From Burkholderiales bacterium (lineage in GTDB: Bacteria > Pseudomonadota > Gammaproteobacteria > Burkholderiales > Burkholderiaceae_E), in contig JAPLQE010000092.1 of the NCBI GenBank assembly GCA_026399835.1, positions 2,882 to 66,881 on the forward strand: a stretch of 64,000 nt of DNA, written 5' to 3'. Below, one piece after another: positions 1 through 64,000 of this stretch; position 1 is the first letter of the stretch, and each line of letters begins with the position of its first letter. Position numbers and translations under genes: made by a program. Below the pieces are notes generated by a model. It worked only from the letters and a program-made list of their open reading frames with translations. It did not search any database and was not told the origin of the DNA.

Positions 1-219
1 GTTGGTGAGCTCCTGCGGCACCAGCCCGATCAGCGCCCGCGCGGCCTTGTAGTCGCGCACGGTGTCGTGCCCGCCCACGGTCACGCTGCCGGAGGTGAGG
101 CGCACGATGCCGCAGATGACGCTGATCAGCGTGGTCTTGCCTGCCCCGTTCGCGCGGATGCCGCCGGGCGACGCCTACCGCCGATACGCCTTCAGCACGT
201 CCGTGCCCTCGGCCGTCAC
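1..219 (-). pseudogene. ABC transporter ATP-binding subunit interrupted by an in-frame TAG; 3' part runs off the left edge
   Basis: The minus frame reads V(GTG 217-219)TAEGTDVLKAYRR-TAG(175-177)[58 protein letters not shown]. The Walker A motif (NGAGKTT) is clear. An amber codon sits 5 codons before the P-loop, and the KxY-to-P-loop spacing is about 15 aa shorter than I expect for this family. The GTG overlaps the upstream gene's TGA (GTGA). Confidence 0.5.
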
Positions 220-1055
220 GCCCGCATCGCGCCACGCCCCGACACGACCCCGTACGCCAGGTTCGTGCGCATCCCGCCCTCGCGCTCGTACGCGGCCTTC
301 GCGACCGCGATCGCGTCGCCCTCGAGCGCGGCGCGCTGCGGCGCGTCGTACCTGTAGAGGCGCGCGGTGTTGTCGCCGAAGATCGCACGCTTGACCGGGC
401 CGTCGGCCGCGCCGAGCGGCGCGAAGCCGTGCCGTGCACGCAGGTCCTCCGGGATCTCGAGCCGGCGCAGCGCCTCGATCTGCCACTGCGGCGCGCCGGT
501 CCAGATCGCGTCGGTGCCCCAGCACACGTGGTCCGCACCCATGCCCTTGATCAGCTACCCCATCATCACTGCCGACAGCCGCGGCTCGGCGATGGTGGTC
601 TGCGCGAAGAGCTGGCCGACGTCGGCGTACACGTTCGACACGCCGGCCTGCGCCGGGATCTCGGCGAGGTCGGTCACCCAGTCGATGCGCCCGCTGCGCT
701 CGAACTGCGACCACGCGTCCTCGGCCCGGCCGCCGCCGGCGTACCGGTAGCCGCCGTGATAGATGATGAAGTTGAGCTGCGGCCAGTCCTTGGCCGCCCG
801 GGCCACGTCGGACACGTCGCAGTGGCGCGTGAGGTGCGGAAAGCGCTCGGCCACCGATGGCGGGAAGAGGCCCTTGTGGATGCACACGTTCACCAGGCCC
901 GCCTTGACGAACTTCTCGTAGGCCGGATAGACGAGCTTCTCGTCGTCGAGCCGCCACGGGTGCTTCGACAGGTTCTTGTGGGTGTTGTCGCCGATCGTGT
1001 AGCCCTTGAACGAATCGGGCCTGAGTTCGGCGACGGCCCGGTCGATCGACTCCAT
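216..1055 (-). pseudogene. Amidohydrolase-family gene, 5'-truncated and carrying an in-frame TAG
   Basis: Track ORFs 555-1055 and 216-542 are in the same frame (1055 and 542 are both 2 mod 3), separated only by TAG at 555-557: ...RLSAVMMG*LIKGMGADHVCWGTDAIW... Motifs FKGYTIGDN, PWRLDDEKLVYPAYEKFVKAGLVNVCIHKGL and WGTD fit a metal-dependent amidohydrolase. The expected ~150-aa N-terminal part with the HxH metal ligands is missing, because the upstream gene ends at 1083. Confidence 0.7.
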
Positions 1056-1082
1056 CCAGCCGGCGCCGACGCGGCCGGCGGC

Positions 1083-1661
1083 TCAGGCGTCGAACAGGTC
1101 GTCCAGGCCGAAGTCGAGGCCCGCATCGTCGACCGACCCGACGTCGGCCACTGGATCGTCGGGGAGCGGTGTGCCGGCATCGCCAGACGCGGGCCCATCG
1201 GGCGAATCGGACGCCCATGGCGCGCCGGACGCCGTCGCCGCGCCGAGCGCCAGCGCCGCGCCCGCGAGGAACGGCGCCGCGATCGCACTGAGTGCGACGG
1301 CACCCGCGATCCCGCCGAGCAGGCTCGGCACGGCCACGCTCCGGAAGTCGGCCCCCGACCCGAACAGCCGCGCCACCGTGCCGGGCTGGCGCATCTCCGC
1401 GCGCGTGATCAGGCGCGCCAGCCCGATCGGCGTGCCGTTGACGGGCACCGCGAGCCCTCGCTCGTACGGCGGCAGCACCTGCGCGATCCGTGCGAGCAGC
1501 TCGCCGCGCTGCGCCTCGGTGAGCGCACGGAACGCGTCGGCGTGGACCTGCTCGATCGCCTCGGGAGGGGCGGTCCGCAGCAGGTACAGGTACCGGGCGA
1601 TCGCGCGCTCGTCGTCGGCGGACGGGGCGCCGTCGGTCCGGGGATGGGGGGTGTCCTGCAT
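1083..1661 (-). CDS. Hypothetical protein with Ala/Gly-rich hydrophobic segment and acidic C-terminus
   Basis: An internal ATG (cat at 1659-1661) gives MQDTPHPRTDG... in track ORF 1083-1751. It has one hydrophobic stretch (SLLGGIAGAVALSAIAAPFLAGAALALGAA) and an acidic tail (DDAGLDFGLDDLFDA). I do not recognise a family. Confidence 0.45.
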   Translation of the reverse strand: MQDTPHPRTDGAPSADDERAIARYLYLLRTAPPEAIEQVHADAFRALTEAQRGELLARIAQVLPPYERGLAVPVNGTPIGLARLITRAEMRQPGTVARLFGSGADFRSVAVPSLLGGIAGAVALSAIAAPFLAGAALALGAATASGAPWASDSPDGPASGDAGTPLPDDPVADVGSVDDAGLDFGLDDLFDA

Positions 1662-1698
1662 CGTCGGTGCTCCGGTGGCGTGGATCGGACGCGGCAGC

Positions 1699-2679
<981 letters not shown>

Positions 2680-2710
2680 GGGGGCGTGTCTCCGGGGTTG
2701 ATCGGTTCGT

Positions 2711-3184
2711 TCAGCCGGCGTCGCGCCGGGCGGCCCAGCGCCGCATCAGCGCATGCAGCACGATGAGGCCGGCCGCGCAGCCGGTCGCCAGCAGGATCAG
2801 GCCGCGGGCCCGCTCGAACACCCGATCGACGATCGGATCGACCGCGGCCCGCAGGCCGTCGGGCTTCGCCAGATCGCCGACGGGTCCGAGCGACGCGTCG
2901 ATGCCGACGACCGCCTTGCCGATCGGGGTCAGCGTGTGCTCGATGCCGACGAGCCGACGGTCGATCAGCTTCAGCTCGTGGGACAGATCGCCGACGCTGA
3001 CGAGGGCCTCGGTGAGCGAGGGCGCGGCCTTGGCCGCGGACGACGGGGCCTTCGGCGGATCGGATGACTCCCACGGCATCGCGGCCCCAGCGGGCGTCGG
3101 TGCCGCGACCCATGGGATCGCGAAGGCGGACGCGACCCCCAGCAGGACAGCCGCCCTCTTGCCTCGTCGAGCGCTCGCCCGCAT
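2711..3184 (-). CDS. Hypothetical exported protein with C-terminal membrane anchor
   Basis: 157 aa. It has a signal-like N-terminus (RAAVLLGVASAFAIPWVAAPTPAGAA) and a C-terminal hydrophobic helix (LILLATGCAAGLIVLHAL). The family is not recognised. Confidence 0.45.
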   Translation of the reverse strand: MRASARRGKRAAVLLGVASAFAIPWVAAPTPAGAAMPWESSDPPKAPSSAAKAAPSLTEALVSVGDLSHELKLIDRRLVGIEHTLTPIGKAVVGIDASLGPVGDLAKPDGLRAAVDPIVDRVFERARGLILLATGCAAGLIVLHALMRRWAARRDAG

Positions 3185-3319
3185 GTCGTTGCCTCCGTCG
3201 TCGAACCGCAGCGCGGCGCCTGCACTCTATCGGCGCGCGTGCATCCGGTCCATCGGACCGGCCAATTCGGCGGACCGGATCGGATGCGTGCCGGTACCGG
3301 CGGCCCGGGCGCCGGCTCA

Positions 3320-3402
3320 CGCCGCGGTGCCGGGACGATGCGGCGGCGCCGACACCGCGCTCCGTCCCCGTGTCCGGATCATACGGGCGCCCGGGGCGCG
3401 CC
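3320..3402. repeat. Copy A of an ~83-bp direct repeat (partner at 4819-4900)
   Basis: cgccgcggtgccgggacgatgcggcggcgccgacaccgcgctccgtccccgtgtccggatcatacgggcgcccggggcgcgccg aligns with 4819-4900 with about 8 mismatches in the same orientation. It contains the palindrome gggcgccc. Both copies supply the last codons (..APRAP[V/A]*) of a minus-strand ORF. Confidence 0.8.
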
Positions 3403-4075
3403 GCCCCCACCGCCCCGATCCTCCGCGCACAGTCCCGCGACCGCCGGGCCGAGCTCGAGCCGCTCGCCGCGCCAGTGGCCGACGGCCGTGTGCGGGTCGG
3501 TCGCCGGGCCCTCCCGGCGATGCGTCGCGGCGATCCAGTCCGAAGACCCCGCCGTCGGCGGAGCCGCTTCGATGCACCGGCCCAGCGCGTCGGTGAACGC
3601 CACGGCGCCATCGTCCCGCAGCCGCACCATAGCGTCCCCTTCGTGCACCACCGGCTGCTGGCGCTCGCCGCCGACCAGCGAGCCGTCCTCGTCGTGATGC
3701 CAGCGCAGCGTGCGCCCGGCGTGCTGAGACGCCTCCCGCGAGAGCGCCGCAGCCTGCTGTGCGCGCAGGAAGCCGCGCACCACCGCCTCGATGTGATCGA
3801 CCGTGCCGTGCTGCGCGATCATCAGCAGCGACGCTTCGGTCTCGGGCGTCGCCACCCGCGGATGGCCCGTACCTTCGAATAGCTCAGCTCGCGCCGGTCG
3901 AACTAGGCCAGAAGCCCCAGGAAGCGGTGGCCCGCCGTTTCAGGTGCCCGGCCAGCTCGGTGATTCGGGCCTCGAGCACGGGCAGCGGCAGCTCGGGCGA
4001 ACCCGATTCCCGCGCCGCACCGGAGACTCGGCGTGCGAGCGATGTTTCGGACAACAGATGATCCGGTAGATCATC
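3379..4075 (-). pseudogene. Decayed DUF222/HNH-endonuclease-family gene (13E12-repeat-type)
   Basis: Minus-strand pieces lie in different frames. ELPLPVLEARITELAGH is followed by AGHRFLGLLA*FDRRELSYSKVRAIRGW, which has TAG where the family has LLAEFDRRE. Track ORF 3379-3855 then reads AQHGTVDHIEAVVRGF...RTLRWHHDEDGSL...VVHEGDAMVRLRDDGAVAFTDALGR. The HNH core between these pieces is missing. Confidence 0.55.
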
Positions 4076-4222
4076 GATCGATCGAGGCGCCGGGTGTCAC
4101 CGGCGAGTCATCGGGAGCTTCCCGGACGGGTGTTACTCTCGACGAAAGCGACCCACGCATGCTTCGCTGACCGCCGACCGGCGGCAGCCGCGGATCGCGT
4201 CGAACCCTTGGTACGGAACGCA

Positions 4223-4741
4223 ATGGAAAGACTACTGGCCAGTGTCGGATCGCTGCTCTACGGCATGCGGTTCACCATGCTCTTCTTCTACGTGGGGCTG
4301 GTGCTCATCATCCTGGGGATCCTCGGCAAGTTCGTGCTCGAGACCTACAAGCTGATGGTCACCCTGCTGTTCGGAAACCTCGAGAAGATCGATCTGATCA
4401 TCAAGGTCCTCGAACTGGTGGACATGACGATGGTCGCGCAGCTGGTCTGGGTGGTGGCGCTGGCGGGTGTGTCGCTCTTCGTCACGACCGGTCACTTCGA
4501 TTCGAAGGACATGAAGAAGCCCGACTGGCTGGACCATGTCAACACCTACAATCTCAAGCTGAAGCTCGCCTTCGCGATCATCTCCATCTCGGGTGTCCAC
4601 GCCCTGAAGACCTATCTGAGCGGCGAACTGAGCCTGGAGAACATCCAGATCGTCACCATGGTGGCGGTGATCCACTTCACGTTCGTGCTGTCGGCGATCG
4701 GCATCTCGTTCGCCGAGCGGCTCACGCGGGAGCATCCGTGA
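4223..4741 (+). CDS. yqhA: YqhA/UPF0114 family inner-membrane protein
   Basis: Starting at ATG 4223 (MERLLASVGS...), the 172-aa product carries LELVDMTMVAQL, NLKLKLAFAIISISGVHALK and IHFTFVLSAIGISFAERLTR, which resemble E. coli YqhA. GC content is visibly lower than in the neighbouring genes. Confidence 0.75.
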   Translation: MERLLASVGSLLYGMRFTMLFFYVGLVLIILGILGKFVLETYKLMVTLLFGNLEKIDLIIKVLELVDMTMVAQLVWVVALAGVSLFVTTGHFDSKDMKKPDWLDHVNTYNLKLKLAFAIISISGVHALKTYLSGELSLENIQIVTMVAVIHFTFVLSAIGISFAERLTREHP

Positions 4742-4818
4742 GTCGAGCTCGGTACCGTCGGTGAGGGTCATCGAACGCGGATCGATCCACTCGATGCCCA
4801 CGCCGATGTAATGGCTCG

Positions 4819-4900
4819 CGCCGCGGTGCCGGAACGATGCGGCGGTGCCGACCTCGCGCTCCGGCCGCGTGTCCGGATCATGCGGGCGCCCGGGGCGCGC
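4819..4900. repeat. Copy B of the ~83-bp direct repeat
   Basis: See 3320-3402. This copy overlaps the 3' end of the alpha/beta hydrolase gene. Confidence 0.8.
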
Positions 4901-5819
4901 GCGACGCGTCGGCAGCGCCCGCGCCGAACCGCGCCCCGCACCAGCGCTCGATCGCCTCGCGGACCTCGACCGGGCGCTCGGTGAGGGGCCAGTGGTTGCA
5001 GTCGACCTCCGCGACCGTGGTGCGCGGGCCGGCGAGCCGATCGCGCATGCGCACCGGGTCGGCGAAGTGGGCCGCGGTGGACTGCAGCACCAGCGTCGGC
5101 AGCGGCGCGTCGGCGGGCGGCGGCGGCACGGGGCGGAACATCTCGACCAGGTCCTGCAGGTACACCGCGGTCGCCGTGGTGCGCAGGTCGGCGCGGGTCG
5201 AGCTGTACCGCCGGATGAACTCGGCCTCGGCCCGTGGGGACGCGAGCGCGCGACGCGCGGCCTCGTCGAGCGCACGCAGGTCCAGCGGCGGCAGGCTGCG
5301 CCGGTGCAGCCCCAGCGCGTTCAGCGCACGCACCGTCGCGGCCGCGGCCGCGAGCAGCGGAGCGGCGCGGGCCCGCCGTCGCCACCGTGGCCGCAGCGCC
5401 TCGCGGAACACCGGGTCGATCAGCACCAGCCCGCGGACGCGGGCCGGGTGGCGCGCCGCGCAGTGCAAGGCCACCTGTGCGCCCAGGCTGTGGCCGACCA
5501 GCACCGCGCCGGCGTGCCCCCGGGCGTCGAGCAGCGCGACCAGGTCGTCGCTCCAGACCTCGTGCGAGATCGGCCGCCGCGACAGCGAGGCGCCGTGGCC
5601 GCGCAGGTCCATGCGCAGCAGCTCGTGGCGGGCATCGAGCGAGGTGTGCTCGACGAACTCGGTGAACCGGGTGAGGTTGCTCGCCAGCCCGTGCAGCAGC
5701 ACCACCGCCGGCAGGCCGGCGGGCAGGCGCGCGGGCCGGACCCGGCAGGCGACGCTCGCGCCGTCCGGGCGACGCAGCGCCACGTCGATCTCGGGTCGGC
5801 GATCGGGGGGGGCATCCAT
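4878..5819 (-). CDS. Alpha/beta-fold hydrolase
   Basis: 313 aa. It has VVLLHGLASN, the nucleophile elbow VGHSLGAQVA, and LVLIDPVF. Confidence 0.85.
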   Translation of the reverse strand: MDAPPDRRPEIDVALRRPDGASVACRVRPARLPAGLPAVVLLHGLASNLTRFTEFVEHTSLDARHELLRMDLRGHGASLSRRPISHEVWSDDLVALLDARGHAGAVLVGHSLGAQVALHCAARHPARVRGLVLIDPVFREALRPRWRRRARAAPLLAAAAATVRALNALGLHRRSLPPLDLRALDEAARRALASPRAEAEFIRRYSSTRADLRTTATAVYLQDLVEMFRPVPPPPADAPLPTLVLQSTAAHFADPVRMRDRLAGPRTTVAEVDCNHWPLTERPVEVREAIERWCGARFGAGAADASRAPRAPA

Positions 5820-5934
5820 GCGGCGATGATCGCATCGCCCACGCCGGTGGCCTCCCCGGCTCGGCTCGTCACGGTGGCGGACTGCACGCCGACGTGCGGG
5901 ACGATCCGGACGCGCCGCTCGCTCAGACGCGCCC

Positions 5935-6399
5935 TCAGGCCCGGCCCTGCGGCCCGGACGCCGGATCGCTGCGGTCTGCGGACAGCACCGACAGGACGCT
6001 CTGCGCGACGCCCTCCACCCTGGACGAGTCCCGGCGCATGCCGTCGAACAGCTCCACGACCGGCGTCGTGCCGGGCAAACACAGCCAGTCGGCCAGCTGC
6101 TCCGGCGTGGCGCCGATGTAGGCCATCTTCCAGTCGCTGAACCGCGCCGACGGCACCTCGCCTTCCTGCAGGACCGTCACCGCCTCGTGGCGCAGGTCCC
6201 GGGAGATCCGGGCCATCAGCGCCTTGATCGTGGCGGCCTCGCCTTCCAGGATCTGCAGGAAGATGCCGTCGACATACACCAGCGCGCCGGTGATGCCGCG
6301 CTGGGCATTGTGTTCCCGGGCCTGCTCGAGGAGGTCCTCGAGCTCGTCCGACTGCATCGGGATCGAGGCGTCCGACGAATAGATGATCTGGTAGGTCAT
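5935..6399 (-). CDS. BLUF-domain (blue-light FAD sensor) protein
   Basis: 154 aa. YQIIYSS, NAQRGITGALVYVDGIFLQILEG and ISRDLRH give the canonical BLUF pattern, followed by a short C-terminal extension. Confidence 0.85.
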   Translation of the reverse strand: MTYQIIYSSDASIPMQSDELEDLLEQAREHNAQRGITGALVYVDGIFLQILEGEAATIKALMARISRDLRHEAVTVLQEGEVPSARFSDWKMAYIGATPEQLADWLCLPGTTPVVELFDGMRRDSSRVEGVAQSVLSVLSADRSDPASGPQGRA

Positions 6400-6618
6400 C
6401 GACCGATACTAGGCCGCTTCGGCGTCCGTTCCAAGTGCTCACGTGTTCCGGCGGTAACCAGCGCCGAGCTCGGGCAGCGCACCCGCGCCCGATCGAGCCG
6501 CCTCCTCGATCGTGCGGTCGAGCGCCTCGTCGAGGTCTTTCGAGCGACAGCCGCTACGATGCGCATGGCGGTCCGGCGCGTGCTGCCGCGCCCGACTCCA
6601 CCCAAAGGAGAAACCCCC

Positions 6619-7833
6619 ATGTCATCCGGCAAGGTCCTCGTCGCCCAGGGCGGCGGTCCCACTGCGGTCATCAACCAGTCGCTGGTGGGCGTGGTGCTCG
6701 AGGCGCGACGCTTCCGCGAGGTGCGCCGCGTCTATGGCGCACGCCACGGCGTGCGTGGCATCGTGGGTGAAGACTTCGTCGATCTCACGCAGGAAACCAG
6801 CCACAACCTCGAACTCGTGGCGGGCACGCCGTCGTCGGCACTGGGCTCCACGCGCGACAAGCCCGACCTGGCCTACTGCCGCGAAATCTTCAAGGTGCTG
6901 CAGGCGCACGAGATCGAGCACTTCTTCTACATCGGCGGCAACGACTCGTCGGACACCGTGCGCATCGTGTCCGAAGAAGCGCACAAGGCGGGCTACCCGC
7001 TGCGCTCCATCCACATCCCCAAGACCATCGACAACGACCTGGTGGGCAGCGACCACACGCCAGGCTACCCCTCGGCCGCGCGCTTCGTGGCCCAGGCCTT
7101 CGCCGGCGCCAACCTCGACAACGCCGCCTTGCCCGGCGTCTACGTGGGCGTGGTGATGGGCCGCCACGCGGGCTTCCTGACGGCCGCGTCGGCCCTGGGA
7201 AAGAAGTTCCCGGACGACGGCCCGCACCTCATCTACCTGCCCGAGCGCGTGTTCGAACTGGAGCGCTTCCTGGCCGACGTGAAGGCGATGCACGCCAGGC
7301 ATGGCCGCTGCGTGATCGCCGTCAGCGAAGGCATCCACGACGCCAGCGGTCAGCCCATCCTGGCGCAGCTGGCCAAGGACCTCGAACACGACGCCCACGG
7401 CAACGTGCAGCTCAGCGGCAGCGGCGCGCTGGCCGACCTCCTGTGCGAGGAGATCAGGTCCAGGCTCGGCCTGAAGCGCGTGCGCGGCGACACCTTCGGC
7501 TACCTGCAGCGCAGCTTCATCGGCTGCACCAGCGACGTCGACCAGCGCGAGGCGCGCGAGGTCGGCGAGAAGGCCGTTCAGTTCGCGATGTGGGGCGACC
7601 GAGATGGCTCGGTGGCCATCAAGCGCACTGGCTTCTACTCGGTCGACTACGAGCTGCTGCCGCTCGCGACGGTGGCCGGCAAGACGCGCACCATGGAAGA
7701 CCATTTCATCGCCGAGAACGGCACCGACATCACCGACGCGTTCCGCCTGTACCTGCGGCCGCTGCTGGGATCGGGCATGCCCGACGCCTTCCGCCTGCGC
7801 ACGCACCAGGTGCCCAAGGTGCTGCGGCCGTGA
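6619..7833 (+). CDS. 6-phosphofructokinase family enzyme (ATP- or PPi-dependent not resolved)
   Basis: An aaaggag RBS at 6604-6610 precedes ATG 6619. MSSGKVLVAQGGGPTAVINQSL, FFYIGGNDSSDT, IPKTIDNDL and MGRHAGFL are PfkA-superfamily motifs. The product is 404 aa. Confidence 0.85.
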   Translation: MSSGKVLVAQGGGPTAVINQSLVGVVLEARRFREVRRVYGARHGVRGIVGEDFVDLTQETSHNLELVAGTPSSALGSTRDKPDLAYCREIFKVLQAHEIEHFFYIGGNDSSDTVRIVSEEAHKAGYPLRSIHIPKTIDNDLVGSDHTPGYPSAARFVAQAFAGANLDNAALPGVYVGVVMGRHAGFLTAASALGKKFPDDGPHLIYLPERVFELERFLADVKAMHARHGRCVIAVSEGIHDASGQPILAQLAKDLEHDAHGNVQLSGSGALADLLCEEIRSRLGLKRVRGDTFGYLQRSFIGCTSDVDQREAREVGEKAVQFAMWGDRDGSVAIKRTGFYSVDYELLPLATVAGKTRTMEDHFIAENGTDITDAFRLYLRPLLGSGMPDAFRLRTHQVPKVLRP

Positions 7834-7960
7834 CACCGCACGCTGTGCTGCCCGGCGAGCGCTTCGAGTTCGACGGCATCGGCTGTTGCGTGCAAGGCAG
7901 CGGTGCGCCGCTGCTGTGGGTGCACAGCATCAACGCCGCCGGCTCGGCCGGTATGCACAC
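7830..7960 (+). pseudogene. Stub of an alpha/beta hydrolase gene (first ~40 codons only)
   Basis: A GTG overlaps the pfk TGA (GTGA at 7830-7833). VTPHAVLPGERFEFDGIGCCVQGSGAPLLWVHSINAAGSA looks like a hydrolase N-terminus. The reading then degenerates and no nucleophile elbow follows. Confidence 0.4.
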
Positions 7961-8161
7961 TGGGGCCGGCTGGCGCTGGCCTGTACCGGCTGCGACGCGA
8001 AACAACGAAAGCGGCCGGATGGCCGTGAAGTCGGGCACGTTGCGCGCAGCACCACAGGCGGATCGATCGCGACGGGGCCGCCGTCACCCCGGGCGGTCTG
8101 TCCGCAGGGTCACACTCGCGTTACGATCTGGCTTGGGGCCCTCCCTTGGAGGCAGGCCGGG

Positions 8162-9118
8162 ATGAGTCGCAGCGCTGAACCCGCAGGCCCGGATCTGCCG
8201 CCCCCCCGGGCGCGAGGCGGCGCGACGGCCGGCGCGTCGACCCCGGTGGCCGAGCGGCTCGCCGCCTGGGTGGACCGTGCGCTGCGGCCAGGCGGCCTGG
8301 CCCCGCGGCGCGCGCTGCTCGGCGCGCTGCTGTCGATGGCGGCGATCTTCGCGGCGGACATGCTCACCGGCGAGGCCGTGCGGCTCGAGGCGCTCTACGT
8401 GTTCCCGATCGCGTCGGTGGCGCTGCACTGCGAGCGGCTCTCGCACGTGGTCGTGGCGATCGTGGTCGCGGTCGCGATGCAGGCGCTCGGCCTGGGCATG
8501 CAGGACGAGACGGTGCTCAACCGCATCCTCGACAGCGGCGTCGCGGTCGCAGCGTCGCTGCTGGCGGTGGCACTCGCGCGAACGCTGCGCCGGCACTACC
8601 AGGCCTCGGAGGAACGGGCCGCGACGGACGCGCTCACCGGTCTGCCGAACCGCCGCGCGTTCGACGCCGTGCTCGAGGCCGAGATCGACGTGCGTCGCCG
8701 GCACGGCGGCGCGTTCTCGCTCGCGCTGATCGACCTCGACCGCTTCAAGGCGCTCAACGACTCGATGGGCCATGCGGCCGGCGACCTCGCGCTGCGGCTG
8801 GTGTCGGATACGCTGAGCGCGCGCGTGCGCGCGTCCGACGCCGCCGCGCGGCTGGGCGGCGACGAGTTCATCGTCCTGCTGCGCAACGCGCCCGCTCGCG
8901 ACGTGGAGCGGATCCGGGAGACGCTGGTCTCGGCGATCGACCGGCGACTCGAGGGCGCCGGCTTCGCGGTGACCGCGAGCTGCGGCGTCGCGACCTTCGA
9001 GGCGCCGCCGGCGAGCGCGGCGCTCGCACTCGAGAAGGCGGACCGCGCGATGTATGCGGTCAAGGCGACGCACGGGGGGCGGAGGCCGGGAGAGGGTCCG
9101 CGACGAGATCTGCCGTGA
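8162..9118 (+). CDS. Membrane-anchored diguanylate cyclase (GGDEF)
   Basis: From ATG 8162 the product is 318 aa. It has hydrophobic N-terminal helices, then LTGLPNRRAF, LIDLDRFKALND, an RASD I-site-like motif and LGGDEFIVLL. The last ~8 codons come from the vapB-derived duplication (9097 onward). Confidence 0.85.
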   Translation: MSRSAEPAGPDLPPPRARGGATAGASTPVAERLAAWVDRALRPGGLAPRRALLGALLSMAAIFAADMLTGEAVRLEALYVFPIASVALHCERLSHVVVAIVVAVAMQALGLGMQDETVLNRILDSGVAVAASLLAVALARTLRRHYQASEERAATDALTGLPNRRAFDAVLEAEIDVRRRHGGAFSLALIDLDRFKALNDSMGHAAGDLALRLVSDTLSARVRASDAAARLGGDEFIVLLRNAPARDVERIRETLVSAIDRRLEGAGFAVTASCGVATFEAPPASAALALEKADRAMYAVKATHGGRRPGEGPRRDLP

Positions 9119-9251
9119 TCGCGGCTGACACCCGCATCCTGGTCCACGCGCACCGCGACGGCTCGCCTGCATGTTCCGGCGGTACTGCCCGCCGACCTCG
9201 AACAGCACGTTCGTGAGCGGGCCGAGCGAGCGCACCCGCACTGCCGCCATC
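9097..9251. repeat. Duplication scar: vapB 3' end plus vapC 5' end (72 bp) fused to icmF 3' end (82 bp)
   Basis: 9097-9168 matches 9788-9859 (tccgcgacgagatct.ccgtgatcgcgg.tgac...ctcgcct). 9170-9251 matches 10248-10329 (catgttccggcggtactgcccgccgacctcgaacagc...cactgcc.ccatc). The junction lies at a tcgcct microhomology that is present at both parental sites. Confidence 0.8.
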
Positions 9252-9540
9252 CAAGTGGTCGGTCGCCGGCGTCTTCCCCGCTGGCGCCTTCCCCTACAGC
9301 CCGGCCGTCGCCGATGGGTCTACGGGATCGACCTCGCGACGCGAGCCGTGCGGTGGACCTACCCCGAGCCCGGGCGGTAGGCGATGCGCGGCGTGACGGT
9401 CGACCTCGCTCTTCCGTCATGCGGCCGGCGCCAAGGCGATCCGATGCGTCACTGGCGACGCCTGCAGCGGCCGGACGATGACGGTCCGCTGGTCGCGGCC
9501 CGCCGGCGCCTTGATCGACAGACCTCCGTCGTCTACCCTA

Positions 9541-9565
9541 TCACCCGTATTCGCGATATGGGTGA
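9541..9565 (+). promoter_or_regulatory. Inverted repeat TCACCC-N13-GGGTGA just upstream of vapB (possible autoregulatory operator)
   Basis: tcacccgtattcgcgatatgggtga ends 5 nt before the vapB ATG. It lies in a locally AT-richer patch. Confidence 0.3.
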
Positions 9566-9570
9566 CCCAT

Positions 9571-9819
9571 ATGAAGACCACCATCGAACTCCCCGACGAC
9601 CTGCTCGAACGCGGCAAGGCGGTGGCCAGACGCGAGAATTCGACGCTGAAGGCGCTGATCGAGGAAGGCCTGCGGCTGGCGCTGCGCGAGCGCACCCGCG
9701 CGCGCAAGCGGACCGCGCCGTTCGCGGTGCAAGCGTTCCACGGCGACGGCCTGTCCCCGGAGTTCGCCGACGCCGGCTGGGAGCGGATCCGCGACGAGAT
9801 CTACCGTGATCGCGGTTGA
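9571..9819 (+). CDS. vapB: Type II antitoxin (VapB-like, DUF2191-type)
   Basis: From ATG 9571, MKTTIELPDDLLERGKAVARRENSTLKALIEEGLRLAL is the typical antitoxin N-terminus. The product is 82 aa. It overlaps vapC by 14 nt. Confidence 0.7.
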   Translation: MKTTIELPDDLLERGKAVARRENSTLKALIEEGLRLALRERTRARKRTAPFAVQAFHGDGLSPEFADAGWERIRDEIYRDRG

Positions 9820-10240
9820 CGCCAACATCCTGGTCTACGCGCACCGCGACGACTCGCCTTTCCACGAGCGAGCACGTTCGACGCTCGAGTCGCTCGCCAA
9901 CGGGCCCCGCGAGTGGGCCGTTCCCTGGCCGTGCGCGCACGAGTTCTTCGCCATCGTCACGCATCCCCGCATCTACAGGACCGCCACCCCGCCGGCGACG
10001 GCGCTCGCGCAACTGCGCGCGCTTCATGCGCTGTCGAACCTGGTGTTCATCGCCGAGGCAGACGACCACCTGCAGCACCTCGAGCCGCTGGCGCTGGGCG
10101 CCAGGGTCCAGGGTGCGGCGGTCCACGATGCACGCATCGCAGCGATCTGCCTCGCGCACGGCGTGGCCGAGCTGTGGTCGGCCGACCGCGACTTCGCCCG
10201 ATTCCCGGCACTGAAGGTGCACAACCCCGTGGTCGGGTGA
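9806..10240 (+). CDS. vapC: PIN-domain ribonuclease toxin VapC
   Basis: 144 aa with a GTG start. IAVDANILVYA, HDARIAAICLAHG and WSADRDFARF place the acidic PIN residues correctly. Confidence 0.85.
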   Translation: MIAVDANILVYAHRDDSPFHERARSTLESLANGPREWAVPWPCAHEFFAIVTHPRIYRTATPPATALAQLRALHALSNLVFIAEADDHLQHLEPLALGARVQGAAVHDARIAAICLAHGVAELWSADRDFARFPALKVHNPVVG

Positions 10241-10244
10241 TCGC

Positions 10245-13200
10245 CTACATGTTCCGGCGGTACTGCCCGCCGACCTCGAACAGCGCGTTGGTGATCTGGC
10301 CGAGCGAGCACACCCGCACTGCCTCCATCAGCACCTCGAACACATTGGCGTCCGCGATGACCGCGGCGCGCAGCCGCTGCAGCATCGCCGCCGCGTCGGC
10401 GGCGTGAGCCGACTGGAAGCCCTCCAGCCGCGAGAGCTGCGAGCGCTTCTCGTCGTCGGTCGAGCGCGCCAGCTCGAGCGTCTCGGGCGTGGTGTCGCCC
10501 TGCGGGTTCCTGAAGGTGTTCACACCGATGATCGGGTACTCGCCGGTGTGCTTCAGGTGCTCGTAGTGCATCGACTCGTCCTGGATCCTGCCGCGCTGGT
10601 AGCCGGTCTCCATCGCGCCGAGCACGCCGCCGCGCTCGGCGATGCGCTCGAACTCGGCGAGCACCGACTCCTCCACCAGCTCGGTCAGGTCCTCGACGAC
10701 GAAGCTGCCTTGCAGCGGGTTCTCGTTCTTGGCCAGGCCCCATTCGCGGTTGATGATCAGCTGGATCGCCATCGCGCGCCGCACGCTCTCCTCGGTCGGC
10801 GTGGTGATCGCCTCGTCGAACGCGTTGGTGTGCAGGCTGTTGGCGTTGTCGTAGGTGGCGATCAGCGCCTGCAGCGTGGTGCGGATGTCGTTGAACTGGA
10901 TCTCCTGCGCGTGCAGCGAGCGCCCGGAGGTCTGGCAGTGGTACTTGAGCTTCTGGCTGCGGTCGTTGGCGCCGTAGCGGTCGCGCATCGCGACGGCCCA
11001 GATGCGCCGCGCGACGCGGCCCATCACGGTGTACTCCGGGTCCATGCCGTTGCTGAAGAAGAACGACAGGTTGGGCGCGAAGTCGTCGATGTGCATGCCT
11101 CGCGCGAGGTACGCCTCGACGAAGGTGAAGCCGTTGGACAGCGTGAACGCGAGCTGGCTGATCGGGTTCGCCCCGGCCTCGGCGATGTGGTAGCCGCTGA
11201 TCGACACCGAGTAGAAGTTCCTCACGTCGTGGTGGACGAAGTACTCCTGGATGTCGCCCATCACCTTGAGCGAGAACTCGGTGGAGAAGATGCAGGTGTT
11301 CTGGCCCTGGTCTTCCTTGAGGATGTCGGCCTGCACCGTGCCGCGCACGTTGGCGAGCGTCCAGCCGCGGATCTTCGCGACCTCGTCGTCGGTCGGCTGG
11401 CGGCCGTTCTGCGCGGCGAACTTCTCGATCTGCTGGTCGATCGCGGTGTTCATGAACATCGCGAGGATGGTCGGCGCCGGGCCGTTGATCGTCATCGACA
11501 CGCTGGTGGCGGGGTCGCACAGGTCGAAGCCGCCGTACAGCACCTTCATGTCGTCGAGCGTGGCGATCGAGACGCCCGAGTTGCCGACCTTGCCGTAGAT
11601 GTCCGGCCGCAGGCCGGGGTCGTTGCCGTAGAGCGTGACGCTGTCGAACGCGGTCGACAGCCGCTTGGCGGGCATGTTCGACGACAGCAGCTTGAAGCGG
11701 GTGTTGGTGCGGAACGCATCACCCTCGCCGGCAAACATCCGGGTCGGGTCCTCGCCCTCGCGCTTGAACGCGAACACGCCCGCGGTGTACGGGAAGGAGC
11801 CGGGGACGTTCTCGAGCAGCAGCCACTTGAGCAGCTCGCCGTGGTCCTCGTACTGCGGCAGCACGACCTTGCGCACCTTGGTGCCCGACAGCGAGGTCCA
11901 GGTCAGGCCGGTGCGGATCTCGCGGTCGCGGATCTTCACGACGTACTCGTCGCCGGCGTAGGCGCGCTGCATGTCCGGCCACATCGCCAGCAGCTTGCGC
12001 GAGGCCGTCTCGAGGTCGGTCTCGCGGCGCACGGCGAGCGCCGTGACCGTGTCGCGTGCACCCGACTTCGTCGAGTCGTCCTCGAGCAGCATGCGAGCGG
12101 ACTCGCGCAGCTGCTGCACCTCGCGGGCCAGGCGTGCCTGCGTGCGCGCCTTCTTCTTGTAGCCGCGCACGGTGTCGGCGATGTCGGCCAGATAGCGCAC
12201 GCGCGCCGGCGGCACGATCACCGAGCGCGCGCTCGAATGACGCTGCACCACCCGCGCGAGCCGCCCGCCCGCGGGCGTCGCGACCTGCCCCTCGCCGGCG
12301 TACTCCGCAGCGCCCGCGCGGGCCACGCCCGCCAGCGGCAGCTTCAGGCCGAGCTCGACCAGCCGGCCGAGCAGGCCCTGGTAGAGCGCGGTCACGCCGT
12401 CGTCGTTGAAGCGCGAGGCCTGCGTGCCGAACACCGGCATGCGGTCGGGCGGCGTGGTCCACAGCTCGCGATTGCGCTGCACCTGCTTGGAGACGTCGCG
12501 CAGCGCGTCCATCGCGCCCTTGCGGTCGAACTTGTTGATCGCGACGAAGTCGGCGAAGTCGAGCATGTCGATCTTCTCGAGCTGGCTCGCGGCGCCGAAC
12601 TCGGGCGTCATCACGTACAGCGTCGCATCGACCAGCGGCACGATCGCGGCGTCGCCCTGGCCGATGCCCGAGGTCTCGACCACGATCAGGTCGAAGCCGG
12701 CGACCCGGCACGCGGCGATCGCGTCGGGCAGCGCCTGGCTGATCTCGCTGCCGGCGTCGCGCGTGGCGAGCGAGCGCATGAACACGTTCGGATGGTCGAT
12801 CGCGTTCATGCGGATGCGGTCGCCGAGCAGCGCGCCGCCCGACTTGCGGCGGGTCGGATCGACCGAGATGATCGCGATGCGCAGCGCGTCGTCCTGGTCG
12901 AGCCGGAAGCGGCGCACCAGCTCGTCGGTGAGGCTCGACTTGCCGGCGCCGCCGGTGCCGGTGATGCCGAGCGCGGGCGTCTTCACCGTGTCGGCACGCA
13001 CGTGCAGCTCGGCGCGCAGCGCGGCGAGGCCCGCGGCGTCGAGCCCGCCCGGGGGCGTACCGTTCTCGAGCGCGGTCATCAGCTGCGCGAGCGCGCGGCG
13101 CGAGTGCAGGATGGTCTGGCGGCCAGCCTCGGTGGCCGGGCTCGCGTCGGCGGGCAGCACGATCGCGTCCAACGCGGCCGGCGCATAGGGCGCGAGGTCG

Positions 13201-13652
13201 ACATCGCAGCGGGCGATCATGTCGCCGATCATCCCCGCCAGCCCCATCTTCTGGCCGTCCTCGGGCGAGTAGATCCGCTCGACGCCATAGGCGTGCAGTT
13301 CGCGGATCTCGGCCGGCACGATCACGCCGCCGCCGCCGCCGAAGACCTTCACGTGGCCGGCGCCGTTGGCGCGCAGCAGGTCGATCATGTACTTGAAGTA
13401 CTCGACGTGGCCGCCCTGGTAGGAGGACACCGCGATGCCCTGCACGTCCTCCTGCAGCGCGCAGTCGACCACCTCCTTGACCGAGCGGTTGTGCCCGAGG
13501 TGGATCACCTCGCAGCCCATGCCCTGCAGGATGCGCCGCATGATGTTGATCGACGCGTCGTGGCCGTCGAACAGCGAGGCGGCGGTGACGAACCGGACCT
13601 TGTGGGTCATCCGGTACTCGGCGAGCTTCTTGGCGTCGGACAGGTCGGTCAT
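10245..13652 (-). CDS. icmF: Fused isobutyryl-CoA mutase IcmF (B12-binding domain + MeaB-like GTPase + mutase catalytic domain)
   Basis: From ATG 13652 (ggagac RBS) the product is 1135 aa. It has [13 protein letters not shown] (B12 DxHxxG region), the P-loop GTGGAGKSS, and a long methylmalonyl-CoA-mutase-like C-terminal half ending [10 protein letters not shown]. Confidence 0.9.
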
Positions 13653-13783
13653 GGGGGTGTCTCCGGCAGGGGGCGGGGATCGTCGGCGCGAGGCCTGGCA
13701 GGGTGCCGTCGGCTGCGTCCGGTGCGCGTGCGTGCGCGCATCCCGTCGGCGCGATCTTCGACGATCCGGCGCCGGAAGGCTAA

Positions 13784-13805
13784 TTGACGTTGACGTCAAC
13801 GTCAA
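13784..13805. promoter_or_regulatory. Perfect 22-bp palindrome TTGACGTTGACGTCAACGTCAA
   Basis: The sequence is an exact inverted repeat, 132 bp upstream of the icmF start, in the divergent intergenic region toward the His-rich gene and the receptor. It looks like a dimeric operator. Confidence 0.4.
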
Positions 13806-14184
13806 CGACGCCGCCATGGCGTCCGAGGCGCGGCCGGGGTGCCGCCGCCTTGGGCTCACCGTCGAATCCCGCCTTCGCGTCCGATCGCCGGGCCGCCTAT
13901 CCTCGTGGCCGGCCTTGGCGCCGATGACCCGTCGATCGACGCGTCGTGCCGTCGGACGGATCGGTCATGAGCGGGAGTCTCCGACGGGGGCGGGACCCTC
14001 TCGCAGGCCGCCGATCCGGAGCCGACACGGGCGGATCCGCCGAACGATCCGCCGCGGCAGTGCCGAACGGCACCGTCCGTACCGCGATGTCACGAGCCCG
14101 ACCGCTCGACCCCGCAGCATTCCGAGACAGCGATCCGACACCGTGACCCCTGCCCTCCGCCCGCGTCGACCGACCCGCCCCGCG

Positions 14185-14700
14185 ATGCACGCATGGGTCG
14201 CGGCGTGGCTGCTCGCCGCCCTGCCGCTGTACGGGCTCGGCGGACTCGCGGCACAGTTCCTCGGTCCGCTCCACGTCCACGCTCCCGCTGCCGGCCCGGA
14301 CGCGCGGCACCTGGCGTGGACCCCCGGACGCTGGCTCGCGACGCTCGAGCACGCCGTCGAGCACGCCGTCGAGCACCTGCGGGGTCACGCGCATCCGACT
14401 GCCGCCGTGCCTCTCGGCGCGAATCACGAGTCTGCTTCGGCCGCGCACGACGGCGGGCACGCGCACGCGACTGCGCGCCGCCACCGTCACGATCCGCAGG
14501 ACACCGACGTCCTGACCGTCGCCGGGACCGATCACGAGGCCGGTCCCTCGTCAGCGGGCTGGGCCTGGCAGCTGCTCGCGGCCGGTGCCGGCGGCTTGCC
14601 TGCTCCTGACCGTGTCGATGCCGAACGGTGGTCCATCCCGACGGTCGAGCGGATCGCCAGCCGCCCGCCCGACCGCCTCGAGCGCCCGCCCCGGGCCTGA
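14185..14700 (+). CDS. His-rich membrane-anchored hypothetical protein
   Basis: From ATG 14185 the product is 171 aa. It has an N-terminal helix (WVAAWLLAALPLYGLGGLAAQFL) followed by HVH, HAVEHAVEHLRGHAHP and HDGGHAHATARRHRHD. It sits directly upstream of, and co-oriented with, a TonB-dependent receptor. Confidence 0.5.
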   Translation: MHAWVAAWLLAALPLYGLGGLAAQFLGPLHVHAPAAGPDARHLAWTPGRWLATLEHAVEHAVEHLRGHAHPTAAVPLGANHESASAAHDGGHAHATARRHRHDPQDTDVLTVAGTDHEAGPSSAGWAWQLLAAGAGGLPAPDRVDAERWSIPTVERIASRPPDRLERPPRA

Positions 14701-14969
14701 GCGTCCCGCCCCGGGCGCCCGCGGCCCGACCACCGACGCCCGCGCGTCGTGCCGCCACAGCGGCCGCCGCGCGATCCGTGCGCGCCCCGCCCGGACGCGA
14801 TCTTGGTGACGCCTCGCCGCGTGGAGTCCCATCCGCGTGGCAGGCGACCGCCGGTCGCGCCGAGCCCGCGCAACGCCCCCGAGGACTCGCTCCGATGATC
14901 CGCATCTGCCCACACCTTCGCCCACACCTTCGCCAGCATCCGGCCGCAGCACGCACCCGTCCGAGCCCG

Positions 14970-17024
14970 ATGTTCCGACCCCGCCTGATCGCGGTCGCCG
15001 TCGCGCTGATCGCCGCCCGCGCCGCCGTCGCGCAGACCCCGGCCGCGGCCACGCCGCTGCGCGACGTCGAAGTCATCGCCTCGCCGACCGACGTCATGGG
15101 CGTCACCGACGCCGCCTCCGCCGGCTCGGTCGACGCCGCCCGCATCCAGGCCCGACCCGCGCTGCGTCCGGCCGATGTCCTCGAATGGGTGCCGGGCCTG
15201 CTGGTCACGCAGCACTCCGGCGACGGCAAGGCCAACCAGTACTTCCTGCGCGGCTTCAACCTCGACCACGGCACCGACTTCGCCACCTCGGTCGCCGGCG
15301 TGCCGGTCAACCTGCCGACCCACGCCCACGGCCACGGCTACACCGACCTGAACTTCCTGATCCCCGAGCTCGTCGAGCGCGTCGACTACCGCAAGGGCCC
15401 CTACTCGGCGCTCGACGGCGACTTCTCGTCGGCCGGCGCGGCCGACATCCGGCTGCGCTCGCGCTTCGCGGCGCCGGTGGGGCAGCTCACCGTCGGCGGC
15501 AACGGCTACCGGCGCGCCTTCGTCGGCGCGTCGCCCGAGGTCGGCACGGGCACGCTGATGGTCGGCCTCGAGCTCGCGGGCAACGACGGTCCGTGGGAGG
15601 TGCCCCAGCGGCTGCGGCGCACCGCCGCGGTGATGCGCTGGTCGGGCGGGACCGAAGCCGACGGCCAGTCGCTGACGCTGATGGGGTACGACGCCCGCTG
15701 GACCGCCACGGACCAGGTGCCGCAGCGCGCGCTCGATGCCGGGACGATCGGCCGCTTCGGCTCGCTCGACCCGACCACCGGCGGGACGACCTCGCGCTAC
15801 AGCCTGTCGGGAACGCTGCGGCGCACGTTCGAGGACGGCCGCCTGGAGGCGAGCGCCTGGGTGCTGCGCTATCGGCTCGGCCTGTTCTCGAACTTCACTT
15901 ACGCGCTCGACCGCCCCGACACCGGCGACCAGTTCGAGCAGGCGGACGCCCGGACGGCCTACGGCCTGCGGATCGCGCGGAGCTGGCGGACCGCGGTCCT
16001 CGGCGTCCCGTCGCTGACGACGGTCGGCGTGCAGGCACGGCAGGACCGCATCGACGTCGGCCTGTACGACACGGCGGCCCGCGAGCGGCTCGAGACGGTG
16101 CGCAGCGACCGCGTGAGCTCGACACTGGCGGGCGTCTTCGCCGAGCACACGAGCTTCTGGACCGACCGCTTCCGCACCGTCGCCGGCGTGCGCGTCGACC
16201 GGCTGCAGAACCGCGTCGACGCCTCGCTGCCCGACAACGCCGGCAGCAGCGGCGATTCGCTGGTCTCGCCGAAGCTGACCGCGGTGCTGCAGCCCGTCCC
16301 GACCGTCGAGACCTTCGCGAGCTGGGGCAGGGGCTTCCACAGCAACGACGCCCGCGGCACCACGGCGCGGGTCGACCCGCGCACCGGCGAGCCCGTGCAG
16401 CCGGTGCAGGGCCTGGTGCCGACGATCGGCGCCGAGCTCGGCGCGCGCTGGGCGCCGGCGCCGTCGTTCGTCGCCTCGGTCGCGCTCTGGCAGCTGAAGA
16501 TCGCCTCGGAGCTGGTCTTCGTCGGCGACGCGGGCATCACCGAGCCGAGCCGCGCGAGCCGGCGTCGCGGCGTGGAGATCGGCGGGCGCTGGCTGCCGCG
16601 CCCCTGGCTCGCCGTCGACGCCGACCTCGCGTACTCGCGCGCGCGCTTCACCGACGACGACCCGGTCGGCCCGAACATCCCAGGCTCGGTGGAACGCGTC
16701 GGATCACTGGGTGTCACGCTGCAGAACCTCGGCCCGTGGTCGGCAGGCATGCACGTGCGGCACATCGGCCCGAGGCCGCTGCTCGAGGACGGCTCGGTGA
16801 GGACGAAGCCGTTCACGCTCGCCGACCTGAGGCTCGGATGGCGGGTCGCGCCGGGTGCGCAGGTGCTGCTCGACGTCTTCAACCTGACGAACCGCAAGGC
16901 GAACGACATCGAGTACTACTACGCGAGCCGCCTGGCCGGCGAGCCGGCCGGAGGCGTCGGCGACGTGCACCTGCACCCGGCCGAGCCGCGGACCGTGCGG
17001 CTGTCGCTGCGGCTGGGGTTCTGA
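14970..17024 (+). CDS. TonB-dependent outer-membrane receptor
   Basis: From ATG 14970 the product is 684 aa. It has a signal peptide (LIAVAVALIAARAAVAQ), plug motifs (ANQYFLRGFNLDHGTDF) and a beta-barrel ending in ..RLSLRLGF with a terminal Phe. Confidence 0.85.
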   Translation: MFRPRLIAVAVALIAARAAVAQTPAAATPLRDVEVIASPTDVMGVTDAASAGSVDAARIQARPALRPADVLEWVPGLLVTQHSGDGKANQYFLRGFNLDHGTDFATSVAGVPVNLPTHAHGHGYTDLNFLIPELVERVDYRKGPYSALDGDFSSAGAADIRLRSRFAAPVGQLTVGGNGYRRAFVGASPEVGTGTLMVGLELAGNDGPWEVPQRLRRTAAVMRWSGGTEADGQSLTLMGYDARWTATDQVPQRALDAGTIGRFGSLDPTTGGTTSRYSLSGTLRRTFEDGRLEASAWVLRYRLGLFSNFTYALDRPDTGDQFEQADARTAYGLRIARSWRTAVLGVPSLTTVGVQARQDRIDVGLYDTAARERLETVRSDRVSSTLAGVFAEHTSFWTDRFRTVAGVRVDRLQNRVDASLPDNAGSSGDSLVSPKLTAVLQPVPTVETFASWGRGFHSNDARGTTARVDPRTGEPVQPVQGLVPTIGAELGARWAPAPSFVASVALWQLKIASELVFVGDAGITEPSRASRRRGVEIGGRWLPRPWLAVDADLAYSRARFTDDDPVGPNIPGSVERVGSLGVTLQNLGPWSAGMHVRHIGPRPLLEDGSVRTKPFTLADLRLGWRVAPGAQVLLDVFNLTNRKANDIEYYYASRLAGEPAGGVGDVHLHPAEPRTVRLSLRLGF

Positions 17025-17034
17025 ACGGCCCGCG

Positions 17035-19656
17035 TCAGTGCGCGGCGGCGGGGCGCGGGCCGTCGGTCGGTGCGCCGTCGATCCGCTGCAGCGCGAGCGA
17101 CGCCTCGGGGCGGGCGGGCTGCAGGCGCGCGAGTTCGGTCAGCACCCGGCGCGCCGCCTCCGGCGCACGCTCCGACGCGGCGGTGGCGAGCGCGACCAGC
17201 GGGTCGTACGCCGGCCGGAAGTCGGGGCTCGCGGCCACCACGGCGAGCATCGGTGCGCCGATCCGCGCGAGCATCGCCACCGGGTCGACGATCGGCGGCA
17301 CCTCGCGCCCGGCGAGCAGGAACGCGTTGCGCGCACGCCGGTACGCCGCGAGCCGTTCCGGGTCGAGGCCGGTGGCCGCCTCGACCTCGTCGACCCCGAG
17401 CTCGGCCAGCCAGTCCAGCAGCCGGTCGCGCGGCCGCGACTGCGGCGCGTAGGTGGTGCGCGGCGCGGTGTAGGCCACCACCGGACGGTCGTCGCGGTTC
17501 GGCGCGGCGTCGCCGGCGAAGCGTGCGAGCGCGGCCGGGCCGGCGACGATGCTGCCGAACAGCGCCCATTCGTCCTGCAGGCCCGCGGGCTCGGCGGTCG
17601 CCCGCAGCGAGGCCAGCCGCGCGCGAAGCGCCGCCGCGTCGAACCCGCCCTGCGGCCGCGCCACCAGGCCCACCACCGGTGTCTGTAGGCTGTTGGTCGC
17701 GATCACCGCATGGGCCTGCGGGAACGCCTGCAGGAACGCGGCGACGACATGGCGCAGCGTCGCGAGATCCATCTGGTGCAGCGGCAGCCACTGGCAGAAC
17801 AGGCCGCCCTCGGCCAGCCGCGCGCGGACCGCCTCGAAGTGCTCGACCGTCGTCAGCAGCGCCGAGCCGCCACGGGCCGGATGGAAGTTGTCCGCGACGA
17901 TCACGTCCCAGCGCTCGGACGTGCCGCGGACCACGCGTCGCGCGTCGCCGATGCGCACGTTCAGGCCGGCGCGCTCCTCCGGACGGAGGAACCAGCCGGC
18001 CGCCGCATCCGCGACCTCGGGCAGCAGTTCGACGACGTCGACTCGCGCGAGCGGCCCCGCCGCCGCGGCGGTCAGGCCCGTGCCGAGTCCGAGGAACAGC
18101 GCGCGCTCGGGCGAGGGATGCAGCAGCATCGGCAGCAGCGCCTGCCGGCGGTCGGCCCAGCGGGTGTCCGACGCCCCTTCCTGCGCGCGGTGGTCGATGT
18201 GCAGGCGACGCACGCCACCCTCGTCCTCCACCACCACGACCTGCGCGCTCGCGCTCTCCCACGCGGCGAGCACCCGGGTGCCCTCGGGGAAGCCCACCGC
18301 GCTCGGCGACGGCGCGACCGCGACCAGCACGGCGAGCGCGACCGCGCCCGCGGCGGCGCCGGCCCGCGTGCCGTGGACCGCGGCGAGCACCAGGTAGGCG
18401 GCGGCGACGGCGAGCAGCGCGCCGCCCACGCCCGCGATCGGCACCAGCACGACGCCGAAGAGCGTCGGCGCGAGCGCCGCGCCGAACGTGTTCCACGCGA
18501 GCGGCCGCCCCCAGCCGTGGCCGTCCTGGACCGCGCGCGACGACAGGCTCGCGAAGAGCGCGCCCATCGCCGCCGCCGGCAGCAGCAGCGCGACGGCCGC
18601 GATGGCGGCCTCGCCGGCCAGCGCGGCCGCCATCGGCTCCGCGCCGAGACCCGCGGCGGCGGCGGTCGCGGTCGCGGCCGCGGCCCGCGCCTGTCCCAGG
18701 CCGGCGAGACCCGCGACGCAGGCCACGCCGACCGCGGCGAGCAGCCCGCCGGTGGTCGCCCGGCGCGGCAGCGCTGCGGCGCCGGCGGCGTGACCCACCA
18801 GATAGACGCCGAGCGCCAGCGCCACCGTGTAGACCGTGTTCTCGGCGTGCTGGCCGAGGACACGAAGCACGAGGACCTCATAGGCGATGCCCAGCATCCC
18901 GGTGGCCGCCAGCAGCGCGATGCCGCGGCGGCGGCTCGACGCGGCGTCGGAGGTGGCGACCGGCGCGGTGAGGGGCGCGGTGACCGGCGCGGTCACCGGC
19001 ATGTCGGCCGGCGTGTCGGCCCTCGGCACCGCCCGGTCGAACGCGAGGCGCGCGGCGACGGCGCAGGCGAGGTTCAGCACGACGCAGACCGCCGTCGTGC
19101 CGCGCAGGCCGAGCGCCGGCAGCAGCCAGAACCCGGTCGCGAGCACGCCGGCGAGCGCGCCCGCGGTGTTCGCTGCGTACAGCCACGCCACGCGGCGCGC
19201 CGGCCAGCCGGCGAGCGCGCGCTGCATCGCCGGCAGCGTCGCGCCCATCGCCACCGTCGCCGGCAGCAGCAGCGCGCCGGTGCCCGCGAACGCGACCGCC
19301 CACTGCACCGCGGGCGATGGCGACTGCCCGACCGCGCGCAGCAGCAGCGCGCTGGCCGGCTCGAGTCCCAGCATCAGCACGACGCCCCAGGCCGCGATCG
19401 CCGCCTCGCACCACGCGTAGGCCCGGCCGGGACGCGACCCGCGCTCGATGCGCTCGCCGAGCGTGCGCGCGCCGAGCGCCATGCCTCCGAAGAAGGCGGA
19501 GAAGACCGCGAGGACCGCGGCCGGATCGCTGCCCAGCCACAGCGAGGCCTGTCGCGTCCAGACGACCTGATAGCCCAGCCCCGCGAAGCCCGAAGCCAGC
19601 ATCAGCGCGAGCCCCGGCGCGAGCCGGGCGCGGTCAGCCGCTGAAGCCGAGGGCAT
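17035..19656 (-). CDS. Polytopic membrane protein fused to a spermidine-synthase-like methyltransferase-fold domain
   Basis: About 873 aa from ATG 19656. The first ~480 aa contain many hydrophobic helices. They are followed by LFLGLGTGLTAAAA, VDVVELLPEV, VIVADNFHPARGGSALLTTVEHF and GGLFCQWLPLHQMD (aminopropyl/methyltransferase fold), and then a helical C-terminal domain. Confidence 0.8.
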   Translation of the reverse strand: MPSASAADRARLAPGLALMLASGFAGLGYQVVWTRQASLWLGSDPAAVLAVFSAFFGGMALGARTLGERIERGSRPGRAYAWCEAAIAAWGVVLMLGLEPASALLLRAVGQSPSPAVQWAVAFAGTGALLLPATVAMGATLPAMQRALAGWPARRVAWLYAANTAGALAGVLATGFWLLPALGLRGTTAVCVVLNLACAVAARLAFDRAVPRADTPADMPVTAPVTAPLTAPVATSDAASSRRRGIALLAATGMLGIAYEVLVLRVLGQHAENTVYTVALALGVYLVGHAAGAAALPRRATTGGLLAAVGVACVAGLAGLGQARAAAATATAAAAGLGAEPMAAALAGEAAIAAVALLLPAAAMGALFASLSSRAVQDGHGWGRPLAWNTFGAALAPTLFGVVLVPIAGVGGALLAVAAAYLVLAAVHGTRAGAAAGAVALAVLVAVAPSPSAVGFPEGTRVLAAWESASAQVVVVEDEGGVRRLHIDHRAQEGASDTRWADRRQALLPMLLHPSPERALFLGLGTGLTAAAAGPLARVDVVELLPEVADAAAGWFLRPEERAGLNVRIGDARRVVRGTSERWDVIVADNFHPARGGSALLTTVEHFEAVRARLAEGGLFCQWLPLHQMDLATLRHVVAAFLQAFPQAHAVIATNSLQTPVVGLVARPQGGFDAAALRARLASLRATAEPAGLQDEWALFGSIVAGPAALARFAGDAAPNRDDRPVVAYTAPRTTYAPQSRPRDRLLDWLAELGVDEVEAATGLDPERLAAYRRARNAFLLAGREVPPIVDPVAMLARIGAPMLAVVAASPDFRPAYDPLVALATAASERAPEAARRVLTELARLQPARPEASLALQRIDGAPTDGPRPAAAH

Positions 19657-20260
19657 AGCCCCAGGAATCGAGCCGTGCGGGGATGGCGTTGAAGGCCATC
19701 GAGAAACGGCGAGCGCCTGGGTTCGGCGGCACCGCGTGGAGCAGGTAGCTCGGGAACAGCACCATGTCGCCGGGCTCCGGCAGCGGCCCGATCCACTTCT
19801 CGGCGTTGTACGGTCCGGTGACCACGCCCGCATGGTCGTTGCGGAACGAGAAGTCGTGGCCACCGGGCGACTTCATGAACATCGTCCGCGCCTCGGGGTG
19901 CGGGCGGCTCAGGTAGAGCACGCCGGACACGAAGCTGTTGGCGTGGTTGTGCATCGCCTGGCGCCCGCCGGTCTCCAGGACGTTGACCCACATCTCCTTG
20001 AGCGACCAGCCCAGGCGCTCGCCGAACAGCAGCGCACCGAACTCGGCGATCCGAGGGGTGACCGCCGCCGCCACGATGCCCAGCAGCGGACTGTCGTCCG
20101 GCCGGAGCATCGCGGTATGCGACAGCTGGTCCGAGCCGTTGTTCATGCGGTCGGCCTGCGCCGCGAAATGGTCGACGAGCCCGTCGACGAGCGCGGGCGC
20201 GAGCACGCCCGCCACGCGCATGACGGGCGTCGGGAAGAGGCCGGTGACCTCTACGGTCAT
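19634..20260 (-). CDS. TIGR02466-type putative 2OG-Fe(II) oxygenase-like protein
   Basis: 208 aa. WVNVLETGGRQAMHNHANSFVSGVLYL and GDMVLFPSYLLHAVPPN give the HxH/N...H cupin-like pattern I associate with TIGR02466/2OG-FeII_Oxy_5. Confidence 0.75.
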   Translation of the reverse strand: MTVEVTGLFPTPVMRVAGVLAPALVDGLVDHFAAQADRMNNGSDQLSHTAMLRPDDSPLLGIVAAAVTPRIAEFGALLFGERLGWSLKEMWVNVLETGGRQAMHNHANSFVSGVLYLSRPHPEARTMFMKSPGGHDFSFRNDHAGVVTGPYNAEKWIGPLPEPGDMVLFPSYLLHAVPPNPGARRFSMAFNAIPARLDSWGYALGFSG

Positions 20261-20264
20261 CGGC

Positions 20265-20867
20265 TCAGGCGCGGCGGCGGCGGCGGGCGATGACGCCTCC
20301 GAGTCCGAGGGCCATGAACACGTACGCGGCGGGCTCGGGCACCGCGGTGATCGCGACGTTGTCGAACACGGCAGCGTTCGCGGCGCCCCCGAAGGTCACC
20401 GACTGCGCGGTCCCGGCGAAGGTGGCCGAAGCCGTGCCGAAGTTGCAGTAGGCGCTGTCGATGCAGCTGTTCGAAGCGGCGTTGTTCGCCAGGTCGATGC
20501 TCGCGAGCAACGTGCCCGTGCCGTTCAGCCCGCTCCAGACCTGGACGGCGCCGGTGAGCGCGCTGCTCGACGAGTAGGAGAAGCTCACCGCGTCGGTGAA
20601 GTAGACGCCGGTCGCGGCGTTCATCGCGGCATCGCTGCCGGCGGCGAACATCACGCCGAGCGGCGACGGCGCGTTCGAGAAGTACGGACCGAGCTCGTCG
20701 TTGGCCAGGCCCTGCGCGTCGGCGCCGAACAGCACGCCGAGGCCGGCGTAGGTCGAGCCGATCGAGGCGAACGAGGGCGCGGTCTCGAAATCGATGACGG
20801 TGGTCTGGGCGAACGCGGGAACGGCGGACAGCAGCGCGAGCGCGGCGACGATGGGGCGGAGTTTCAT
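20265..20867 (-). CDS. PEP-CTERM sorting-domain secreted protein
   Basis: 200 aa. It has a signal peptide (ALALLSAVPAFAQ) and the C-terminal tag VPEPAAYVFMALGLGGVIARRRRRA, which is PEP + TM + a basic tail. Confidence 0.85.
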   Translation of the reverse strand: MKLRPIVAALALLSAVPAFAQTTVIDFETAPSFASIGSTYAGLGVLFGADAQGLANDELGPYFSNAPSPLGVMFAAGSDAAMNAATGVYFTDAVSFSYSSSSALTGAVQVWSGLNGTGTLLASIDLANNAASNSCIDSAYCNFGTASATFAGTAQSVTFGGAANAAVFDNVAITAVPEPAAYVFMALGLGGVIARRRRRA

Positions 20868-21052
20868 GAGGGACCTCGAAGGTGGTCGGTTGGCGGGGGC
20901 CTCCGACGTTGGACGCAGTGTAGGCAGCGAAGTGCGAACGGCGGATGACGCGACGATGGAGCCGATCGGCGCACTGGACCGTTCGGCGGGTCATCACCCG
21001 TTCACGGCCCCAGCCCAGACTGCGATGCATCGAGACACTACGGAACGATGCG

Positions 21053-21496
21053 ATGCACCCTCCCCGCCGCCGCCTCGTGCTCGGCGTCGGCGCCGCGATC
21101 GGCGCCTCGTTCGCCGGGTCGCCGGCCCGCGCCTGCGACTTCGCCCTCCCCCACCTGCGCGTCACTCATCCCTGGACGAGGGCCACGCCGGCGAAGGCCG
21201 GCTCCGCCGTGCTCTGCACGCGGTTCGACGAGGTCACCGAGGCGGACCGCCTGATCGGCGTGGTGACGCCGGTCGCGACCGGCTTCGAGATCGTCGGGCC
21301 GCGCGGTGCGCGTGCCTCGTCTCTCGAAATCCCCGAGGGGCGCGAGACCGTCCTCGGCGAGGAAGGCCTGCGGTTGCGGCTCGTCGGCCTCAGCCAAGGG
21401 CTGATGATCGCCCGCACCTACCCCCTCACCTTCGTCTTCGAGCGCGGCGGCGAACTGATCGCCGCGCTGAACGTCGATTACCTGCCGGTCGGCTGA
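21053..21496 (+). CDS. PCu(A)C/DUF461-like periplasmic protein lacking the usual His/Met copper ligands
   Basis: From ATG 21053 the product is 147 aa with a twin-arginine leader (PPRRRLVLGVGA). THPWTRAT, DRLIGVVTPVA, LEIPEG and PLTFVFERGGE align with the PCuAC pattern. Where EIHxM and HLMLxGL are expected, the sequence reads FEIVGP and LRLRLVGL. Confidence 0.55.
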   Translation: MHPPRRRLVLGVGAAIGASFAGSPARACDFALPHLRVTHPWTRATPAKAGSAVLCTRFDEVTEADRLIGVVTPVATGFEIVGPRGARASSLEIPEGRETVLGEEGLRLRLVGLSQGLMIARTYPLTFVFERGGELIAALNVDYLPVG

Positions 21497-21549
21497 GCCG
21501 CACGGATCCATCGCATCAGTCCCCACGACTCACTCCCCGAGGAGCCCAC

Positions 21550-23817
21550 ATGATTCACCCCCCGTTCAACAAGCACCGGATCGCGCTGCTCGCGATCAGC
21601 GCGGCCACGATGGCAGCGGCCTCCGGCGGCGCCCTGGCCGCGAAGACCCCCGGCACGTACGTCGCCGGCGACTTCCACAATCACACCACCTGCTCCGACG
21701 GCTCGATCTCGATGCAGAGGCTGGTGAAGAAGTCGACCGACAAGGCCGACACTCCCTGGGGCCTCGACTGGTTCGTTCAGGCGGGCCACGGCGGCAACGG
21801 CAACCGCAACTGCTCGCTGGTCGAGGACGCGTCGCTGTCGACGCCGGCCTATCCGTTCGTCTCCGGCCAGGGTCCGCAGACCACCTGGGCGACGAGCGGC
21901 GTCGCGCGCAAGGGCAACGCGGCCGGCACCGCCAACATGTGGCGCTGGCAGTCGATCCAGGAGATCCAGTACCCGCTGATGGAGTACCTGGCGGTCCTCA
22001 ACAACCTGCCGGTCTTCATGGGCCTGGAGTCGGTGGTCGCCGGCCACGAGCACTCGTCGATGGCGGTCATCACCGGCCAGTTGCCGGCCTCGACCGACAC
22101 CGCGGTGCTGCCGACGACCCCCGGCGGTCAGAGCTTCGCGACGGCGCTCGGCAATGCGACCGCCCTCGCGCAGTGGTCGTACTGCTTCGATCGCGGTGAC
22201 ACCGACACCAGCCGCGGCAACACCACGACCACGAGCGGCATCGGCAACAACTGGAGCTGCGATTTCTCGGGCGGCGTCAACTCGGGCAGCGCCGACTGGA
22301 ATGCCACCGCGCAGAAGCTGATGATCACCGGCAGCGGCGTGGGTAGCGCCATCGGCACGCGCGGTCACGCCAAGACGGTCGACGCGGTGAAGTGGATGGC
22401 CGCCCTGCATGCGAACGGCAGCTACTACGTGCCGGCCCACCTCGAGCGCGCCGGCCCGTTCAACCCGGACGGCAACAACGGCTTCAACGTCGAGCACCTG
22501 CGCAACCTCAACAACGCGGCACCGCGCGTCGCCTTCGGCATGGAGACGCAGCCGGGCCACGGCGCGTCGGCCGAGCGCGGCGAATACCGTCCGCTGCGCA
22601 ACGGCTTCACCGGCAGCAGCACCAACGTCGACTCGGTCGGCGGCACCACCTACGGCGGCACCGGCGTCTACGGCGCCTGGGTCGGCGGCGTCTGGGACGC
22701 GCTGCTCGGCGAAGGCCGCAACTTCTGGTTCTTCGCGAGCTCCGACTGGCACAACCGCGGCAGCTTCGGCGCCGACGACCGCCGCTCCACGCAGGACTTC
22801 TATCCCGGCGAGTACCAGCGCAACTACACGATGGTCCGCAATGGCGCCGACAAGCTGCGGCCGCAGACCATCGTCGACGGCCTGCGCACCGGCAACAACT
22901 GGGCGGCCAGCGGCCAGCTGATCGATCGCCTCGCGTTCGTGGCCTGCGCGTCCTACCCCGGTCCGGGCGCGCGGACCAACGCGGCGGTCGAGAACCTCGC
23001 GGTCCGCGCCGCGTCGAACAACACCGACATCGACGTCGCCGGCTGCGTGACTATGGGCGAGAAGCTCGTCGTGCGTCCCGGCGCAGACATCGTCGTCGCG
23101 GTCGTCGTCCGCGACCCGGCCGGCACCAACTACGCCCCGTACTCGTTCCCGAACCCGTCGCTCGCGCAGATCGGCGCGAACGTGCCGATGAACGCCCCGG
23201 TGCTCGATCACATCGACGTGATCCGCGGCTCGGTGACCGGCTTCAAGACACCGGGCTCGGCGGACTACTCGGGCGAGTGGCCGCGCAACACCGGCTGGCT
23301 GCGGACCGACGGCTCGACCGCCGACCTGTCGGCCGTGCCGGCCGCCGCGAAGAACTCCACCGCGGCGATCCTGCGGACGTTCAACGGCAACGGCGCGAAC
23401 CCGTGGAGCACGGCCACCTCGACGGTGGACGGCACGACCTTCCTGAAGATGAGCTTCCGCATCCCGGCGGTCCAGGCCTCGCAGTACGTGCGCCTCCGCG
23501 GCACGAACCTGCCGGCCGCGGTGCCGTACGAGACCGACGCGCAGGGCAACCCGCTGCCCGACTTCTTCACCAACGCCACCACGGTCGCCAACCTTCGGAT
23601 CCCCTGCACCACGGTGGGCACGAACGTCCCGGCGAACACCGGCGTGACCTGGGACCAGAGCATGGGTGCGATCGACGGCTGCCCGAACCACCTCGCGGTG
23701 CAAAACGGCCAGAAGATGGTGTCGTACGACGTCGCGGCCTGGGCCGACCTGTGGTTCTACAGCAATCCGATCTACGTCGAGGTCGGCGGTTCGACGGTGG
23801 TGGCCGGCGTCCGCTGA
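21550..23817 (+). CDS. Large secreted PHP-like (HxH...SDG) metal-dependent phosphoesterase-family protein
   Basis: From ATG 21550 (gaggag upstream) the product is 755 aa. It has a signal peptide (LLAISAATMAAASGGALAA), then GDFHNHTTCSDGS, QAGHGGNG and VVAGHEHSS. The long beta-rich C-terminal part is not recognised. Confidence 0.65.
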   Translation: MIHPPFNKHRIALLAISAATMAAASGGALAAKTPGTYVAGDFHNHTTCSDGSISMQRLVKKSTDKADTPWGLDWFVQAGHGGNGNRNCSLVEDASLSTPAYPFVSGQGPQTTWATSGVARKGNAAGTANMWRWQSIQEIQYPLMEYLAVLNNLPVFMGLESVVAGHEHSSMAVITGQLPASTDTAVLPTTPGGQSFATALGNATALAQWSYCFDRGDTDTSRGNTTTTSGIGNNWSCDFSGGVNSGSADWNATAQKLMITGSGVGSAIGTRGHAKTVDAVKWMAALHANGSYYVPAHLERAGPFNPDGNNGFNVEHLRNLNNAAPRVAFGMETQPGHGASAERGEYRPLRNGFTGSSTNVDSVGGTTYGGTGVYGAWVGGVWDALLGEGRNFWFFASSDWHNRGSFGADDRRSTQDFYPGEYQRNYTMVRNGADKLRPQTIVDGLRTGNNWAASGQLIDRLAFVACASYPGPGARTNAAVENLAVRAASNNTDIDVAGCVTMGEKLVVRPGADIVVAVVVRDPAGTNYAPYSFPNPSLAQIGANVPMNAPVLDHIDVIRGSVTGFKTPGSADYSGEWPRNTGWLRTDGSTADLSAVPAAAKNSTAAILRTFNGNGANPWSTATSTVDGTTFLKMSFRIPAVQASQYVRLRGTNLPAAVPYETDAQGNPLPDFFTNATTVANLRIPCTTVGTNVPANTGVTWDQSMGAIDGCPNHLAVQNGQKMVSYDVAAWADLWFYSNPIYVEVGGSTVVAGVR

Positions 23818-23845
23818 CGCGGGATCCGCTCACCCCTTGACCGGC

Positions 23846-23880
23846 GCCGCGTGCCTTCGGGCACGCGGCGTCGTTTCCGT
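23846..23880 (+). terminator. Hairpin GCCGCGTGCC-TTCG-GGCACGCGGC followed by GTCGTTTCC
   Basis: A perfect 10-bp stem with a tetraloop lies 29 nt after the PHP gene stop. The T-tract is weak. Confidence 0.5.
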
Positions 23881-23907
23881 CATCAGCCCTGCAGAGACTG
23901 AACAACG

Positions 23908-24756
23908 ATGTCGAGTTCCCCGATGCCTGCGGGCACGTTCCGGCAGGAGCGCGATGGCCGCGCGGCCTGGCTGCGCGAGCCGCTGCTCCACTTCCTGATC
24001 CTCGGCGGCCTGCTGTTCGCCGCGGATCACTACCTCGTCGCCGACCGCGACGACCCGATGACGATCATCGTCGACGCCGCCGTCGACCGCGAGGCGAAGG
24101 AGACCTTCGCCGCCGCGCGCGGCCGCCAGCCGACCGCCGAGGAACTGACCGCGCTGCGGCAGGTGTGGCTGGACAACGAGGTGCTGTTCCGCGAGGGCAT
24201 GGCCCTCGGCATGGACCGCGGCGACACCGCGATCCGAGACCGCGTGGTCTTCAAGGCGCTCAGCATGCTCGAGGTGAACCTCAAGCTGCCCCCGGTCACC
24301 GAGGACACGCTGCGCGCATGGTTCGAGAAGAACCGCATCAAGTACGACGAGCCGGCGCGCTATGACTTCCAGGAGGCGGCGCTGTCCGGCGAGAACGGCG
24401 AGGCCGAGGTGCGCGCGTTCGTCGCAGCACTGAACGCGGGCACGCCCGGCGACGCGCGCGCGGGGCTTCGCGTCTTCAAGGGACGTCCGCATGCCAACCT
24501 CGTGCTCAGCTACGGCGAGGCCTTCGCGATAGAGCTCGAGCGGGCCCCTCTGGGCGAGTGGCACGCCATGCGGACGAAGGACGGCTTTCGCGCGATGCGG
24601 CTCGACGCGGTGATCGCGCCCAGGCCGGCCTCGTTCGAGACGCTGCGGCCGGTGCTGCTGCGTGACTGGACCGATGCGACGATGGCCGAGCAGCGGACCG
24701 CGGCCGTGCGCGCGGCCGGCGCGAAGTACCGTGTCCGCACGGAGGCGGGGCGGTGA
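23908..24756 (+). CDS. Membrane-anchored PpiC/Rotamase_2-like (parvulin-type chaperone-like) protein
   Basis: 282 aa. REPLLHFLILGGLLFAADH is an N-terminal anchor. LWLDNEVLFREGMALGMDRGDTAIRDRVVFKA matches the pattern of the PPIase-like family that I recall sitting next to HupE genes. The catalytic-type motif is not obvious. Confidence 0.55.
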   Translation: MSSSPMPAGTFRQERDGRAAWLREPLLHFLILGGLLFAADHYLVADRDDPMTIIVDAAVDREAKETFAAARGRQPTAEELTALRQVWLDNEVLFREGMALGMDRGDTAIRDRVVFKALSMLEVNLKLPPVTEDTLRAWFEKNRIKYDEPARYDFQEAALSGENGEAEVRAFVAALNAGTPGDARAGLRVFKGRPHANLVLSYGEAFAIELERAPLGEWHAMRTKDGFRAMRLDAVIAPRPASFETLRPVLLRDWTDATMAEQRTAAVRAAGAKYRVRTEAGR

Positions 24757-25712
24757 TCCGCCGGCTGATCGCCCTGTGCCTCGCCGCGTGCGCCGGCCTC
24801 GCCGCATTCGCGGGCACCGCCTCGGCGCACGAGCTCAGCATGGCCGAGATGTCCGTGCGCGAGGTCACCCCGGGCGAGTTCTACTGGCAATGGACCGCGG
24901 GCGACAAGGCCTCGCCCGCCGCCGAGCTGACGCCGCGCTGGCCCGAGGCATGCCGCGAGGAGGGCCAGCTGCTGCGCTGCGGCCGGGACGGCCTGAAGGG
25001 CCGGCTCGGCGTCGACGGCGTCGGCCGCCGGTTCTCGGCGGTGATGGCGAAGGTCGCCTGGCTCGACGGCCAGACCCGGGTCTACACGCTCACCAGCGCG
25101 CGGCCCGAGGTGCGGCTGCACGGGGGTCCGGAGGACACGCGCGACGCGGCCGAGGTCGCGAGCGCCTACGCGGCGCTCGGCGTCGAGCACATCCTCACCG
25201 GCTGGGACCACCTGCTGTTCGTGATCGCGCTGCTGTGCCTCGTGGGCTTCGGCCGTCCGCTGATCGCCACCATCACCGCGTTCACCGCTGCGCACAGCAT
25301 CACGCTCGCGCTCGGCGCGTTCGGGCTGTTGACGCTGCGGCCACCACCGGTCGAGGCGACCATCGCGCTGTCGATCGTGCTGGTGGTGCGCGAGGCGATG
25401 CACGAACGCGCTACGCTCGCGCGCCGCTGGCCGGCACTGGTGGCCTTCGGCTTCGGTCTGCTGCACGGCCTGGGCTTCGCCGGCGCGCTCAAGGAGTTCG
25501 GGCTGCCGCAGAGCCACGTCGCGACCGCGCTGCTGACCTTCAACCTCGGCGTCGAGGCCGGCCAGCTGCTCGTCGTGGCGCTCGCCTGGGCGATCCGCCG
25601 CGCGCTTACCGGCTGGCGCGGGGCGGCGAGGTCCCGGACCGCGATGCTCTACGCGATCGGCAGCCTCGCCGCGTACTGGAGCCTGCTGCGCGTCTTCGCG
25701 ATCTTCCGCTGA
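24753..25712 (+). CDS. HupE/UreJ family metal transporter with ~130-aa N-terminal periplasmic extension
   Basis: 319 aa with a 4-bp overlap with the upstream gene. The signal peptide ends ASA|HELS, so the mature N-terminus is His. GVEHILTGWDHLLFVIALL, FTAAHSITLA and GLLHGLGFAGAL are HupE/UreJ motifs. Confidence 0.85.
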   Translation: MIRRLIALCLAACAGLAAFAGTASAHELSMAEMSVREVTPGEFYWQWTAGDKASPAAELTPRWPEACREEGQLLRCGRDGLKGRLGVDGVGRRFSAVMAKVAWLDGQTRVYTLTSARPEVRLHGGPEDTRDAAEVASAYAALGVEHILTGWDHLLFVIALLCLVGFGRPLIATITAFTAAHSITLALGAFGLLTLRPPPVEATIALSIVLVVREAMHERATLARRWPALVAFGFGLLHGLGFAGALKEFGLPQSHVATALLTFNLGVEAGQLLVVALAWAIRRALTGWRGAARSRTAMLYAIGSLAAYWSLLRVFAIFR

Positions 25713-25733
25713 GGACCGCCCGTCGGGCGGTCC
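25713..25733. terminator. Hairpin GGACCGCCC-GTC-GGGCGGTCC between convergent genes
   Basis: A perfect 9-bp stem immediately follows the HupE stop. No U-tract is present. Confidence 0.4.
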
Positions 25734-25786
25734 CTCGGATCTCGTCGATCGCGATCCCGCCGACCCGACCGCCCTTGCCCGCCCGA

Positions 25787-26131
25787 TCAGGGCATGCGCT
25801 GCTGGGCGTCGTGCTTCTGCCGGAGGATCCGGCGACTCTCGGTCTGCTGCGCGTCGTGCAGGCGCAGGCGCTCGCGGCGGGTGACCGTGCCATCGGCCTC
25901 CGCGCGGTGCTCCATGCGCTCGATGCGCTGCTGACCGTTCTCGAGCCGCACCGCCTCGCGGGGGGTCACGCTGCCCGAGGCAATGCCCTGGCCGATGCGC
26001 TCCGCCTGGTTCTGCTCGCGCGCATCGACGCGCGGCATCGTGGCCTGCGCGAACGCGGTGACCGACGCAGTGCCGAGCATCGCTGCGAGCAGGAAGGTCC
26101 GGATCTGACTGCGGGTCGGGGTACGGGTCAT
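25787..26131 (-). CDS. Small secreted hypothetical protein with internal repeats
   Basis: From ATG 26131 the product is 114 aa. It has a signal peptide (FLLAAMLGTASVTAFAQA) and two related charged segments (VTPREAVRLENGQQRIERM and VTRRERLRLHDAQQTESRRI). Confidence 0.5.
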   Translation of the reverse strand: MTRTPTRSQIRTFLLAAMLGTASVTAFAQATMPRVDAREQNQAERIGQGIASGSVTPREAVRLENGQQRIERMEHRAEADGTVTRRERLRLHDAQQTESRRILRQKHDAQQRMP

Positions 26132-26287
26132 CGTGGCTGCCTCTCGGAGGGGGGGCGCCGCGGGCGGGAGGCCCGTCGGTCGCACACGTCCAAGGTAGGC
26201 GGCGGGCGCGTCACCCGGGCGGCCCCACCGGTAAGCCGAGTGTCGCGCTGTAACCCGCGACCCCTCGCCTCGCGCGGCCCCGCCCCG

Positions 26288-26330
26288 CAAACGAACGGGG
26301 CGCGCCGCCGGCAACCCGGCGACGCGCCCC
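26288..26330 (-). terminator. Long GC hairpin followed by GUUCGUUUG downstream of the thiolase gene
   Basis: On the minus strand, ggggcgcgtcgccgg-gttg-ccggcggcgcgcccc is followed by gttcgtttg. Confidence 0.4.
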
Positions 26331-26367
26331 GCGAGCACCGGCCCCCTCGGGGCCGAGCCTCGGTCGA

Positions 26368-27546
26368 TCAGAGCCGCTCGAGGATGGTCACGTTCGCCTG
26401 GCCACCGCCCTCGCACATCGTCTGCAGGCCGTAGCGCTTGCCGCGGGTGTGCAGCGCGTAGACCAGCGTGGTCATCAGCTTGGCGCCCGAGCCGCCGAGC
26501 GGGTGGCCCAGCGCGATCGCGCCGCCGTTGACGTTCATGCGGTCGCGGTCGGCGCCGAGCGCCTTGAGCCAGGCCAGCGGCACCGACGCGAAGGCCTCGT
26601 TGACCTCGAACAGGTCGATGTCGTCGATCTTCATGCCGGCCTTCTTCAGCGCCCGCTCGGTCGCCGGCAGCGGCGCCTCGAGCATGATCACCGGATCGTG
26701 GCCGATGAGGGTCAGGTTGTGGATGCGGGCGATCGGCTTGAGGTCGTACTGCTTGCGGGCGCGCTCGCTGACCACCATCAGGCCGGCCGCACCGTCGCAG
26801 ATCTGGCTGGCGTTGGCCGCGGTGATCGCGCCGCCTTCCTGCAGCACCTTGACCGCCGAGATGCCGGCCAGGCTCGCGTCGAAGCGGATGCCTTCGTCGA
26901 TGGTGTGCAGCTCGTCGGCGTTGGAGCCGTCGGCGCGGCGCACCGCGACCGGCACGATCTCGGACGCGAAGGCACCGGCCTTGGTCGCGGCGATCGCGCG
27001 CTCGTGGCTCGACAGCGCGTAGGCGTCGAGGTCCGCCTTGTTCAGGCCGTACTTCTTCACCATCATCTCGGCGCCGATGAACTGGCTGAAGTCCGGGCCG
27101 GGGTACTTGGCGCGGATGCCCGGGCTCATGTAGTGGCCCATGCCGTTCTTGGCGGCGAGGATCGTGGGCGAGCCCATCGGCACGCGGCTCATGCTCTCGA
27201 CGCCGGCGGCGATGACGATGTCCATCGTGCCGGACATCACGGCCTGCGCGGCGAAGTGCACCGCCTGCTGCGACGAGCCGCACTGCCGGTCGACCGAGGT
27301 GCCGGGCACGTGCTCGGGCAGCTTCGAGGCGAGGACCGCGTTGCGCGCGACGTCGGTGGCCTGCTCGCCGATCTGCCCGACGCAGCCCATGATCACGTCC
27401 TCGACGAGCGCCGGGTCGATGCCGCTGCGGTCGACGAGGGCGTCGAGCACCTGGGCGGCGAGGTCGACGGGGTGCCAGCCGGACAGCCGGCCGCCCTTCT
27501 TGCCGCCCGCGGTGCGCGCGGCGGCGACGATGAATGCTTCAGCCAT
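26368..27546 (-). CDS. Acetyl-CoA C-acyltransferase (thiolase)
   Basis: From ATG 27546 the product is 392 aa. It has AFIVAAARTAGG, VDRQCGSSQQAV (active-site Cys), NVNGGAIALGHPLGGSG and CEGGGQANVT. Confidence 0.9.
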   Translation of the reverse strand: MAEAFIVAAARTAGGKKGGRLSGWHPVDLAAQVLDALVDRSGIDPALVEDVIMGCVGQIGEQATDVARNAVLASKLPEHVPGTSVDRQCGSSQQAVHFAAQAVMSGTMDIVIAAGVESMSRVPMGSPTILAAKNGMGHYMSPGIRAKYPGPDFSQFIGAEMMVKKYGLNKADLDAYALSSHERAIAATKAGAFASEIVPVAVRRADGSNADELHTIDEGIRFDASLAGISAVKVLQEGGAITAANASQICDGAAGLMVVSERARKQYDLKPIARIHNLTLIGHDPVIMLEAPLPATERALKKAGMKIDDIDLFEVNEAFASVPLAWLKALGADRDRMNVNGGAIALGHPLGGSGAKLMTTLVYALHTRGKRYGLQTMCEGGGQANVTILERL

Positions 27547-27727
27547 GGATCGGGTCTCCTGTTCCGGTCTGGGGGGAATCGAGACGTCGAGTTTGGCATG
27601 AACCGCCGGGCGTCGCGCGAGGCGGTTCCACCGCGAGCCGGCGCCCCGGGGCGGCCGGCTCCGCCCGCCCGGGGCACACAGGACCGCCCGCCGCAGGCCC
27701 TGGCGCCCCGCTTCAGTCGCCGCCGCC

Positions 27728-30247
27728 TCAGCTCGCGGCAGCCGCCACCGGGAGCGCGGTGGCGCTGGCGCGCCGGGCGCCGAGCGCGCGCACGAACAGC
27801 GCCTGCACGTCCAGCACCTGCACCAGCGCATTGCGCTGCGGCTTGCCCGCCACCGCGGCGAGCTCGCAGTCGAGGATGCCGGTCACGCAGGCTTCGCGGC
27901 CCGCGAGCGGCGCCTCCTGCAGGCGCGCCTGCTCCACCTCGAGCACCGACAGCACGTCGTCGACTCGCAGTCCGATCGCCGGCATGCGCGGATCACGCTC
28001 CGAGCGCAGCACCAGCACCACGCCGTCGCCGTGCCGGGACGGATAGTCCACGCCGAACAGGCGCCGGGCGCAGATCACCTGGATCATCCGCGAGACACCT
28101 TCGGCCTGGACTTCGAGCATGCCCACCGAGTGCGACAGCGAGGACGGCGCGCGCACCAGCCCGCGGTGCGAGACGGCCTGCATCAGCAGGTCCGCCGGCA
28201 GCGCATAGCGGTTGCTGCCGACCTGGAACACGCCGAGCTCGAAGGTCGGCGCACGCGGCCTCGCCGGCGCGACGATCAGCGCCTCCTCGGACAGCGTGCT
28301 GCGCCGCCGATCGTGCGGCCCGAGACGCAGCGCGACCATCGCGCGCACGCCGTTGTCGTAGCCGTCTGCGGTCTTGAACTCCCGGTAGCCGGCGGCCGGC
28401 GACCGGGCGCAGGCCCAGCTCGCCCCGGCATGCTGGACCACCGCGCCGTCGCCCTCGAACTCGATGATGACGCCCGGCGTGAGCTCCGGATCGCTGGAGG
28501 CGACGATGCGCCCGGAGGCATCGATGAAGGCCGCGGCGCCTTTGCGCTCGCCCATCACATCGCGCAGCATCGCACCGAACTCGGCGCGCGAGTCGAAGAT
28601 CACCGCGATGCCGCCGATCAGCATGTTCGTGCCCGGCTCGCGCACGGCGGCGAGATAGACATAGGTGTCGCCCGCGTCGTGGAAGTCGGTGGGACCGAAC
28701 TCGCTGACCGCGTAGCGCTGCGAACCCGACAGCCGCCGCACCGACTCCAGCCAGCCGTCGTCGACCGTGCGGCCGACGAGGCTCGGGTCGGCCTCGGTAC
28801 GCGAAGCACCGCGCACGCGGCCCTCGGCGTCGAACACCACCAGCCGGCTGTACACCGTGTAGAGGCCGTTGACGCGGTCGAGCACCGTGTTGAGCGCGCT
28901 GCTCGACGCCTCGCCCGCCGGCTGCGCGAGTTGCTCGGCGATGGCGGGCGACAGCGCCCACCAGCGGCAGTCATTGGCCCGCTCGTAGAGGTTGCGGTCC
29001 ATGATGTCGGCGGCCAGGCGCGCGAGCTCGGCCGACTGCCGCCGTGTGCGCGCGAGCGAGGTCCGGTACAGGTCGCGCACCGCGATGTTGACGCGCTCGC
29101 GGGTGCGAAAGCCCGCGACGTTCACCTCGTTGAGCACCGCCTTGAGCCGCAGGGCGTCGCCCTGGCCGCCCACGTGCGCCATCAGCTGGCCGTTCCAGAC
29201 GACCCGACGCAGTTCGCGGTTGATCTCGTCGGCGTCTTGCTGGATCTCGGTCAGCTGCGCGCTGTCGAGCGGTACGTCGATGTCGGTCGCATCGTCGCGC
29301 GTGCGGAAGGCGGTCAGCAGCGACACCATCGCCTGCGCCCGCCACTTCGGGCCGAAATAGCCCTGGTAGCCGCGGGTCTCGCAGCCGACGGCCATGTACT
29401 CGCGGCCGGCGAAGGTGGTCAGCACGACGTCGTCGAAGGCGACCGAGGGCAGCAGCGATCCGATCGGCACGTGCGCGACGTCGTTCGAGGCGATCACGCG
29501 ATTGCGGTCGTCGACCAGCACCAGTGCGGTCTGCCCGCGCTCGTCGGCCATGCTCCTGAAGACGCGCGCCATCTCGTCGTGGAACCGGAACACCAGCACC
29601 AGCACGCCGATGGGGCGGCCGTCGGCCTGCACGATGCGGTTCGCGTACAGCAGCGAGGGGGCACCGCCGGCGACCAGGTCGGTCGGCGCGAAGCGCTCGC
29701 GGTAGGTGTGCGAGCCGATGGCCTCGGCGATCAGCGGGTCGGTGCTTCGCTCGAGCGGGGCGTCGTCCGCCAGCCGCGCGAGGACGGTGCCGTCCGGGGC
29801 GAGCAGGATCACGTCCTCGTAGACGGTGTACTTCGACTGGTAGTCGGCGAGCCGCGCCCGCATCGCACCGGCGAGCCCCGCCCGGGTGTCGTCGTCCGCG
29901 GCGCAGAACGCGCGGATCACGTCGTCGGTCGCGAGGAAGCCGACGTCGGCGGTCCGCTCGAACAGGTTTCGCACCAGGATGTCGATCGTGCAGCGCGCCC
30001 GCGCGCCGAGTTCGTCGCCGAGCTCGGCCAGGCTCTCGCCCGCGAGGCTCGACACCAGCCGGACCTGCAGCGCGCCGAAGTGCTCGCGCGTGCGGCTGAG
30101 CGTGGGCAGGATGGAGGCGACTTCCTCGGGGCAGCTGATCGCCGCGGCCGACTCGATCGTCTGCCACACCAGGCCGAGTTCGCGCATGTCACGCTCGGCC
30201 ACCTGCACCTTGCGCATGTGGGGCAACAGTTCTTCGATCGGTGTCAT
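27728..30247 (-). CDS. TM-less protein with two tandem (helical + PAS/Cache-like) sensor modules fused to a C-terminal CheW domain
   Basis: From ATG 30247 the product is 839 aa. An internal repeat is marked by DILVRNLFERTADVGFLATDD (about aa 88) and DIMDRNLYERANDCRWWALSP (about aa 455). Each is followed by beta-rich sensor-like segments (VILLAPDGTVLARL.., LVVFDAEGRVRGAS..). The last ~150 aa (FELGVFQVGSNRYALPADLLMQAV...VQVLDVQALF) look like CheW. I see no hydrophobic helices. Confidence 0.75.
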   Translation of the reverse strand: MTPIEELLPHMRKVQVAERDMRELGLVWQTIESAAAISCPEEVASILPTLSRTREHFGALQVRLVSSLAGESLAELGDELGARARCTIDILVRNLFERTADVGFLATDDVIRAFCAADDDTRAGLAGAMRARLADYQSKYTVYEDVILLAPDGTVLARLADDAPLERSTDPLIAEAIGSHTYRERFAPTDLVAGGAPSLLYANRIVQADGRPIGVLVLVFRFHDEMARVFRSMADERGQTALVLVDDRNRVIASNDVAHVPIGSLLPSVAFDDVVLTTFAGREYMAVGCETRGYQGYFGPKWRAQAMVSLLTAFRTRDDATDIDVPLDSAQLTEIQQDADEINRELRRVVWNGQLMAHVGGQGDALRLKAVLNEVNVAGFRTRERVNIAVRDLYRTSLARTRRQSAELARLAADIMDRNLYERANDCRWWALSPAIAEQLAQPAGEASSSALNTVLDRVNGLYTVYSRLVVFDAEGRVRGASRTEADPSLVGRTVDDGWLESVRRLSGSQRYAVSEFGPTDFHDAGDTYVYLAAVREPGTNMLIGGIAVIFDSRAEFGAMLRDVMGERKGAAAFIDASGRIVASSDPELTPGVIIEFEGDGAVVQHAGASWACARSPAAGYREFKTADGYDNGVRAMVALRLGPHDRRRSTLSEEALIVAPARPRAPTFELGVFQVGSNRYALPADLLMQAVSHRGLVRAPSSLSHSVGMLEVQAEGVSRMIQVICARRLFGVDYPSRHGDGVVLVLRSERDPRMPAIGLRVDDVLSVLEVEQARLQEAPLAGREACVTGILDCELAAVAGKPQRNALVQVLDVQALFVRALGARRASATALPVAAAAS

Positions 30248-30501
30248 CCGGGCCTCTGACTCACGGTTCCACCTGAGTCTAGGCAGGGATTCGCTCGGCG
30301 AAACATCGAACTGCGGCACCTTAACCGGCCTGTTCGGCGCCGCACCAAGGACAGGCACGATCCGCGCATCCCGGTCTCAATCGTGCACCACGGCGTGGCC
30401 GGTTCGAGCCCGGAGGGGTCGCGCGCGGCGTGGCCGACGGATCGGCCCGACGAGCGGCGCGACGAACGGCGCGACCGACGTCGCACCGTCCGCGCAGACC
30501 G

Positions 30502-30930
30502 TCAGCCGCGTACCACGAAGCCCATCAGCGCGGCGACCACGTAGGCGGCGAGGACGCCGAACCAGAAGTTCTTCGCCAGCGCGGCGCGCGCTGCGTACTC
30601 GGCCTGCTCGGCGGCGCGCTGCGCCGGTTCCAGGCCGCGGACCCAGGCCGAGAACGAGCGCGACTCGAACATCGCGAACAGCGGGTAGCCGAGCGCGACG
30701 AACCCGCCCCACAGCGCCGTGGCCAGCGGCCAGTCGCGGGGCCAGGACGGCGCGGCGAAGCCGCCGAACACGTAGGCCGCGAGCGGGAACAGACCGACGA
30801 ACAGGTGGACGATCAGCGCGGCGACGTTGAACTCGGCGCTGCCGAACTGCCAGCCGCGACGATCGGACCAGCGCACGCGGGCCGCGGGGCGGGCGGCGGC
30901 GCCCGGAAGGGAGATCGACGATTGGTTCAT
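30502..30930 (-). CDS. Hypothetical integral membrane protein
   Basis: From ATG 30930 the product is 142 aa with three or four hydrophobic segments (AALIVHLFVGLFPLAAYVFGGF, LATALWGGFVALGYPLFAMF, FWFGVLAAYVVAALMGFVV). Confidence 0.5.
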   Translation of the reverse strand: MNQSSISLPGAAARPAARVRWSDRRGWQFGSAEFNVAALIVHLFVGLFPLAAYVFGGFAAPSWPRDWPLATALWGGFVALGYPLFAMFESRSFSAWVRGLEPAQRAAEQAEYAARAALAKNFWFGVLAAYVVAALMGFVVRG

Positions 30931-31052
30931 GCGTTCACCTCGGTTTGGGGGGCGAGGCCACTGTGCGCCGTGCCGCCCTTCGCCCGGCCCATAGGCGAGC
31001 GTGGCAGTCGGGCTTGGCGGACCGGACGTCGGTGTTTCGAGACGTCCGACGC

Positions 31053-31430
31053 TCAGATCGGCAGCGCCGTCTCGTACTTCACCTCGCGCAGCACGACGTT
31101 CGTGCGGATGCTGGCCACCCCCGGAATCCTGAACACCACCTCGTGCAGGAACCGGTCGTAGGCCTTCATGTCGGGCACCACGACCTTGATCAGGTAGTCG
31201 GCCTCGCCGGTGATGCCGTGGCACTCGATGATCTCGGGGCAGGCCCGCACCTGCCGTTCGAACCCGTCGACCACGCCCTCGACATGCCGCTCGAGCGACA
31301 CGTTGGCCAGCACGCACGCGTGCAGCCCGAGCTTCTCGCGGTCCAGCAGCGCGGCCCAGCGCCGGATCACACCGCGCTCCTGGAGCTCGCGGATCCGCCT
31401 GCAGACCGTCATCGCCCGGCTGATGAAAGC
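31053..31430 (-). pseudogene. Lrp/AsnC-family transcriptional regulator, 5'-truncated
   Basis: The C-terminal RAM/effector domain is intact (ANVSLERHVEGVVDGFERQVRACPEIIECHGITGEADYLIKVVVPDMKAYDRFLHEVVFRIPGVASIRTNVVLREVKYETALPI). Only the last helix of the HTH (CRRIRELQERGVI) remains. There is no start codon, and the upstream DNA is an IS91 remnant. Confidence 0.7.
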
Positions 31431-31439
31431 GCTCACGCG

Positions 31440-31800
31440 CCGGGCGTGCTGGTCGAGGACATGGGCCAGACCTGGCTGGCCGAGCCGCCTGGCGATGGCG
31501 AGGAGGCGCGCAGTTTGCGGCCGCTGCAGGCGGCGGCTATCACGTATCGCATCGCCTTCGGCCCGCGCGCAGGACGCAAGGTGCTGACCCTGAGAGGGGC
31601 GATCCCGCGCGAGGCCGCAGCGCGCCAGCGGCTGTGCGCCGACATCGACGGGTTCAGCCTTCACGCCGCGGTGCGGATCGAAGCCCACGATCGCAGGCGG
31701 CTGGAGCGGTTGTGTCGATACATCACGCGACAGGTCAGGTGGAGCTGAGGCTCGAGACACCGTGGCGACCCGGATCACGCACGGTGATGCTTCACGGCCT
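31440..31800 (+). mobile_element. Internal remnant of an IS91-family (Y2 rolling-circle) transposase gene
   Basis: The plus-strand frames read GVLVEDMGQTWLAEPPGDGEEARSLRPLQAAAITYRIAFGPRAGRKVLTLRGAIPREAAARQRLCADIDGFSLHAAVRIEAHDRRRLERLCRYITR. After a frameshift they read GQVELRLETPWRPGSRTVML. This is a close match to the conserved ..TYRIAxGPRAGxKV..GFSLHAAVR..LExLCRYITRP..LKTPWRDGT.. block. Both ends are missing. Confidence 0.65.
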
Positions 31801-31915
31801 CGGTCAGGTGAGCCTCGCGTACGACCGCCGCGTGGCGACGATCGTGCTCGAGGCCTTGTCGGCGGCCGAAGGCGGCCGGACCGACCGCACCGCCCGAGGT
31901 GGCGCGATCCTCGGC

Positions 31916-32314
31916 TCAGGCGCCGGTGTCGATCGACCACCGGGTGCCGCAGCCCCGGCAGGAAGCGACGAACTGAAGAGGGCGACCCAGGCTGCCGGAC
32001 TCGTTCTCAGGCACCGGCCGGAAGCCGTCGCGCTGGCAGGCGGGACACACTGCCTGGCTTCCGACATGCTCGGCCACCATCATCATCTGCGCGTAGCGCC
32101 GCAGGCAGACCCAGCCCAGACAGCCTCCGCCCACCACCAGGAGGCCGTCGTACAGCAGCTCGAACCGAGACGTCGGCTCGGACAGGAGCTCGAGTCCCGC
32201 CACGACCACGATGAGCGCGAGCACGAGCGTCACCAGATAGAGGTGACTCTCGACGAGCTGGCGCTCGTACCACTTCCGATAGCCGTATTTGCGGATGCGT
32301 TCGACCGTGCTCAT
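31916..32314 (-). CDS. Hypothetical membrane protein with C-terminal CxxC...CxxC zinc-ribbon
   Basis: From ATG 32314 the product is 132 aa. It has two hydrophobic helices (HLYLVTLVLALIVVVAGLELL, LLVVGGGCLGWVCL), then CPACQ...CRGCG. Confidence 0.45.
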   Translation of the reverse strand: MSTVERIRKYGYRKWYERQLVESHLYLVTLVLALIVVVAGLELLSEPTSRFELLYDGLLVVGGGCLGWVCLRRYAQMMMVAEHVGSQAVCPACQRDGFRPVPENESGSLGRPLQFVASCRGCGTRWSIDTGA

Positions 32315-32412
32315 CGCGCCCCCTCGCCGCTTCTGCGCGTGACCCGTCAGTCCGGGATGATGCGCCGGATGACGAACGGATCGCAACCGGCCCACTGCAG
32401 GGCGCTACGCGC

Positions 32413-33057
32413 TCAGTGGCCTGCGGTCCAGCGCCCGGCCCGTGCCAATGCGGTCAGCGCCTTCGGCTGCCGCTCGGCGGGCCGCACCTGCGCCAGCAGC
32501 CTCAGCAACAGCATCGCGGTGGCGAACGCGTCGGCGCTCGCATGGTGACGCTGAGCGACGTCGATCGAGAAGTGGGCGAGCCATTCGTCGAGGGCATGGG
32601 CCCGGACGCCCGGATTCAACGCCGGCGCGAGACCCGCCAGGTCGATCCAGCGTGCATCGAGTCGGCGCCCGAGCGACTCGCGAACCGTCCGAGCGAGGAA
32701 CGCGCGGTCGAAGTCCGCATGGAACGCGACCAACGTGGCCCCACCGGCGTAGTCGAGGAACGCGGCACAGGCCTCGCGCGGCTCGACCCCGCCCCGCTGG
32801 GCGGCCTCGCCGATCCGATGGATCAGGATGTTGTCGCGGCCGCTGGTACGCGCGGGCCGCAGCACCTGCTCGAAACTGTCGGACGCGACGATCCGGCCCC
32901 CCACCACCGCCACCGCCCCGATCGCGATCAGCGCGTCGGAACCGGGATCGAGACCGGTGGTCTCGCAGTCGACCACCACGAACCGCGATCCGCCGTCCTG
33001 TCGCTGCGCCGGGATCGGATCGCGTCTCGGACCGAGCAGGCGCCGCAGCCAGTGCAT
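32413..33057 (-). CDS. DEDDh 3'-5' exonuclease (DnaQ/epsilon-like)
   Basis: From ATG 33057 the product is 214 aa. It has FVVVDCETTGLDP (ExoI), LVAFHADFDRAFL (ExoII) and QRHHASADAFATA (ExoIII, H-x4-D). Confidence 0.8.
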   Translation of the reverse strand: MHWLRRLLGPRRDPIPAQRQDGGSRFVVVDCETTGLDPGSDALIAIGAVAVVGGRIVASDSFEQVLRPARTSGRDNILIHRIGEAAQRGGVEPREACAAFLDYAGGATLVAFHADFDRAFLARTVRESLGRRLDARWIDLAGLAPALNPGVRAHALDEWLAHFSIDVAQRHHASADAFATAMLLLRLLAQVRPAERQPKALTALARAGRWTAGH

Positions 33058-33062
33058 CGACG

Positions 33063-34937
33063 TCAGCCGGGGTAATCGAGCGCGAGTCGGCGCTGCAGCA
33101 TGCGCGCCTGCTGGAACGCTTCCTTGAGGATCCTGCGATCGAGCGCCGACAGGGAATGGACGTCGATCAGGTTCGGATTCGGCATGGTCTCGGCCGCCTT
33201 TTCCTGCTGTACACGCAGGCGCAGGCTCTGCAGGAACTGGAAGGCGTCGACCCACGACCGGGTCTCGCGCTCCGGTAGCACGCCTGCCTCGGCGAGCGCT
33301 TCGAGCCGCTCGGCCGTCCCGGTCTGGGTGACGCCATTCGCGAGCGCAAGCAACCGGGCGCCGTCGACGAAGGGCGAGGTGCCGTGGCGCTTCAAATCGA
33401 TCTGCGCCGACTCGGACCCGAACAGTTGCCCGATCAGCCCTCCCGTCCAGGCGGGCGGGGGCCCGTTGCGCAGGGCGTTGTCGCTCATCTGCTTGAGGAA
33501 TCGGACGTTGGCGGCGGCGCGTCGCGTGACCCGGTCACGCAGCGTGACGGCGAGCGAGGCGTCACCCGCCAGCGCCCGGAAGTCGAAGAAGATGTTGGCC
33601 GCGAGAAGGCTCTGAGGATCGCCGCGATCGATCCAACCGTTGAACAGCGCCTCCCATTCCGACGCCTCCAGGCACCATCGCGCGTTGCCCGCCATGATGC
33701 CGCCCCGGCACAGCGGATAGCCGCACCTGTCGAGCGCATGGTTCACCGTATCGGCGAACGCCCTCATCCGCTCGCGCTCGGCCGGCCCGGCACCGTCGGG
33801 CAACACCAGGCCGTTGTCCTGATCGGTCGCGATGGTCTGCTCCTCGCGGCCCTCGCTGCCGAGTGCCAGCCAACATGTCCGTTCGATCGCGACACGGGCC
33901 TGCGCCGCCGTCAGGTCGATCACGCGGCGGGTCAGCTGGTCGTTCAGGCGGCTGATCAGGCGGGTCACGAACCCGGCCGCCACGCCCTGGGCGACCAGTG
34001 CGCCCGACCACGCACGGATGTCGGCCGCGGCGTCGGCGAGGGCGTCGACCGATGCGGCGAACCCGATTGCATCGCCGATCGCACGCATGCTCTGGCGCTG
34101 AAGCACGAAGAGGTCGCGCTCGGTCACCACCCCCGCCAGACGACCGTCGCGCACCACCGGCACGTGCCGGATGCCGCGGCTTGCCATCAGCAGCATCGCC
34201 TCGGCGGCGGACGCCTGCGCATCGAGCGTGACCAGCGGCGTGGTCATCACCGAGGCGATCGGCGTGTCCAGTGACAGGCCCGGCAGGACGACGCGTCCGA
34301 TCACGTCCTGTCGCGTGAAGATACCCTCGGCGTCGCCGACGATCACCGAGCCCACGCGCTCGCGCTCCATGGTCTCGAACACGACGCGCAGGCTGACCTC
34401 TCCCGCCACCGAGATCGGCTCGCGGCGCACGAGCGCCGACAGGGGCCCCATCATCGAGCGGCCCTGGGCCGCCTGGCGGGCGTAGCTCGCCTGAACCGCC
34501 TGCCGGGACAGGTCGAGCATCGCGCCGAGGCGACGCTTGCAGAAGTCCAGGAACACCTCGCTGCGTTGAATCAGCACGTCGAAATCGGCACGCGACAGCA
34601 CCCAGCAGAACACGTCGCCGGCGGCCGTATAGCGGGCCGAGACCGCACGCCCGGCAAGCAGCGCACCCACCGGGAAGGGCTCGCCCTGTGTCAGCTGCAG
34701 ACCCGGTTCGGCGGCCTGCTGATCGTCGGGCCGCCGCCCGGCCACCACACCGTCGCGCACGATCCAGCAGGCGTCGGGTGTTCCCGCCTCCGGCGCGATG
34801 ATCACCTCGCCCGGAGCGAAATAGGCGAGTTCGACGCGTCCGGCGATGAACTCGAGATCCTCGCCGCGCATCGTGGAGAACGGCGGATGGACTTCGAGCG
34901 CGGCACGCACTGCGGCGACGATGGTCGGCGAACTCAT
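33063..34937 (-). CDS. cNMP-binding + tandem CBS + DUF294 nucleotidyltransferase + DUF294_C protein
   Basis: From ATG 34937 the product is 624 aa. The N-terminal half has a cyclic-nucleotide-binding-like region (FAPGEVIIAPEAGTPDACWIVRDGVV) and CBS-like segments (RHVPVVRDGRLAGVVTERDL). It is followed by WLALGSEGREEQTIATDQDNGLV (nucleotidyltransferase G[S]-x-DxD) and a helical C-terminus. Confidence 0.85.
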   Translation of the reverse strand: MSSPTIVAAVRAALEVHPPFSTMRGEDLEFIAGRVELAYFAPGEVIIAPEAGTPDACWIVRDGVVAGRRPDDQQAAEPGLQLTQGEPFPVGALLAGRAVSARYTAAGDVFCWVLSRADFDVLIQRSEVFLDFCKRRLGAMLDLSRQAVQASYARQAAQGRSMMGPLSALVRREPISVAGEVSLRVVFETMERERVGSVIVGDAEGIFTRQDVIGRVVLPGLSLDTPIASVMTTPLVTLDAQASAAEAMLLMASRGIRHVPVVRDGRLAGVVTERDLFVLQRQSMRAIGDAIGFAASVDALADAAADIRAWSGALVAQGVAAGFVTRLISRLNDQLTRRVIDLTAAQARVAIERTCWLALGSEGREEQTIATDQDNGLVLPDGAGPAERERMRAFADTVNHALDRCGYPLCRGGIMAGNARWCLEASEWEALFNGWIDRGDPQSLLAANIFFDFRALAGDASLAVTLRDRVTRRAAANVRFLKQMSDNALRNGPPPAWTGGLIGQLFGSESAQIDLKRHGTSPFVDGARLLALANGVTQTGTAERLEALAEAGVLPERETRSWVDAFQFLQSLRLRVQQEKAAETMPNPNLIDVHSLSALDRRILKEAFQQARMLQRRLALDYPG

Positions 34938-35015
34938 GCGGGGTATGTAAGGTGCGTTGGGCAGGGGGGCGCGCTCGACATCGCTTCGAGTGCAACGGTA
35001 CCGAATTCGCCGGCG

Positions 35016-35041
35016 AAAAAAAACCGGGCCTGGGGCCCGGT
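35016..35041 (-). terminator. Rho-independent terminator after actP
   Basis: On the minus strand, ACCGGGCC-CCA-GGCCCGGU is followed by UUUUUUUU, 50 nt after the actP stop. Confidence 0.75.
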
Positions 35042-35091
35042 CTGTTTCCACGCTGCCGGCGCGCCGTGCGGGCGCGCCGGCAACTCGGCGG

Positions 35092-37161
35092 TCAGGCCGC
35101 CTTGAGGTTCGGATACCGGACGTTCTGGACCATGTCCTGAGTCTCTTTCGAGGGCGCCGGGGTGACCAGACTGACGAGAATGATCACCAGGAATCCCAAG
35201 GGGACACCGAACACGCCAGCCGAGATCGGCAGGATGTCCCACCACAGGTCCGGGGCAACCGAGCGGGCGGTTCCGAAGAACACCTCGCGCAGCCACGGGT
35301 GGGTCGAGATCATGTACCAGAAGGTCACGCCCACACCGGCGAGCATGCCCAGCGACGCGGCAATGCCCGTGGTGCGCTTCCAGAACACACCGAGCACCAG
35401 TGCCGGGAAGAAGCCGGCTGCCGCCAGCGAGAAGGCCGCAGACACCAGGAACAGGATGTCGGCGATCTTCAGAGAGGCCACGTACGCGGCGAGTGCGGCG
35501 ACCACCAGCAACAGGATCTTGGAGAGCAGCACGCGGCGGGACGTGGGCGCGTTCGGATCGATCATCTTGTAGTAGAGATCGTGCGACAGCGCGTTGGCGA
35601 TGGTCAGCAGCAAGCCGTCCGCCGTGGACAGCGCCGCCGCCAGACCGCCTGCGGCCACGAGGCCCGACACCACGTACGGCAGGCCCGCGATCTCCGGCGT
35701 GGCCAGCACGACGATGTCACCGCCGATCACGATCTCCGCCAACTGCACGATGCCGTCCCGGTTGACGTCGGTGATCGACAGCAACGATGGATCGACCTTC
35801 GCCCAAGCCTGTGCCCACGCTGGAAGGCTGGTGAACGCCGTGCCCACCACGTCGTTGTACATCACGAACTTGACCAGTACGGCGAGGGCCGGGGCCGTGA
35901 AGTACAGCAGGAAGATGAAGAACAGCGACCAGGTCACCGAGCTTCTGGCTTCCTTGACCGATGGCGTCGTGTAGTACCGCATCAGGATGTGAGGCAGTGC
36001 AGCGGTGCCCACCATCAGGCAGAAGACCAGGGCCAGGAAGTTCCTGCGGGCGATGTCCCGGGCCTTCTCGTCCTTGCCTGCAAACGCTTCTCCGTGCCGG
36101 GCCGGCGGATTGGCGCGACCGGCGGCTGCCCGGTCACGCGTCCATTGGGCCGTGGCCGCGGCCTGGTCCTTCGGCCAACGGCCCAACGCGTCCTCCGCCG
36201 CCTTGATCTTGCCCGCATCCTCGTTGGCGGCCTTCAGATCGGCCAGGTTCTTCTCCAGCCTCGCCTTGCCGTCGGTGTACGCCTTGGCCGGGTCCTTCAG
36301 GGCCTCGGTCGCCGCGGCTGCACGATCACGGAAGATCTGTCGGACCTCCTTCTCCTTCGGATCGTCGATCAGCTTCTGCTCGAGCGCAGTGACCTTCTCG
36401 AGCTGGCTGCCGTAGACGACCTGGGGCACCGGGATACCGGTCTGCTTCACCGACAGCCACACCACCGGGATCAGGTAGGCGATGATCAGGATGATGTACT
36501 GGGCGACCTGCGTCCAGGTGACCGCCTTCATGCCGCCGAGGAACGAGCAGACCAGGATGCCGGCCAGCCCGAGGAACACGCCCACCTGGAAGTCCACGCC
36601 GGTGAGCCGGGTGGTGATCAGGCCAACCCCGTAGATCTGCGCGACCACGTAGGTGAACGAAACCAGGATGGCGATCAGGATGCCGATGAACCGGGGAATG
36701 TGGCCGCCGTATCGCGCGCCCAGGAAGTCGGGGATGGTGAATTGCCCGAACTTCCTCAGATAGGGCGCAAGAAGCAGCGCCACCAGCACGTATCCACCGG
36801 TCCATCCCATGATGAACGCCAGGCCGTTGTAGCCGGACAGGTACAGCGTGCCGGCCATGCCGATGAACGACGCGGCCGACATCCAGTCGGCGCCGGTGGC
36901 CATGCCATTGAACATCGCCGGAACGCGGCGACCGGCCACGTAGTACTCCGAGGCGTCATTGGTCCGGCTCATCACGCCGATGCCCGCGTACAGCAGGATC
37001 GTCGCGACGAGGAACACGTAGCCCATCGTCTGGCGGGCCATGCCCATCTGCTCGAGGATCGCGAGTGCGGCCACGAACAGGAAGAACCCGCCGGTGTAGA
37101 ACGCGTAGACCTTCGTGAGCTGCGCCTTGAAGGCCTTCTGAGACTGCACGGCAGCACTCAT
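35092..37161 (-). CDS. actP: Cation/acetate symporter ActP (SSF family)
   Basis: 689 aa and polytopic. It shows the typical ActP architecture, including a long charged cytoplasmic insert (~aa 260-370), and has a 4-bp overlap with the upstream DUF485 gene. Confidence 0.9.
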   Translation of the reverse strand: MSAAVQSQKAFKAQLTKVYAFYTGGFFLFVAALAILEQMGMARQTMGYVFLVATILLYAGIGVMSRTNDASEYYVAGRRVPAMFNGMATGADWMSAASFIGMAGTLYLSGYNGLAFIMGWTGGYVLVALLLAPYLRKFGQFTIPDFLGARYGGHIPRFIGILIAILVSFTYVVAQIYGVGLITTRLTGVDFQVGVFLGLAGILVCSFLGGMKAVTWTQVAQYIILIIAYLIPVVWLSVKQTGIPVPQVVYGSQLEKVTALEQKLIDDPKEKEVRQIFRDRAAAATEALKDPAKAYTDGKARLEKNLADLKAANEDAGKIKAAEDALGRWPKDQAAATAQWTRDRAAAGRANPPARHGEAFAGKDEKARDIARRNFLALVFCLMVGTAALPHILMRYYTTPSVKEARSSVTWSLFFIFLLYFTAPALAVLVKFVMYNDVVGTAFTSLPAWAQAWAKVDPSLLSITDVNRDGIVQLAEIVIGGDIVVLATPEIAGLPYVVSGLVAAGGLAAALSTADGLLLTIANALSHDLYYKMIDPNAPTSRRVLLSKILLLVVAALAAYVASLKIADILFLVSAAFSLAAAGFFPALVLGVFWKRTTGIAASLGMLAGVGVTFWYMISTHPWLREVFFGTARSVAPDLWWDILPISAGVFGVPLGFLVIILVSLVTPAPSKETQDMVQNVRYPNLKAA

Positions 37162-37421
37162 TCCTCTTCTCCTTCCTGGACACCGTACTCGATGTCCATG
37201 TTGTTCATGTAGCGCGCGTAGAACCAGATGATCAGGCAGTAGATGATGAGTGAGCCCTGGGCGCCCATGTAGAAGCTGAACGGCCAGCCGAAGAAACTGA
37301 AGCTCAGATCTCGAGCGAACCAGCCTACGACGAAGGTGACGATGAACCAGATCCCCAAAAGGATGCCGGTGATTCTCAGGTTGCGCTGCCAGTATTCATC
37401 TAGCTTGGCTGTGGATGCCAT
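37158..37421 (-). CDS. yjcH: DUF485 (YjcH-like) small membrane protein
   Basis: 87 aa with two TM helices. It is translationally coupled to actP, as in the E. coli yjcH-actP pair. Confidence 0.85.
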   Translation of the reverse strand: MASTAKLDEYWQRNLRITGILLGIWFIVTFVVGWFARDLSFSFFGWPFSFYMGAQGSLIIYCLIIWFYARYMNNMDIEYGVQEGEEE

Positions 37422-37516
37422 GGGTCTCCTCCAAGAGTTCGGGAATGTGACGGAACGGGAATGCGTTGGTTGAGGCGGGACCTCCGAGATCGACGGGCGG
37501 GGCGGTTGACGGGGGT

Positions 37517-38116
37517 TCAGCGAACCATCTGCTCGCCGACGACGACACCGGTCTCGCGCTCGAGCTGACGCGCGACCTGAGGCTCGAAGACGGAGAGCTT
37601 CTTGATCATCCGGGCGACCCGCTCGGGCTGCTGCAGACGGTGGTGGACATGTGCGAGCTGGTAGAAGCCGAACGGGCTCATCGGCTGCAGCTCGATGTTC
37701 ATCTTCAACGGTGCGATGGCCTCGTCGAGCCGGCCGGTCTTGATCAGGGAGAGCGCCTTGCCGTAGTAGGCGAGATCGAGCTTCTGGTCCAGCGCGATGG
37801 CCCGATCGAACGACTCGATCGCCTCTTCGTGGCGCTGTTCTTCCTGTTGCAGATAGCCCAGGTTGTACCAGGTGCCGGCCTTCGTCGCGTCGAGCCGCAG
37901 GGCTTCGCGCAGCAACTGGACCGCGCCCGGCCGATTGCCCGTGGTGGCCTTCAGGTGGGCCAACGCCGCGAGCGTCACGGCGTCACCGGGACGGGCCGCC
38001 GCGATGCGCTCCCAATACGCCACGGCCCTGTCGTCACGCTTGAGCAGCTTCGCCAAGGTGGCCATCTGTCGCCAATACCAGAGGGCGAGCACCGACGCGT
38101 CCGCTGAGGCTGTCAT
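37517..38116 (-). CDS. TPR-repeat protein
   Basis: From ATG 38116 the product is 199 aa. It has repeated A-x-x-Y/W-x-x-A-hairpin patterns (AVAYWERIAAARPGD.., GTWYNLGYLQQEEQRHEEAIESFDRAIALD.., AYYGKALSLIKTGRLDEAI). Confidence 0.75.
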   Translation of the reverse strand: MTASADASVLALWYWRQMATLAKLLKRDDRAVAYWERIAAARPGDAVTLAALAHLKATTGNRPGAVQLLREALRLDATKAGTWYNLGYLQQEEQRHEEAIESFDRAIALDQKLDLAYYGKALSLIKTGRLDEAIAPLKMNIELQPMSPFGFYQLAHVHHRLQQPERVARMIKKLSVFEPQVARQLERETGVVVGEQMVR

Positions 38117-38397
38117 GCCGCGGCTCCGGCGACCATGCGCGGCAGAAGCACCGCCAGTGCGACGCAGATCCAGAACAGCAGGAAGAAGGCCACCACGGGC
38201 ACGTGCATGTCGGCCACCTTTCGAGGCGTTATCACACGGACCGCTCGGACAACCGGTGAGGTGAGGAACCTGAAGAATCGATAGACCGCATTGTCTTCGT
38301 GACGACCGAAGCAGAGCAGACGGACCATGCCCTGACCGGCCAGCAGAAGCATCGAGAAGGCCGCGAGCGTGTACACCATGTTGAGAACGTAGATCAC
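38113..38397 (-). CDS. Small membrane protein, YggT-like
   Basis: 94 aa and lower in GC. It has two or three hydrophobic helices, NAVYRFFRFLTSPVVRAVRVITPRKV resembles the YggT core, and its stop overlaps the TPR start (ATGA). Confidence 0.45.
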   Translation of the reverse strand: MIYVLNMVYTLAAFSMLLLAGQGMVRLLCFGRHEDNAVYRFFRFLTSPVVRAVRVITPRKVADMHVPVVAFFLLFWICVALAVLLPRMVAGAAA

Positions 38398-38826
38398 TCG
38401 GCCTCCATGCCGACGCGCAGACCGTCGATCCCCATCGACAGCAGGCCGATTCGCCCTTGGGTGCGTTCGGACGTCGTGCTCGCGGGCAGGCGCGTTCTCC
38501 TCCCGCTCGGGTCGCTCTTTGATTTGGACGGTATGGGCGACGGCTTACTGGAAACTTACAAATCGTGAGAAGGTCGTTAGGATTGCGTGATCGAATGGGG
38601 TCGCTTCCAGGCGAACCGCGGCCGATCGACGTGAGCAACGCGCCTGCAGCTCCGAGCAGACGCACCCGCGCCCCTGTTCTTCAACGGCCCGCCAGAAGCG
38701 GATCCCACGCATCGGCTGCTGGAAAGCGACCTGATCGGCCGAGCGCTGAGGCGGCTTGCCGCCCTTGGCGCCGCGCGCCGCATCGGATTCGGGGAACATC
38801 CGGAATCGGCCGGATGCGCTGGATCA

Positions 38827-38893
38827 CCATGGCGCTGGCTGCCCCTGGGGCCAGCCTTGCGAGCGCGCTTGAAAATTCTGTTCCCCGTCTCGG
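38827..38893. repeat. Copy 1 of a ~65-bp direct repeat (partner 41446-41512)
   Basis: ccatggcgctggctgcccctggggccagccttgcgagcgcgcttgaaaattctgttcccc aligns with ccatggcgctggctgcccctgcggccagcctcgcgagggcgcttgaaatgcctgtcccc. It contains a ggctg..cagcc hairpin followed by CTTGAAA. Confidence 0.7.
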
Positions 38894-39162
38894 GGCCTGT
38901 CGCGTCGGGCCGCGGCGTCGTCGGGAATCGACGCCCATCGACACTCCGGAGGCGGTGATCAACCTCCTGTCGGACGGAGCGGGGTCGCGCCTTGGCTCGG
39001 ACGGCGGGCGCCCCCGATCATCCGGACGAACCGGTGCGTGGCTCGAACCCGCCGGACTCCCCGCCTCCCCACCCCGGTGTGGCGGGGTGCAGTGCTCGAG
39101 CTCGCCACCGGTGCCGACATGCCGCCGGCCCTCCATCCCCCGCCCCTCCCTACGGAGCCCAG

Positions 39163-41286
39163 ATGCCCGCCTCGATAACCTCCGACCGCCCGGCGCACAC
39201 GCCGCCGTCGTCCGCCGTCCGCTTCGCCGCACCGCTCGCCGCCACCGCGATCGCCCTCGCCCTCGCCGCCTGCGGCGGCGGTGGCAGTGGCAGCGCCGAC
39301 ACGACCCCGACGGCTTCGGCAGCCCCCACGCCGACGACGCCCGCGGCGCCGATTGCCGTCGAGATCAAGGGCGTCGCCGCCACCGGTGCGCCGATGGCCG
39401 GCGCGACCGTCACCGTCTACGACGCCACCGGCGCGAAGGTCTGCGAGTCGACCGCCGCCGCCGACGGCTCGTACGCCTGTTCGCTCGGCACCGAGCCCAA
39501 GGCGCCCTTCGTCATCCAGGCGGCGCTCGGCGAGGTGACGCTGCTCAGCGCGCTCGGCACGGCGAGTGCGGGCACGGTCAACGTGACGCCGATCACCCAC
39601 CTGATCGCGGCGACGCTCGCGGCCGACGGCGATCCGCAGACGCTGATGACCCGCCTCGCGTCCGGCGAGAAGCCGTACACCGCCGAGGCGCTGCAGTCCG
39701 CCGTGGATCGCGTGACCTCGGCGCTCAAGCCGCTGACCGACCTGCTCGGCGCGACCATCGACCCGATCCGGGGCAGCTTCGCCGCCGACGGCACCGGCTA
39801 CGACAAGGTGCTCGACGCGCTGCAGGTCAGCATCCGTCCCGACGGAAACACCTCGAACGTCGAGGTCACCGTGAAGGCGATGCCGACCTCCGAGGACGCC
39901 GCGCCGGTCGCGATCTCGTTCCAGGCGAACGCAACGACGATCCCGCCGCTGCCCGCGACGATCGACCTCGGTACGGTGTCCACCGTCAACGTCCCCAGTG
40001 CGATCGCCGACCTCGCCGCGCGGCTGAACGCCTGCTACGCGCTGCCGGCCGCGCAGCGCGTGAGCGACGGCACGAACGCCGGCTCGACTTTGGTCGCGCC
40101 GGCATGCCGCACGCTGTTCTCGCAGGACGATCCGACGACCTTCCTGTCGAACGGCGCGCGCGTCGGCCCGGCTCAGACGGCCGCCTACTCGAGCCTGTTC
40201 CGTGACGGCGCGGTCGGCCTGCGCTGGGAGGCGGGCGCCTTCGACTTCTACCGCGCGAACGGCGACTGGATCGTTTCCTACAAGGTCGTCCTGCCCGACG
40301 GCACGGTATCGCCCGAGCAGGCTGCGGCCCGTCTCGAGGGCGGCAAGCTGAAGATGATCGGCAACCAGTACGTCTACAGCGCCGGCGTGAGGCCGATCGT
40401 CCAGCGCCGCGAGCACATCAACACGCCGGCGGCGAGCAACCTCTCGGTCGGCTACAACGTGCAGATCGCGAACCGAGTGGACGGCTCGGGCAACCCCGTG
40501 TTCTCGAAGGTCGAGGTGACGACGCCGCGCGGCAACAAGCTCACCTACCTGCCGAGCACCGGCCTGAGCTACATGGTGCTCGCGAAACAGGACGGCTCCG
40601 CCTCGGCCACGCCAGTCATCCGGCTCGCCGGCAAGATGCTCGACCCCGCCCGCACCGTGCATCCGGCCGACGTCGACACTGCGCTCTTCTTCGCCGATCG
40701 CACGGTCTACACCGAGGAGGTGATCCGGGCGATCCCCGACCAGAGCGTCTGGAAGATGGAGTTCTTCCACGTCAACCCCGCGACGCCGAACGTCGTGCAG
40801 GCGTACCGCACGGTCTCGCGCTCGATGACGCTCGCCGAGGCCTCGCAGGTGAAGTTCGCCCAGCCCCTGGCGGCGATGAAGGACGCGCTGAAGCTGGAGA
40901 GCGGGGCCACCGGCTCCGTGTCGTTCACCGACACGCCGAGCGCGGGGAACCCCGCGTACGCGTACATCGAGCCGGACGGCGGCGGTGCGTTCTGGACCGT
41001 GCCCGCGGGCGCGCCCGCGCCGACCTCGGTGACGATTTTCGGTCGCGCGCCGTCGAATGGTGCCCGCTTCAACGATAGCGTCTCGGTGCCGCCGTCGGCC
41101 CGCAAGGCGACGATCCGGTGCTCGGCGCAGACTGCAGGCGACGCGCACTGCGCGGCCGCGCCGTATCGCGACCAGTACGCGGTCGGCTCGAGCGCCAACC
41201 TGCTCGAGCTCTGGGCCCGGGATGGCCGGCAGATGGAGTACTCGTCGATGACGGCGCTCTACAAGCTGACCGTGCCCACGCCCTGA
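39163..41286 (+). CDS. Large lipoprotein with N-terminal carboxypeptidase-regulatory-like domain
   Basis: From ATG 39163 (acggag RBS) the product is 707 aa. It has the lipobox LALAAC|GGGG, a Pro/Thr/Ala linker, and then VEIKGVAATGAPMAGATVTVYDATGAKVCESTAAADGSYAC. The remainder is beta-rich and not recognised. Confidence 0.75.
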   Translation: MPASITSDRPAHTPPSSAVRFAAPLAATAIALALAACGGGGSGSADTTPTASAAPTPTTPAAPIAVEIKGVAATGAPMAGATVTVYDATGAKVCESTAAADGSYACSLGTEPKAPFVIQAALGEVTLLSALGTASAGTVNVTPITHLIAATLAADGDPQTLMTRLASGEKPYTAEALQSAVDRVTSALKPLTDLLGATIDPIRGSFAADGTGYDKVLDALQVSIRPDGNTSNVEVTVKAMPTSEDAAPVAISFQANATTIPPLPATIDLGTVSTVNVPSAIADLAARLNACYALPAAQRVSDGTNAGSTLVAPACRTLFSQDDPTTFLSNGARVGPAQTAAYSSLFRDGAVGLRWEAGAFDFYRANGDWIVSYKVVLPDGTVSPEQAAARLEGGKLKMIGNQYVYSAGVRPIVQRREHINTPAASNLSVGYNVQIANRVDGSGNPVFSKVEVTTPRGNKLTYLPSTGLSYMVLAKQDGSASATPVIRLAGKMLDPARTVHPADVDTALFFADRTVYTEEVIRAIPDQSVWKMEFFHVNPATPNVVQAYRTVSRSMTLAEASQVKFAQPLAAMKDALKLESGATGSVSFTDTPSAGNPAYAYIEPDGGGAFWTVPAGAPAPTSVTIFGRAPSNGARFNDSVSVPPSARKATIRCSAQTAGDAHCAAAPYRDQYAVGSSANLLELWARDGRQMEYSSMTALYKLTVPTP

Positions 41287-41310
41287 TCGCGACGCGGCGA
41301 GTACTGTTCA

Positions 41311-41337
41311 GCGCGGCGCGCGCATCGCGCGCCGCGC
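41311..41337 (+). terminator. Perfect 12-bp GC hairpin after the lipoprotein gene
   Basis: The hairpin is gcgcggcgcgcg-cat-cgcgcgccgcgc, 25 nt after the stop. No U-tract is present. Confidence 0.4.
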
Positions 41338-41445
41338 GAACCAGACGATAGCGATCACCGTCGCGACCCGCCGCTGCTCGCAGCCCGGCTGCGTTCACAC
41401 CAGCGTGTATCCGACAGGGCGCCGTCGCGCCGTGCGGCCCCCTGC

Positions 41446-41512
41446 CCATGGCGCTGGCTGCCCCTGCGGCCAGCCTCGCGAGGGCGCTTGAAATGCCTGT
41501 CCCCTCGCCGGC
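41446..41512. repeat. Copy 2 of the ~65-bp direct repeat
   Basis: See 38827-38893. Confidence 0.7.
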
Positions 41513-41540
41513 TCGGTCTACGATCGCGGGCCGGTGATCT

Positions 41541-42635
41541 TCAACAGCCTGCCAGGCCGGGATTCGCATCGACCCGCACCCGGCCGCACACCGCCGCCGT
41601 CACCTGCGCCGTCGTCGCGGTGCCGCCCAGGTCCCGCGTATGCAGCGCCGGGTCCGCGGTCACCTGCTCGATCGCCGCCATCAGCCGCGCGGCCGCGGCG
41701 GTCTCGCCCAGGTGCTCGAGCATCATCACCACCGACCAGAAGGTGCCGATCGGATTCGCGACGCCCTGCCCCATGATGTCGAAGGCCGAGCCGTGGATCG
41801 GCTCGAACATCGACGGGTAGCGCCGCTCGGGATCGACGTTGCCGGTGGGCGCGATGCCGAGGCTGCCGGCCAGCGCGGCCGCGAGGTCGCTCAGGATGTC
41901 CGCGTGCAGGTTGGTCGCGACGACGGTGTCGATCGAGGCCGGGCGGTTGACCATGCGCGCGGTCATCGCGTCGACCAGCTCCTTGTCCCAGCGCACGTCG
42001 GGGAACTCGGCCGCGATCTCGGCGGCGATCTGGTCCCACATCACCATCGCGTGGCGCTGCGCGTTGCTCTTGGTGACGACGGTCAGCAGCTTGCGCGGCC
42101 GCGTGCGCGCCAGCGCGAACGCGAAGCGCATGATCCGCTCGACGCCGGCGCGGGTCATCATCGACACGTCGGTCGCGGCCTCGATCGGATGTCCCTGGTG
42201 CACGCGGCCGCCGACGCCGGCGTACTCGCCCTCGGAGTTCTCGCGGACGATCACCCAGTCGAGGTCCTTCGGGCCGCAGCGCTTCAGCGGCGCGTCGATG
42301 CCGGGCAGGATGCGCGTCGGCCGCACGTTCGCGTACTGGTCGAAGCCCTGGCAGATCTTCAGGCGCAGGCCCCACAGCGTCACATGGTCGGGGATGTGCG
42401 GGTCGCCCGCCGAGCCGAAGAGGATCGCGTCCTTGCCCCGCAACGCCGCGAGGCCGTCGGCCGGCATCATCTCGCCGTGCGCGCGGTACCAGTCGCCGCC
42501 CCAGCCGAAGGTCTCGAACTCGAAGCGCAGCCCGCCGTCTGCGGCGGCGAGCGCCTCGAGCAGCTCGGCGCCGGCGGGGATCACTTCCTTGCCGATGCCG
42601 TCTCCGGGGATCAGGGCGATGCGATAGGTCTTCAT
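41541..42635 (-). CDS. Tartrate dehydrogenase/decarboxylase (D-malate dehydrogenase) family, isocitrate/isopropylmalate DH fold
   Basis: From ATG 42635 the product is 364 aa. It has IALIPGDGIGKEV, VRENSEGEYAG, TKSNAQRH, NLHADILSDLAAALAGSLG and EPIHGSAFDI. Confidence 0.85.
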   Translation of the reverse strand: MKTYRIALIPGDGIGKEVIPAGAELLEALAAADGGLRFEFETFGWGGDWYRAHGEMMPADGLAALRGKDAILFGSAGDPHIPDHVTLWGLRLKICQGFDQYANVRPTRILPGIDAPLKRCGPKDLDWVIVRENSEGEYAGVGGRVHQGHPIEAATDVSMMTRAGVERIMRFAFALARTRPRKLLTVVTKSNAQRHAMVMWDQIAAEIAAEFPDVRWDKELVDAMTARMVNRPASIDTVVATNLHADILSDLAAALAGSLGIAPTGNVDPERRYPSMFEPIHGSAFDIMGQGVANPIGTFWSVVMMLEHLGETAAAARLMAAIEQVTADPALHTRDLGGTATTAQVTAAVCGRVRVDANPGLAGC

Positions 42636-43753
42636 GCGGGGTCTCGTGAGGCCGGCGCCCGGGGCGTCGAGGGAGGGGTCTGGCGCGCCTGCTCGATGTC
42701 GCGCCGCTGCCCGAGCAGCCGCCGGAACTGCAGCAGCGCCGCGTCCATCGCCAGCGGCAGCATCGGCGCGTCGGGGGCGAACGCGATGTTGCGGTGCTGC
42801 GCGGTGATCATCGCGCGGTCCTCCTCGAAGGCACGCACCAGGCTGTCGTAGATCGAGGCGGTCGTCGACGCATCGCCCATGTCGGCCGGATGCGACTGCT
42901 GGAAGAAGTAGTGCGTGGTGCCCGCCGTCTCCGGCGTCAGCGTCTGGCAGCTGTGCAGCCGCACCTCGTTCGCGCCCGAGGCGTCGCCGGTCGGGCGCCC
43001 GCCGGAGTGCATCAGCAGCGTGCCAGGCAGCAGGAACTCGTAGTCGAACCAGCGGTCCAGGTTCGTGTCGAAGCTGCGGAAGCGCTGGTAGAAGGGCGGC
43101 GCGGGCACGTCGGGCACGTGCCGCGTCACGCGGATGCCGAGCTGCGGCCAGTCGGTGTTCGGGCCGGGCACCGGCGCGATCTCGGGGCGCGAATGCGCGA
43201 TCTTCGTCGTGCCGCCCAGCGAGGTCTCGTGCACGTAGCTCAGGTGCGAGAAGTCGAGCAGGTTGTCGCAGATCAGCAGGTACGGCGTGTCGTAGTGCAG
43301 GTAGCCGGGCCGGTTGAGCCAGCCGGGATGGTCGCAGGAGAAGTTGTCGGGCAGCAGCGCGGTATCGGCGCGCGCCGGATCCCCCATCCACACGAAGATC
43401 CAGCGGTTGCGCACCGCCACCGGGTAGGCGCGCACGCAGGCCTTGGGCGGGATCGCGGCCAGTCCCGGCGCCTCGACGCAGCGCCCGCGCGCATCGAACA
43501 TCAGCCCGTGGTAGCCGCAGCGCACGCTGTCGCCCTCGCGCCGTCCCTGCGACAGCGGCGCGTGACGGTGACAGCAGCGGTCCTCCATCGCGGCGAAGCC
43601 GCCGTCCTGCAGCCGGTACACCAGGATCGGTTCCTCGAGCACGATGCGGCGGAACAGCGGCGCCTCGCGCGGGGCGTCTGCGGGCGGGATCTCGTGGTCC
43701 CAGGCGATCACGTACCAGCAGTCGCGCAGCCAGCCGCGGTGGGTCTCGGTCAT
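42632..43753 (-). CDS. Rieske [2Fe-2S] oxygenase, VanA/phthalate-family alpha subunit
   Basis: From ATG 43753 (gaggagac RBS) the product is 373 aa. It has CCHRHAPLSQG...CGYHGLMFD (Rieske CxH..CxxH) and DNLLDFSHLSYVH (mononuclear iron site). Confidence 0.85.
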   Translation of the reverse strand: MTETHRGWLRDCWYVIAWDHEIPPADAPREAPLFRRIVLEEPILVYRLQDGGFAAMEDRCCHRHAPLSQGRREGDSVRCGYHGLMFDARGRCVEAPGLAAIPPKACVRAYPVAVRNRWIFVWMGDPARADTALLPDNFSCDHPGWLNRPGYLHYDTPYLLICDNLLDFSHLSYVHETSLGGTTKIAHSRPEIAPVPGPNTDWPQLGIRVTRHVPDVPAPPFYQRFRSFDTNLDRWFDYEFLLPGTLLMHSGGRPTGDASGANEVRLHSCQTLTPETAGTTHYFFQQSHPADMGDASTTASIYDSLVRAFEEDRAMITAQHRNIAFAPDAPMLPLAMDAALLQFRRLLGQRRDIEQARQTPPSTPRAPASRDPA

Positions 43754-43797
43754 GTCCGTCTCCTCGATTCGCCGCGGCGCTGTCGTCCGCGCATCCG

Positions 43798-44109
43798 TCA
43801 GAACGCCGATGCCGCCCGCTCGCGCGCCGCGCGCACCGCCACCACGATCATCGCGACGCCGACGCCGAGCGTGACGCCCGCCGCGACGTAGGCGTACCAG
43901 TAGTCGACCAGCCCGGTCGCCCGGCGCTCGGCCATGAACTCGATCAGCATCGAGAACCCCAGCCCGGCCGCCCCGCCGACCGCCGCGCCGAGCAGCGCGC
44001 GCGCCGCGGCGGGCCGGGTGGCCGCGTCGCGCAGGTACCAGAGGGCGAGCCCGAGCGCGACCGGCGCGAGGACGGCGAGGACGAGGCCGATCAGCCAGAC
44101 GACGAACAT
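43798..44109 (-). CDS. Small hypothetical membrane protein
   Basis: 103 aa with three hydrophobic helices. It lies inside the co-oriented operon. The call is composition-based only. Confidence 0.4.
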   Translation of the reverse strand: MFVVWLIGLVLAVLAPVALGLALWYLRDAATRPAAARALLGAAVGGAAGLGFSMLIEFMAERRATGLVDYWYAYVAAGVTLGVGVAMIVVAVRAARERAASAF

Positions 44110-44216
44110 TCGGGAGGGCCAGGGCACGAGGGGGAGCGGCGCAGCGTACGTCGGGCGGGGGACGTCGGCAAGGACGGCGTGCCCGGCGTGTCCGCAAGCG
44201 GCGCGAGCGGCGGCGC

Positions 44217-45380
44217 TCAGCCTACCCCGGACAGCGAGCGCAGCACCTCGTCGGTGTGCTCGCCCAGCCGCGGCGCCGGCCCGGGCGCGGGCAGCCCGCC
44301 CTCGTGCCAGGTCGCGCCCGTGCCGATGGTGCGCAGCGTGCCCTCGGTCGGATGCTCGGCGGTGCCGAGAAAGCCCGTGGCCAGCAGTTGCGGGTCGGTG
44401 AGCATCTCGTCGATCGAATGCATGCGGATCGCAGGCACGTCGATCGACTCGAGCAGCGCGAGCGCCTCGCGGGTGTCGCGCGCACCGAGCTCGGCGTCGA
44501 CGATGCCGTAGAGGCGGTCGACCTGCTGCGTGCGGCCCTCGATGGTCTCGAGCGCCGGGTCGGCCGCCCACTCGGTACCGCGCCCGGTGGCCGCGAAGAA
44601 GTCGCGCCACTGCCGCGCCGAATAGATCATCGCGCACAGCCAGCCGTCGCGCGTCGCGTACGGCCGGCGGTCGCGGGCGAGGTGGCGCGGATAGCCGACC
44701 GCCCCGAGCGCCGGCACGAAGCTCTCGCCCTGCAGGTGGTCGGCGAGCACCAGGCGCGCCATCGTCTCGAACATCGTCACGTCGATCGCGCGGCCGCGCC
44801 CGTCGCGGTCGCGCTGGCGCAGTCCGGCGAGGATGTGGCTGACGGCGGCCATGCCGGTCACGCGGTCGGCGATCGCCAGCGGCGCGTAGCGCGGCCGCTC
44901 CGAGCCCGCGGCGAGCGACAGCCAAGGCAGGCCGGCGGCGCCCTGGATGATGTCGTCGTACGCGGGACGCCCGTCGTACGGGCCGCCGCGCGCGAAGCCG
45001 AAGAGACCGACGTACAGCAGCCGCGGCGCGATCGCGCGCACCGCATCGAAGTCCAGGCCGAGCCGCGCCATCGCCTGCGGCCGCACGTTGTAGACCAGCA
45101 CGTCCGCGGTCGCGAGCAGCCGGCGCATCGCGTCGCGGCCGGCGTCGGCCTTCAGGTCGAGGACCACGCTCTTCTTGCCGCGGTTGGCGTTCATGAAGAT
45201 CGCGCCCATGCCCGGCGAGCGCATCGGACCGATGCCGCGGATGAGGTCGCCCTCGGGCGGCTCGACCTTGATGACCTCGGCGCCGAACTCGGCGAGCGTC
45301 TGGGTCGCGAACGGCCCCATCAGCACCGTCGTCAGGTCGACGACGCGCACGCCCTCGAGCGGCGCGGCGGGCCCGCTCAT
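44217..45380 (-). CDS. Family III CoA-transferase (CaiB/BaiF)
   Basis: From ATG 45380 the product is 387 aa. It has LEGVRVVDLTTVLMGPFATQTLAEFGAEVIKVE, NRGKKSVVLDLK, and the catalytic-Asp region YDDIIQG. Confidence 0.9.
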   Translation of the reverse strand: MSGPAAPLEGVRVVDLTTVLMGPFATQTLAEFGAEVIKVEPPEGDLIRGIGPMRSPGMGAIFMNANRGKKSVVLDLKADAGRDAMRRLLATADVLVYNVRPQAMARLGLDFDAVRAIAPRLLYVGLFGFARGGPYDGRPAYDDIIQGAAGLPWLSLAAGSERPRYAPLAIADRVTGMAAVSHILAGLRQRDRDGRGRAIDVTMFETMARLVLADHLQGESFVPALGAVGYPRHLARDRRPYATRDGWLCAMIYSARQWRDFFAATGRGTEWAADPALETIEGRTQQVDRLYGIVDAELGARDTREALALLESIDVPAIRMHSIDEMLTDPQLLATGFLGTAEHPTEGTLRTIGTGATWHEGGLPAPGPAPRLGEHTDEVLRSLSGVG

Positions 45381-46369
45381 TCGGCCTTCGCGCCGGTCTC
45401 GGCCACCACCTTCGACCAGCGCGCGAGCTCGCTCTTCAGGTAGGCCGCGTACTCCTCGGGCGTGCTGCCGAGGATCTCGGTGCCCTGCGCGATCAGCTTC
45501 TGGCGGGTCTCGTCGTGGGCGAGGACGCGGCGCAGCTCGGCGTTGAGCCGCTGCACGATCGGCGCGGGCGTGCCCGCCGGCAGCACCACGCCCTGCCAGG
45601 CGCTCATCTCCATGCCGGCCATCACCGTCTCGGTCAGCGTCGGCACGTCGGGCAGCACCGCGAGACGCTTCGGCATGGTGACCGCCAGCGCGCGCAGTCG
45701 GCCGTCCTTCACGTACGGCAGCGCGCTGTTCACCGTGTCGGTCATCAGGTTCACCACGCCGGCCGCGGTGTCGACCAGCGAGGGCGCGCTGCCCTTGTAC
45801 GGGATGTGCGTCATCTGCAGGCCGAGCGCCGAGGCGAGCGCGGCGGTCGCCAGGTGCGTGATCGTGCCGGTGCCCGAGGAGCCGTAGTTCAGCTTGCCGG
45901 GGTTGGCCTTCGCATAGGCGACGAACTCCTGGATGGTCTTCGCCGGCACCGACGGATGGACCATCACGATCATCGCGTTGGTGGCGGTGGTGCTCACCGG
46001 CACGAAGTCGCGCAGCGTGTCGTAGGGCACCTTGCCGTAGAGGGCGGGCGCGATGGTGATCGCCGAGGTGTTGTAGAACATCGTGTAGCCGTCGGGCGCG
46101 GCCTTCGCGGCGAGGTCGGCCGCGAGGTTGCCGCCGGCGCCCGGCTTGTTGTCGACGATCACCGACTGGCCGATCTGCTCGGACAGCCGCTGCGCGACCA
46201 CGCGCGCGACGATGTCGGTGGGCCCGCCGGGCGCGAAGCCGATGATCATCCGCAGCGGCCGGGCCGGCCAGGCGGGCTGCTGCGCGAAGGCGGCGCCGGC
46301 CGCGGGCAGTACCGCGCAGGCGAGGCCGGCGCGGATCACGCGGCGGCGGGCAGGGGTCGTCGTCGTCAT
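45377..46369 (-). CDS. Bug/TctC-family tripartite tricarboxylate transporter substrate-binding protein
   Basis: From the ATG near 46369 the product is ~330 aa. It has a Tat-like leader (ARRRVIRAGL), then RPLRMIIGFAPGGPTDIVARV, VDNKPGAGGN and YGSSGTGTITHL. Confidence 0.9.
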   Translation of the reverse strand: MTTTTPARRRVIRAGLACAVLPAAGAAFAQQPAWPARPLRMIIGFAPGGPTDIVARVVAQRLSEQIGQSVIVDNKPGAGGNLAADLAAKAAPDGYTMFYNTSAITIAPALYGKVPYDTLRDFVPVSTTATNAMIVMVHPSVPAKTIQEFVAYAKANPGKLNYGSSGTGTITHLATAALASALGLQMTHIPYKGSAPSLVDTAAGVVNLMTDTVNSALPYVKDGRLRALAVTMPKRLAVLPDVPTLTETVMAGMEMSAWQGVVLPAGTPAPIVQRLNAELRRVLAHDETRQKLIAQGTEILGSTPEEYAAYLKSELARWSKVVAETGAKAE

Positions 46370-46437
46370 GTCGGTGTCTTCTCGTCGTGGGGTGGCGGTG
46401 AGGTGTCGGTGGGCTGTCGGGCGGGCGTGGGACAGGG

Positions 46438-48147
46438 TCACGCGCTGAACCGATCCAGGACGGCGCCCGGCCCGCGGCCCGCAGCGTGCCCGAGGATCGT
46501 CGTGCCGTCGAAGGTGCGCGTGCCGTTGACCCAGGTGCCGTGCACGCCCACCGGGTCACGCACCAGGCGGCGCGCGCCGCCCGGCAGGTCGTGCGCGGCG
46601 CGCAGCCGCGAGATGCCGACGGTGGCCGGGTCGAACAGCAGCAGGTCGGCCGCCGCACCCGCGACGATGCGCCCGCGCCCGGGGATCCGGTAGGCGTCGG
46701 CCGGATGCGAGGTGAGGCGGCGCACCGCCTCCTGCAGCGTGAAGGTGCCGGTCTCGCGCGCCCAGTGCCCGAGCAGGTGCAGGCCGAAGCCCGCGTCGCA
46801 CAGGTAGCCCAGGTGCGCGCCCGCGTCCGACAGCGTGATCACGCCGGCGCGGTGCGTGATGAGCGGCGCCACGCCCTCGTCGCGGTTGTTGAAGAAGCGG
46901 CCCGCGAAGCGCGCACCCAGGCGCTCGGCCAGGCCGAAGTCGAACAGCCAGTCGATCGGGTCGACGCCGGCCTCGGCCGCGAGCGAGGCGATCGTGCGGT
47001 CCTGCAGGTCGCGGCGCGCATCGGAGGCGATCGCCACCGCGACCTGGGTCCAGTCGCCGGTGAAGATCACGCCCGAGGGCGGCGAGCGCAGGTCGGCGCG
47101 GAACGCCTCGCGGAACGACGGGTCGGCGTAGATCCGCGCGAGCGCCTCGGCATCGCCCGCGGCGGCCTTGACCGGCGCGAACGAGGGCAGCGGGTACCAG
47201 ACGTAGGGCGTGTGCAGGTCGAAGTCGAAGGTGAGCGGCTGGCAGCTCGCCTGGATGCGCACCTCGTGGCCACGGTCGGTGGCCTCGGCGCAGCGGTCGT
47301 ACATCGCCAGGCCGCGCGTGGGCGCCGAGTCGCTGTACATCGCCAGCACCGTCGAGATGAAGGCCGGGCGTCCGGTGCGGGCCGCGACGTCCTCCATGTA
47401 CTCCGGCGTCGCCCGCGATCCGGTCGCGCTCATGAACACGCCGCGCCCGGCCTCGCGCATCGGCTCGAGCATCGCATGCAGCTCGGCGTCGGTGGCGATG
47501 GTCGAGGGCATCGGCGCGCCGCCCCAGCCGCTGTGGTTCGGCGAGAACGAGGACGCGAAGCCGATCGCGCCGGCGGCCATCGCGTCGCGCACCTGCGCGA
47601 CCATCGCGGCGAGCTCGGCGGCGGTCGGCTCGATGCGCAGCGATGCGTCCTCGCCCATCACCGCGGTGCGGATCGCCGAGTGGCCGGCGAACACCGCGAC
47701 GTTGAGCGACGGCCCGAGGCGGCGCAGCAGGTCCAGATACCCGGCGAAGGTCTCGAACTCCCAGCGGGTGCCGGTGCGCAGCGCACCGAGGTCCATGCCC
47801 TCGACCACCGACAGGTTGCGCAGCATGGTGTCGCGCAGCGCCGGCGGGCAGGGCGCGATGCCGAAGCCGCAGTTGCCGATCACCGCGGTCGTCACGCCGA
47901 GCGCGGGCGACGGCGAGCAGCCCGGATCCCAGGTCAGCTGGGCGTCGTAGTGGGTGTGCAGGTCGACGATGCCGGGCATCAGGGCCAGGCCGCCGGCGTC
48001 CACCACCTCGGCGCCGTCCGCACCGGCACGGGCGCCCTCGCCGATCGCGGCGACGCGGCCGTCGCGCACCAGCAGGTCGGCCCGGACCGGATCGGCCCCG
48101 GTGCCGTCGTACACGGTCGCCCCGCGGAACAGCGTCGCTTCGGCCAT
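46438..48147 (-). CDS. D-aminoacylase-like amidohydrolase (N-acyl-D-amino-acid deacylase family)
   Basis: 569 aa. It has FRGATVYDGTG, PGIVDLHTHYD and GVTTAVIGNCG, plus a long beta-barrel C-terminal part typical of D-aminoacylases. Confidence 0.85.
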   Translation of the reverse strand: MAEATLFRGATVYDGTGADPVRADLLVRDGRVAAIGEGARAGADGAEVVDAGGLALMPGIVDLHTHYDAQLTWDPGCSPSPALGVTTAVIGNCGFGIAPCPPALRDTMLRNLSVVEGMDLGALRTGTRWEFETFAGYLDLLRRLGPSLNVAVFAGHSAIRTAVMGEDASLRIEPTAAELAAMVAQVRDAMAAGAIGFASSFSPNHSGWGGAPMPSTIATDAELHAMLEPMREAGRGVFMSATGSRATPEYMEDVAARTGRPAFISTVLAMYSDSAPTRGLAMYDRCAEATDRGHEVRIQASCQPLTFDFDLHTPYVWYPLPSFAPVKAAAGDAEALARIYADPSFREAFRADLRSPPSGVIFTGDWTQVAVAIASDARRDLQDRTIASLAAEAGVDPIDWLFDFGLAERLGARFAGRFFNNRDEGVAPLITHRAGVITLSDAGAHLGYLCDAGFGLHLLGHWARETGTFTLQEAVRRLTSHPADAYRIPGRGRIVAGAAADLLLFDPATVGISRLRAAHDLPGGARRLVRDPVGVHGTWVNGTRTFDGTTILGHAAGRGPGAVLDRFSA

Positions 48148-48406
48148 GGCCGCGTCTCCTTCGTCGTCGTCGTCGTCCGCGGCGCCCGAGGCCTCGCGTG
48201 GAGGGCGGACGATAGCCGTGCGCGCGTCGATCGGTCAACGCGACGTGCCGGGCTTCGGGCGGGATGCAGTCGGCCGCATGGCACGATGCGGGGCCTTTCG
48301 GGCGGGCAGGGCTCGCTGCGCTCGGGCATCGGCCTTGCCGACCGCCTTCACACGTCGTCGACCACGCCGCCCTCCGCACGCCGCCCCTCCGCACGCAGGA
48401 CCCGCC

Positions 48407-49666
48407 ATGGCCGCCATCCGCCCCGCTCCGACCGACCGCCCCGCCGAGCCACCGCCCGGCCCGGCCCGGACCGACGCCTCTGCCGCGGGCTGCGACGCCG
48501 ATGCGTTCGGGTCCCGCACCGGGCCGCAGCGACCCGGGCGCCGGCGCGCGGGCGCCCTGCTCGCCGCCGCGCTCGCCGCACCGGTGCTGCCGGCGCGCGC
48601 GCAGCCCGCGACGACGGTGCGCAGCGCCCGCGCCACGCTCGAGGTCACTGAGTTCGCACGCGGGCTGCAGCATCCGTGGAGCCTCACCTTCCTGCCCGAC
48701 GGCCGGAAGCTCGTCACCGAGCGCCCCGGACGGCTGCGCCTCGTCGAGCCGGACGGCCGGCTCTCGGCGCCGGTCGCGGGCGTGCCGCCGGTGCTCGCGC
48801 GGGGCCAGGGCGGGCTGCTCGGCCTGGTGCTGTCGCCCGGCTTCGCGACCGACCGCACGCTCTTCCTGTCGTACGCCGAGCCGACCCCGGCGGGCGGGCG
48901 CACCGCGGTGGCACGCGCCGAGTTCGACGGCGCCGGGCTGCGCGAGCTGCGCACGATCTTCCGCCAGCAGCCCGACGCCTCGGGCGGCAACCACTGGGGC
49001 GGCCGGATGGTCTTCGACCGCGACGGCCTGCTGTTCGTGACGCTCGGCGACCGGTTCTCGCTGCGCGACAAGGCGCAGGACCTGGGCACCCACCTCGGCA
49101 AGATCGTGCGCATCCGCCCGGACGGCACGGTGCCGCCCGACAACCCCTTCGTCGGCCGCGCCGGCGCCCTGCCCGAGATCTGGTCGTACGGCCACCGCAA
49201 CGTGCAGGGCGCGGCGCTGCATCCGTCGACCGGCCGGCTCTGGACCCACGAGCACGGCCCGCAGGGCGGTGACGAGCTCAACGTGGCGCGGGCCGGCCGC
49301 AACTACGGCTGGCCGATGGTCACCTTCGGCCGCGAGTACGGCACGGGCTTTCGGATCGGCGAGGGGACCGAGCGGGCGGGGATGGAATCGCCGCTGCTCC
49401 AGTGGACGCCGTCGATCGCGCCGTCCGGCATGGCCTTCTACGACGCCGACCGCATCCCCGGCTGGAAGGGGCAGCTGCTGGTGGGCGCGCTCGCGCACCG
49501 CAGCCTGTACCGGATCGAGCTCGACGGCGAGCGGGTGACCGGCCAGGAGCGGATGCTCGAGAGCCTGGGGCGGCGCATCCGCGACGTGAGCGTCGGGCCC
49601 GACGGCCTCGTCTACCTGCTCACCGACGAGCCCGAGGGCGCGATCCTGAAGCTCGCGCCGCGATAG
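48407..49666 (+). CDS. PQQ-dependent soluble sugar (aldose) dehydrogenase, YliI/Asd-like
   Basis: It has GLQHPWSLTFLPDGRKLVTERPGRLRLV, GQGGLLGLVLSP, HWGGRMVFDRDG, IWSYGHRNVQG and GGDELN. The start was taken at the first ATG (48407). The signal-like RRRAGALLAAALAAPVLPARA is 45 aa in, so the true start may be further downstream. Confidence 0.8.
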   Translation: MAAIRPAPTDRPAEPPPGPARTDASAAGCDADAFGSRTGPQRPGRRRAGALLAAALAAPVLPARAQPATTVRSARATLEVTEFARGLQHPWSLTFLPDGRKLVTERPGRLRLVEPDGRLSAPVAGVPPVLARGQGGLLGLVLSPGFATDRTLFLSYAEPTPAGGRTAVARAEFDGAGLRELRTIFRQQPDASGGNHWGGRMVFDRDGLLFVTLGDRFSLRDKAQDLGTHLGKIVRIRPDGTVPPDNPFVGRAGALPEIWSYGHRNVQGAALHPSTGRLWTHEHGPQGGDELNVARAGRNYGWPMVTFGREYGTGFRIGEGTERAGMESPLLQWTPSIAPSGMAFYDADRIPGWKGQLLVGALAHRSLYRIELDGERVTGQERMLESLGRRIRDVSVGPDGLVYLLTDEPEGAILKLAPR

Positions 49667-49715
49667 CGCGCCGCGGCGCGCGACGGCCGCCCGTGCGGCC
49701 GCCCGGGGTCGCGGC

Positions 49716-50201
49716 TCAGCGCCCCATGCCGCCCACCCGCGTCGCCTGCGCCAGCCAGCTCGCGCCGACCGCCAGCAGCGCCCCGGCGGTCAGCACCGTG
49801 CGCAGGGTGAGGAACCAGCGCGGCACCGGCGTGTCGCGGTAGAGCATCCAGTCGATCGCCAGCGCGACCAGCAGCCCGCCGAACAGCAGCGGCAGCGAGG
49901 TGTCGGTCGGATAGAGGGTGACCACCCAGCAGAACACCGAGGGCGTGACGCCCCACAGCATCCGCGTGACCGCGCGGCCGTCGACGATCGACGGCGAGGC
50001 CAGCGTCACGCCCCAGTGCAGCGCGCCGAGGAAGGTCAGGATCGCGGCCGCGTAGTGCGCCTGCGAGCGCAGCACGCCGCCGATCTCCGCCGGCGGCGAC
50101 ACCCACGAGAACAGCGCGTGCGACGCGAAGGGCAGCAGGCCGGCCAGGCCGAGGATCCAGGCGAAGCGCTGGGTGGCGGGGATGTCGCGCGAGTCGGTCA
50201 T
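49716..50201 (-). CDS. DUF3429 family membrane protein
   Basis: 161 aa with four hydrophobic helices. AHYAAAILTFLGALHWG is the motif I associate with DUF3429. The start codon lies inside the first unit of a tandem repeat. Confidence 0.75.
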   Translation of the reverse strand: MTDSRDIPATQRFAWILGLAGLLPFASHALFSWVSPPAEIGGVLRSQAHYAAAILTFLGALHWGVTLASPSIVDGRAVTRMLWGVTPSVFCWVVTLYPTDTSLPLLFGGLLVALAIDWMLYRDTPVPRWFLTLRTVLTAGALLAVGASWLAQATRVGGMGR

Positions 50202-50256
50202 GGGGCAGCGGTCATGGGGCAGCGGTCATGGGGCGATGGTCATGGGGCAGCGGTCG
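50196..50256. repeat. 14-bp tandem repeat x4 (GGTCATGGGGCAGC) plus a degenerate fifth unit
   Basis: The units are at 50196-50209, 50210-50223, 50224-50237 (gcgat variant) and 50238-50251. On the minus strand each unit reads GCTGCCCCATGACC. Confidence 0.9.
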
Positions 50257-50274
50257 GTGTCCGGCCGTCGACGG

Positions 50275-51483
50275 TCAGCGCGCGACGACGTTCCAGAAGC
50301 GGGTGAAGGAGGCGCAGTACCGGTCCGGGTCGGCCCACTCGCGCGGCACCGGCTCGACGACGACGGCGCGCCGGCGCACCGCCTCGATCGCCTCGCGCCA
50401 GCCGGGCACCAGCGCGTCACGCACGACCGGCACGAGGCCCGCATCGACCAGCGCATCGAGCGCGCGCCGCGCATCGCCGGCGTGGAGCACCTCGATGCGC
50501 CCGCGCATCGCGCCGAGCACGAAGGCCCAGCGACGCGCCGACCACGGGAACCGCGAATGATACGGCGCGTGCAGCAGCCCCATGCGCACCGCGGGCTCGC
50601 GACCGCGCGCACCGCCGAGCGACCAAGGGTGGACGATCCGCACCCGTGCGTCGCCGGCCGCGGCGCAGGCGGCCACGGCCTGCGCGACCCAGCCGGCCTC
50701 GTCCGTGGTCCGCAGCCCGGCGAGCGCGTCGGCGGGCGGCTCGGCATGCACCGCGGGCGGCATCACGCCCGACACCTCGCCGCGCACCGCCGCCGGCTCC
50801 GGCCCCAGGTCCGGCTCGCCGCGCGCGATCGCGTCGAGCGCCTCGTACGAGCGGTCCACCGCCGTGCCCGGGGAGTGCCAGTCGCGCGGCGCGTAGCGCG
50901 CCACGTTGCCCGCGTCGAACACGTAGGGCTTCGCCGAGTAGGTGGCGGCCACCCACTGCCAGCTCAGGTGGTTCGCGCCGAGGTCGCCGTCGAGCAGGTG
51001 GGCGTGCATCCAGTCGGCGCCCGCGCGCCAGTGCACCTTGCGCAGGTGCACGACGTAGGACGCCACCCACATCCGCGCATGGTTGTGCAGCCAGCCGGTC
51101 GCATGGAGCTCGCGCACCGCGAGGTCGATCACCGGCACGCCGGTGCGGCCCTCGAGGATGTCGGCGGGCAGCGCGGACGCGTAGGCGCCCGGCCACGGCG
51201 GCGGCTTCACGTCGACGAGGATGCCGTCGCCGAGATGGCGCCACGCGTGCCGGAAGAACTCGCGCCAGCCGAACTCGAAGGCGAGCTTGTGCGAGACCGG
51301 CACGTGGTGATGCGCGCGGATCGCGGCGAGCGCGTCGGGCACGTCGAGCAGGCCGTGCGTGAGGTAAGGCGACAGCCGCGTGACCGCACCGTCGAGCGCG
51401 TTGCGGCTGCGGGCGTAGGCGGCAGGGTCGACCGCATCGAGGCGGGCGAGCAGCGCCTCGGGGGTCGGCTCGAAGCCGGTCAT
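50275..51483 (-). CDS. Photolyase/cryptochrome-family protein with apparently permuted domain order (FAD-binding helical domain first, alpha/beta domain last)
   Basis: 402 aa. The N-terminal half has LSPYLTHGLL, GWREFFRH, TGVPVIDLAVRELHATGWLHNHARMWVASY, DGDLGANHLSWQWVAA and KPYVFD. The C-terminal half has VRIVHPWSLGG.., ..LVDAGLVPVVRDALVPGW.. and the terminal YCASFTRFWN. Confidence 0.8.
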   Translation of the reverse strand: MTGFEPTPEALLARLDAVDPAAYARSRNALDGAVTRLSPYLTHGLLDVPDALAAIRAHHHVPVSHKLAFEFGWREFFRHAWRHLGDGILVDVKPPPWPGAYASALPADILEGRTGVPVIDLAVRELHATGWLHNHARMWVASYVVHLRKVHWRAGADWMHAHLLDGDLGANHLSWQWVAATYSAKPYVFDAGNVARYAPRDWHSPGTAVDRSYEALDAIARGEPDLGPEPAAVRGEVSGVMPPAVHAEPPADALAGLRTTDEAGWVAQAVAACAAAGDARVRIVHPWSLGGARGREPAVRMGLLHAPYHSRFPWSARRWAFVLGAMRGRIEVLHAGDARRALDALVDAGLVPVVRDALVPGWREAIEAVRRRAVVVEPVPREWADPDRYCASFTRFWNVVAR

Positions 51484-51710
51484 GCCGAGGGCTTCGGACG
51501 GGCCGCGACGAGCATGCAGGTCGCCGTGGCCGTGGCCACCGTCCTGCCGTCCTGCGACAGCTCGCCGGTCACGTTGACGATCTCGCGGCCGCAGCGCACG
51601 ACGCGCGCGCTCGCGCGGATCGGGCCGACCGTCGCCGGCCGCAGGAACGAGGTGTGCAGCTCGAGCGTCGCGCAGCGCTCGTCGCGGGTCGCGGTCGCGG
51701 CCACGCTCAC
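51480..51710 (-). pseudogene. C-terminal half of a PaaI-type hotdog thioesterase (N-terminal half absent)
   Basis: The 76 codons [68 protein letters not shown].. align with the C-terminal strands of PaaI. The LHGG/central-helix half is missing. The GTG overlaps the metW TGA, and the stop overlaps the next gene's ATG. Confidence 0.5.
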
Positions 51711-52351
51711 CTCACCTTGAACCCGTAGATCGCCTGCGTGCAGCGCAGCCCCGCCAGCACGCCCACCGGACGGCCGTCGGCGAGAAACGCGCGCCGCGTG
51801 ATCACGAGGCCGAGCCCCTCGAGGAAGTCCTCGAAGTCCTTCGGCGTCGACAGGTGCAGGTTCGGCGTGTCGTACCAGCGGTACGGCATCTCGCGCGAGA
51901 TCGGCATGCGCCCGCGCAGGATCGACCAGGCGTGCGACCAGTGCCCGAAGTTCGGGAACGACACGATGCCCTCGGCGCCGAGCCGGCTCATCTCGCGCAG
52001 CACGCGCTCGGTCTGGTGGGTCGCCTGGATCGCCATGGACAGCACGACCACGTCGAAGCGGCAGCCCGAGAAGATGTCGAGGCCGGCCTCGATGTCCTGC
52101 TGGATCACGTCGACGCCGCGCCGCGCGCAGGCGAGCACCTGTGCGTCGTCGATCTCGGCGCCGTAGCCGGTGCAGCGCTTGGCGCGCTGCAGGTGGCCGA
52201 GCAGCGCGCCGTCGCCGCAGCCCAGGTCGAGCACGTGCGCGCCCGGCGCGATCCAGCCGGCGATCAGCGCGAGGTCGGGCCGCAGGCCGTTGGCGTCGGG
52301 GCGCTGCGAGGCGGTCACCGCCGTGCCGGACGGAGCGGGGTACGCGCTCAT
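51707..52351 (-). CDS. metW: Methionine biosynthesis protein MetW
   Basis: 214 aa. It has [29 protein letters not shown] and [38 protein letters not shown]. It is ATGA-coupled to metX. Confidence 0.9.
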
Positions 52352-53442
52352 GCCGCGAGCGCCACGCCGTCGCGGGCGGTCGTGCCGTCGCGGGCCGGCG
52401 CGCCCGGCAGCGCCATCGCGATCCGGTCGAAGTACGCGCGCACCAGACCGTGGTAGCGCGCATCGTCGAGCAGGAACGCGTCGTGGCCGTGCGGCGCGTC
52501 GATCTCGGCATAGGTCACGCGCCGCCGGTTGGCGAGCAGCGCGGCGACGATCTCGCGGCTGCGCTCGGGCGCGAAGCGCCAGTCGGTGGTGAACGACGCG
52601 AGCAGGAAGTCGCAGCGTGCAGGCGCCATCGCCGCGGCCAGGTCGCCGCCGTGCGCGCTCGCCGGAGTGAAGCGGTAGCCGTCGCGCAGCGCGGTGTCGG
52701 TGGCATGCCGGCGCAGCGTGCGCCCGAAGCGCTCGGCCATCGTGTCGCCCGACAGGTAGGTGATGTGGCCGATCATCCGCGCCACGCTCAGGCCGCGCGC
52801 GGGCACGGTGTCGTGGTCGTAGAAGCGCCCGCCGTGGAAGTCCGGGTCGGTGACGATCGCGCGACGGGCGACCTCGTTGAACGCGATGTTCTGCGCCGAG
52901 AGCTTGGGCGCCGTCGCGATCGCGATGCAGTGGCCGAGCCGCTCGGGGAACAGCGTGCTCCAGGCGAGCGCCTGCATGCCGCCGAGCGAGCCGCCCATCA
53001 CCGCCGCGAAGCGCTCGATGCCGAGGGCATCGGCCAGCCGCGCCTGCGTGCGCACCCAGTCCTCGACGGTGACCACCGGGAAGTCCGGGCCGTAGGGTCG
53101 GCCGGTGGCCGGATTGGTCGACATCGGACCGGTCGAGCCGAAGCACGAGCCGAGGTTGTTGACGCCCACGACGAAGAACCGGTCGGTGTCGAGCGGCTTG
53201 CCGGGGCCGACCATGTTGTCCCACCAGCCGAGGTCCGACGGGTCGGTGGCCGAGGTGCCGGCGACATGGTGCGAGGCGTTCAGCGCATGGCAGACCAGCA
53301 CCGCGTTGTCGCGCGCCGGCGAGAGCGTGCCGTAGGTCTCGTAGACCAGCTCGTAGCCGGCGATCGACGCGCCGCTCGCGAGCGCGAGCGGGGCGTCGAA
53401 GCGCAGGCGCTGCGGGGTGGTGGCTCCGACCGAGTCGGTCAT
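52348..53442 (-). CDS. metX: Homoserine O-acyltransferase MetX, apparently with an internal in-frame deletion
   Basis: From ATG 53442 the product is 364 aa. It has [48 protein letters not shown], the nucleophile [15 protein letters not shown] and [10 protein letters not shown]. The conserved VESYLRYQG..FDANTYL..ALDYFD block that I expect between ERFGR and SFTTDWRF is largely absent (41 aa here against about 70). Confidence 0.8.
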
Positions 53443-53493
53443 CGAATCGTGTCCCGTGTCCCGTGTGGTCATCGTCGGCCGCGGACGGCCTGG

Positions 53494-53531
53494 AATGAAA
53501 ATACCCGACCGGCTTGGCTGCGGCGGTCGGG
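53494..53531 (-). terminator. Leader hairpin + U-run between the riboswitch candidate and metX (attenuator)
   Basis: On the minus strand, CCCGACCG-(12 nt loop)-CGGUCGGG is followed by UAUUUUCAUU, ~50 nt upstream of the metX ATG. Confidence 0.5.
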
Positions 53532-53549
53532 CACGGGCGGGGTCGCGGT

Positions 53550-53602
53550 GCGCCGCTTTAGCCGCATTTGTAACGCGCCCGCAAGCTGGGTCAAATCGGC
53601 GC
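53550..53602 (-). promoter_or_regulatory. Candidate SAM-II (metA-element) riboswitch in the metX leader
   Basis: The minus-strand RNA is GCGCCGAUUUGACCCAGCUUGCGGGCGCGUUACAAAUGCGGCUAAAGCGGCGC. It contains the CGAUUUG...GCUUGC...GCUAAAGC signature I recall for SAM-II, and its ends are complementary (GCGCCG/CGGCGC). Confidence 0.5.
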
Positions 53603-53644
53603 GAGCGCAGACGGTAGCGGTCGGGATGGCGGGTGTCAACCCGG

Positions 53645-53662
53645 GGGCATGAGCTCATGCCC
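53645..53662. promoter_or_regulatory. Perfect 18-bp palindrome GGGCATGAGCTCATGCCC in the metX / rhodanese divergent intergenic region
   Basis: The sequence is an exact inverted repeat, read directly. Its function is unknown. Confidence 0.3.
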
Positions 53663-53736
53663 GCGAAGGGGGGTTCACGCGGGCAGGCGCCCGGGCGCAT
53701 CATCGCGCCCCTCCTGTCGTTCTTCCGGAAGACCCG

Positions 53737-54702
53737 ATGCGCCACCCCTCCCGTCTCCTGTCGGCCGCGCTGCTCGCCGCCGCGCTGTCCTTCGCCGCGC
53801 CGGCGCTCCAGGCCGCACCGATCGTCGAGCAGGCCGAACTCGCCGCGAAGCTCGACGCGCCGCAGCTGCGCCTCCTCGACATCCGCGACGGCAAGGACGC
53901 CGCCGGCCGCACGCCGTACGAGACCGGCCACCTGCCGGGCGCGGTGTCGGCCCCCTACTCGCTGTGGCGCGGCCCCAAGGACAACCCCGGCAAGCCGCTC
54001 GATGCGCAGGCCCTCACCGCGCTGCTGCAGCGGCTGGGGATCGACCGCGACACCGAGGTGGTGGTGGTGCACGAAGGCAAGGACGCGACCGACTTCGGTG
54101 CGGCCGCACGCGTCTACTGGACGCTGAAGACCGCCGGCCTGTCGAAGCTGTCGATCCTCAACGGCGGCGTCGCAGCGTGGCGCGCGGCCGGCCGGCCGCT
54201 GCCGACCGATGGGGTCCAGGTACGGGCGTCGAGCTATGTCGCGCAGATCGACACGCGCCTGATCGCCACCCGCGACGACGTCGTGGCGGCCCAGTCGGCG
54301 CAGAAGGCCAAGCTGATCGACGCCCGTCCGAAGGCCTTCTTCGAGGGCGAGACCCGTCACGTCGCCGCCAAGGCGCCGGGCACGATCGCCGGCGCGAGCA
54401 ACGTCGACTCCGCGGTGTGGTTCAACAAGGGCAGCGGCTCGCTCCTCGCCGCCACCGACGTCAGGCGCGTGGCGCAGTCCAACGGCATCGAGCCGGGCTC
54501 GGGCACCGACGCGGTCTCGTTCTGCAACACCGGCCACTGGGCGGCGACCAACTGGTTCGTGATGTCGGAGATGCTGGGCGAAAAGGACGTGAAGCTGTAC
54601 CCGGAGTCGATGGTCGAGTGGTCGCGCGCGGGGCTGCCGATGTCCAACGTGCCGAACCGCATGCGCCAGCTGCTGATCGACCTGAAGCTGTCGGGGACCT
54701 GA
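53737..54702 (+). CDS. Periplasmic tandem-rhodanese sulfurtransferase (thiosulfate sulfurtransferase-like)
   Basis: 321 aa. It has a signal peptide ([20 protein letters not shown]) and two rhodanese-like halves. The active-site loop is FCNTGHWAA. Confidence 0.85.
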
Positions 54703-54709
54703 GACCCCG

Positions 54710-55837
54710 ATGAACAGCGTCGCGCGAGCGCGTCCGGCGGTGGGCGCAGTGCCGCGGCTCGCGCCGTGGCTGGTGGTGCCGCTGGCCTGGTTCGCGGTCA
54801 CCTGGGTGGCTGGCGTGCGTCAGGGCCTGCTCGTGCTGGTGGGCCTGGGTTTCGGCGCCGTGCTGGCCGCGACCGCCTTCGGCTTCACCACCGGCTGGCG
54901 CGTGTGGCTCAGGCAGCGCGACCCCACCGGCCTGCTGGCCCAGTGCCTCGCGATCGGGCTGGCGATGCTCGGCACGGTGCCACTGCTCGCCACCCACCCC
55001 GAGCTGTCGGGCGCGGTCGCGCCGCTGTCGTGGAGCCTCGTGCTCGGTGCCTTCGTGTTCGGCGCGGCGATGCAGGTCGCCGACGGCTGCGGTTCGGGCA
55101 CGCTCTACAAGGCCGGGCTCGGCCACCCCGCGAGCATCGCCGCGTTTCCGGGCCTGGTGATCGGCAGCTTCCTCGGCGCGGCCCATCAGGACTGGTGGCT
55201 GTCGTGGGGCAGCCTGCCGGGCGTGTCGCTGGTCGAGACGCTGGGCGCGGGCGGCACGATCGCCGTCCAGGGCACGGCGCTCCTTGCGATCGGTGCCCTC
55301 GCCTGGCGGGCTCGGCGTGCCACGGGCACACGCTGGCGCGGCCGCGGCGTGTGGATCGGCGCCGTGCTGCTCGCGGTGCTCGGCGTGGCCAACCTCGTCA
55401 TCGCAGGCCAGCCCTGGGGCATCGTCTACGGGCCGGGCCTGTGGGGCGCGAAGCTCGTGACCTGGCTGGGGGCGGACCTGTCGGGCAATGCCTTCTGGGG
55501 GACCGAGGCGCGGCTGGCGCAGGTTGCCGCGCCGGTGCTCGACGACGTCACCACGATCACCAATCTCGGCCTGCTCGCGGGCGCGCTGCTGGTGGCGGCG
55601 CGCCGCGGCGCCGCGTGCCCGAACGTGGGTCCGATCCCGATGCGGCAGTGGCTCGCCGCGATCGTCGCCGGGCTGGTGCTCGGCTACAGCTCGCGGCTGG
55701 CCTTCGGCTGCAACGTCGGCGCGTTCTTCTCGGGCATCTCGTCCGGCAGCCTGCACGGATGGGTGTGGTTCGCGGCGGCCTTCGCAGGCTCGACGCTCGG
55801 CATCCGGCTGCGCGAGCGGCTGGGCATGAAGGGGTGA
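54710..55837 (+). CDS. YeeE/YedE family sulfur-compound (thiosulfate) transport membrane protein
   Basis: 375 aa and polytopic. It has two conserved Cys loops, [12 protein letters not shown] and [12 protein letters not shown]. Confidence 0.85.
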
Positions 55838-55841
55838 GGCC

Positions 55842-56003
55842 ATGAGACGCATCGGACTCGCCGTCTCGTTCTGGGCCGCGCTCGCCGGCTTCGTGGTGCT
55901 CGATGCGCTGAGCTCGGCGCCGCGCGATCGCTTCGCCGAGCCCTCGCCCATCGCGCTCGGCAGCGAACGGGCCGCGGGCGCAGGGCACTGCTCGGGGAAG
56001 TAG
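55842..56003 (+). CDS. Possible 53-aa membrane peptide downstream of yeeE
   Basis: ATG 55842 lies 5 nt after the yeeE stop. MRRIGLAVSFWAALAGFVVLDAL.. has one TM helix. It is below the track's size cut-off, and support comes only from position and hydrophobicity. Confidence 0.25.
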   Translation: MRRIGLAVSFWAALAGFVVLDALSSAPRDRFAEPSPIALGSERAAGAGHCSGK

Positions 56004-56083
56004 GCGACGTCCCCGGGCCCGCGGCCCGGCAAGCATGCCGGGCCCCGCTCGGCGGCGCGCCGCTTGCGGCGCGAACCCCCGCC

Positions 56084-57820
56084 TCACGCCTCGCGCAGGC
56101 GGTCGAGCCCGGCCTGCACGCGCGCCGGGTCGTCGGCCGCGAGCAGACGCGAGACGCGCGTGCGCAGCCGCCCGGCGTCGCAGCGCAGGATCTCGCGCTT
56201 GATGCGCAGCAGGCTCGCCGGATGCATCGAGAACACCCGCAGCCCCATGCCGATCAGCAGGCGCGTCGCCTCGAGGTCGCCGGCCATCTCGCCGCACACC
56301 GATACCGGCTTGCCCGCCCGCTCGCCGGCGCGGATGGTCTGCGAGACGAGCTGCAGCACCGCCGGGTGGAACGGGTCGTACAGCGAGGAGACCGCATGGT
56401 CGGCGCGATCGATCGCCAGGGTGTACTGCACCAGGTCGTTGGTGCCGATCGACAGGAAGTCGAGCCGGCGCGCGAAGAACGGCGCGGTCAGCGCCGCGGC
56501 CGGCACCTCGATCATGCCGCCCACCGGCACCGGGGGCATCGGCCGGCGCAGGCGGTCGGCGAGCTGCTCGCGCGCCTGCGCGATCAGGCGCAGCGTCTGG
56601 TCGACCTCGTGGCCGTGCGCGAGCATCGGTATCAGCAGCCGCACCGGACCGTGCTCGGCGGCGCGCAGGATCGCGCGGAGCTGCTCGAGGAACACGTCGG
56701 GCTCGGCGAGGCTGTAGCGGATCGCACGCTGGCCGAGCGCCGGGTTGGGCGACGCGGCGGGCTCGTGCGCGTCGTCGTCGCCGTCGAGCGCCTTGTCGGC
56801 GCCGATGTCGATGGTACGGATGGTGACCGGGCCGCCCGCCATGCCGAGCACCGCCTCGCGGTAGGCCTCGTACTGCTCGTCCTCGCCCGGCAGCTCGCGC
56901 CGGTTCATGAACAGGAACTCGGTGCGGAACAGGCCCACGCCCGAGGCGCCCGCATCGCGCGACTGCGCGGCTTCGGCGGGCAGCTCGATGTTGGCGAGCA
57001 GCTCGATGGGCACGCCGTCGAGCGTGGCCGAAGGCACGTGCACCAGCCGCTCGAGCTGCTTCCTCTCGAGCAGGCCCAGCGCCATCCGGTGGCGGTACTC
57101 CTCGAGGACCGCGGTATCCGGGGCGACGATCAGCACGCCGGTGTCGCCGTCGATCACCAGCCAGTCGTCGTCGCGGACCATCTGGCCGGCGCGGTCCAGG
57201 CCGACCACCGCGGGCACGTTCATGCTGCGCGCGAGGATCGCGGTGTGCGAGGCGGTGCCGCCGAGGTCGATCGCGAAGCCGCCGGCATGCTTCAACTGCA
57301 GCATGTCGGCCGGCGAGATGTCGTGCGCCACGAAGATCAGCGGCACGTCGCCCGGCAGCGCGCGGGCGCGCAGCGCACGGCCCGAGCCGGACAGCACCCG
57401 CAGCACACGGTCGGCGACCTGGGTCACGTCGCGCCCGCGCTCGCGCAGGTAGGGATCGTCGAACTGCTCGAACTGCGCGGCCAGGTGCTCGGCCTGCGAG
57501 GCGAAGGCCCACTCGGCGTTCTGCCCGTGCGACTCGATCGCGACCGTCGCCTGCGGCGCGAGCGACGGGTCGTCGAGGATCATCGCGTGGACCTGCAGCA
57601 GCGCCTGCGCCTCGACCGGCGCATCGGCGGGCAGGTGCGTGCCAAGCGTCTCGAGCTCGGTGCGCACGGTGGCGACGGCTCGGGCGAGCCGCGCGGCCTC
57701 GCCGGCGCGCTGCGCGAACTCGACCCGGTAGCGCGGCACGTCGATGAGCCGCGTCTCGAGCACCACCGCACGGCCGACGACGACGCCGCCACCGATGCCG
57801 GTCCCGTGCAGGGTGAGCAT
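56084..57820 (-). CDS. ptsI: Phosphoenolpyruvate-protein phosphotransferase (PTS enzyme I)
   Basis: From ATG 57820 the product is 578 aa. It has GGTASHTAILARS (phospho-His) and FLSIGTNDLVQYTLA, plus a C-terminal PEP-utilising domain with CGEMAG. Confidence 0.9.
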   Translation of the reverse strand: MLTLHGTGIGGGVVVGRAVVLETRLIDVPRYRVEFAQRAGEAARLARAVATVRTELETLGTHLPADAPVEAQALLQVHAMILDDPSLAPQATVAIESHGQNAEWAFASQAEHLAAQFEQFDDPYLRERGRDVTQVADRVLRVLSGSGRALRARALPGDVPLIFVAHDISPADMLQLKHAGGFAIDLGGTASHTAILARSMNVPAVVGLDRAGQMVRDDDWLVIDGDTGVLIVAPDTAVLEEYRHRMALGLLERKQLERLVHVPSATLDGVPIELLANIELPAEAAQSRDAGASGVGLFRTEFLFMNRRELPGEDEQYEAYREAVLGMAGGPVTIRTIDIGADKALDGDDDAHEPAASPNPALGQRAIRYSLAEPDVFLEQLRAILRAAEHGPVRLLIPMLAHGHEVDQTLRLIAQAREQLADRLRRPMPPVPVGGMIEVPAAALTAPFFARRLDFLSIGTNDLVQYTLAIDRADHAVSSLYDPFHPAVLQLVSQTIRAGERAGKPVSVCGEMAGDLEATRLLIGMGLRVFSMHPASLLRIKREILRCDAGRLRTRVSRLLAADDPARVQAGLDRLREA

Positions 57821-57834
57821 CGTCCCGCGCCGCC

Positions 57835-58137
57835 TCAGCGACCCGGCGGGTCCGCGGGCTCGGGCGGGCAGGCGCCCTCGCCGAACCCTGAGCCCACCAG
57901 CTCCGCGAGCGCCGTCAGCGCCGCGTCCTCGTCGGGGCCGTCGGCCTCGACCGTCAGCGTCGCGCCGCGCGCGGCCGCCAGCATCATCACGCCCATGATG
58001 CTCTTGCCGTTCACGCGCCGCGTGCCCTTGGAGAGCCACACGTCGGACTTGAAGCGCGTCGCGGTCTGCGTGAGCGCCGCCGAGGGCCGCGCGTGCAGCC
58101 CCAGCTTGTTCACGATCGTCAACTGGATCTGCTTCAC
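57835..58137 (-). CDS. ptsH: Phosphocarrier protein HPr
   Basis: A GTG start overlaps the EIIA stop. It has IVNKLGLHARPSA (His15) and NGKSIMGVMML (Ser46). The ~12-aa Pro-rich C-terminal extension is atypical. Confidence 0.85.
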   Translation of the reverse strand: MKQIQLTIVNKLGLHARPSAALTQTATRFKSDVWLSKGTRRVNGKSIMGVMMLAAARGATLTVEADGPDEDAALTALAELVGSGFGEGACPPEPADPPGR

Positions 58138-58541
58138 GCCTCGTCTCCGTCGGCCCGAGCCTCGATGGGCAGGATGGTCTCGCGCACGCCTTCCAGCAGC
58201 TTGGCGGCCACCTCGTCCGGCGGCCCGCGCCGATGGGTCAGCGCCTTGACCAGCAGCGGCAGGTTCACCCCGGCGATCACGATGATCCGATTGGGCTCGG
58301 CGAGCCGCGCGGCGATGCGCGCCGGCGTCGCGCCGAACAGGTCGGTCAGCACGATCACGCCCGAGCCGTCGTTGATCCGCGCGAGCAGCTCGCGCGCCGC
58401 CTTGAGCGCGAGCTCGGGATCCTCGTCGGGGATCACGTCGAGCGCGGCGAGCTGCGGCGGCATGCGACCGAAGATGTGCCGCGTGCAGTGGATCAGCGCG
58501 GTGCCGAGCGGCTCGTGCGAGACGACGAGGATGCCGATCAT
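58134..58541 (-). CDS. PTS EIIA component, mannose/fructose family
   Basis: 135 aa. It has MIGILVVSHEPLG (phospho-His10 context) and VIVLTDLFGATP. It lies upstream of ptsH-ptsI, as in the Ralstonia-type regulatory PTS. Confidence 0.8.
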   Translation of the reverse strand: MIGILVVSHEPLGTALIHCTRHIFGRMPPQLAALDVIPDEDPELALKAARELLARINDGSGVIVLTDLFGATPARIAARLAEPNRIIVIAGVNLPLLVKALTHRRGPPDEVAAKLLEGVRETILPIEARADGDEA

Positions 58542-59512
58542 CGCGGCCGCGCGACCTCGCGCTCGAGGCATTCGACGTACAGCGCCGCGACGTCGAAGCC
58601 GGTCTGCTCGGCGATCTCGCGGAAGCAGGTCGGGCTGGTGACATTCACCTCGGTCAGGCAGTCGCCGATGACGTCGAGGCCGACCAGGAACAGGCCGCGC
58701 GCGAAGAGCCGCGGCGCGAGCGACTCTGCGATCCGGCGGTCGCCCGCCGTCAGCGGCTGGGCCCGCCCGGTGCCGCCGGCGGCGAGGTTGCCGCGCGACT
58801 CGCCGAGCTTGGGGATGCGGGCGAGCGCGAACGGCACCACCTGCCCGCCGATCAGCAGCACCCGCTTGTCGCCGTCGGCGATCTGCGGCAGGTAGCGCTG
58901 CGCCATCACGCTGCGCGCGCCGAACTGGTTCATCGTCTCGACGATCACCGACAGGTTCGAGTCGCCGGTGCGCGCGCGGAAGATCGACGCGCCGCCCATG
59001 CCGTCGAGCAGCTTGAAGACCGCCTCGCCGTGGCGCTGCACGAAGGCGCGCAGCCGCGCCGGGTCGCGCGTGACCATCGTGTCCGCGGTGAACTCGGGGA
59101 ACTCCGCGATCGCGTACTTCTCGCTGTGGTCGCGGATCGCGCGCGGATCGTTGAAGACGCGCGCGCCCTCGCGCACCGCATGCTCGAGCAGGTAGGTGCT
59201 GTAGACGTACTCGAGGTCGAAGGGCGGGTCCTTGCGCATCAGCACCGCGTCGAACGCCGAGACGCGCTCGGCGCGCGGCTCGCTGCAGCGCCACCAGCCG
59301 TGCGCGTCGTGGCCGGCCTCGCCGAGCTGCGGGCCCGAAAGCGCCAGGGCCGACGCGTCGGCCCACGCGTGCCCGTCCTCCAGCCAGAGCTGCCCCTGCT
59401 CGCAGAAGGCGAGCGCATGGCCGCGCGCCGCGGCCGCGACCATGATCGCGTAGGTCGAGTCCTTGTACGTCTTGAAGGACTCGATCGGGTCGGCGACGAT
59501 CAGGATGCGCAT
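58538..59512 (-). CDS. gshB: Glutathione synthetase
   Basis: 324 aa. It has MRKDPPFD, SEKYAIAEFPEF, FKLLDGMGGASIF, RGNLAAGG and VGLDVIGDCLTEVNVTSPT. Confidence 0.9.
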   Translation of the reverse strand: MRILIVADPIESFKTYKDSTYAIMVAAAARGHALAFCEQGQLWLEDGHAWADASALALSGPQLGEAGHDAHGWWRCSEPRAERVSAFDAVLMRKDPPFDLEYVYSTYLLEHAVREGARVFNDPRAIRDHSEKYAIAEFPEFTADTMVTRDPARLRAFVQRHGEAVFKLLDGMGGASIFRARTGDSNLSVIVETMNQFGARSVMAQRYLPQIADGDKRVLLIGGQVVPFALARIPKLGESRGNLAAGGTGRAQPLTAGDRRIAESLAPRLFARGLFLVGLDVIGDCLTEVNVTSPTCFREIAEQTGFDVAALYVECLEREVARPR

Positions 59513-59552
59513 CGGGGTCCTCGGCGCGACGGCGCGGGAAGGGATCGCCGCT

Positions 59553-60845
59553 TCAGCCGAAGCGGCTGGGGTCCGGGTCGGTCCGCTCGAGCTCGAGCGA
59601 GGCCGCGAGCAGCGCGAGGCGGGCGACCACGCCGTACGCGTAGAAGCGGTTCGGCGGGCAGTCCGGGGTGCCGCCGGCGTCCGGCATGTTGCACGGCGCG
59701 GCGAAGGGCAGCGGCACGAAGCGCGAACCCGGCGCGTTCAGGTTCTCGTCGCGGCCGCGGTCGCCGTGCACGCGGTAGAAGCCGCCGACGACGTACTTGT
59801 CGACCATGTAGACCACCGGCTCGGCGACTCCGTTGTCGACCGTCTCGATCGTCGGCACGCCTTCCTGGATGATCACCTCGCTGACCTCCAGGCCCTCCTT
59901 GACCACCGCCATCTTGTTGCGCTGCTTGCGGTTGAGGTTCTGCACCTCGGAGGCGTCCTTCACCGACATGATGCCCATGCCGTAGGTGCCGGCATCGGCC
60001 TTCACGATCACGAAGGGCGTCTGGTCGATCCCGTACTCCTTGTACTTCGCGCGGATCAGCTTGAGCGTGGCGTCGACGTTGTGCGCGAGGCATTCCTCGC
60101 CTTCGCGCGCCTGGAAGTCGACCTTGCCGCAGGTCGAGAAGTAAGGGTTGACCAGCCACGGATCGACGTCGAGCAGCTTGCCGAACTGGCGGGCGACGTC
60201 GTTGTACGCCGAGAAATGATGCGACTTGCGGCGCACCGCCCAGCCCGCGTGCAGCGGCGGCAGCAGGATCTGGCCCTGCAGGTCGCGCAGGATGTCCGGG
60301 ATGCCGGCCGACAGGTCGTTGTTGAGCAGGATCGCACAGGGGTCGAAGCCGTCGAGGCCGACGCGCCCGTTGGCGCGCACCAGCGGCTCGATCGTGAGCG
60401 CCTGCCCGTCGGGCAGCTCGACCCGGGTCGGCGCGGTGATCTCGGGGTTCAGCGTGCCCAGCCGCACCGCCAGCCCCGTCTGGCGAAGCAGCGCGGCGAT
60501 CCGCACCACGTTCATCAGGTAGTAGGTGTTGCGGGTGTGGTTCTCGGGGATCAGCAGCAGGTTCTTCGCGTCGGGGCAGTACTTCTCGATCGCGACGGTC
60601 GCCGCCTGCACGGCCAGCGGCAGGGCCTCGGCCGAGAGGTTGTTGAAGCCGCCCGGGTAGAGGTTGGTGTCCACCGGCGCGACCTTGAAGGCCGCGTTGC
60701 GCAGGTCCACCGAGCAGTAGAACGGCGGCGTGTGCTCCTGCCATTCCATGCGGAACCAGCGTTCGATGCGCGGCGTGGCGTCGAGGAACTTGCGCTCGAG
60801 CTCCAGCAGCGGGCCGGTCAGCGATGTGACGAAGTTGGGGACCAT
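59553..60845 (-). CDS. gshA: Glutamate-cysteine ligase (betaproteobacterial / T. ferrooxidans-type)
   Basis: From ATG 60845 the product is 430 aa. It has PPFYCSVDLRNAAFKVAPVDTNLYPGGFNNL and VIVKADAGTYGMGIM. It is adjacent to gshB. Confidence 0.8.
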   Translation of the reverse strand: MVPNFVTSLTGPLLELERKFLDATPRIERWFRMEWQEHTPPFYCSVDLRNAAFKVAPVDTNLYPGGFNNLSAEALPLAVQAATVAIEKYCPDAKNLLLIPENHTRNTYYLMNVVRIAALLRQTGLAVRLGTLNPEITAPTRVELPDGQALTIEPLVRANGRVGLDGFDPCAILLNNDLSAGIPDILRDLQGQILLPPLHAGWAVRRKSHHFSAYNDVARQFGKLLDVDPWLVNPYFSTCGKVDFQAREGEECLAHNVDATLKLIRAKYKEYGIDQTPFVIVKADAGTYGMGIMSVKDASEVQNLNRKQRNKMAVVKEGLEVSEVIIQEGVPTIETVDNGVAEPVVYMVDKYVVGGFYRVHGDRGRDENLNAPGSRFVPLPFAAPCNMPDAGGTPDCPPNRFYAYGVVARLALLAASLELERTDPDPSRFG

Positions 60846-60924
60846 GAGCGTGGGGGCGTCCTCGGGCGGCCATTGTAGCCTCGGACCGCCGGAGCCTGCT
60901 CGGGGCTCCAGGCGCCCGCTCATC

Positions 60925-61785
60925 TCACCGAAACACCACCGTCCGGTGCCCGTTGAGCATCACCCGATCCTCCAGGTGGTAGCGCAGCGCGCGGGCCAGC
61001 ACGGCCCGCTCGACGTCGCGGCCGTAGCGGATCAGGTCGTCGACGGTGTCGCCATGCTCCACGCGGACCACGTCCTGCTCGATGATCGGACCCTCGTCGA
61101 GGTCCGCCGTCACGTAGTGGCTGGTCGCGCCGATCAGCTTCACGCCTCGCTCGAACGCCCGGTGATACGGCTTGGCGCCGACGAACGAGGGCAGGAAGCT
61201 GTGGTGGATGTTGATCACGCGGCCCGGGTAGCGCGCGCAGGTGTCGGGCGGCAGGATCTGCATGTAGCGGGCGAGCACGAGCGTGTCGACCTCGTGCTGC
61301 TGCAGCAGCCGCTCGATCTCGGCGAAGGCCGCCGGCTTGGTCTCGGGCGTCACCGGCACGTGGTGGAACGGGATGCCGTGGACCTCGACGTCGCGCCGCA
61401 GGTCGTCGTGGTTGGCGATCACGCAGGGGATCTCGCAGCGCAGCTCGCCGGCGCGCCAGCGGTACAGCAGGTCGATCAGGCAGTGGTCGAGCTTGCTCAC
61501 CAGCAGCGCCACGCGGCGCGGCACCTCGGAGTCCGACAGCCTCCAGGTCATCTCGAAGCGGTCGGCGATCGGGGCGAACGCATCGGCGAAGCGGTCGCGC
61601 CCCTCGGGCAGCGAGGACGCGAGGATCGCGTTGCGCATGAAGAACCGCCCGCGCTCGCGGTCGGCGTGGTGGTTGGCCTCGAGTATCCAGCCGCCGCGCT
61701 CGGCGATGAAGCGGGACACCTCGGCGACGATGCCCACGCGGTCGGGGCAGTCGATGGTCAGCGTGTAATGGCGTTCGGAGAGCAT
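60925..61785 (-). CDS. purU: Formyltetrahydrofolate deformylase
   Basis: From ATG 61785 the product is 286 aa. It has an ACT-like N-terminus (LTIDCPDRVGIVAEVSRFI), then VINIHHSFLPSFVGAKPYHRA and GATSHYVTADLDEGPII. Confidence 0.9.
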   Translation of the reverse strand: MLSERHYTLTIDCPDRVGIVAEVSRFIAERGGWILEANHHADRERGRFFMRNAILASSLPEGRDRFADAFAPIADRFEMTWRLSDSEVPRRVALLVSKLDHCLIDLLYRWRAGELRCEIPCVIANHDDLRRDVEVHGIPFHHVPVTPETKPAAFAEIERLLQQHEVDTLVLARYMQILPPDTCARYPGRVINIHHSFLPSFVGAKPYHRAFERGVKLIGATSHYVTADLDEGPIIEQDVVRVEHGDTVDDLIRYGRDVERAVLARALRYHLEDRVMLNGHRTVVFR

Positions 61786-61792
61786 CGGCGGA

Positions 61793-64000
61793 TTATGGCC
61801 GAGCCTCGCCGCGACTGCCTCGGGTGACCTCGAGGCCGGCCGGGGCGAGGCGCAACGGCTTGCCCGCACCCAGCGGCGCCTCGGGCAGCCGGGCCATCGC
61901 CGCGCACGCCAGCGCCGCCGCATACGGGAACGCCTGCAGCCCCAGCACCACCAGCCACAGCGCCGACTCCAGGTGCCCGGGCTGGCGGGTGAGCACGACG
62001 CCCGCCGCGCACGAGGCCAGCCCCGCGAACAGCAGCGCCTCCTCGCGCACGCCGCCGAACGCGACCGACGACACGCGCGCGGCGCCGGCCTTCGCGCCCT
62101 TCGCGGTGATCTCGAAGACGCCCTCGCGATGCGCGAGTCCGGCGAACACGCCCAGCCCGATCGCGTGCGACAGCCCCATGCCGGCCAGCGCCGCACCCAG
62201 CGTCTCCAGCGGCGAGCAGCGCACGCGGCGCGCGTAGAGCAGCGGCCCGAGCAGCGCGCGCACGCCGAAGAACGCCACCAGCGGGACCATGTACAGCGTG
62301 ATCGGATAGGTGAACTGGATCGGCGCCGCCAGCAGCGCGATCGTCCAGGCCATCGCGCCGAAGGTGAACACCAGGTGCAGCGCGTCGCCGATCCAGGGCA
62401 GCCAGCCCGAGACGAAGTGGTAGCGCTGCGCGGGCGTGAGACTGCCGCGCCCGAGCAGCGCCCCGGCGTGCGCCTTCATGATCTGCATCGCACCCTGCGC
62501 CCAGCGGCGGCGCTGCTTGCGGAACTGCGCGAAGTCGTCGGGCGTCAGGCCCTCGCCCATCACGCGGTCGACGTAGACCGTGCGCAGGCCGGCCTTCATC
62601 AGCCGCAGGCCGAGCTCGGCATCCTCGCAGATCGTCCACTCCGACCAGCGCCCGAGGCTGCTCAGCGCCTGCGCGCGGATCAGCGTCATCGTGCCGTGCT
62701 GGATGATCGCGTCGCGCTCGTTGCGATGGTGCATGCCGATGCGGAAGAAGCCGTCGTACTCGAAGTTCATCATGCGACGGAACGGATGGCGCTCCCAGGC
62801 GCGGTGCGCCTGCGGCGACTGCACGACCGCGACCTGCGTGTCCTCGAAGTGCGCGACGTTCGAGCGCAGCCACTCCGGGCGCACGATGTAGTCGGCGTCG
62901 ACCACGCCGACGACGTCTGCGTCCGCGGCCGTCTGCTCGAGCGCGAAGTTCAGCGCGCCGGCCTTGTAGCCCGGCCACGTCGGCAGGTGGAAGAAGCGGA
63001 AGCGCGCGTCGCCCAGGCGCTCGACCCAGTCGCGCACCGGCTCCCACAGCGCCGCGTCCTTCGTGTTGTTGTCGACGACCAGCACCTCGTAGTTCGTCCA
63101 GTTCAGGCGCGCGAGGCTCTGCAGCGTCGCGATCACCATCTCCGGCGGCTCGCTGCAGCAGGCCAGGTGCAGCGAGACCTTGGGCTCGGGCGCGTCGCCG
63201 CGCAGCGGCCTCGGATGGAACTGGCGGCGCAGGTTGCCGCGCCAGAACATCTCGACGAACTCGAAGCCGTTGGCCAGCACGATCGACACCATCAGGCCGA
63301 GCGTGGGCAGCAGCACCGCCAGCGCCATCCAGTCGGCAGGCCGCAGGTAGTGGTCGAACGGCACCGCCAGCAGCCAGACCGCGAACGAGGCGACCCCCTG
63401 CAGCGCGACGCAGTAGACCGCACGGCTCGCGAGCCGCAGCCGCGCGAAGCGCGTCGCGAACCACGCCATCGCGACGAAGCCGAGCAGCGACGCGCAGGCC
63501 GCCTTGGTCTCCCAGTCGCGATCGGGCTCGACCGGCCCCTCGAGCTCGAACTTGGGGCTACGGTCGGCGTTGAAGAGGCCCCAGTACGCACCGACCCGGC
63601 CCTCGTTCGTCGCCTTCCAGGGCTGGTCGATCGCCTCCATCACGAAGTAGTCGACCGGCTTGCCCTTGACCCGCGCGAGGAACTCGCGGGTGAAGCGCGC
63701 CTGCTCGAGCGGCGAGGCGGTCGCGGTGCTGCCGTTGCGGGTCAGCCGGTCGCCGCGGCTCGGCCAGCCGATCTCGCCGATCACCACGTGCTTGTTGGGG
63801 AAGCGCGCCTTGATCTGCTCGTAGCGGTCCATCGCATACTCGACGGCCACCTCGGACGGCACGCCCTCCCAGTAGGGCAGCAGGTGGACCGCGATGTAGT
63901 CGACGTGCCTGGCGAGCTCGGGATAGCGCATCCAGATGTGCCAGGGCTCGGCGGTGGACACCGGCACGCGCAGCGCGCGGCGCAGCGCCTTGAGGTGTGC
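61793..64000 (-). CDS. GH17 glucanase-like domain fused to GT2 glycosyltransferase (NdvB/NdvC-type beta-glucan synthase); 5' end beyond the window
   Basis: The frame is open to the right edge. It has YIAVHLLPYWEG, VVIGEIGWPS and AYWGLFN (GH17), then TM helices, then VLVVDNNT, VDADY, QSPQ and the GT2 motif FRKQRRRWAQG, followed by C-terminal TM helices. Confidence 0.8.
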   Translation of the reverse strand, partial: AHLKALRRALRVPVSTAEPWHIWMRYPELARHVDYIAVHLLPYWEGVPSEVAVEYAMDRYEQIKARFPNKHVVIGEIGWPSRGDRLTRNGSTATASPLEQARFTREFLARVKGKPVDYFVMEAIDQPWKATNEGRVGAYWGLFNADRSPKFELEGPVEPDRDWETKAACASLLGFVAMAWFATRFARLRLASRAVYCVALQGVASFAVWLLAVPFDHYLRPADWMALAVLLPTLGLMVSIVLANGFEFVEMFWRGNLRRQFHPRPLRGDAPEPKVSLHLACCSEPPEMVIATLQSLARLNWTNYEVLVVDNNTKDAALWEPVRDWVERLGDARFRFFHLPTWPGYKAGALNFALEQTAADADVVGVVDADYIVRPEWLRSNVAHFEDTQVAVVQSPQAHRAWERHPFRRMMNFEYDGFFRIGMHHRNERDAIIQHGTMTLIRAQALSSLGRWSEWTICEDAELGLRLMKAGLRTVYVDRVMGEGLTPDDFAQFRKQRRRWAQGAMQIMKAHAGALLGRGSLTPAQRYHFVSGWLPWIGDALHLVFTFGAMAWTIALLAAPIQFTYPITLYMVPLVAFFGVRALLGPLLYARRVRCSPLETLGAALAGMGLSHAIGLGVFAGLAHREGVFEITAKGAKAGAARVSSVAFGGVREEALLFAGLASCAAGVVLTRQPGHLESALWLVVLGLQAFPYAAALACAAMARLPEAPLGAGKPLRLAPAGLEVTRGSRGEARP

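Follow-up and report, generated by a model that had tools for sequence, protein, structure and literature searches.

Gene organisation and coordinates

The window analysed in this work is the whole stretch of 64 kb of DNA. It contains a complete gene for a soluble tandem-dCache/CheW-like protein at 27728..30247 on the minus strand, and all protein features described below are encoded on the same strand. The open reading frame consists of 839 codons followed by a stop codon (27728-27730). It starts with an ATG at 30247, and an AGAGG motif is located 6 nt upstream of this ATG. A GTG at 30358 is an alternative, longer start. The ATG was taken as the start because 50 homologues (824-883 aa) align end to end from it. 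The same alignment rules out two fused genes or a wrong start, so the single gene assumed in the original prediction is retained. The translated product has the predicted 839 aa and acquires no membrane helix in a scan of 19-aa Kyte-Doolittle windows, where the top window scores 1.35 and is located in a predicted beta strand. According to the AlphaFold2 (AF2) model, the charged N-terminus forms helices.

A thiolase gene lies downstream on the same strand, as had been noticed, with its ATG at 27545. The spacer of 182 nt between both genes is GC-rich and carries a GC-rich hairpin, and the thiolase gene has its own ribosome-binding site. No RNA or riboswitch match was obtained from Rfam for the region 26000-32500 at E <= 1, and simple scans around the gene revealed no promoter or terminator signals.

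Tandem sensor modules

The protein exhibits matches above the Pfam cut-offs to two domains, dCache_1 and CheW. The dCache_1 match (PF02743) has E = 2e-15 and 57.3 bits compared with a cut-off of 45, and it is divided into two stretches. In the AF2 model (pLDDT 87, pTM 0.79), a long helix with two five-stranded PAS-like units occurs twice, and aa 668-822 form a CheW-type beta domain behind the second copy. The PAS/Cache-like segments and the duplicated module that had been proposed from the sequence are thus both recovered in the predicted structure.

The N-terminal helical segment (aa 1-46, 30110..30247) is modelled by AF2 as three helices (aa 3-10, 12-38, and 40-43), and its conserved residues include L24 and W28. 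Sensor module A (aa 47-312, 29312..30109) consists of a long helix and then a distal and a proximal PAS-like unit, which is the dCache fold according to Pfam, AF2, and Foldseek. The best dCache_1 stretch (aa 100-257) is located in this module. Motif A, DILVRNLFERTAD (aa 89-101, 29945..29983), is located at the end of the long helix. Its residues D89, R93, N94, L95, E97, R98, T99, A100, and D101 each reach a conservation of at least 85% in a set of 110 representatives of 50% identity clusters. The inter-module segment (aa 313-361, 29165..29311) consists of a loop and a helix at aa 330-359 in the AF2 model, with conserved W351, N352, and G353. Sensor module B (aa 362-645, 28313..29164) is a copy of module A, again with a long helix and two PAS-like units, as indicated by BLASTP between the halves, the second dCache_1 stretch, and the AF2 model. 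Motif B, DIMDRNLYERAND (aa 414-426, 28970..29008), runs on into a near-invariant CRWWAL, and from D417 to L432, including C427, conservation in the family is at least 85%. Both motifs were located by regular expression, so the helix motif reported for each module is present in both.

The comparison of aa 1-345 with aa 346-690 using BLASTP gives E = 4e-9 and 27% identity over 218 aa. The internal duplication is therefore confirmed, but the repeat is shorter than the original estimate of about 360 aa, since motifs starting at aa 89 and aa 414 place the period at about 325 aa. The tandem modules arose by this duplication.

Foldseek searches with the AF2 model matched the sensor domains of DctB (3by9, E = 4e-9), CtaA (6py3), Tlp3 (4xmr), PctA (5t65), and Mlp37, with E values up to 1e-6. 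The sequence identity to these solved dCache sensors is just 9-17%. A typical dCache_1 domain is extracytoplasmic and placed between two transmembrane helices (PMC4822843), whereas the protein in the window has no hydrophobic segment. It also has no MCPsignal match in Pfam, and in the AF2 model module B is not followed by a helical hairpin.

C-terminal CheW-like domain

The divergent CheW-like domain (aa 668-822, 27782..28246) was identified from Pfam, Foldseek, and PDB profile matches. The Pfam CheW profile (PF01584) matches aa 673-819 with E = 6e-10 and 39.3 bits compared with a cut-off of 23.5. The CheW structures 2ch4_Y, 6s1k_C, and 2qdl are matched by Foldseek with target TM-scores of 0.72-0.78. 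The AF2 model is all-beta over aa 668-812, with pLDDT mostly 82-93, and exhibits the CheW fold, in which two SH3-like beta-barrel subdomains of five strands each are intertwined. The family profile of this domain matches only CheW chains in the PDB, namely 2qdl (E = 1e-5) and 2ho9 (E = 3e-3). The domain is assigned to the CheW type because its profile scores 81 bits against E. coli CheW and only 30 bits against CheA P5. The CheW-like C-terminus claimed in the original prediction therefore withstands profile and structure comparison alike.

The E38-R62 salt-bridge pair is invariant in F7-class CheW (PMC3828127). The protein in the window has Gln at the positions of both E. coli E38 and R62, and thus lacks this salt bridge of canonical adaptors; at the R62 hairpin it also carries an insertion of 4 aa. 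Arg occupies the R62 position in 14 of 74 representatives, and Glu occupies the E38 position in 53. At the positions of E. coli G57 and G99, 72/74 and 67/74 representatives retain the fold glycine. The V36 position is hydrophobic (V or I in 66/74), and the I39 position is mostly Ala. Because the domain is the least conserved part of the protein and both the E38 and R62 positions are Gln, a canonical adaptor function cannot be assumed for it from its sequence.

No Response_reg match in Pfam was found in the protein, which terminates 17 residues past the CheW-like fold in the AF2 model. It is therefore not a CheV protein.

Distribution, forms, and conservation of the family

Relatives were identified in at least 595 species genomes, mostly from Betaproteobacteria, and the tandem-dCache/CheW-like architecture is not rare. 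Carriers include Herbaspirillum, Azospira oryzae, Methylotenera mobilis, Variovorax, and Piscinibacter sakaiensis. Their usual database label is "chemotaxis protein CheW". This label is misleading, as many homologues that lack CheW also carry it. The family appears unstudied. The protein has no match in NCBIfam, and a PDB search with the single sequence returned only chance coiled-coil matches, so it does not belong to a known curated family. No paper on a Cache-CheW protein was found in a full-text literature search, and a bioRxiv study of CheW-like domains describes 16 architectures and never mentions Cache. The N-terminal region accordingly shows no sign of being an already characterised family, an outcome that would have contradicted the original prediction.

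The best 150 representatives (50% identity clusters) comprise 112 with the double sensor and the CheW-like domain, and about 24 with the sensor alone. None of these 150 has a kinase, GGDEF, or MCP output joined to the double sensor, and the output must therefore be protein-protein contact. The CheW domain is missing in about 20% of the family, mainly in Desulfovibrionales, and CheW docking therefore cannot be the core function. A hidden CheW gene was sought 3' of one CheW-less gene (locus L083); the 160-aa ORF located there has no similarity to the CheW-like domain and no Pfam match.

Conservation is distributed unevenly between both halves of the protein. The mean pairwise identity is 37-43% for the sensor half compared with 22% for the CheW-like half. 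Among the 110 representatives (50% identity), 118 columns are at least 85% conserved, of which 115 are located outside the CheW-like domain and three within it. This distribution points to a single ligand or partner that is conserved from order to order.

Gene neighbourhoods

The original prediction placed the gene outside any che cluster, with no cheA, cheY, or MCP gene in the window. A tblastn search of the 64-kb window for REC, MCP, CheA, and other CheW sequences gave no match at E <= 0.01, although the same search also missed the CheW-like domain of the gene itself. The gene is thus not encoded with other che genes, as a canonical CheW gene would be. The related loci agree with this orphan position. 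CheA or CheW genes occur within 10 kb of the fused form in 0/77 genome loci, and CheA, CheW, or CheR genes occur within 8 kb in 0/54 metagenomic loci.

All-against-all clustering of the flanking ORFs revealed no universal neighbour. The strongest recurrent neighbours are GGDEF/EAL genes, not che genes. As raw counts that ignore kinship among the loci, a GGDEF(-EAL) gene adjoins the gene in 16-18 cases at the 77 genome loci (local HMM) compared with 2-4 in the 837 kb of flank farther out, and Pfam identifies GGDEF(-EAL) in 12/72 upstream and 3/70 downstream neighbours of the fused form. These neighbours go back to at least six separate juxtapositions, among them a GAF-GGDEF-EAL gene in an apparent operon and a divergent PAS-GGDEF-EAL gene. 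The two groups are only 33-37% identical over about 440 aa and have different N-terminal domains. In several genera, 3-25 nt separate the end of the GAF-GGDEF-EAL gene from the sensor ORF, and the GGDEF and EAL motifs of this gene are intact. About 80% of the loci have no GGDEF/EAL neighbour, and the nearest GGDEF gene in the window is 19 kb from the tandem-dCache/CheW-like gene.

Counted in the same raw way, MCP genes are located at most 1.1 kb away in 5/54 metagenomic loci of the fused form and in 6/39 of the CheW-less form, and only four MCP genes occur farther out in a total flank of about 0.95 Mb. In three Maridesulfovibrio-type loci, the CheW-less form is located 290-380 nt from a divergent GGDEF-TPR gene, after which SLT, CheW, and CheR-TPR genes are encoded. 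The longest of these loci (L097) extends to a second CheW gene, CheA-REC, and CheB.

The thiolase gene is the downstream neighbour in 1/70 related loci. A thiolase gene also adjoins the gene of L003, the closest relative (95% identity), so the link is confined to the closest relatives and a thiolase operon was rejected as a family trait.

Proposed function

The original prediction read the protein as ligand sensing wired directly into the array adaptor. The soluble duplicated sensors, the CheW-like tail, and the missing MCP hairpin are in line with this reading, which is partly supported, but a canonical adaptor role cannot be assumed. Sensing coupled to an array adaptor without an MCP hairpin is still the most parsimonious hypothesis. 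Indirect support for it comes from the MCP genes that adjoin members of the family and from the che cluster beside the CheW-less form.

We tentatively favour, at slightly less than an even chance, a soluble sensor that binds an intracellular small molecule or holds a conserved partner, docks to chemoreceptor-type complexes, and is tied to c-di-GMP. The dCache modules would most likely bind the small molecule or hold the partner, and the protein may dock onto chemoreceptor-type complexes. Cytoplasmic information could then bias a chemosensory pathway and bypass the ligand-binding domain of the MCP. The recurrence of GGDEF/EAL genes in the neighbourhoods suggests that the pathway concerned is tied to c-di-GMP turnover (the choice between motility and biofilm) no less often than to classical flagellar chemotaxis. 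Since Cache domains are principally extracellular (PMC4822843), binding of a ligand by a dCache in the cytoplasm has to be assumed, and array docking and c-di-GMP output are likewise what we infer from architecture and neighbourhoods.

Evidence against docking to arrays includes the absence of CheA and CheW genes near the fused loci in the genome and metagenomic sets, the low constraint on the CheW-like domain with its 22% mean pairwise identity, and the rarity of Arg at the R62 position together with Gln at both positions of the pair in the window protein. The divergence of the domain, which mostly lacks R62, and the absence of che genes near the fused loci also favour a sensor of a cytoplasmic cue that would act without arrays and directly regulate GGDEF/EAL proteins, in many cases the product of an adjacent gene, with the CheW-like domain re-used for protein binding in general. 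No other genes adjoin the fused form nearly as often as those for GGDEF(-EAL), and the closely spaced GAF-GGDEF-EAL genes with intact motifs also speak for this alternative. We regard this alternative as unlikely but as deserving a real share of the probability. To our knowledge, no CheW-like domain is known to function outside MCP/CheA complexes, as all characterised ones (CheW, CheV, CheA-P5, and ParP-AIF) work by insertion into these arrays. MCP genes are also enriched as neighbours, the CheW-less form adjoins a complete che cluster, most loci lack a GGDEF/EAL neighbour, and the nearest GGDEF gene in the window is 19 kb from the gene studied here.

The conservation pattern bears on another alternative, in which the dCache-derived region would be a scaffold or localisation platform like ParP, without a small-molecule ligand and tethered to arrays by the CheW-like domain. 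The "sensor" half is more strongly conserved than is usual for an input domain, the near-invariant DIxxRNL[FY]ER..D motifs are located on the long helix rather than on the beta-sheet units, and the CheW-less forms imply that the N-terminal region acts through protein contacts. ParP follows the same logic of an extra N-terminal domain joined to a CheW-like array-integration domain. A pure scaffold is nevertheless improbable, since both modules retain complete dCache folds that match ligand-binding sensors, the PAS-like units also carry conserved aromatic and charged residues (Y136, K139, Y140, Y143, E184, Y201, GYQGY, and GYREYK), and no partner gene is conserved beside the family.

There is also a small probability that the family forms a distinct class of soluble receptors that works without MCPs. 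The tandem dCache region of such receptors would sense a universal cytoplasmic metabolite or second messenger, and they would signal directly to CheA-type kinases through their own CheW-like domain, or directly to GGDEF/EAL enzymes. If true, this would be an unrecognised input route from physiology to motility and biofilm across Betaproteobacteria and Desulfovibrionales. Finally, a local regulator that senses an acyl-CoA or fatty-acid-related metabolite and controls the downstream thiolase gene is highly improbable: the gene lies on the same strand at a short distance and is shared with the closest relative, but it recurs in a single related locus, no neighbour is conserved family-wide, Pfam reveals no DNA-binding or enzymatic output domain, and the spacer hairpin and separate ribosome-binding site also speak against it.

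The textbook view is that chemosensory arrays receive input through the ligand-binding domains of MCPs. In the adaptor variants known so far, the extra part is no more than a receiver domain (CheV) or a localisation domain (ParP). Under the array-docking reading that we favour, a family in which a sensor fold is joined to a CheW-like domain would give information, here cytoplasmic, a third way into array complexes. The family is also among the few clear examples of a dCache inside the cell, as this fold is considered to be mainly extracellular. Its recurrent position beside GGDEF/EAL and MCP genes suggests that metabolism, chemosensory machinery, and c-di-GMP are linked.

Comparison with known systems

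CheW (PF01584) is the coupling protein between chemoreceptors and kinase, as in E. coli (PDB 2ho9 and 6s1k) and T. maritima (2ch4). The C-terminal 155 aa of the window protein resemble CheW in passing the Pfam cut-off, in the two-subdomain SH3-like fold, and in keeping G57 and G99. Unlike CheW, the protein is five times longer, has about 665 aa of N-terminal sensor modules, and has a poorly conserved domain, and the fused form was never found in a che cluster at the loci examined.

CheV consists of a CheW domain and a C-terminal REC domain, and its input is phosphorylation of REC. CheV is similar in joining a CheW-like domain to an extra regulatory domain, and it shows that adaptors can take input. 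The window protein differs in having N-terminal folds of the ligand-binding type instead of REC.

ParP of Vibrio consists of an N-terminal ParC-binding region and a C-terminal AIF domain that inserts into arrays via the MCP tip and CheA, and ParP-AIF has been reported to be closer to CheA-P5 (PMC5706961). Both ParP and the window family have a non-chemotaxis N-terminal module attached to a CheW-like domain, and ParP is a precedent for tethering such a module to arrays. The window family differs in having a sensor fold where ParP has a short partner-binding region, and its domain scores best to CheW. No parC-like context was seen at the family loci.

The modules resemble the periplasmic dCache_1 sensors of MCPs and histidine kinases in having a long N-terminal helix with distal and proximal PAS-like units. 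They differ in being cytoplasmic and in tandem, without flanking membrane helices, and in their family-specific, near-invariant helix motifs.

Wsp-like (alternative cellular function) chemosensory pathways have a diguanylate cyclase output. No such cluster is located near the window gene or any fused-form locus, and the GGDEF neighbours of the family carry GAF or PAS inputs, unlike WspR with its receiver domain. The likeness to these pathways is that the family recurs beside GGDEF genes and that the CheW-less form of Maridesulfovibrio adjoins a cluster of che and GGDEF-TPR genes.

Sensor gene and domain architecture

The sensor gene is a single open reading frame on the minus strand that runs from an ATG at 30247 to a stop codon at 27728-27730. 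An in-frame GTG at 30358 is an alternative start that would add 37 residues. The alignment of 50 homologues (824-883 aa) starts at the ATG at 30247 and an AGAGG motif lies 6 nt upstream of it; therefore, the product is 839 aa long. The G+C content of the window is 72% and the GC3 of the frame is 0.93, which fits a genuine gene.

No membrane segment was detected in the protein using 19-residue Kyte-Doolittle windows, where the maximum mean is 1.35. The two halves of the protein align to each other (27% identity, E = 4e-9), and the copies of the helix motif at aa 89 and aa 414 give a repeat period of about 325 aa. Two stretches match dCache_1 and aa 673-819 match CheW, all above the Pfam cut-off, and the search against NCBIfam gave no match. 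The AlphaFold2 model, built from the alignment of 50 homologues (pLDDT 87, pTM 0.79), consists of N-terminal helices, module A (aa 47-312), in which two five-stranded PAS-like units come after a helix of 60 residues, a helical connector, module B (aa 362-645) with the same layout, a short and poorly conserved linker, and an all-beta domain (aa 668-822). Foldseek searches of the PDB showed that modules A and B each resemble the periplasmic dCache sensors DctB, CtaA, Tlp3, Mlp37, and PctA, and that the C-terminal domain resembles CheW (target TM-score 0.72-0.78). CheW proteins are also the sole matches to the family profile among PDB sequences.

The original prediction described one reading frame lacking hydrophobic helices, with PAS/Cache-like beta-rich modules and a CheW-like C-terminus. 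That architecture is correct, because the Pfam, AlphaFold2, Foldseek, and PDB profile results agree. The predicted duplication is also real; its period is about 325 aa and not about 360 aa, and the strand had to be corrected to minus.

Conservation of the sensor and CheW-like regions

Conservation was measured across 110 full-length representatives. The mean pairwise identity is 43% for the sensor helices, 37% for the sensor beta units, and 22% for the CheW-like domain. Columns conserved at 85% or more number 118, and 115 of them lie outside the CheW-like domain. They include both helix motifs (D89-D108 and D417-L432), GYQGY..W (aa 293-302), and GYRE (aa 620-623). Cys427 (codon 28967-28969, minus strand), within NDCRWWAL, is at least 85% conserved, in the segment where conservation of the protein is highest; C39, C86, C115, and C726 are invariant among closer relatives. 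Redox or metal sensitivity is a possibility suggested by these cysteines.

The family CheW-like domain keeps the fold glycines (E. coli positions G57 and G99; the reference sequence was verified against PDB entry 2ho9). At the R62 position, only 14 of 74 representatives have Arg; the window protein has Gln there and at the E38 position as well. F7-class CheW shows no variation at either E38 or R62 (PMC3828127), though CheW is generally poorly conserved. Against the family C-terminal profile, E. coli CheW scores 81 bits and CheA P5 scores 30 bits, so the C-terminal domain is judged to be CheW-type, but divergent.

Distribution and architectures of the family

More than 3500 proteins in a collection clustered at 90% identity match the window protein. 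The full-length matches listed (52-88% identity) come from Ideonella, Piscinibacter, Rhizobacter, Pseudorhodoferax, and many MAGs, and are named 'chemotaxis protein CheW'. The fused protein occurs widely, and its existing database entries carry a misleading name. The scan of one genome per species identified at least 595 encoding stretches, the best 80 of which belong mostly to Burkholderiales, Rhodocyclales, Methylophilaceae, and Thiobacillus; Geobacter and Nevskia contribute some. Among the matches listed, uncultured Burkholderiales MAGs are the closest relatives (89-95% identity). Herbaspirillum rhizosphaerae UMS-37 has two paralogous fused copies on separate contigs.

Exhaustive HMMER searches with the sensor half alone, against proteins clustered at 50% identity, retrieved 824 clusters at E <= 1e-3 and 314 at E <= 1e-30. 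The CheW-like domain is present in 112 of the best 150 representatives, about 24 have their C-terminus directly after the final strand of module B (...GYREYK..D.Y.N.V...), and the remainder are fragments; no other output domain was found on the tandem sensor among these 150. The CheW-less form is a genuine gene that sits within long contigs, and it is common in Desulfovibrionales. CheW-less proteins of about 682 aa from this order (P0305, P0312, P0313, P0316, P0322-P0325, and others), with no CheW domain by Pfam, are often named 'chemotaxis protein CheW' by NCBI or UniRef, which looks like name carry-over from fused betaproteobacterial homologues.

Gene neighbourhood in the window

Genes around the sensor gene in the window have no relation to chemotaxis. 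The original prediction placed a thiolase gene downstream on the same strand and no cheA, cheY, or MCP gene in the window. The thiolase gene indeed starts at an ATG at 27545 (minus strand) after a 182-nt GC-rich spacer, and tblastn over the 64 kb detected no REC, MCP, CheA, or CheW sequences. The spacer (27546-27727, minus strand) contains a GC-rich inverted repeat, gccccgggcgggcgg agcc ggccgccccggggcg, with no T-run; it is absent from the output of a simple terminator scan and may be a terminator or regulatory hairpin. Upstream of the sensor gene are, in order, a membrane-like ORF with no Pfam match, an Lrp/AsnC regulator, an RNase_T-type exonuclease (32413-33255), a putative cNMP-binding/CBS/DUF294 nucleotidyltransferase (33063-35051), and an SSF-family symporter (35092-37161); the last three form a one-strand run at 32413-37161 on the minus strand.

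A single c-di-GMP gene was detected in the window. It encodes a 504-aa GGDEF protein (7604-9118, plus strand) whose first ~330 residues have no Pfam domain, and it lies 19 kb from the sensor gene. A 1204-aa fusion of B12-binding, MeaB GTPase, and methylmalonyl-CoA-mutase domains with IcmF-like architecture is encoded at 10245-13859 (minus strand); several Rubrivivax loci have separate mutase genes downstream of the sensor gene. Two long ORFs with coding-like GC3 have no Pfam match at the thresholds used, one of 942 aa (17035-19863, minus strand, GC3 0.92) and one of 1007 aa (20794-23817, plus strand, GC3 0.87). Novel proteins and shadow ORFs in 72% G+C DNA are both possible explanations.

Gene neighbourhoods across relatives

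No universal neighbour gene was found across 77 non-redundant genome loci. The commonest immediate neighbour by Pfam is GGDEF-EAL (upstream in 12 of 72 loci, downstream in 3 of 70). The local HMM search gave 16-18 adjacent GGDEF(-EAL) cases versus 2-4 in the 837 kb of flank further away. These neighbours have intact catalytic motifs, and GGDEF neighbours split into separate groups and further single cases. In Paucimonas, Rhodoferax, Undibacterium, Pseudoduganella, and others, a GAF-GGDEF-EAL gene ends 3-25 nt ahead of the sensor ORF; in Methylophilaceae, a PAS-PAS-GGDEF-EAL gene is divergent to it. The flanks of the 77 loci contain two MCP genes (at 5 and 7.6 kb) and no CheA or CheW genes.

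In an independent metagenomic set, adjacent GGDEF and adjacent MCP genes were each found at 5 of 54 fused loci, and at 7 and 6 of 39 CheW-less loci, respectively, where each count represents about three distinct lineages. Further out in the flanks, which total about 0.95 Mb, there are just 8 GGDEF and 4 MCP genes. In Maridesulfovibrio, the CheW-less gene is divergent to GGDEF-TPR, SLT, CheW, CheR-TPR, CheW, CheA-REC, and CheB genes. This Wsp-like che cluster (loci L097:1-9614 and L095:1-5627) includes a transglycosylase (SLT) and also a hybrid kinase, and no MCP gene lies within the 10 kb visible. CheR-TPR fusions are reported to be a mark of chemosensory pathways with alternative cellular functions (PMC3447774).

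Functional interpretation

The tandem sensor either stands alone or is joined to a CheW-like domain and no other, so its output must be protein-protein contact. To our knowledge, the CheW-like domains characterised so far all insert into MCP/CheA complexes. The fusion, the enrichment of MCP neighbours, and the Maridesulfovibrio arrangement together provide 'Rosetta-stone' support for a functional link between the sensor, CheW, and MCP/CheA. The GGDEF/EAL neighbours suggest that the downstream signal is frequently c-di-GMP. Because of this link, these neighbours, and the CheW-like precedents, we tentatively favour a cytoplasmic sensor subunit that would dock on chemoreceptor-type complexes.

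Two other readings are kept in play because the CheW-like domain is weakly conserved, a fifth of the family lacks it, and no che genes lie near fused loci. The protein could be an array-independent partner of c-di-GMP enzymes, which is credible though unlikely, or a ParP-like scaffold without ligand, which we consider decidedly unlikely. A local role in thiolase regulation is highly improbable; a thiolase gene lies downstream in only 1 of 70 genome loci.

Docking on chemoreceptor-type complexes is a proposal as to function; as a hypothesis it is clear, can be tested, and matters to the field. With its own sensor region, the protein can be described as a putative CheW-like adaptor, and also as an intracellular tandem dCache protein. 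No paper on a Cache-CheW architecture was found in the full-text literature search, a published survey of CheW-like domains with 16 architectures never mentions Cache, and Cache families are reported to be principally extracellular (PMC4822843). The fused form has a precedent in ParP, where a foreign N-terminal module is tethered to arrays via a CheW-like domain (PMC5706961).
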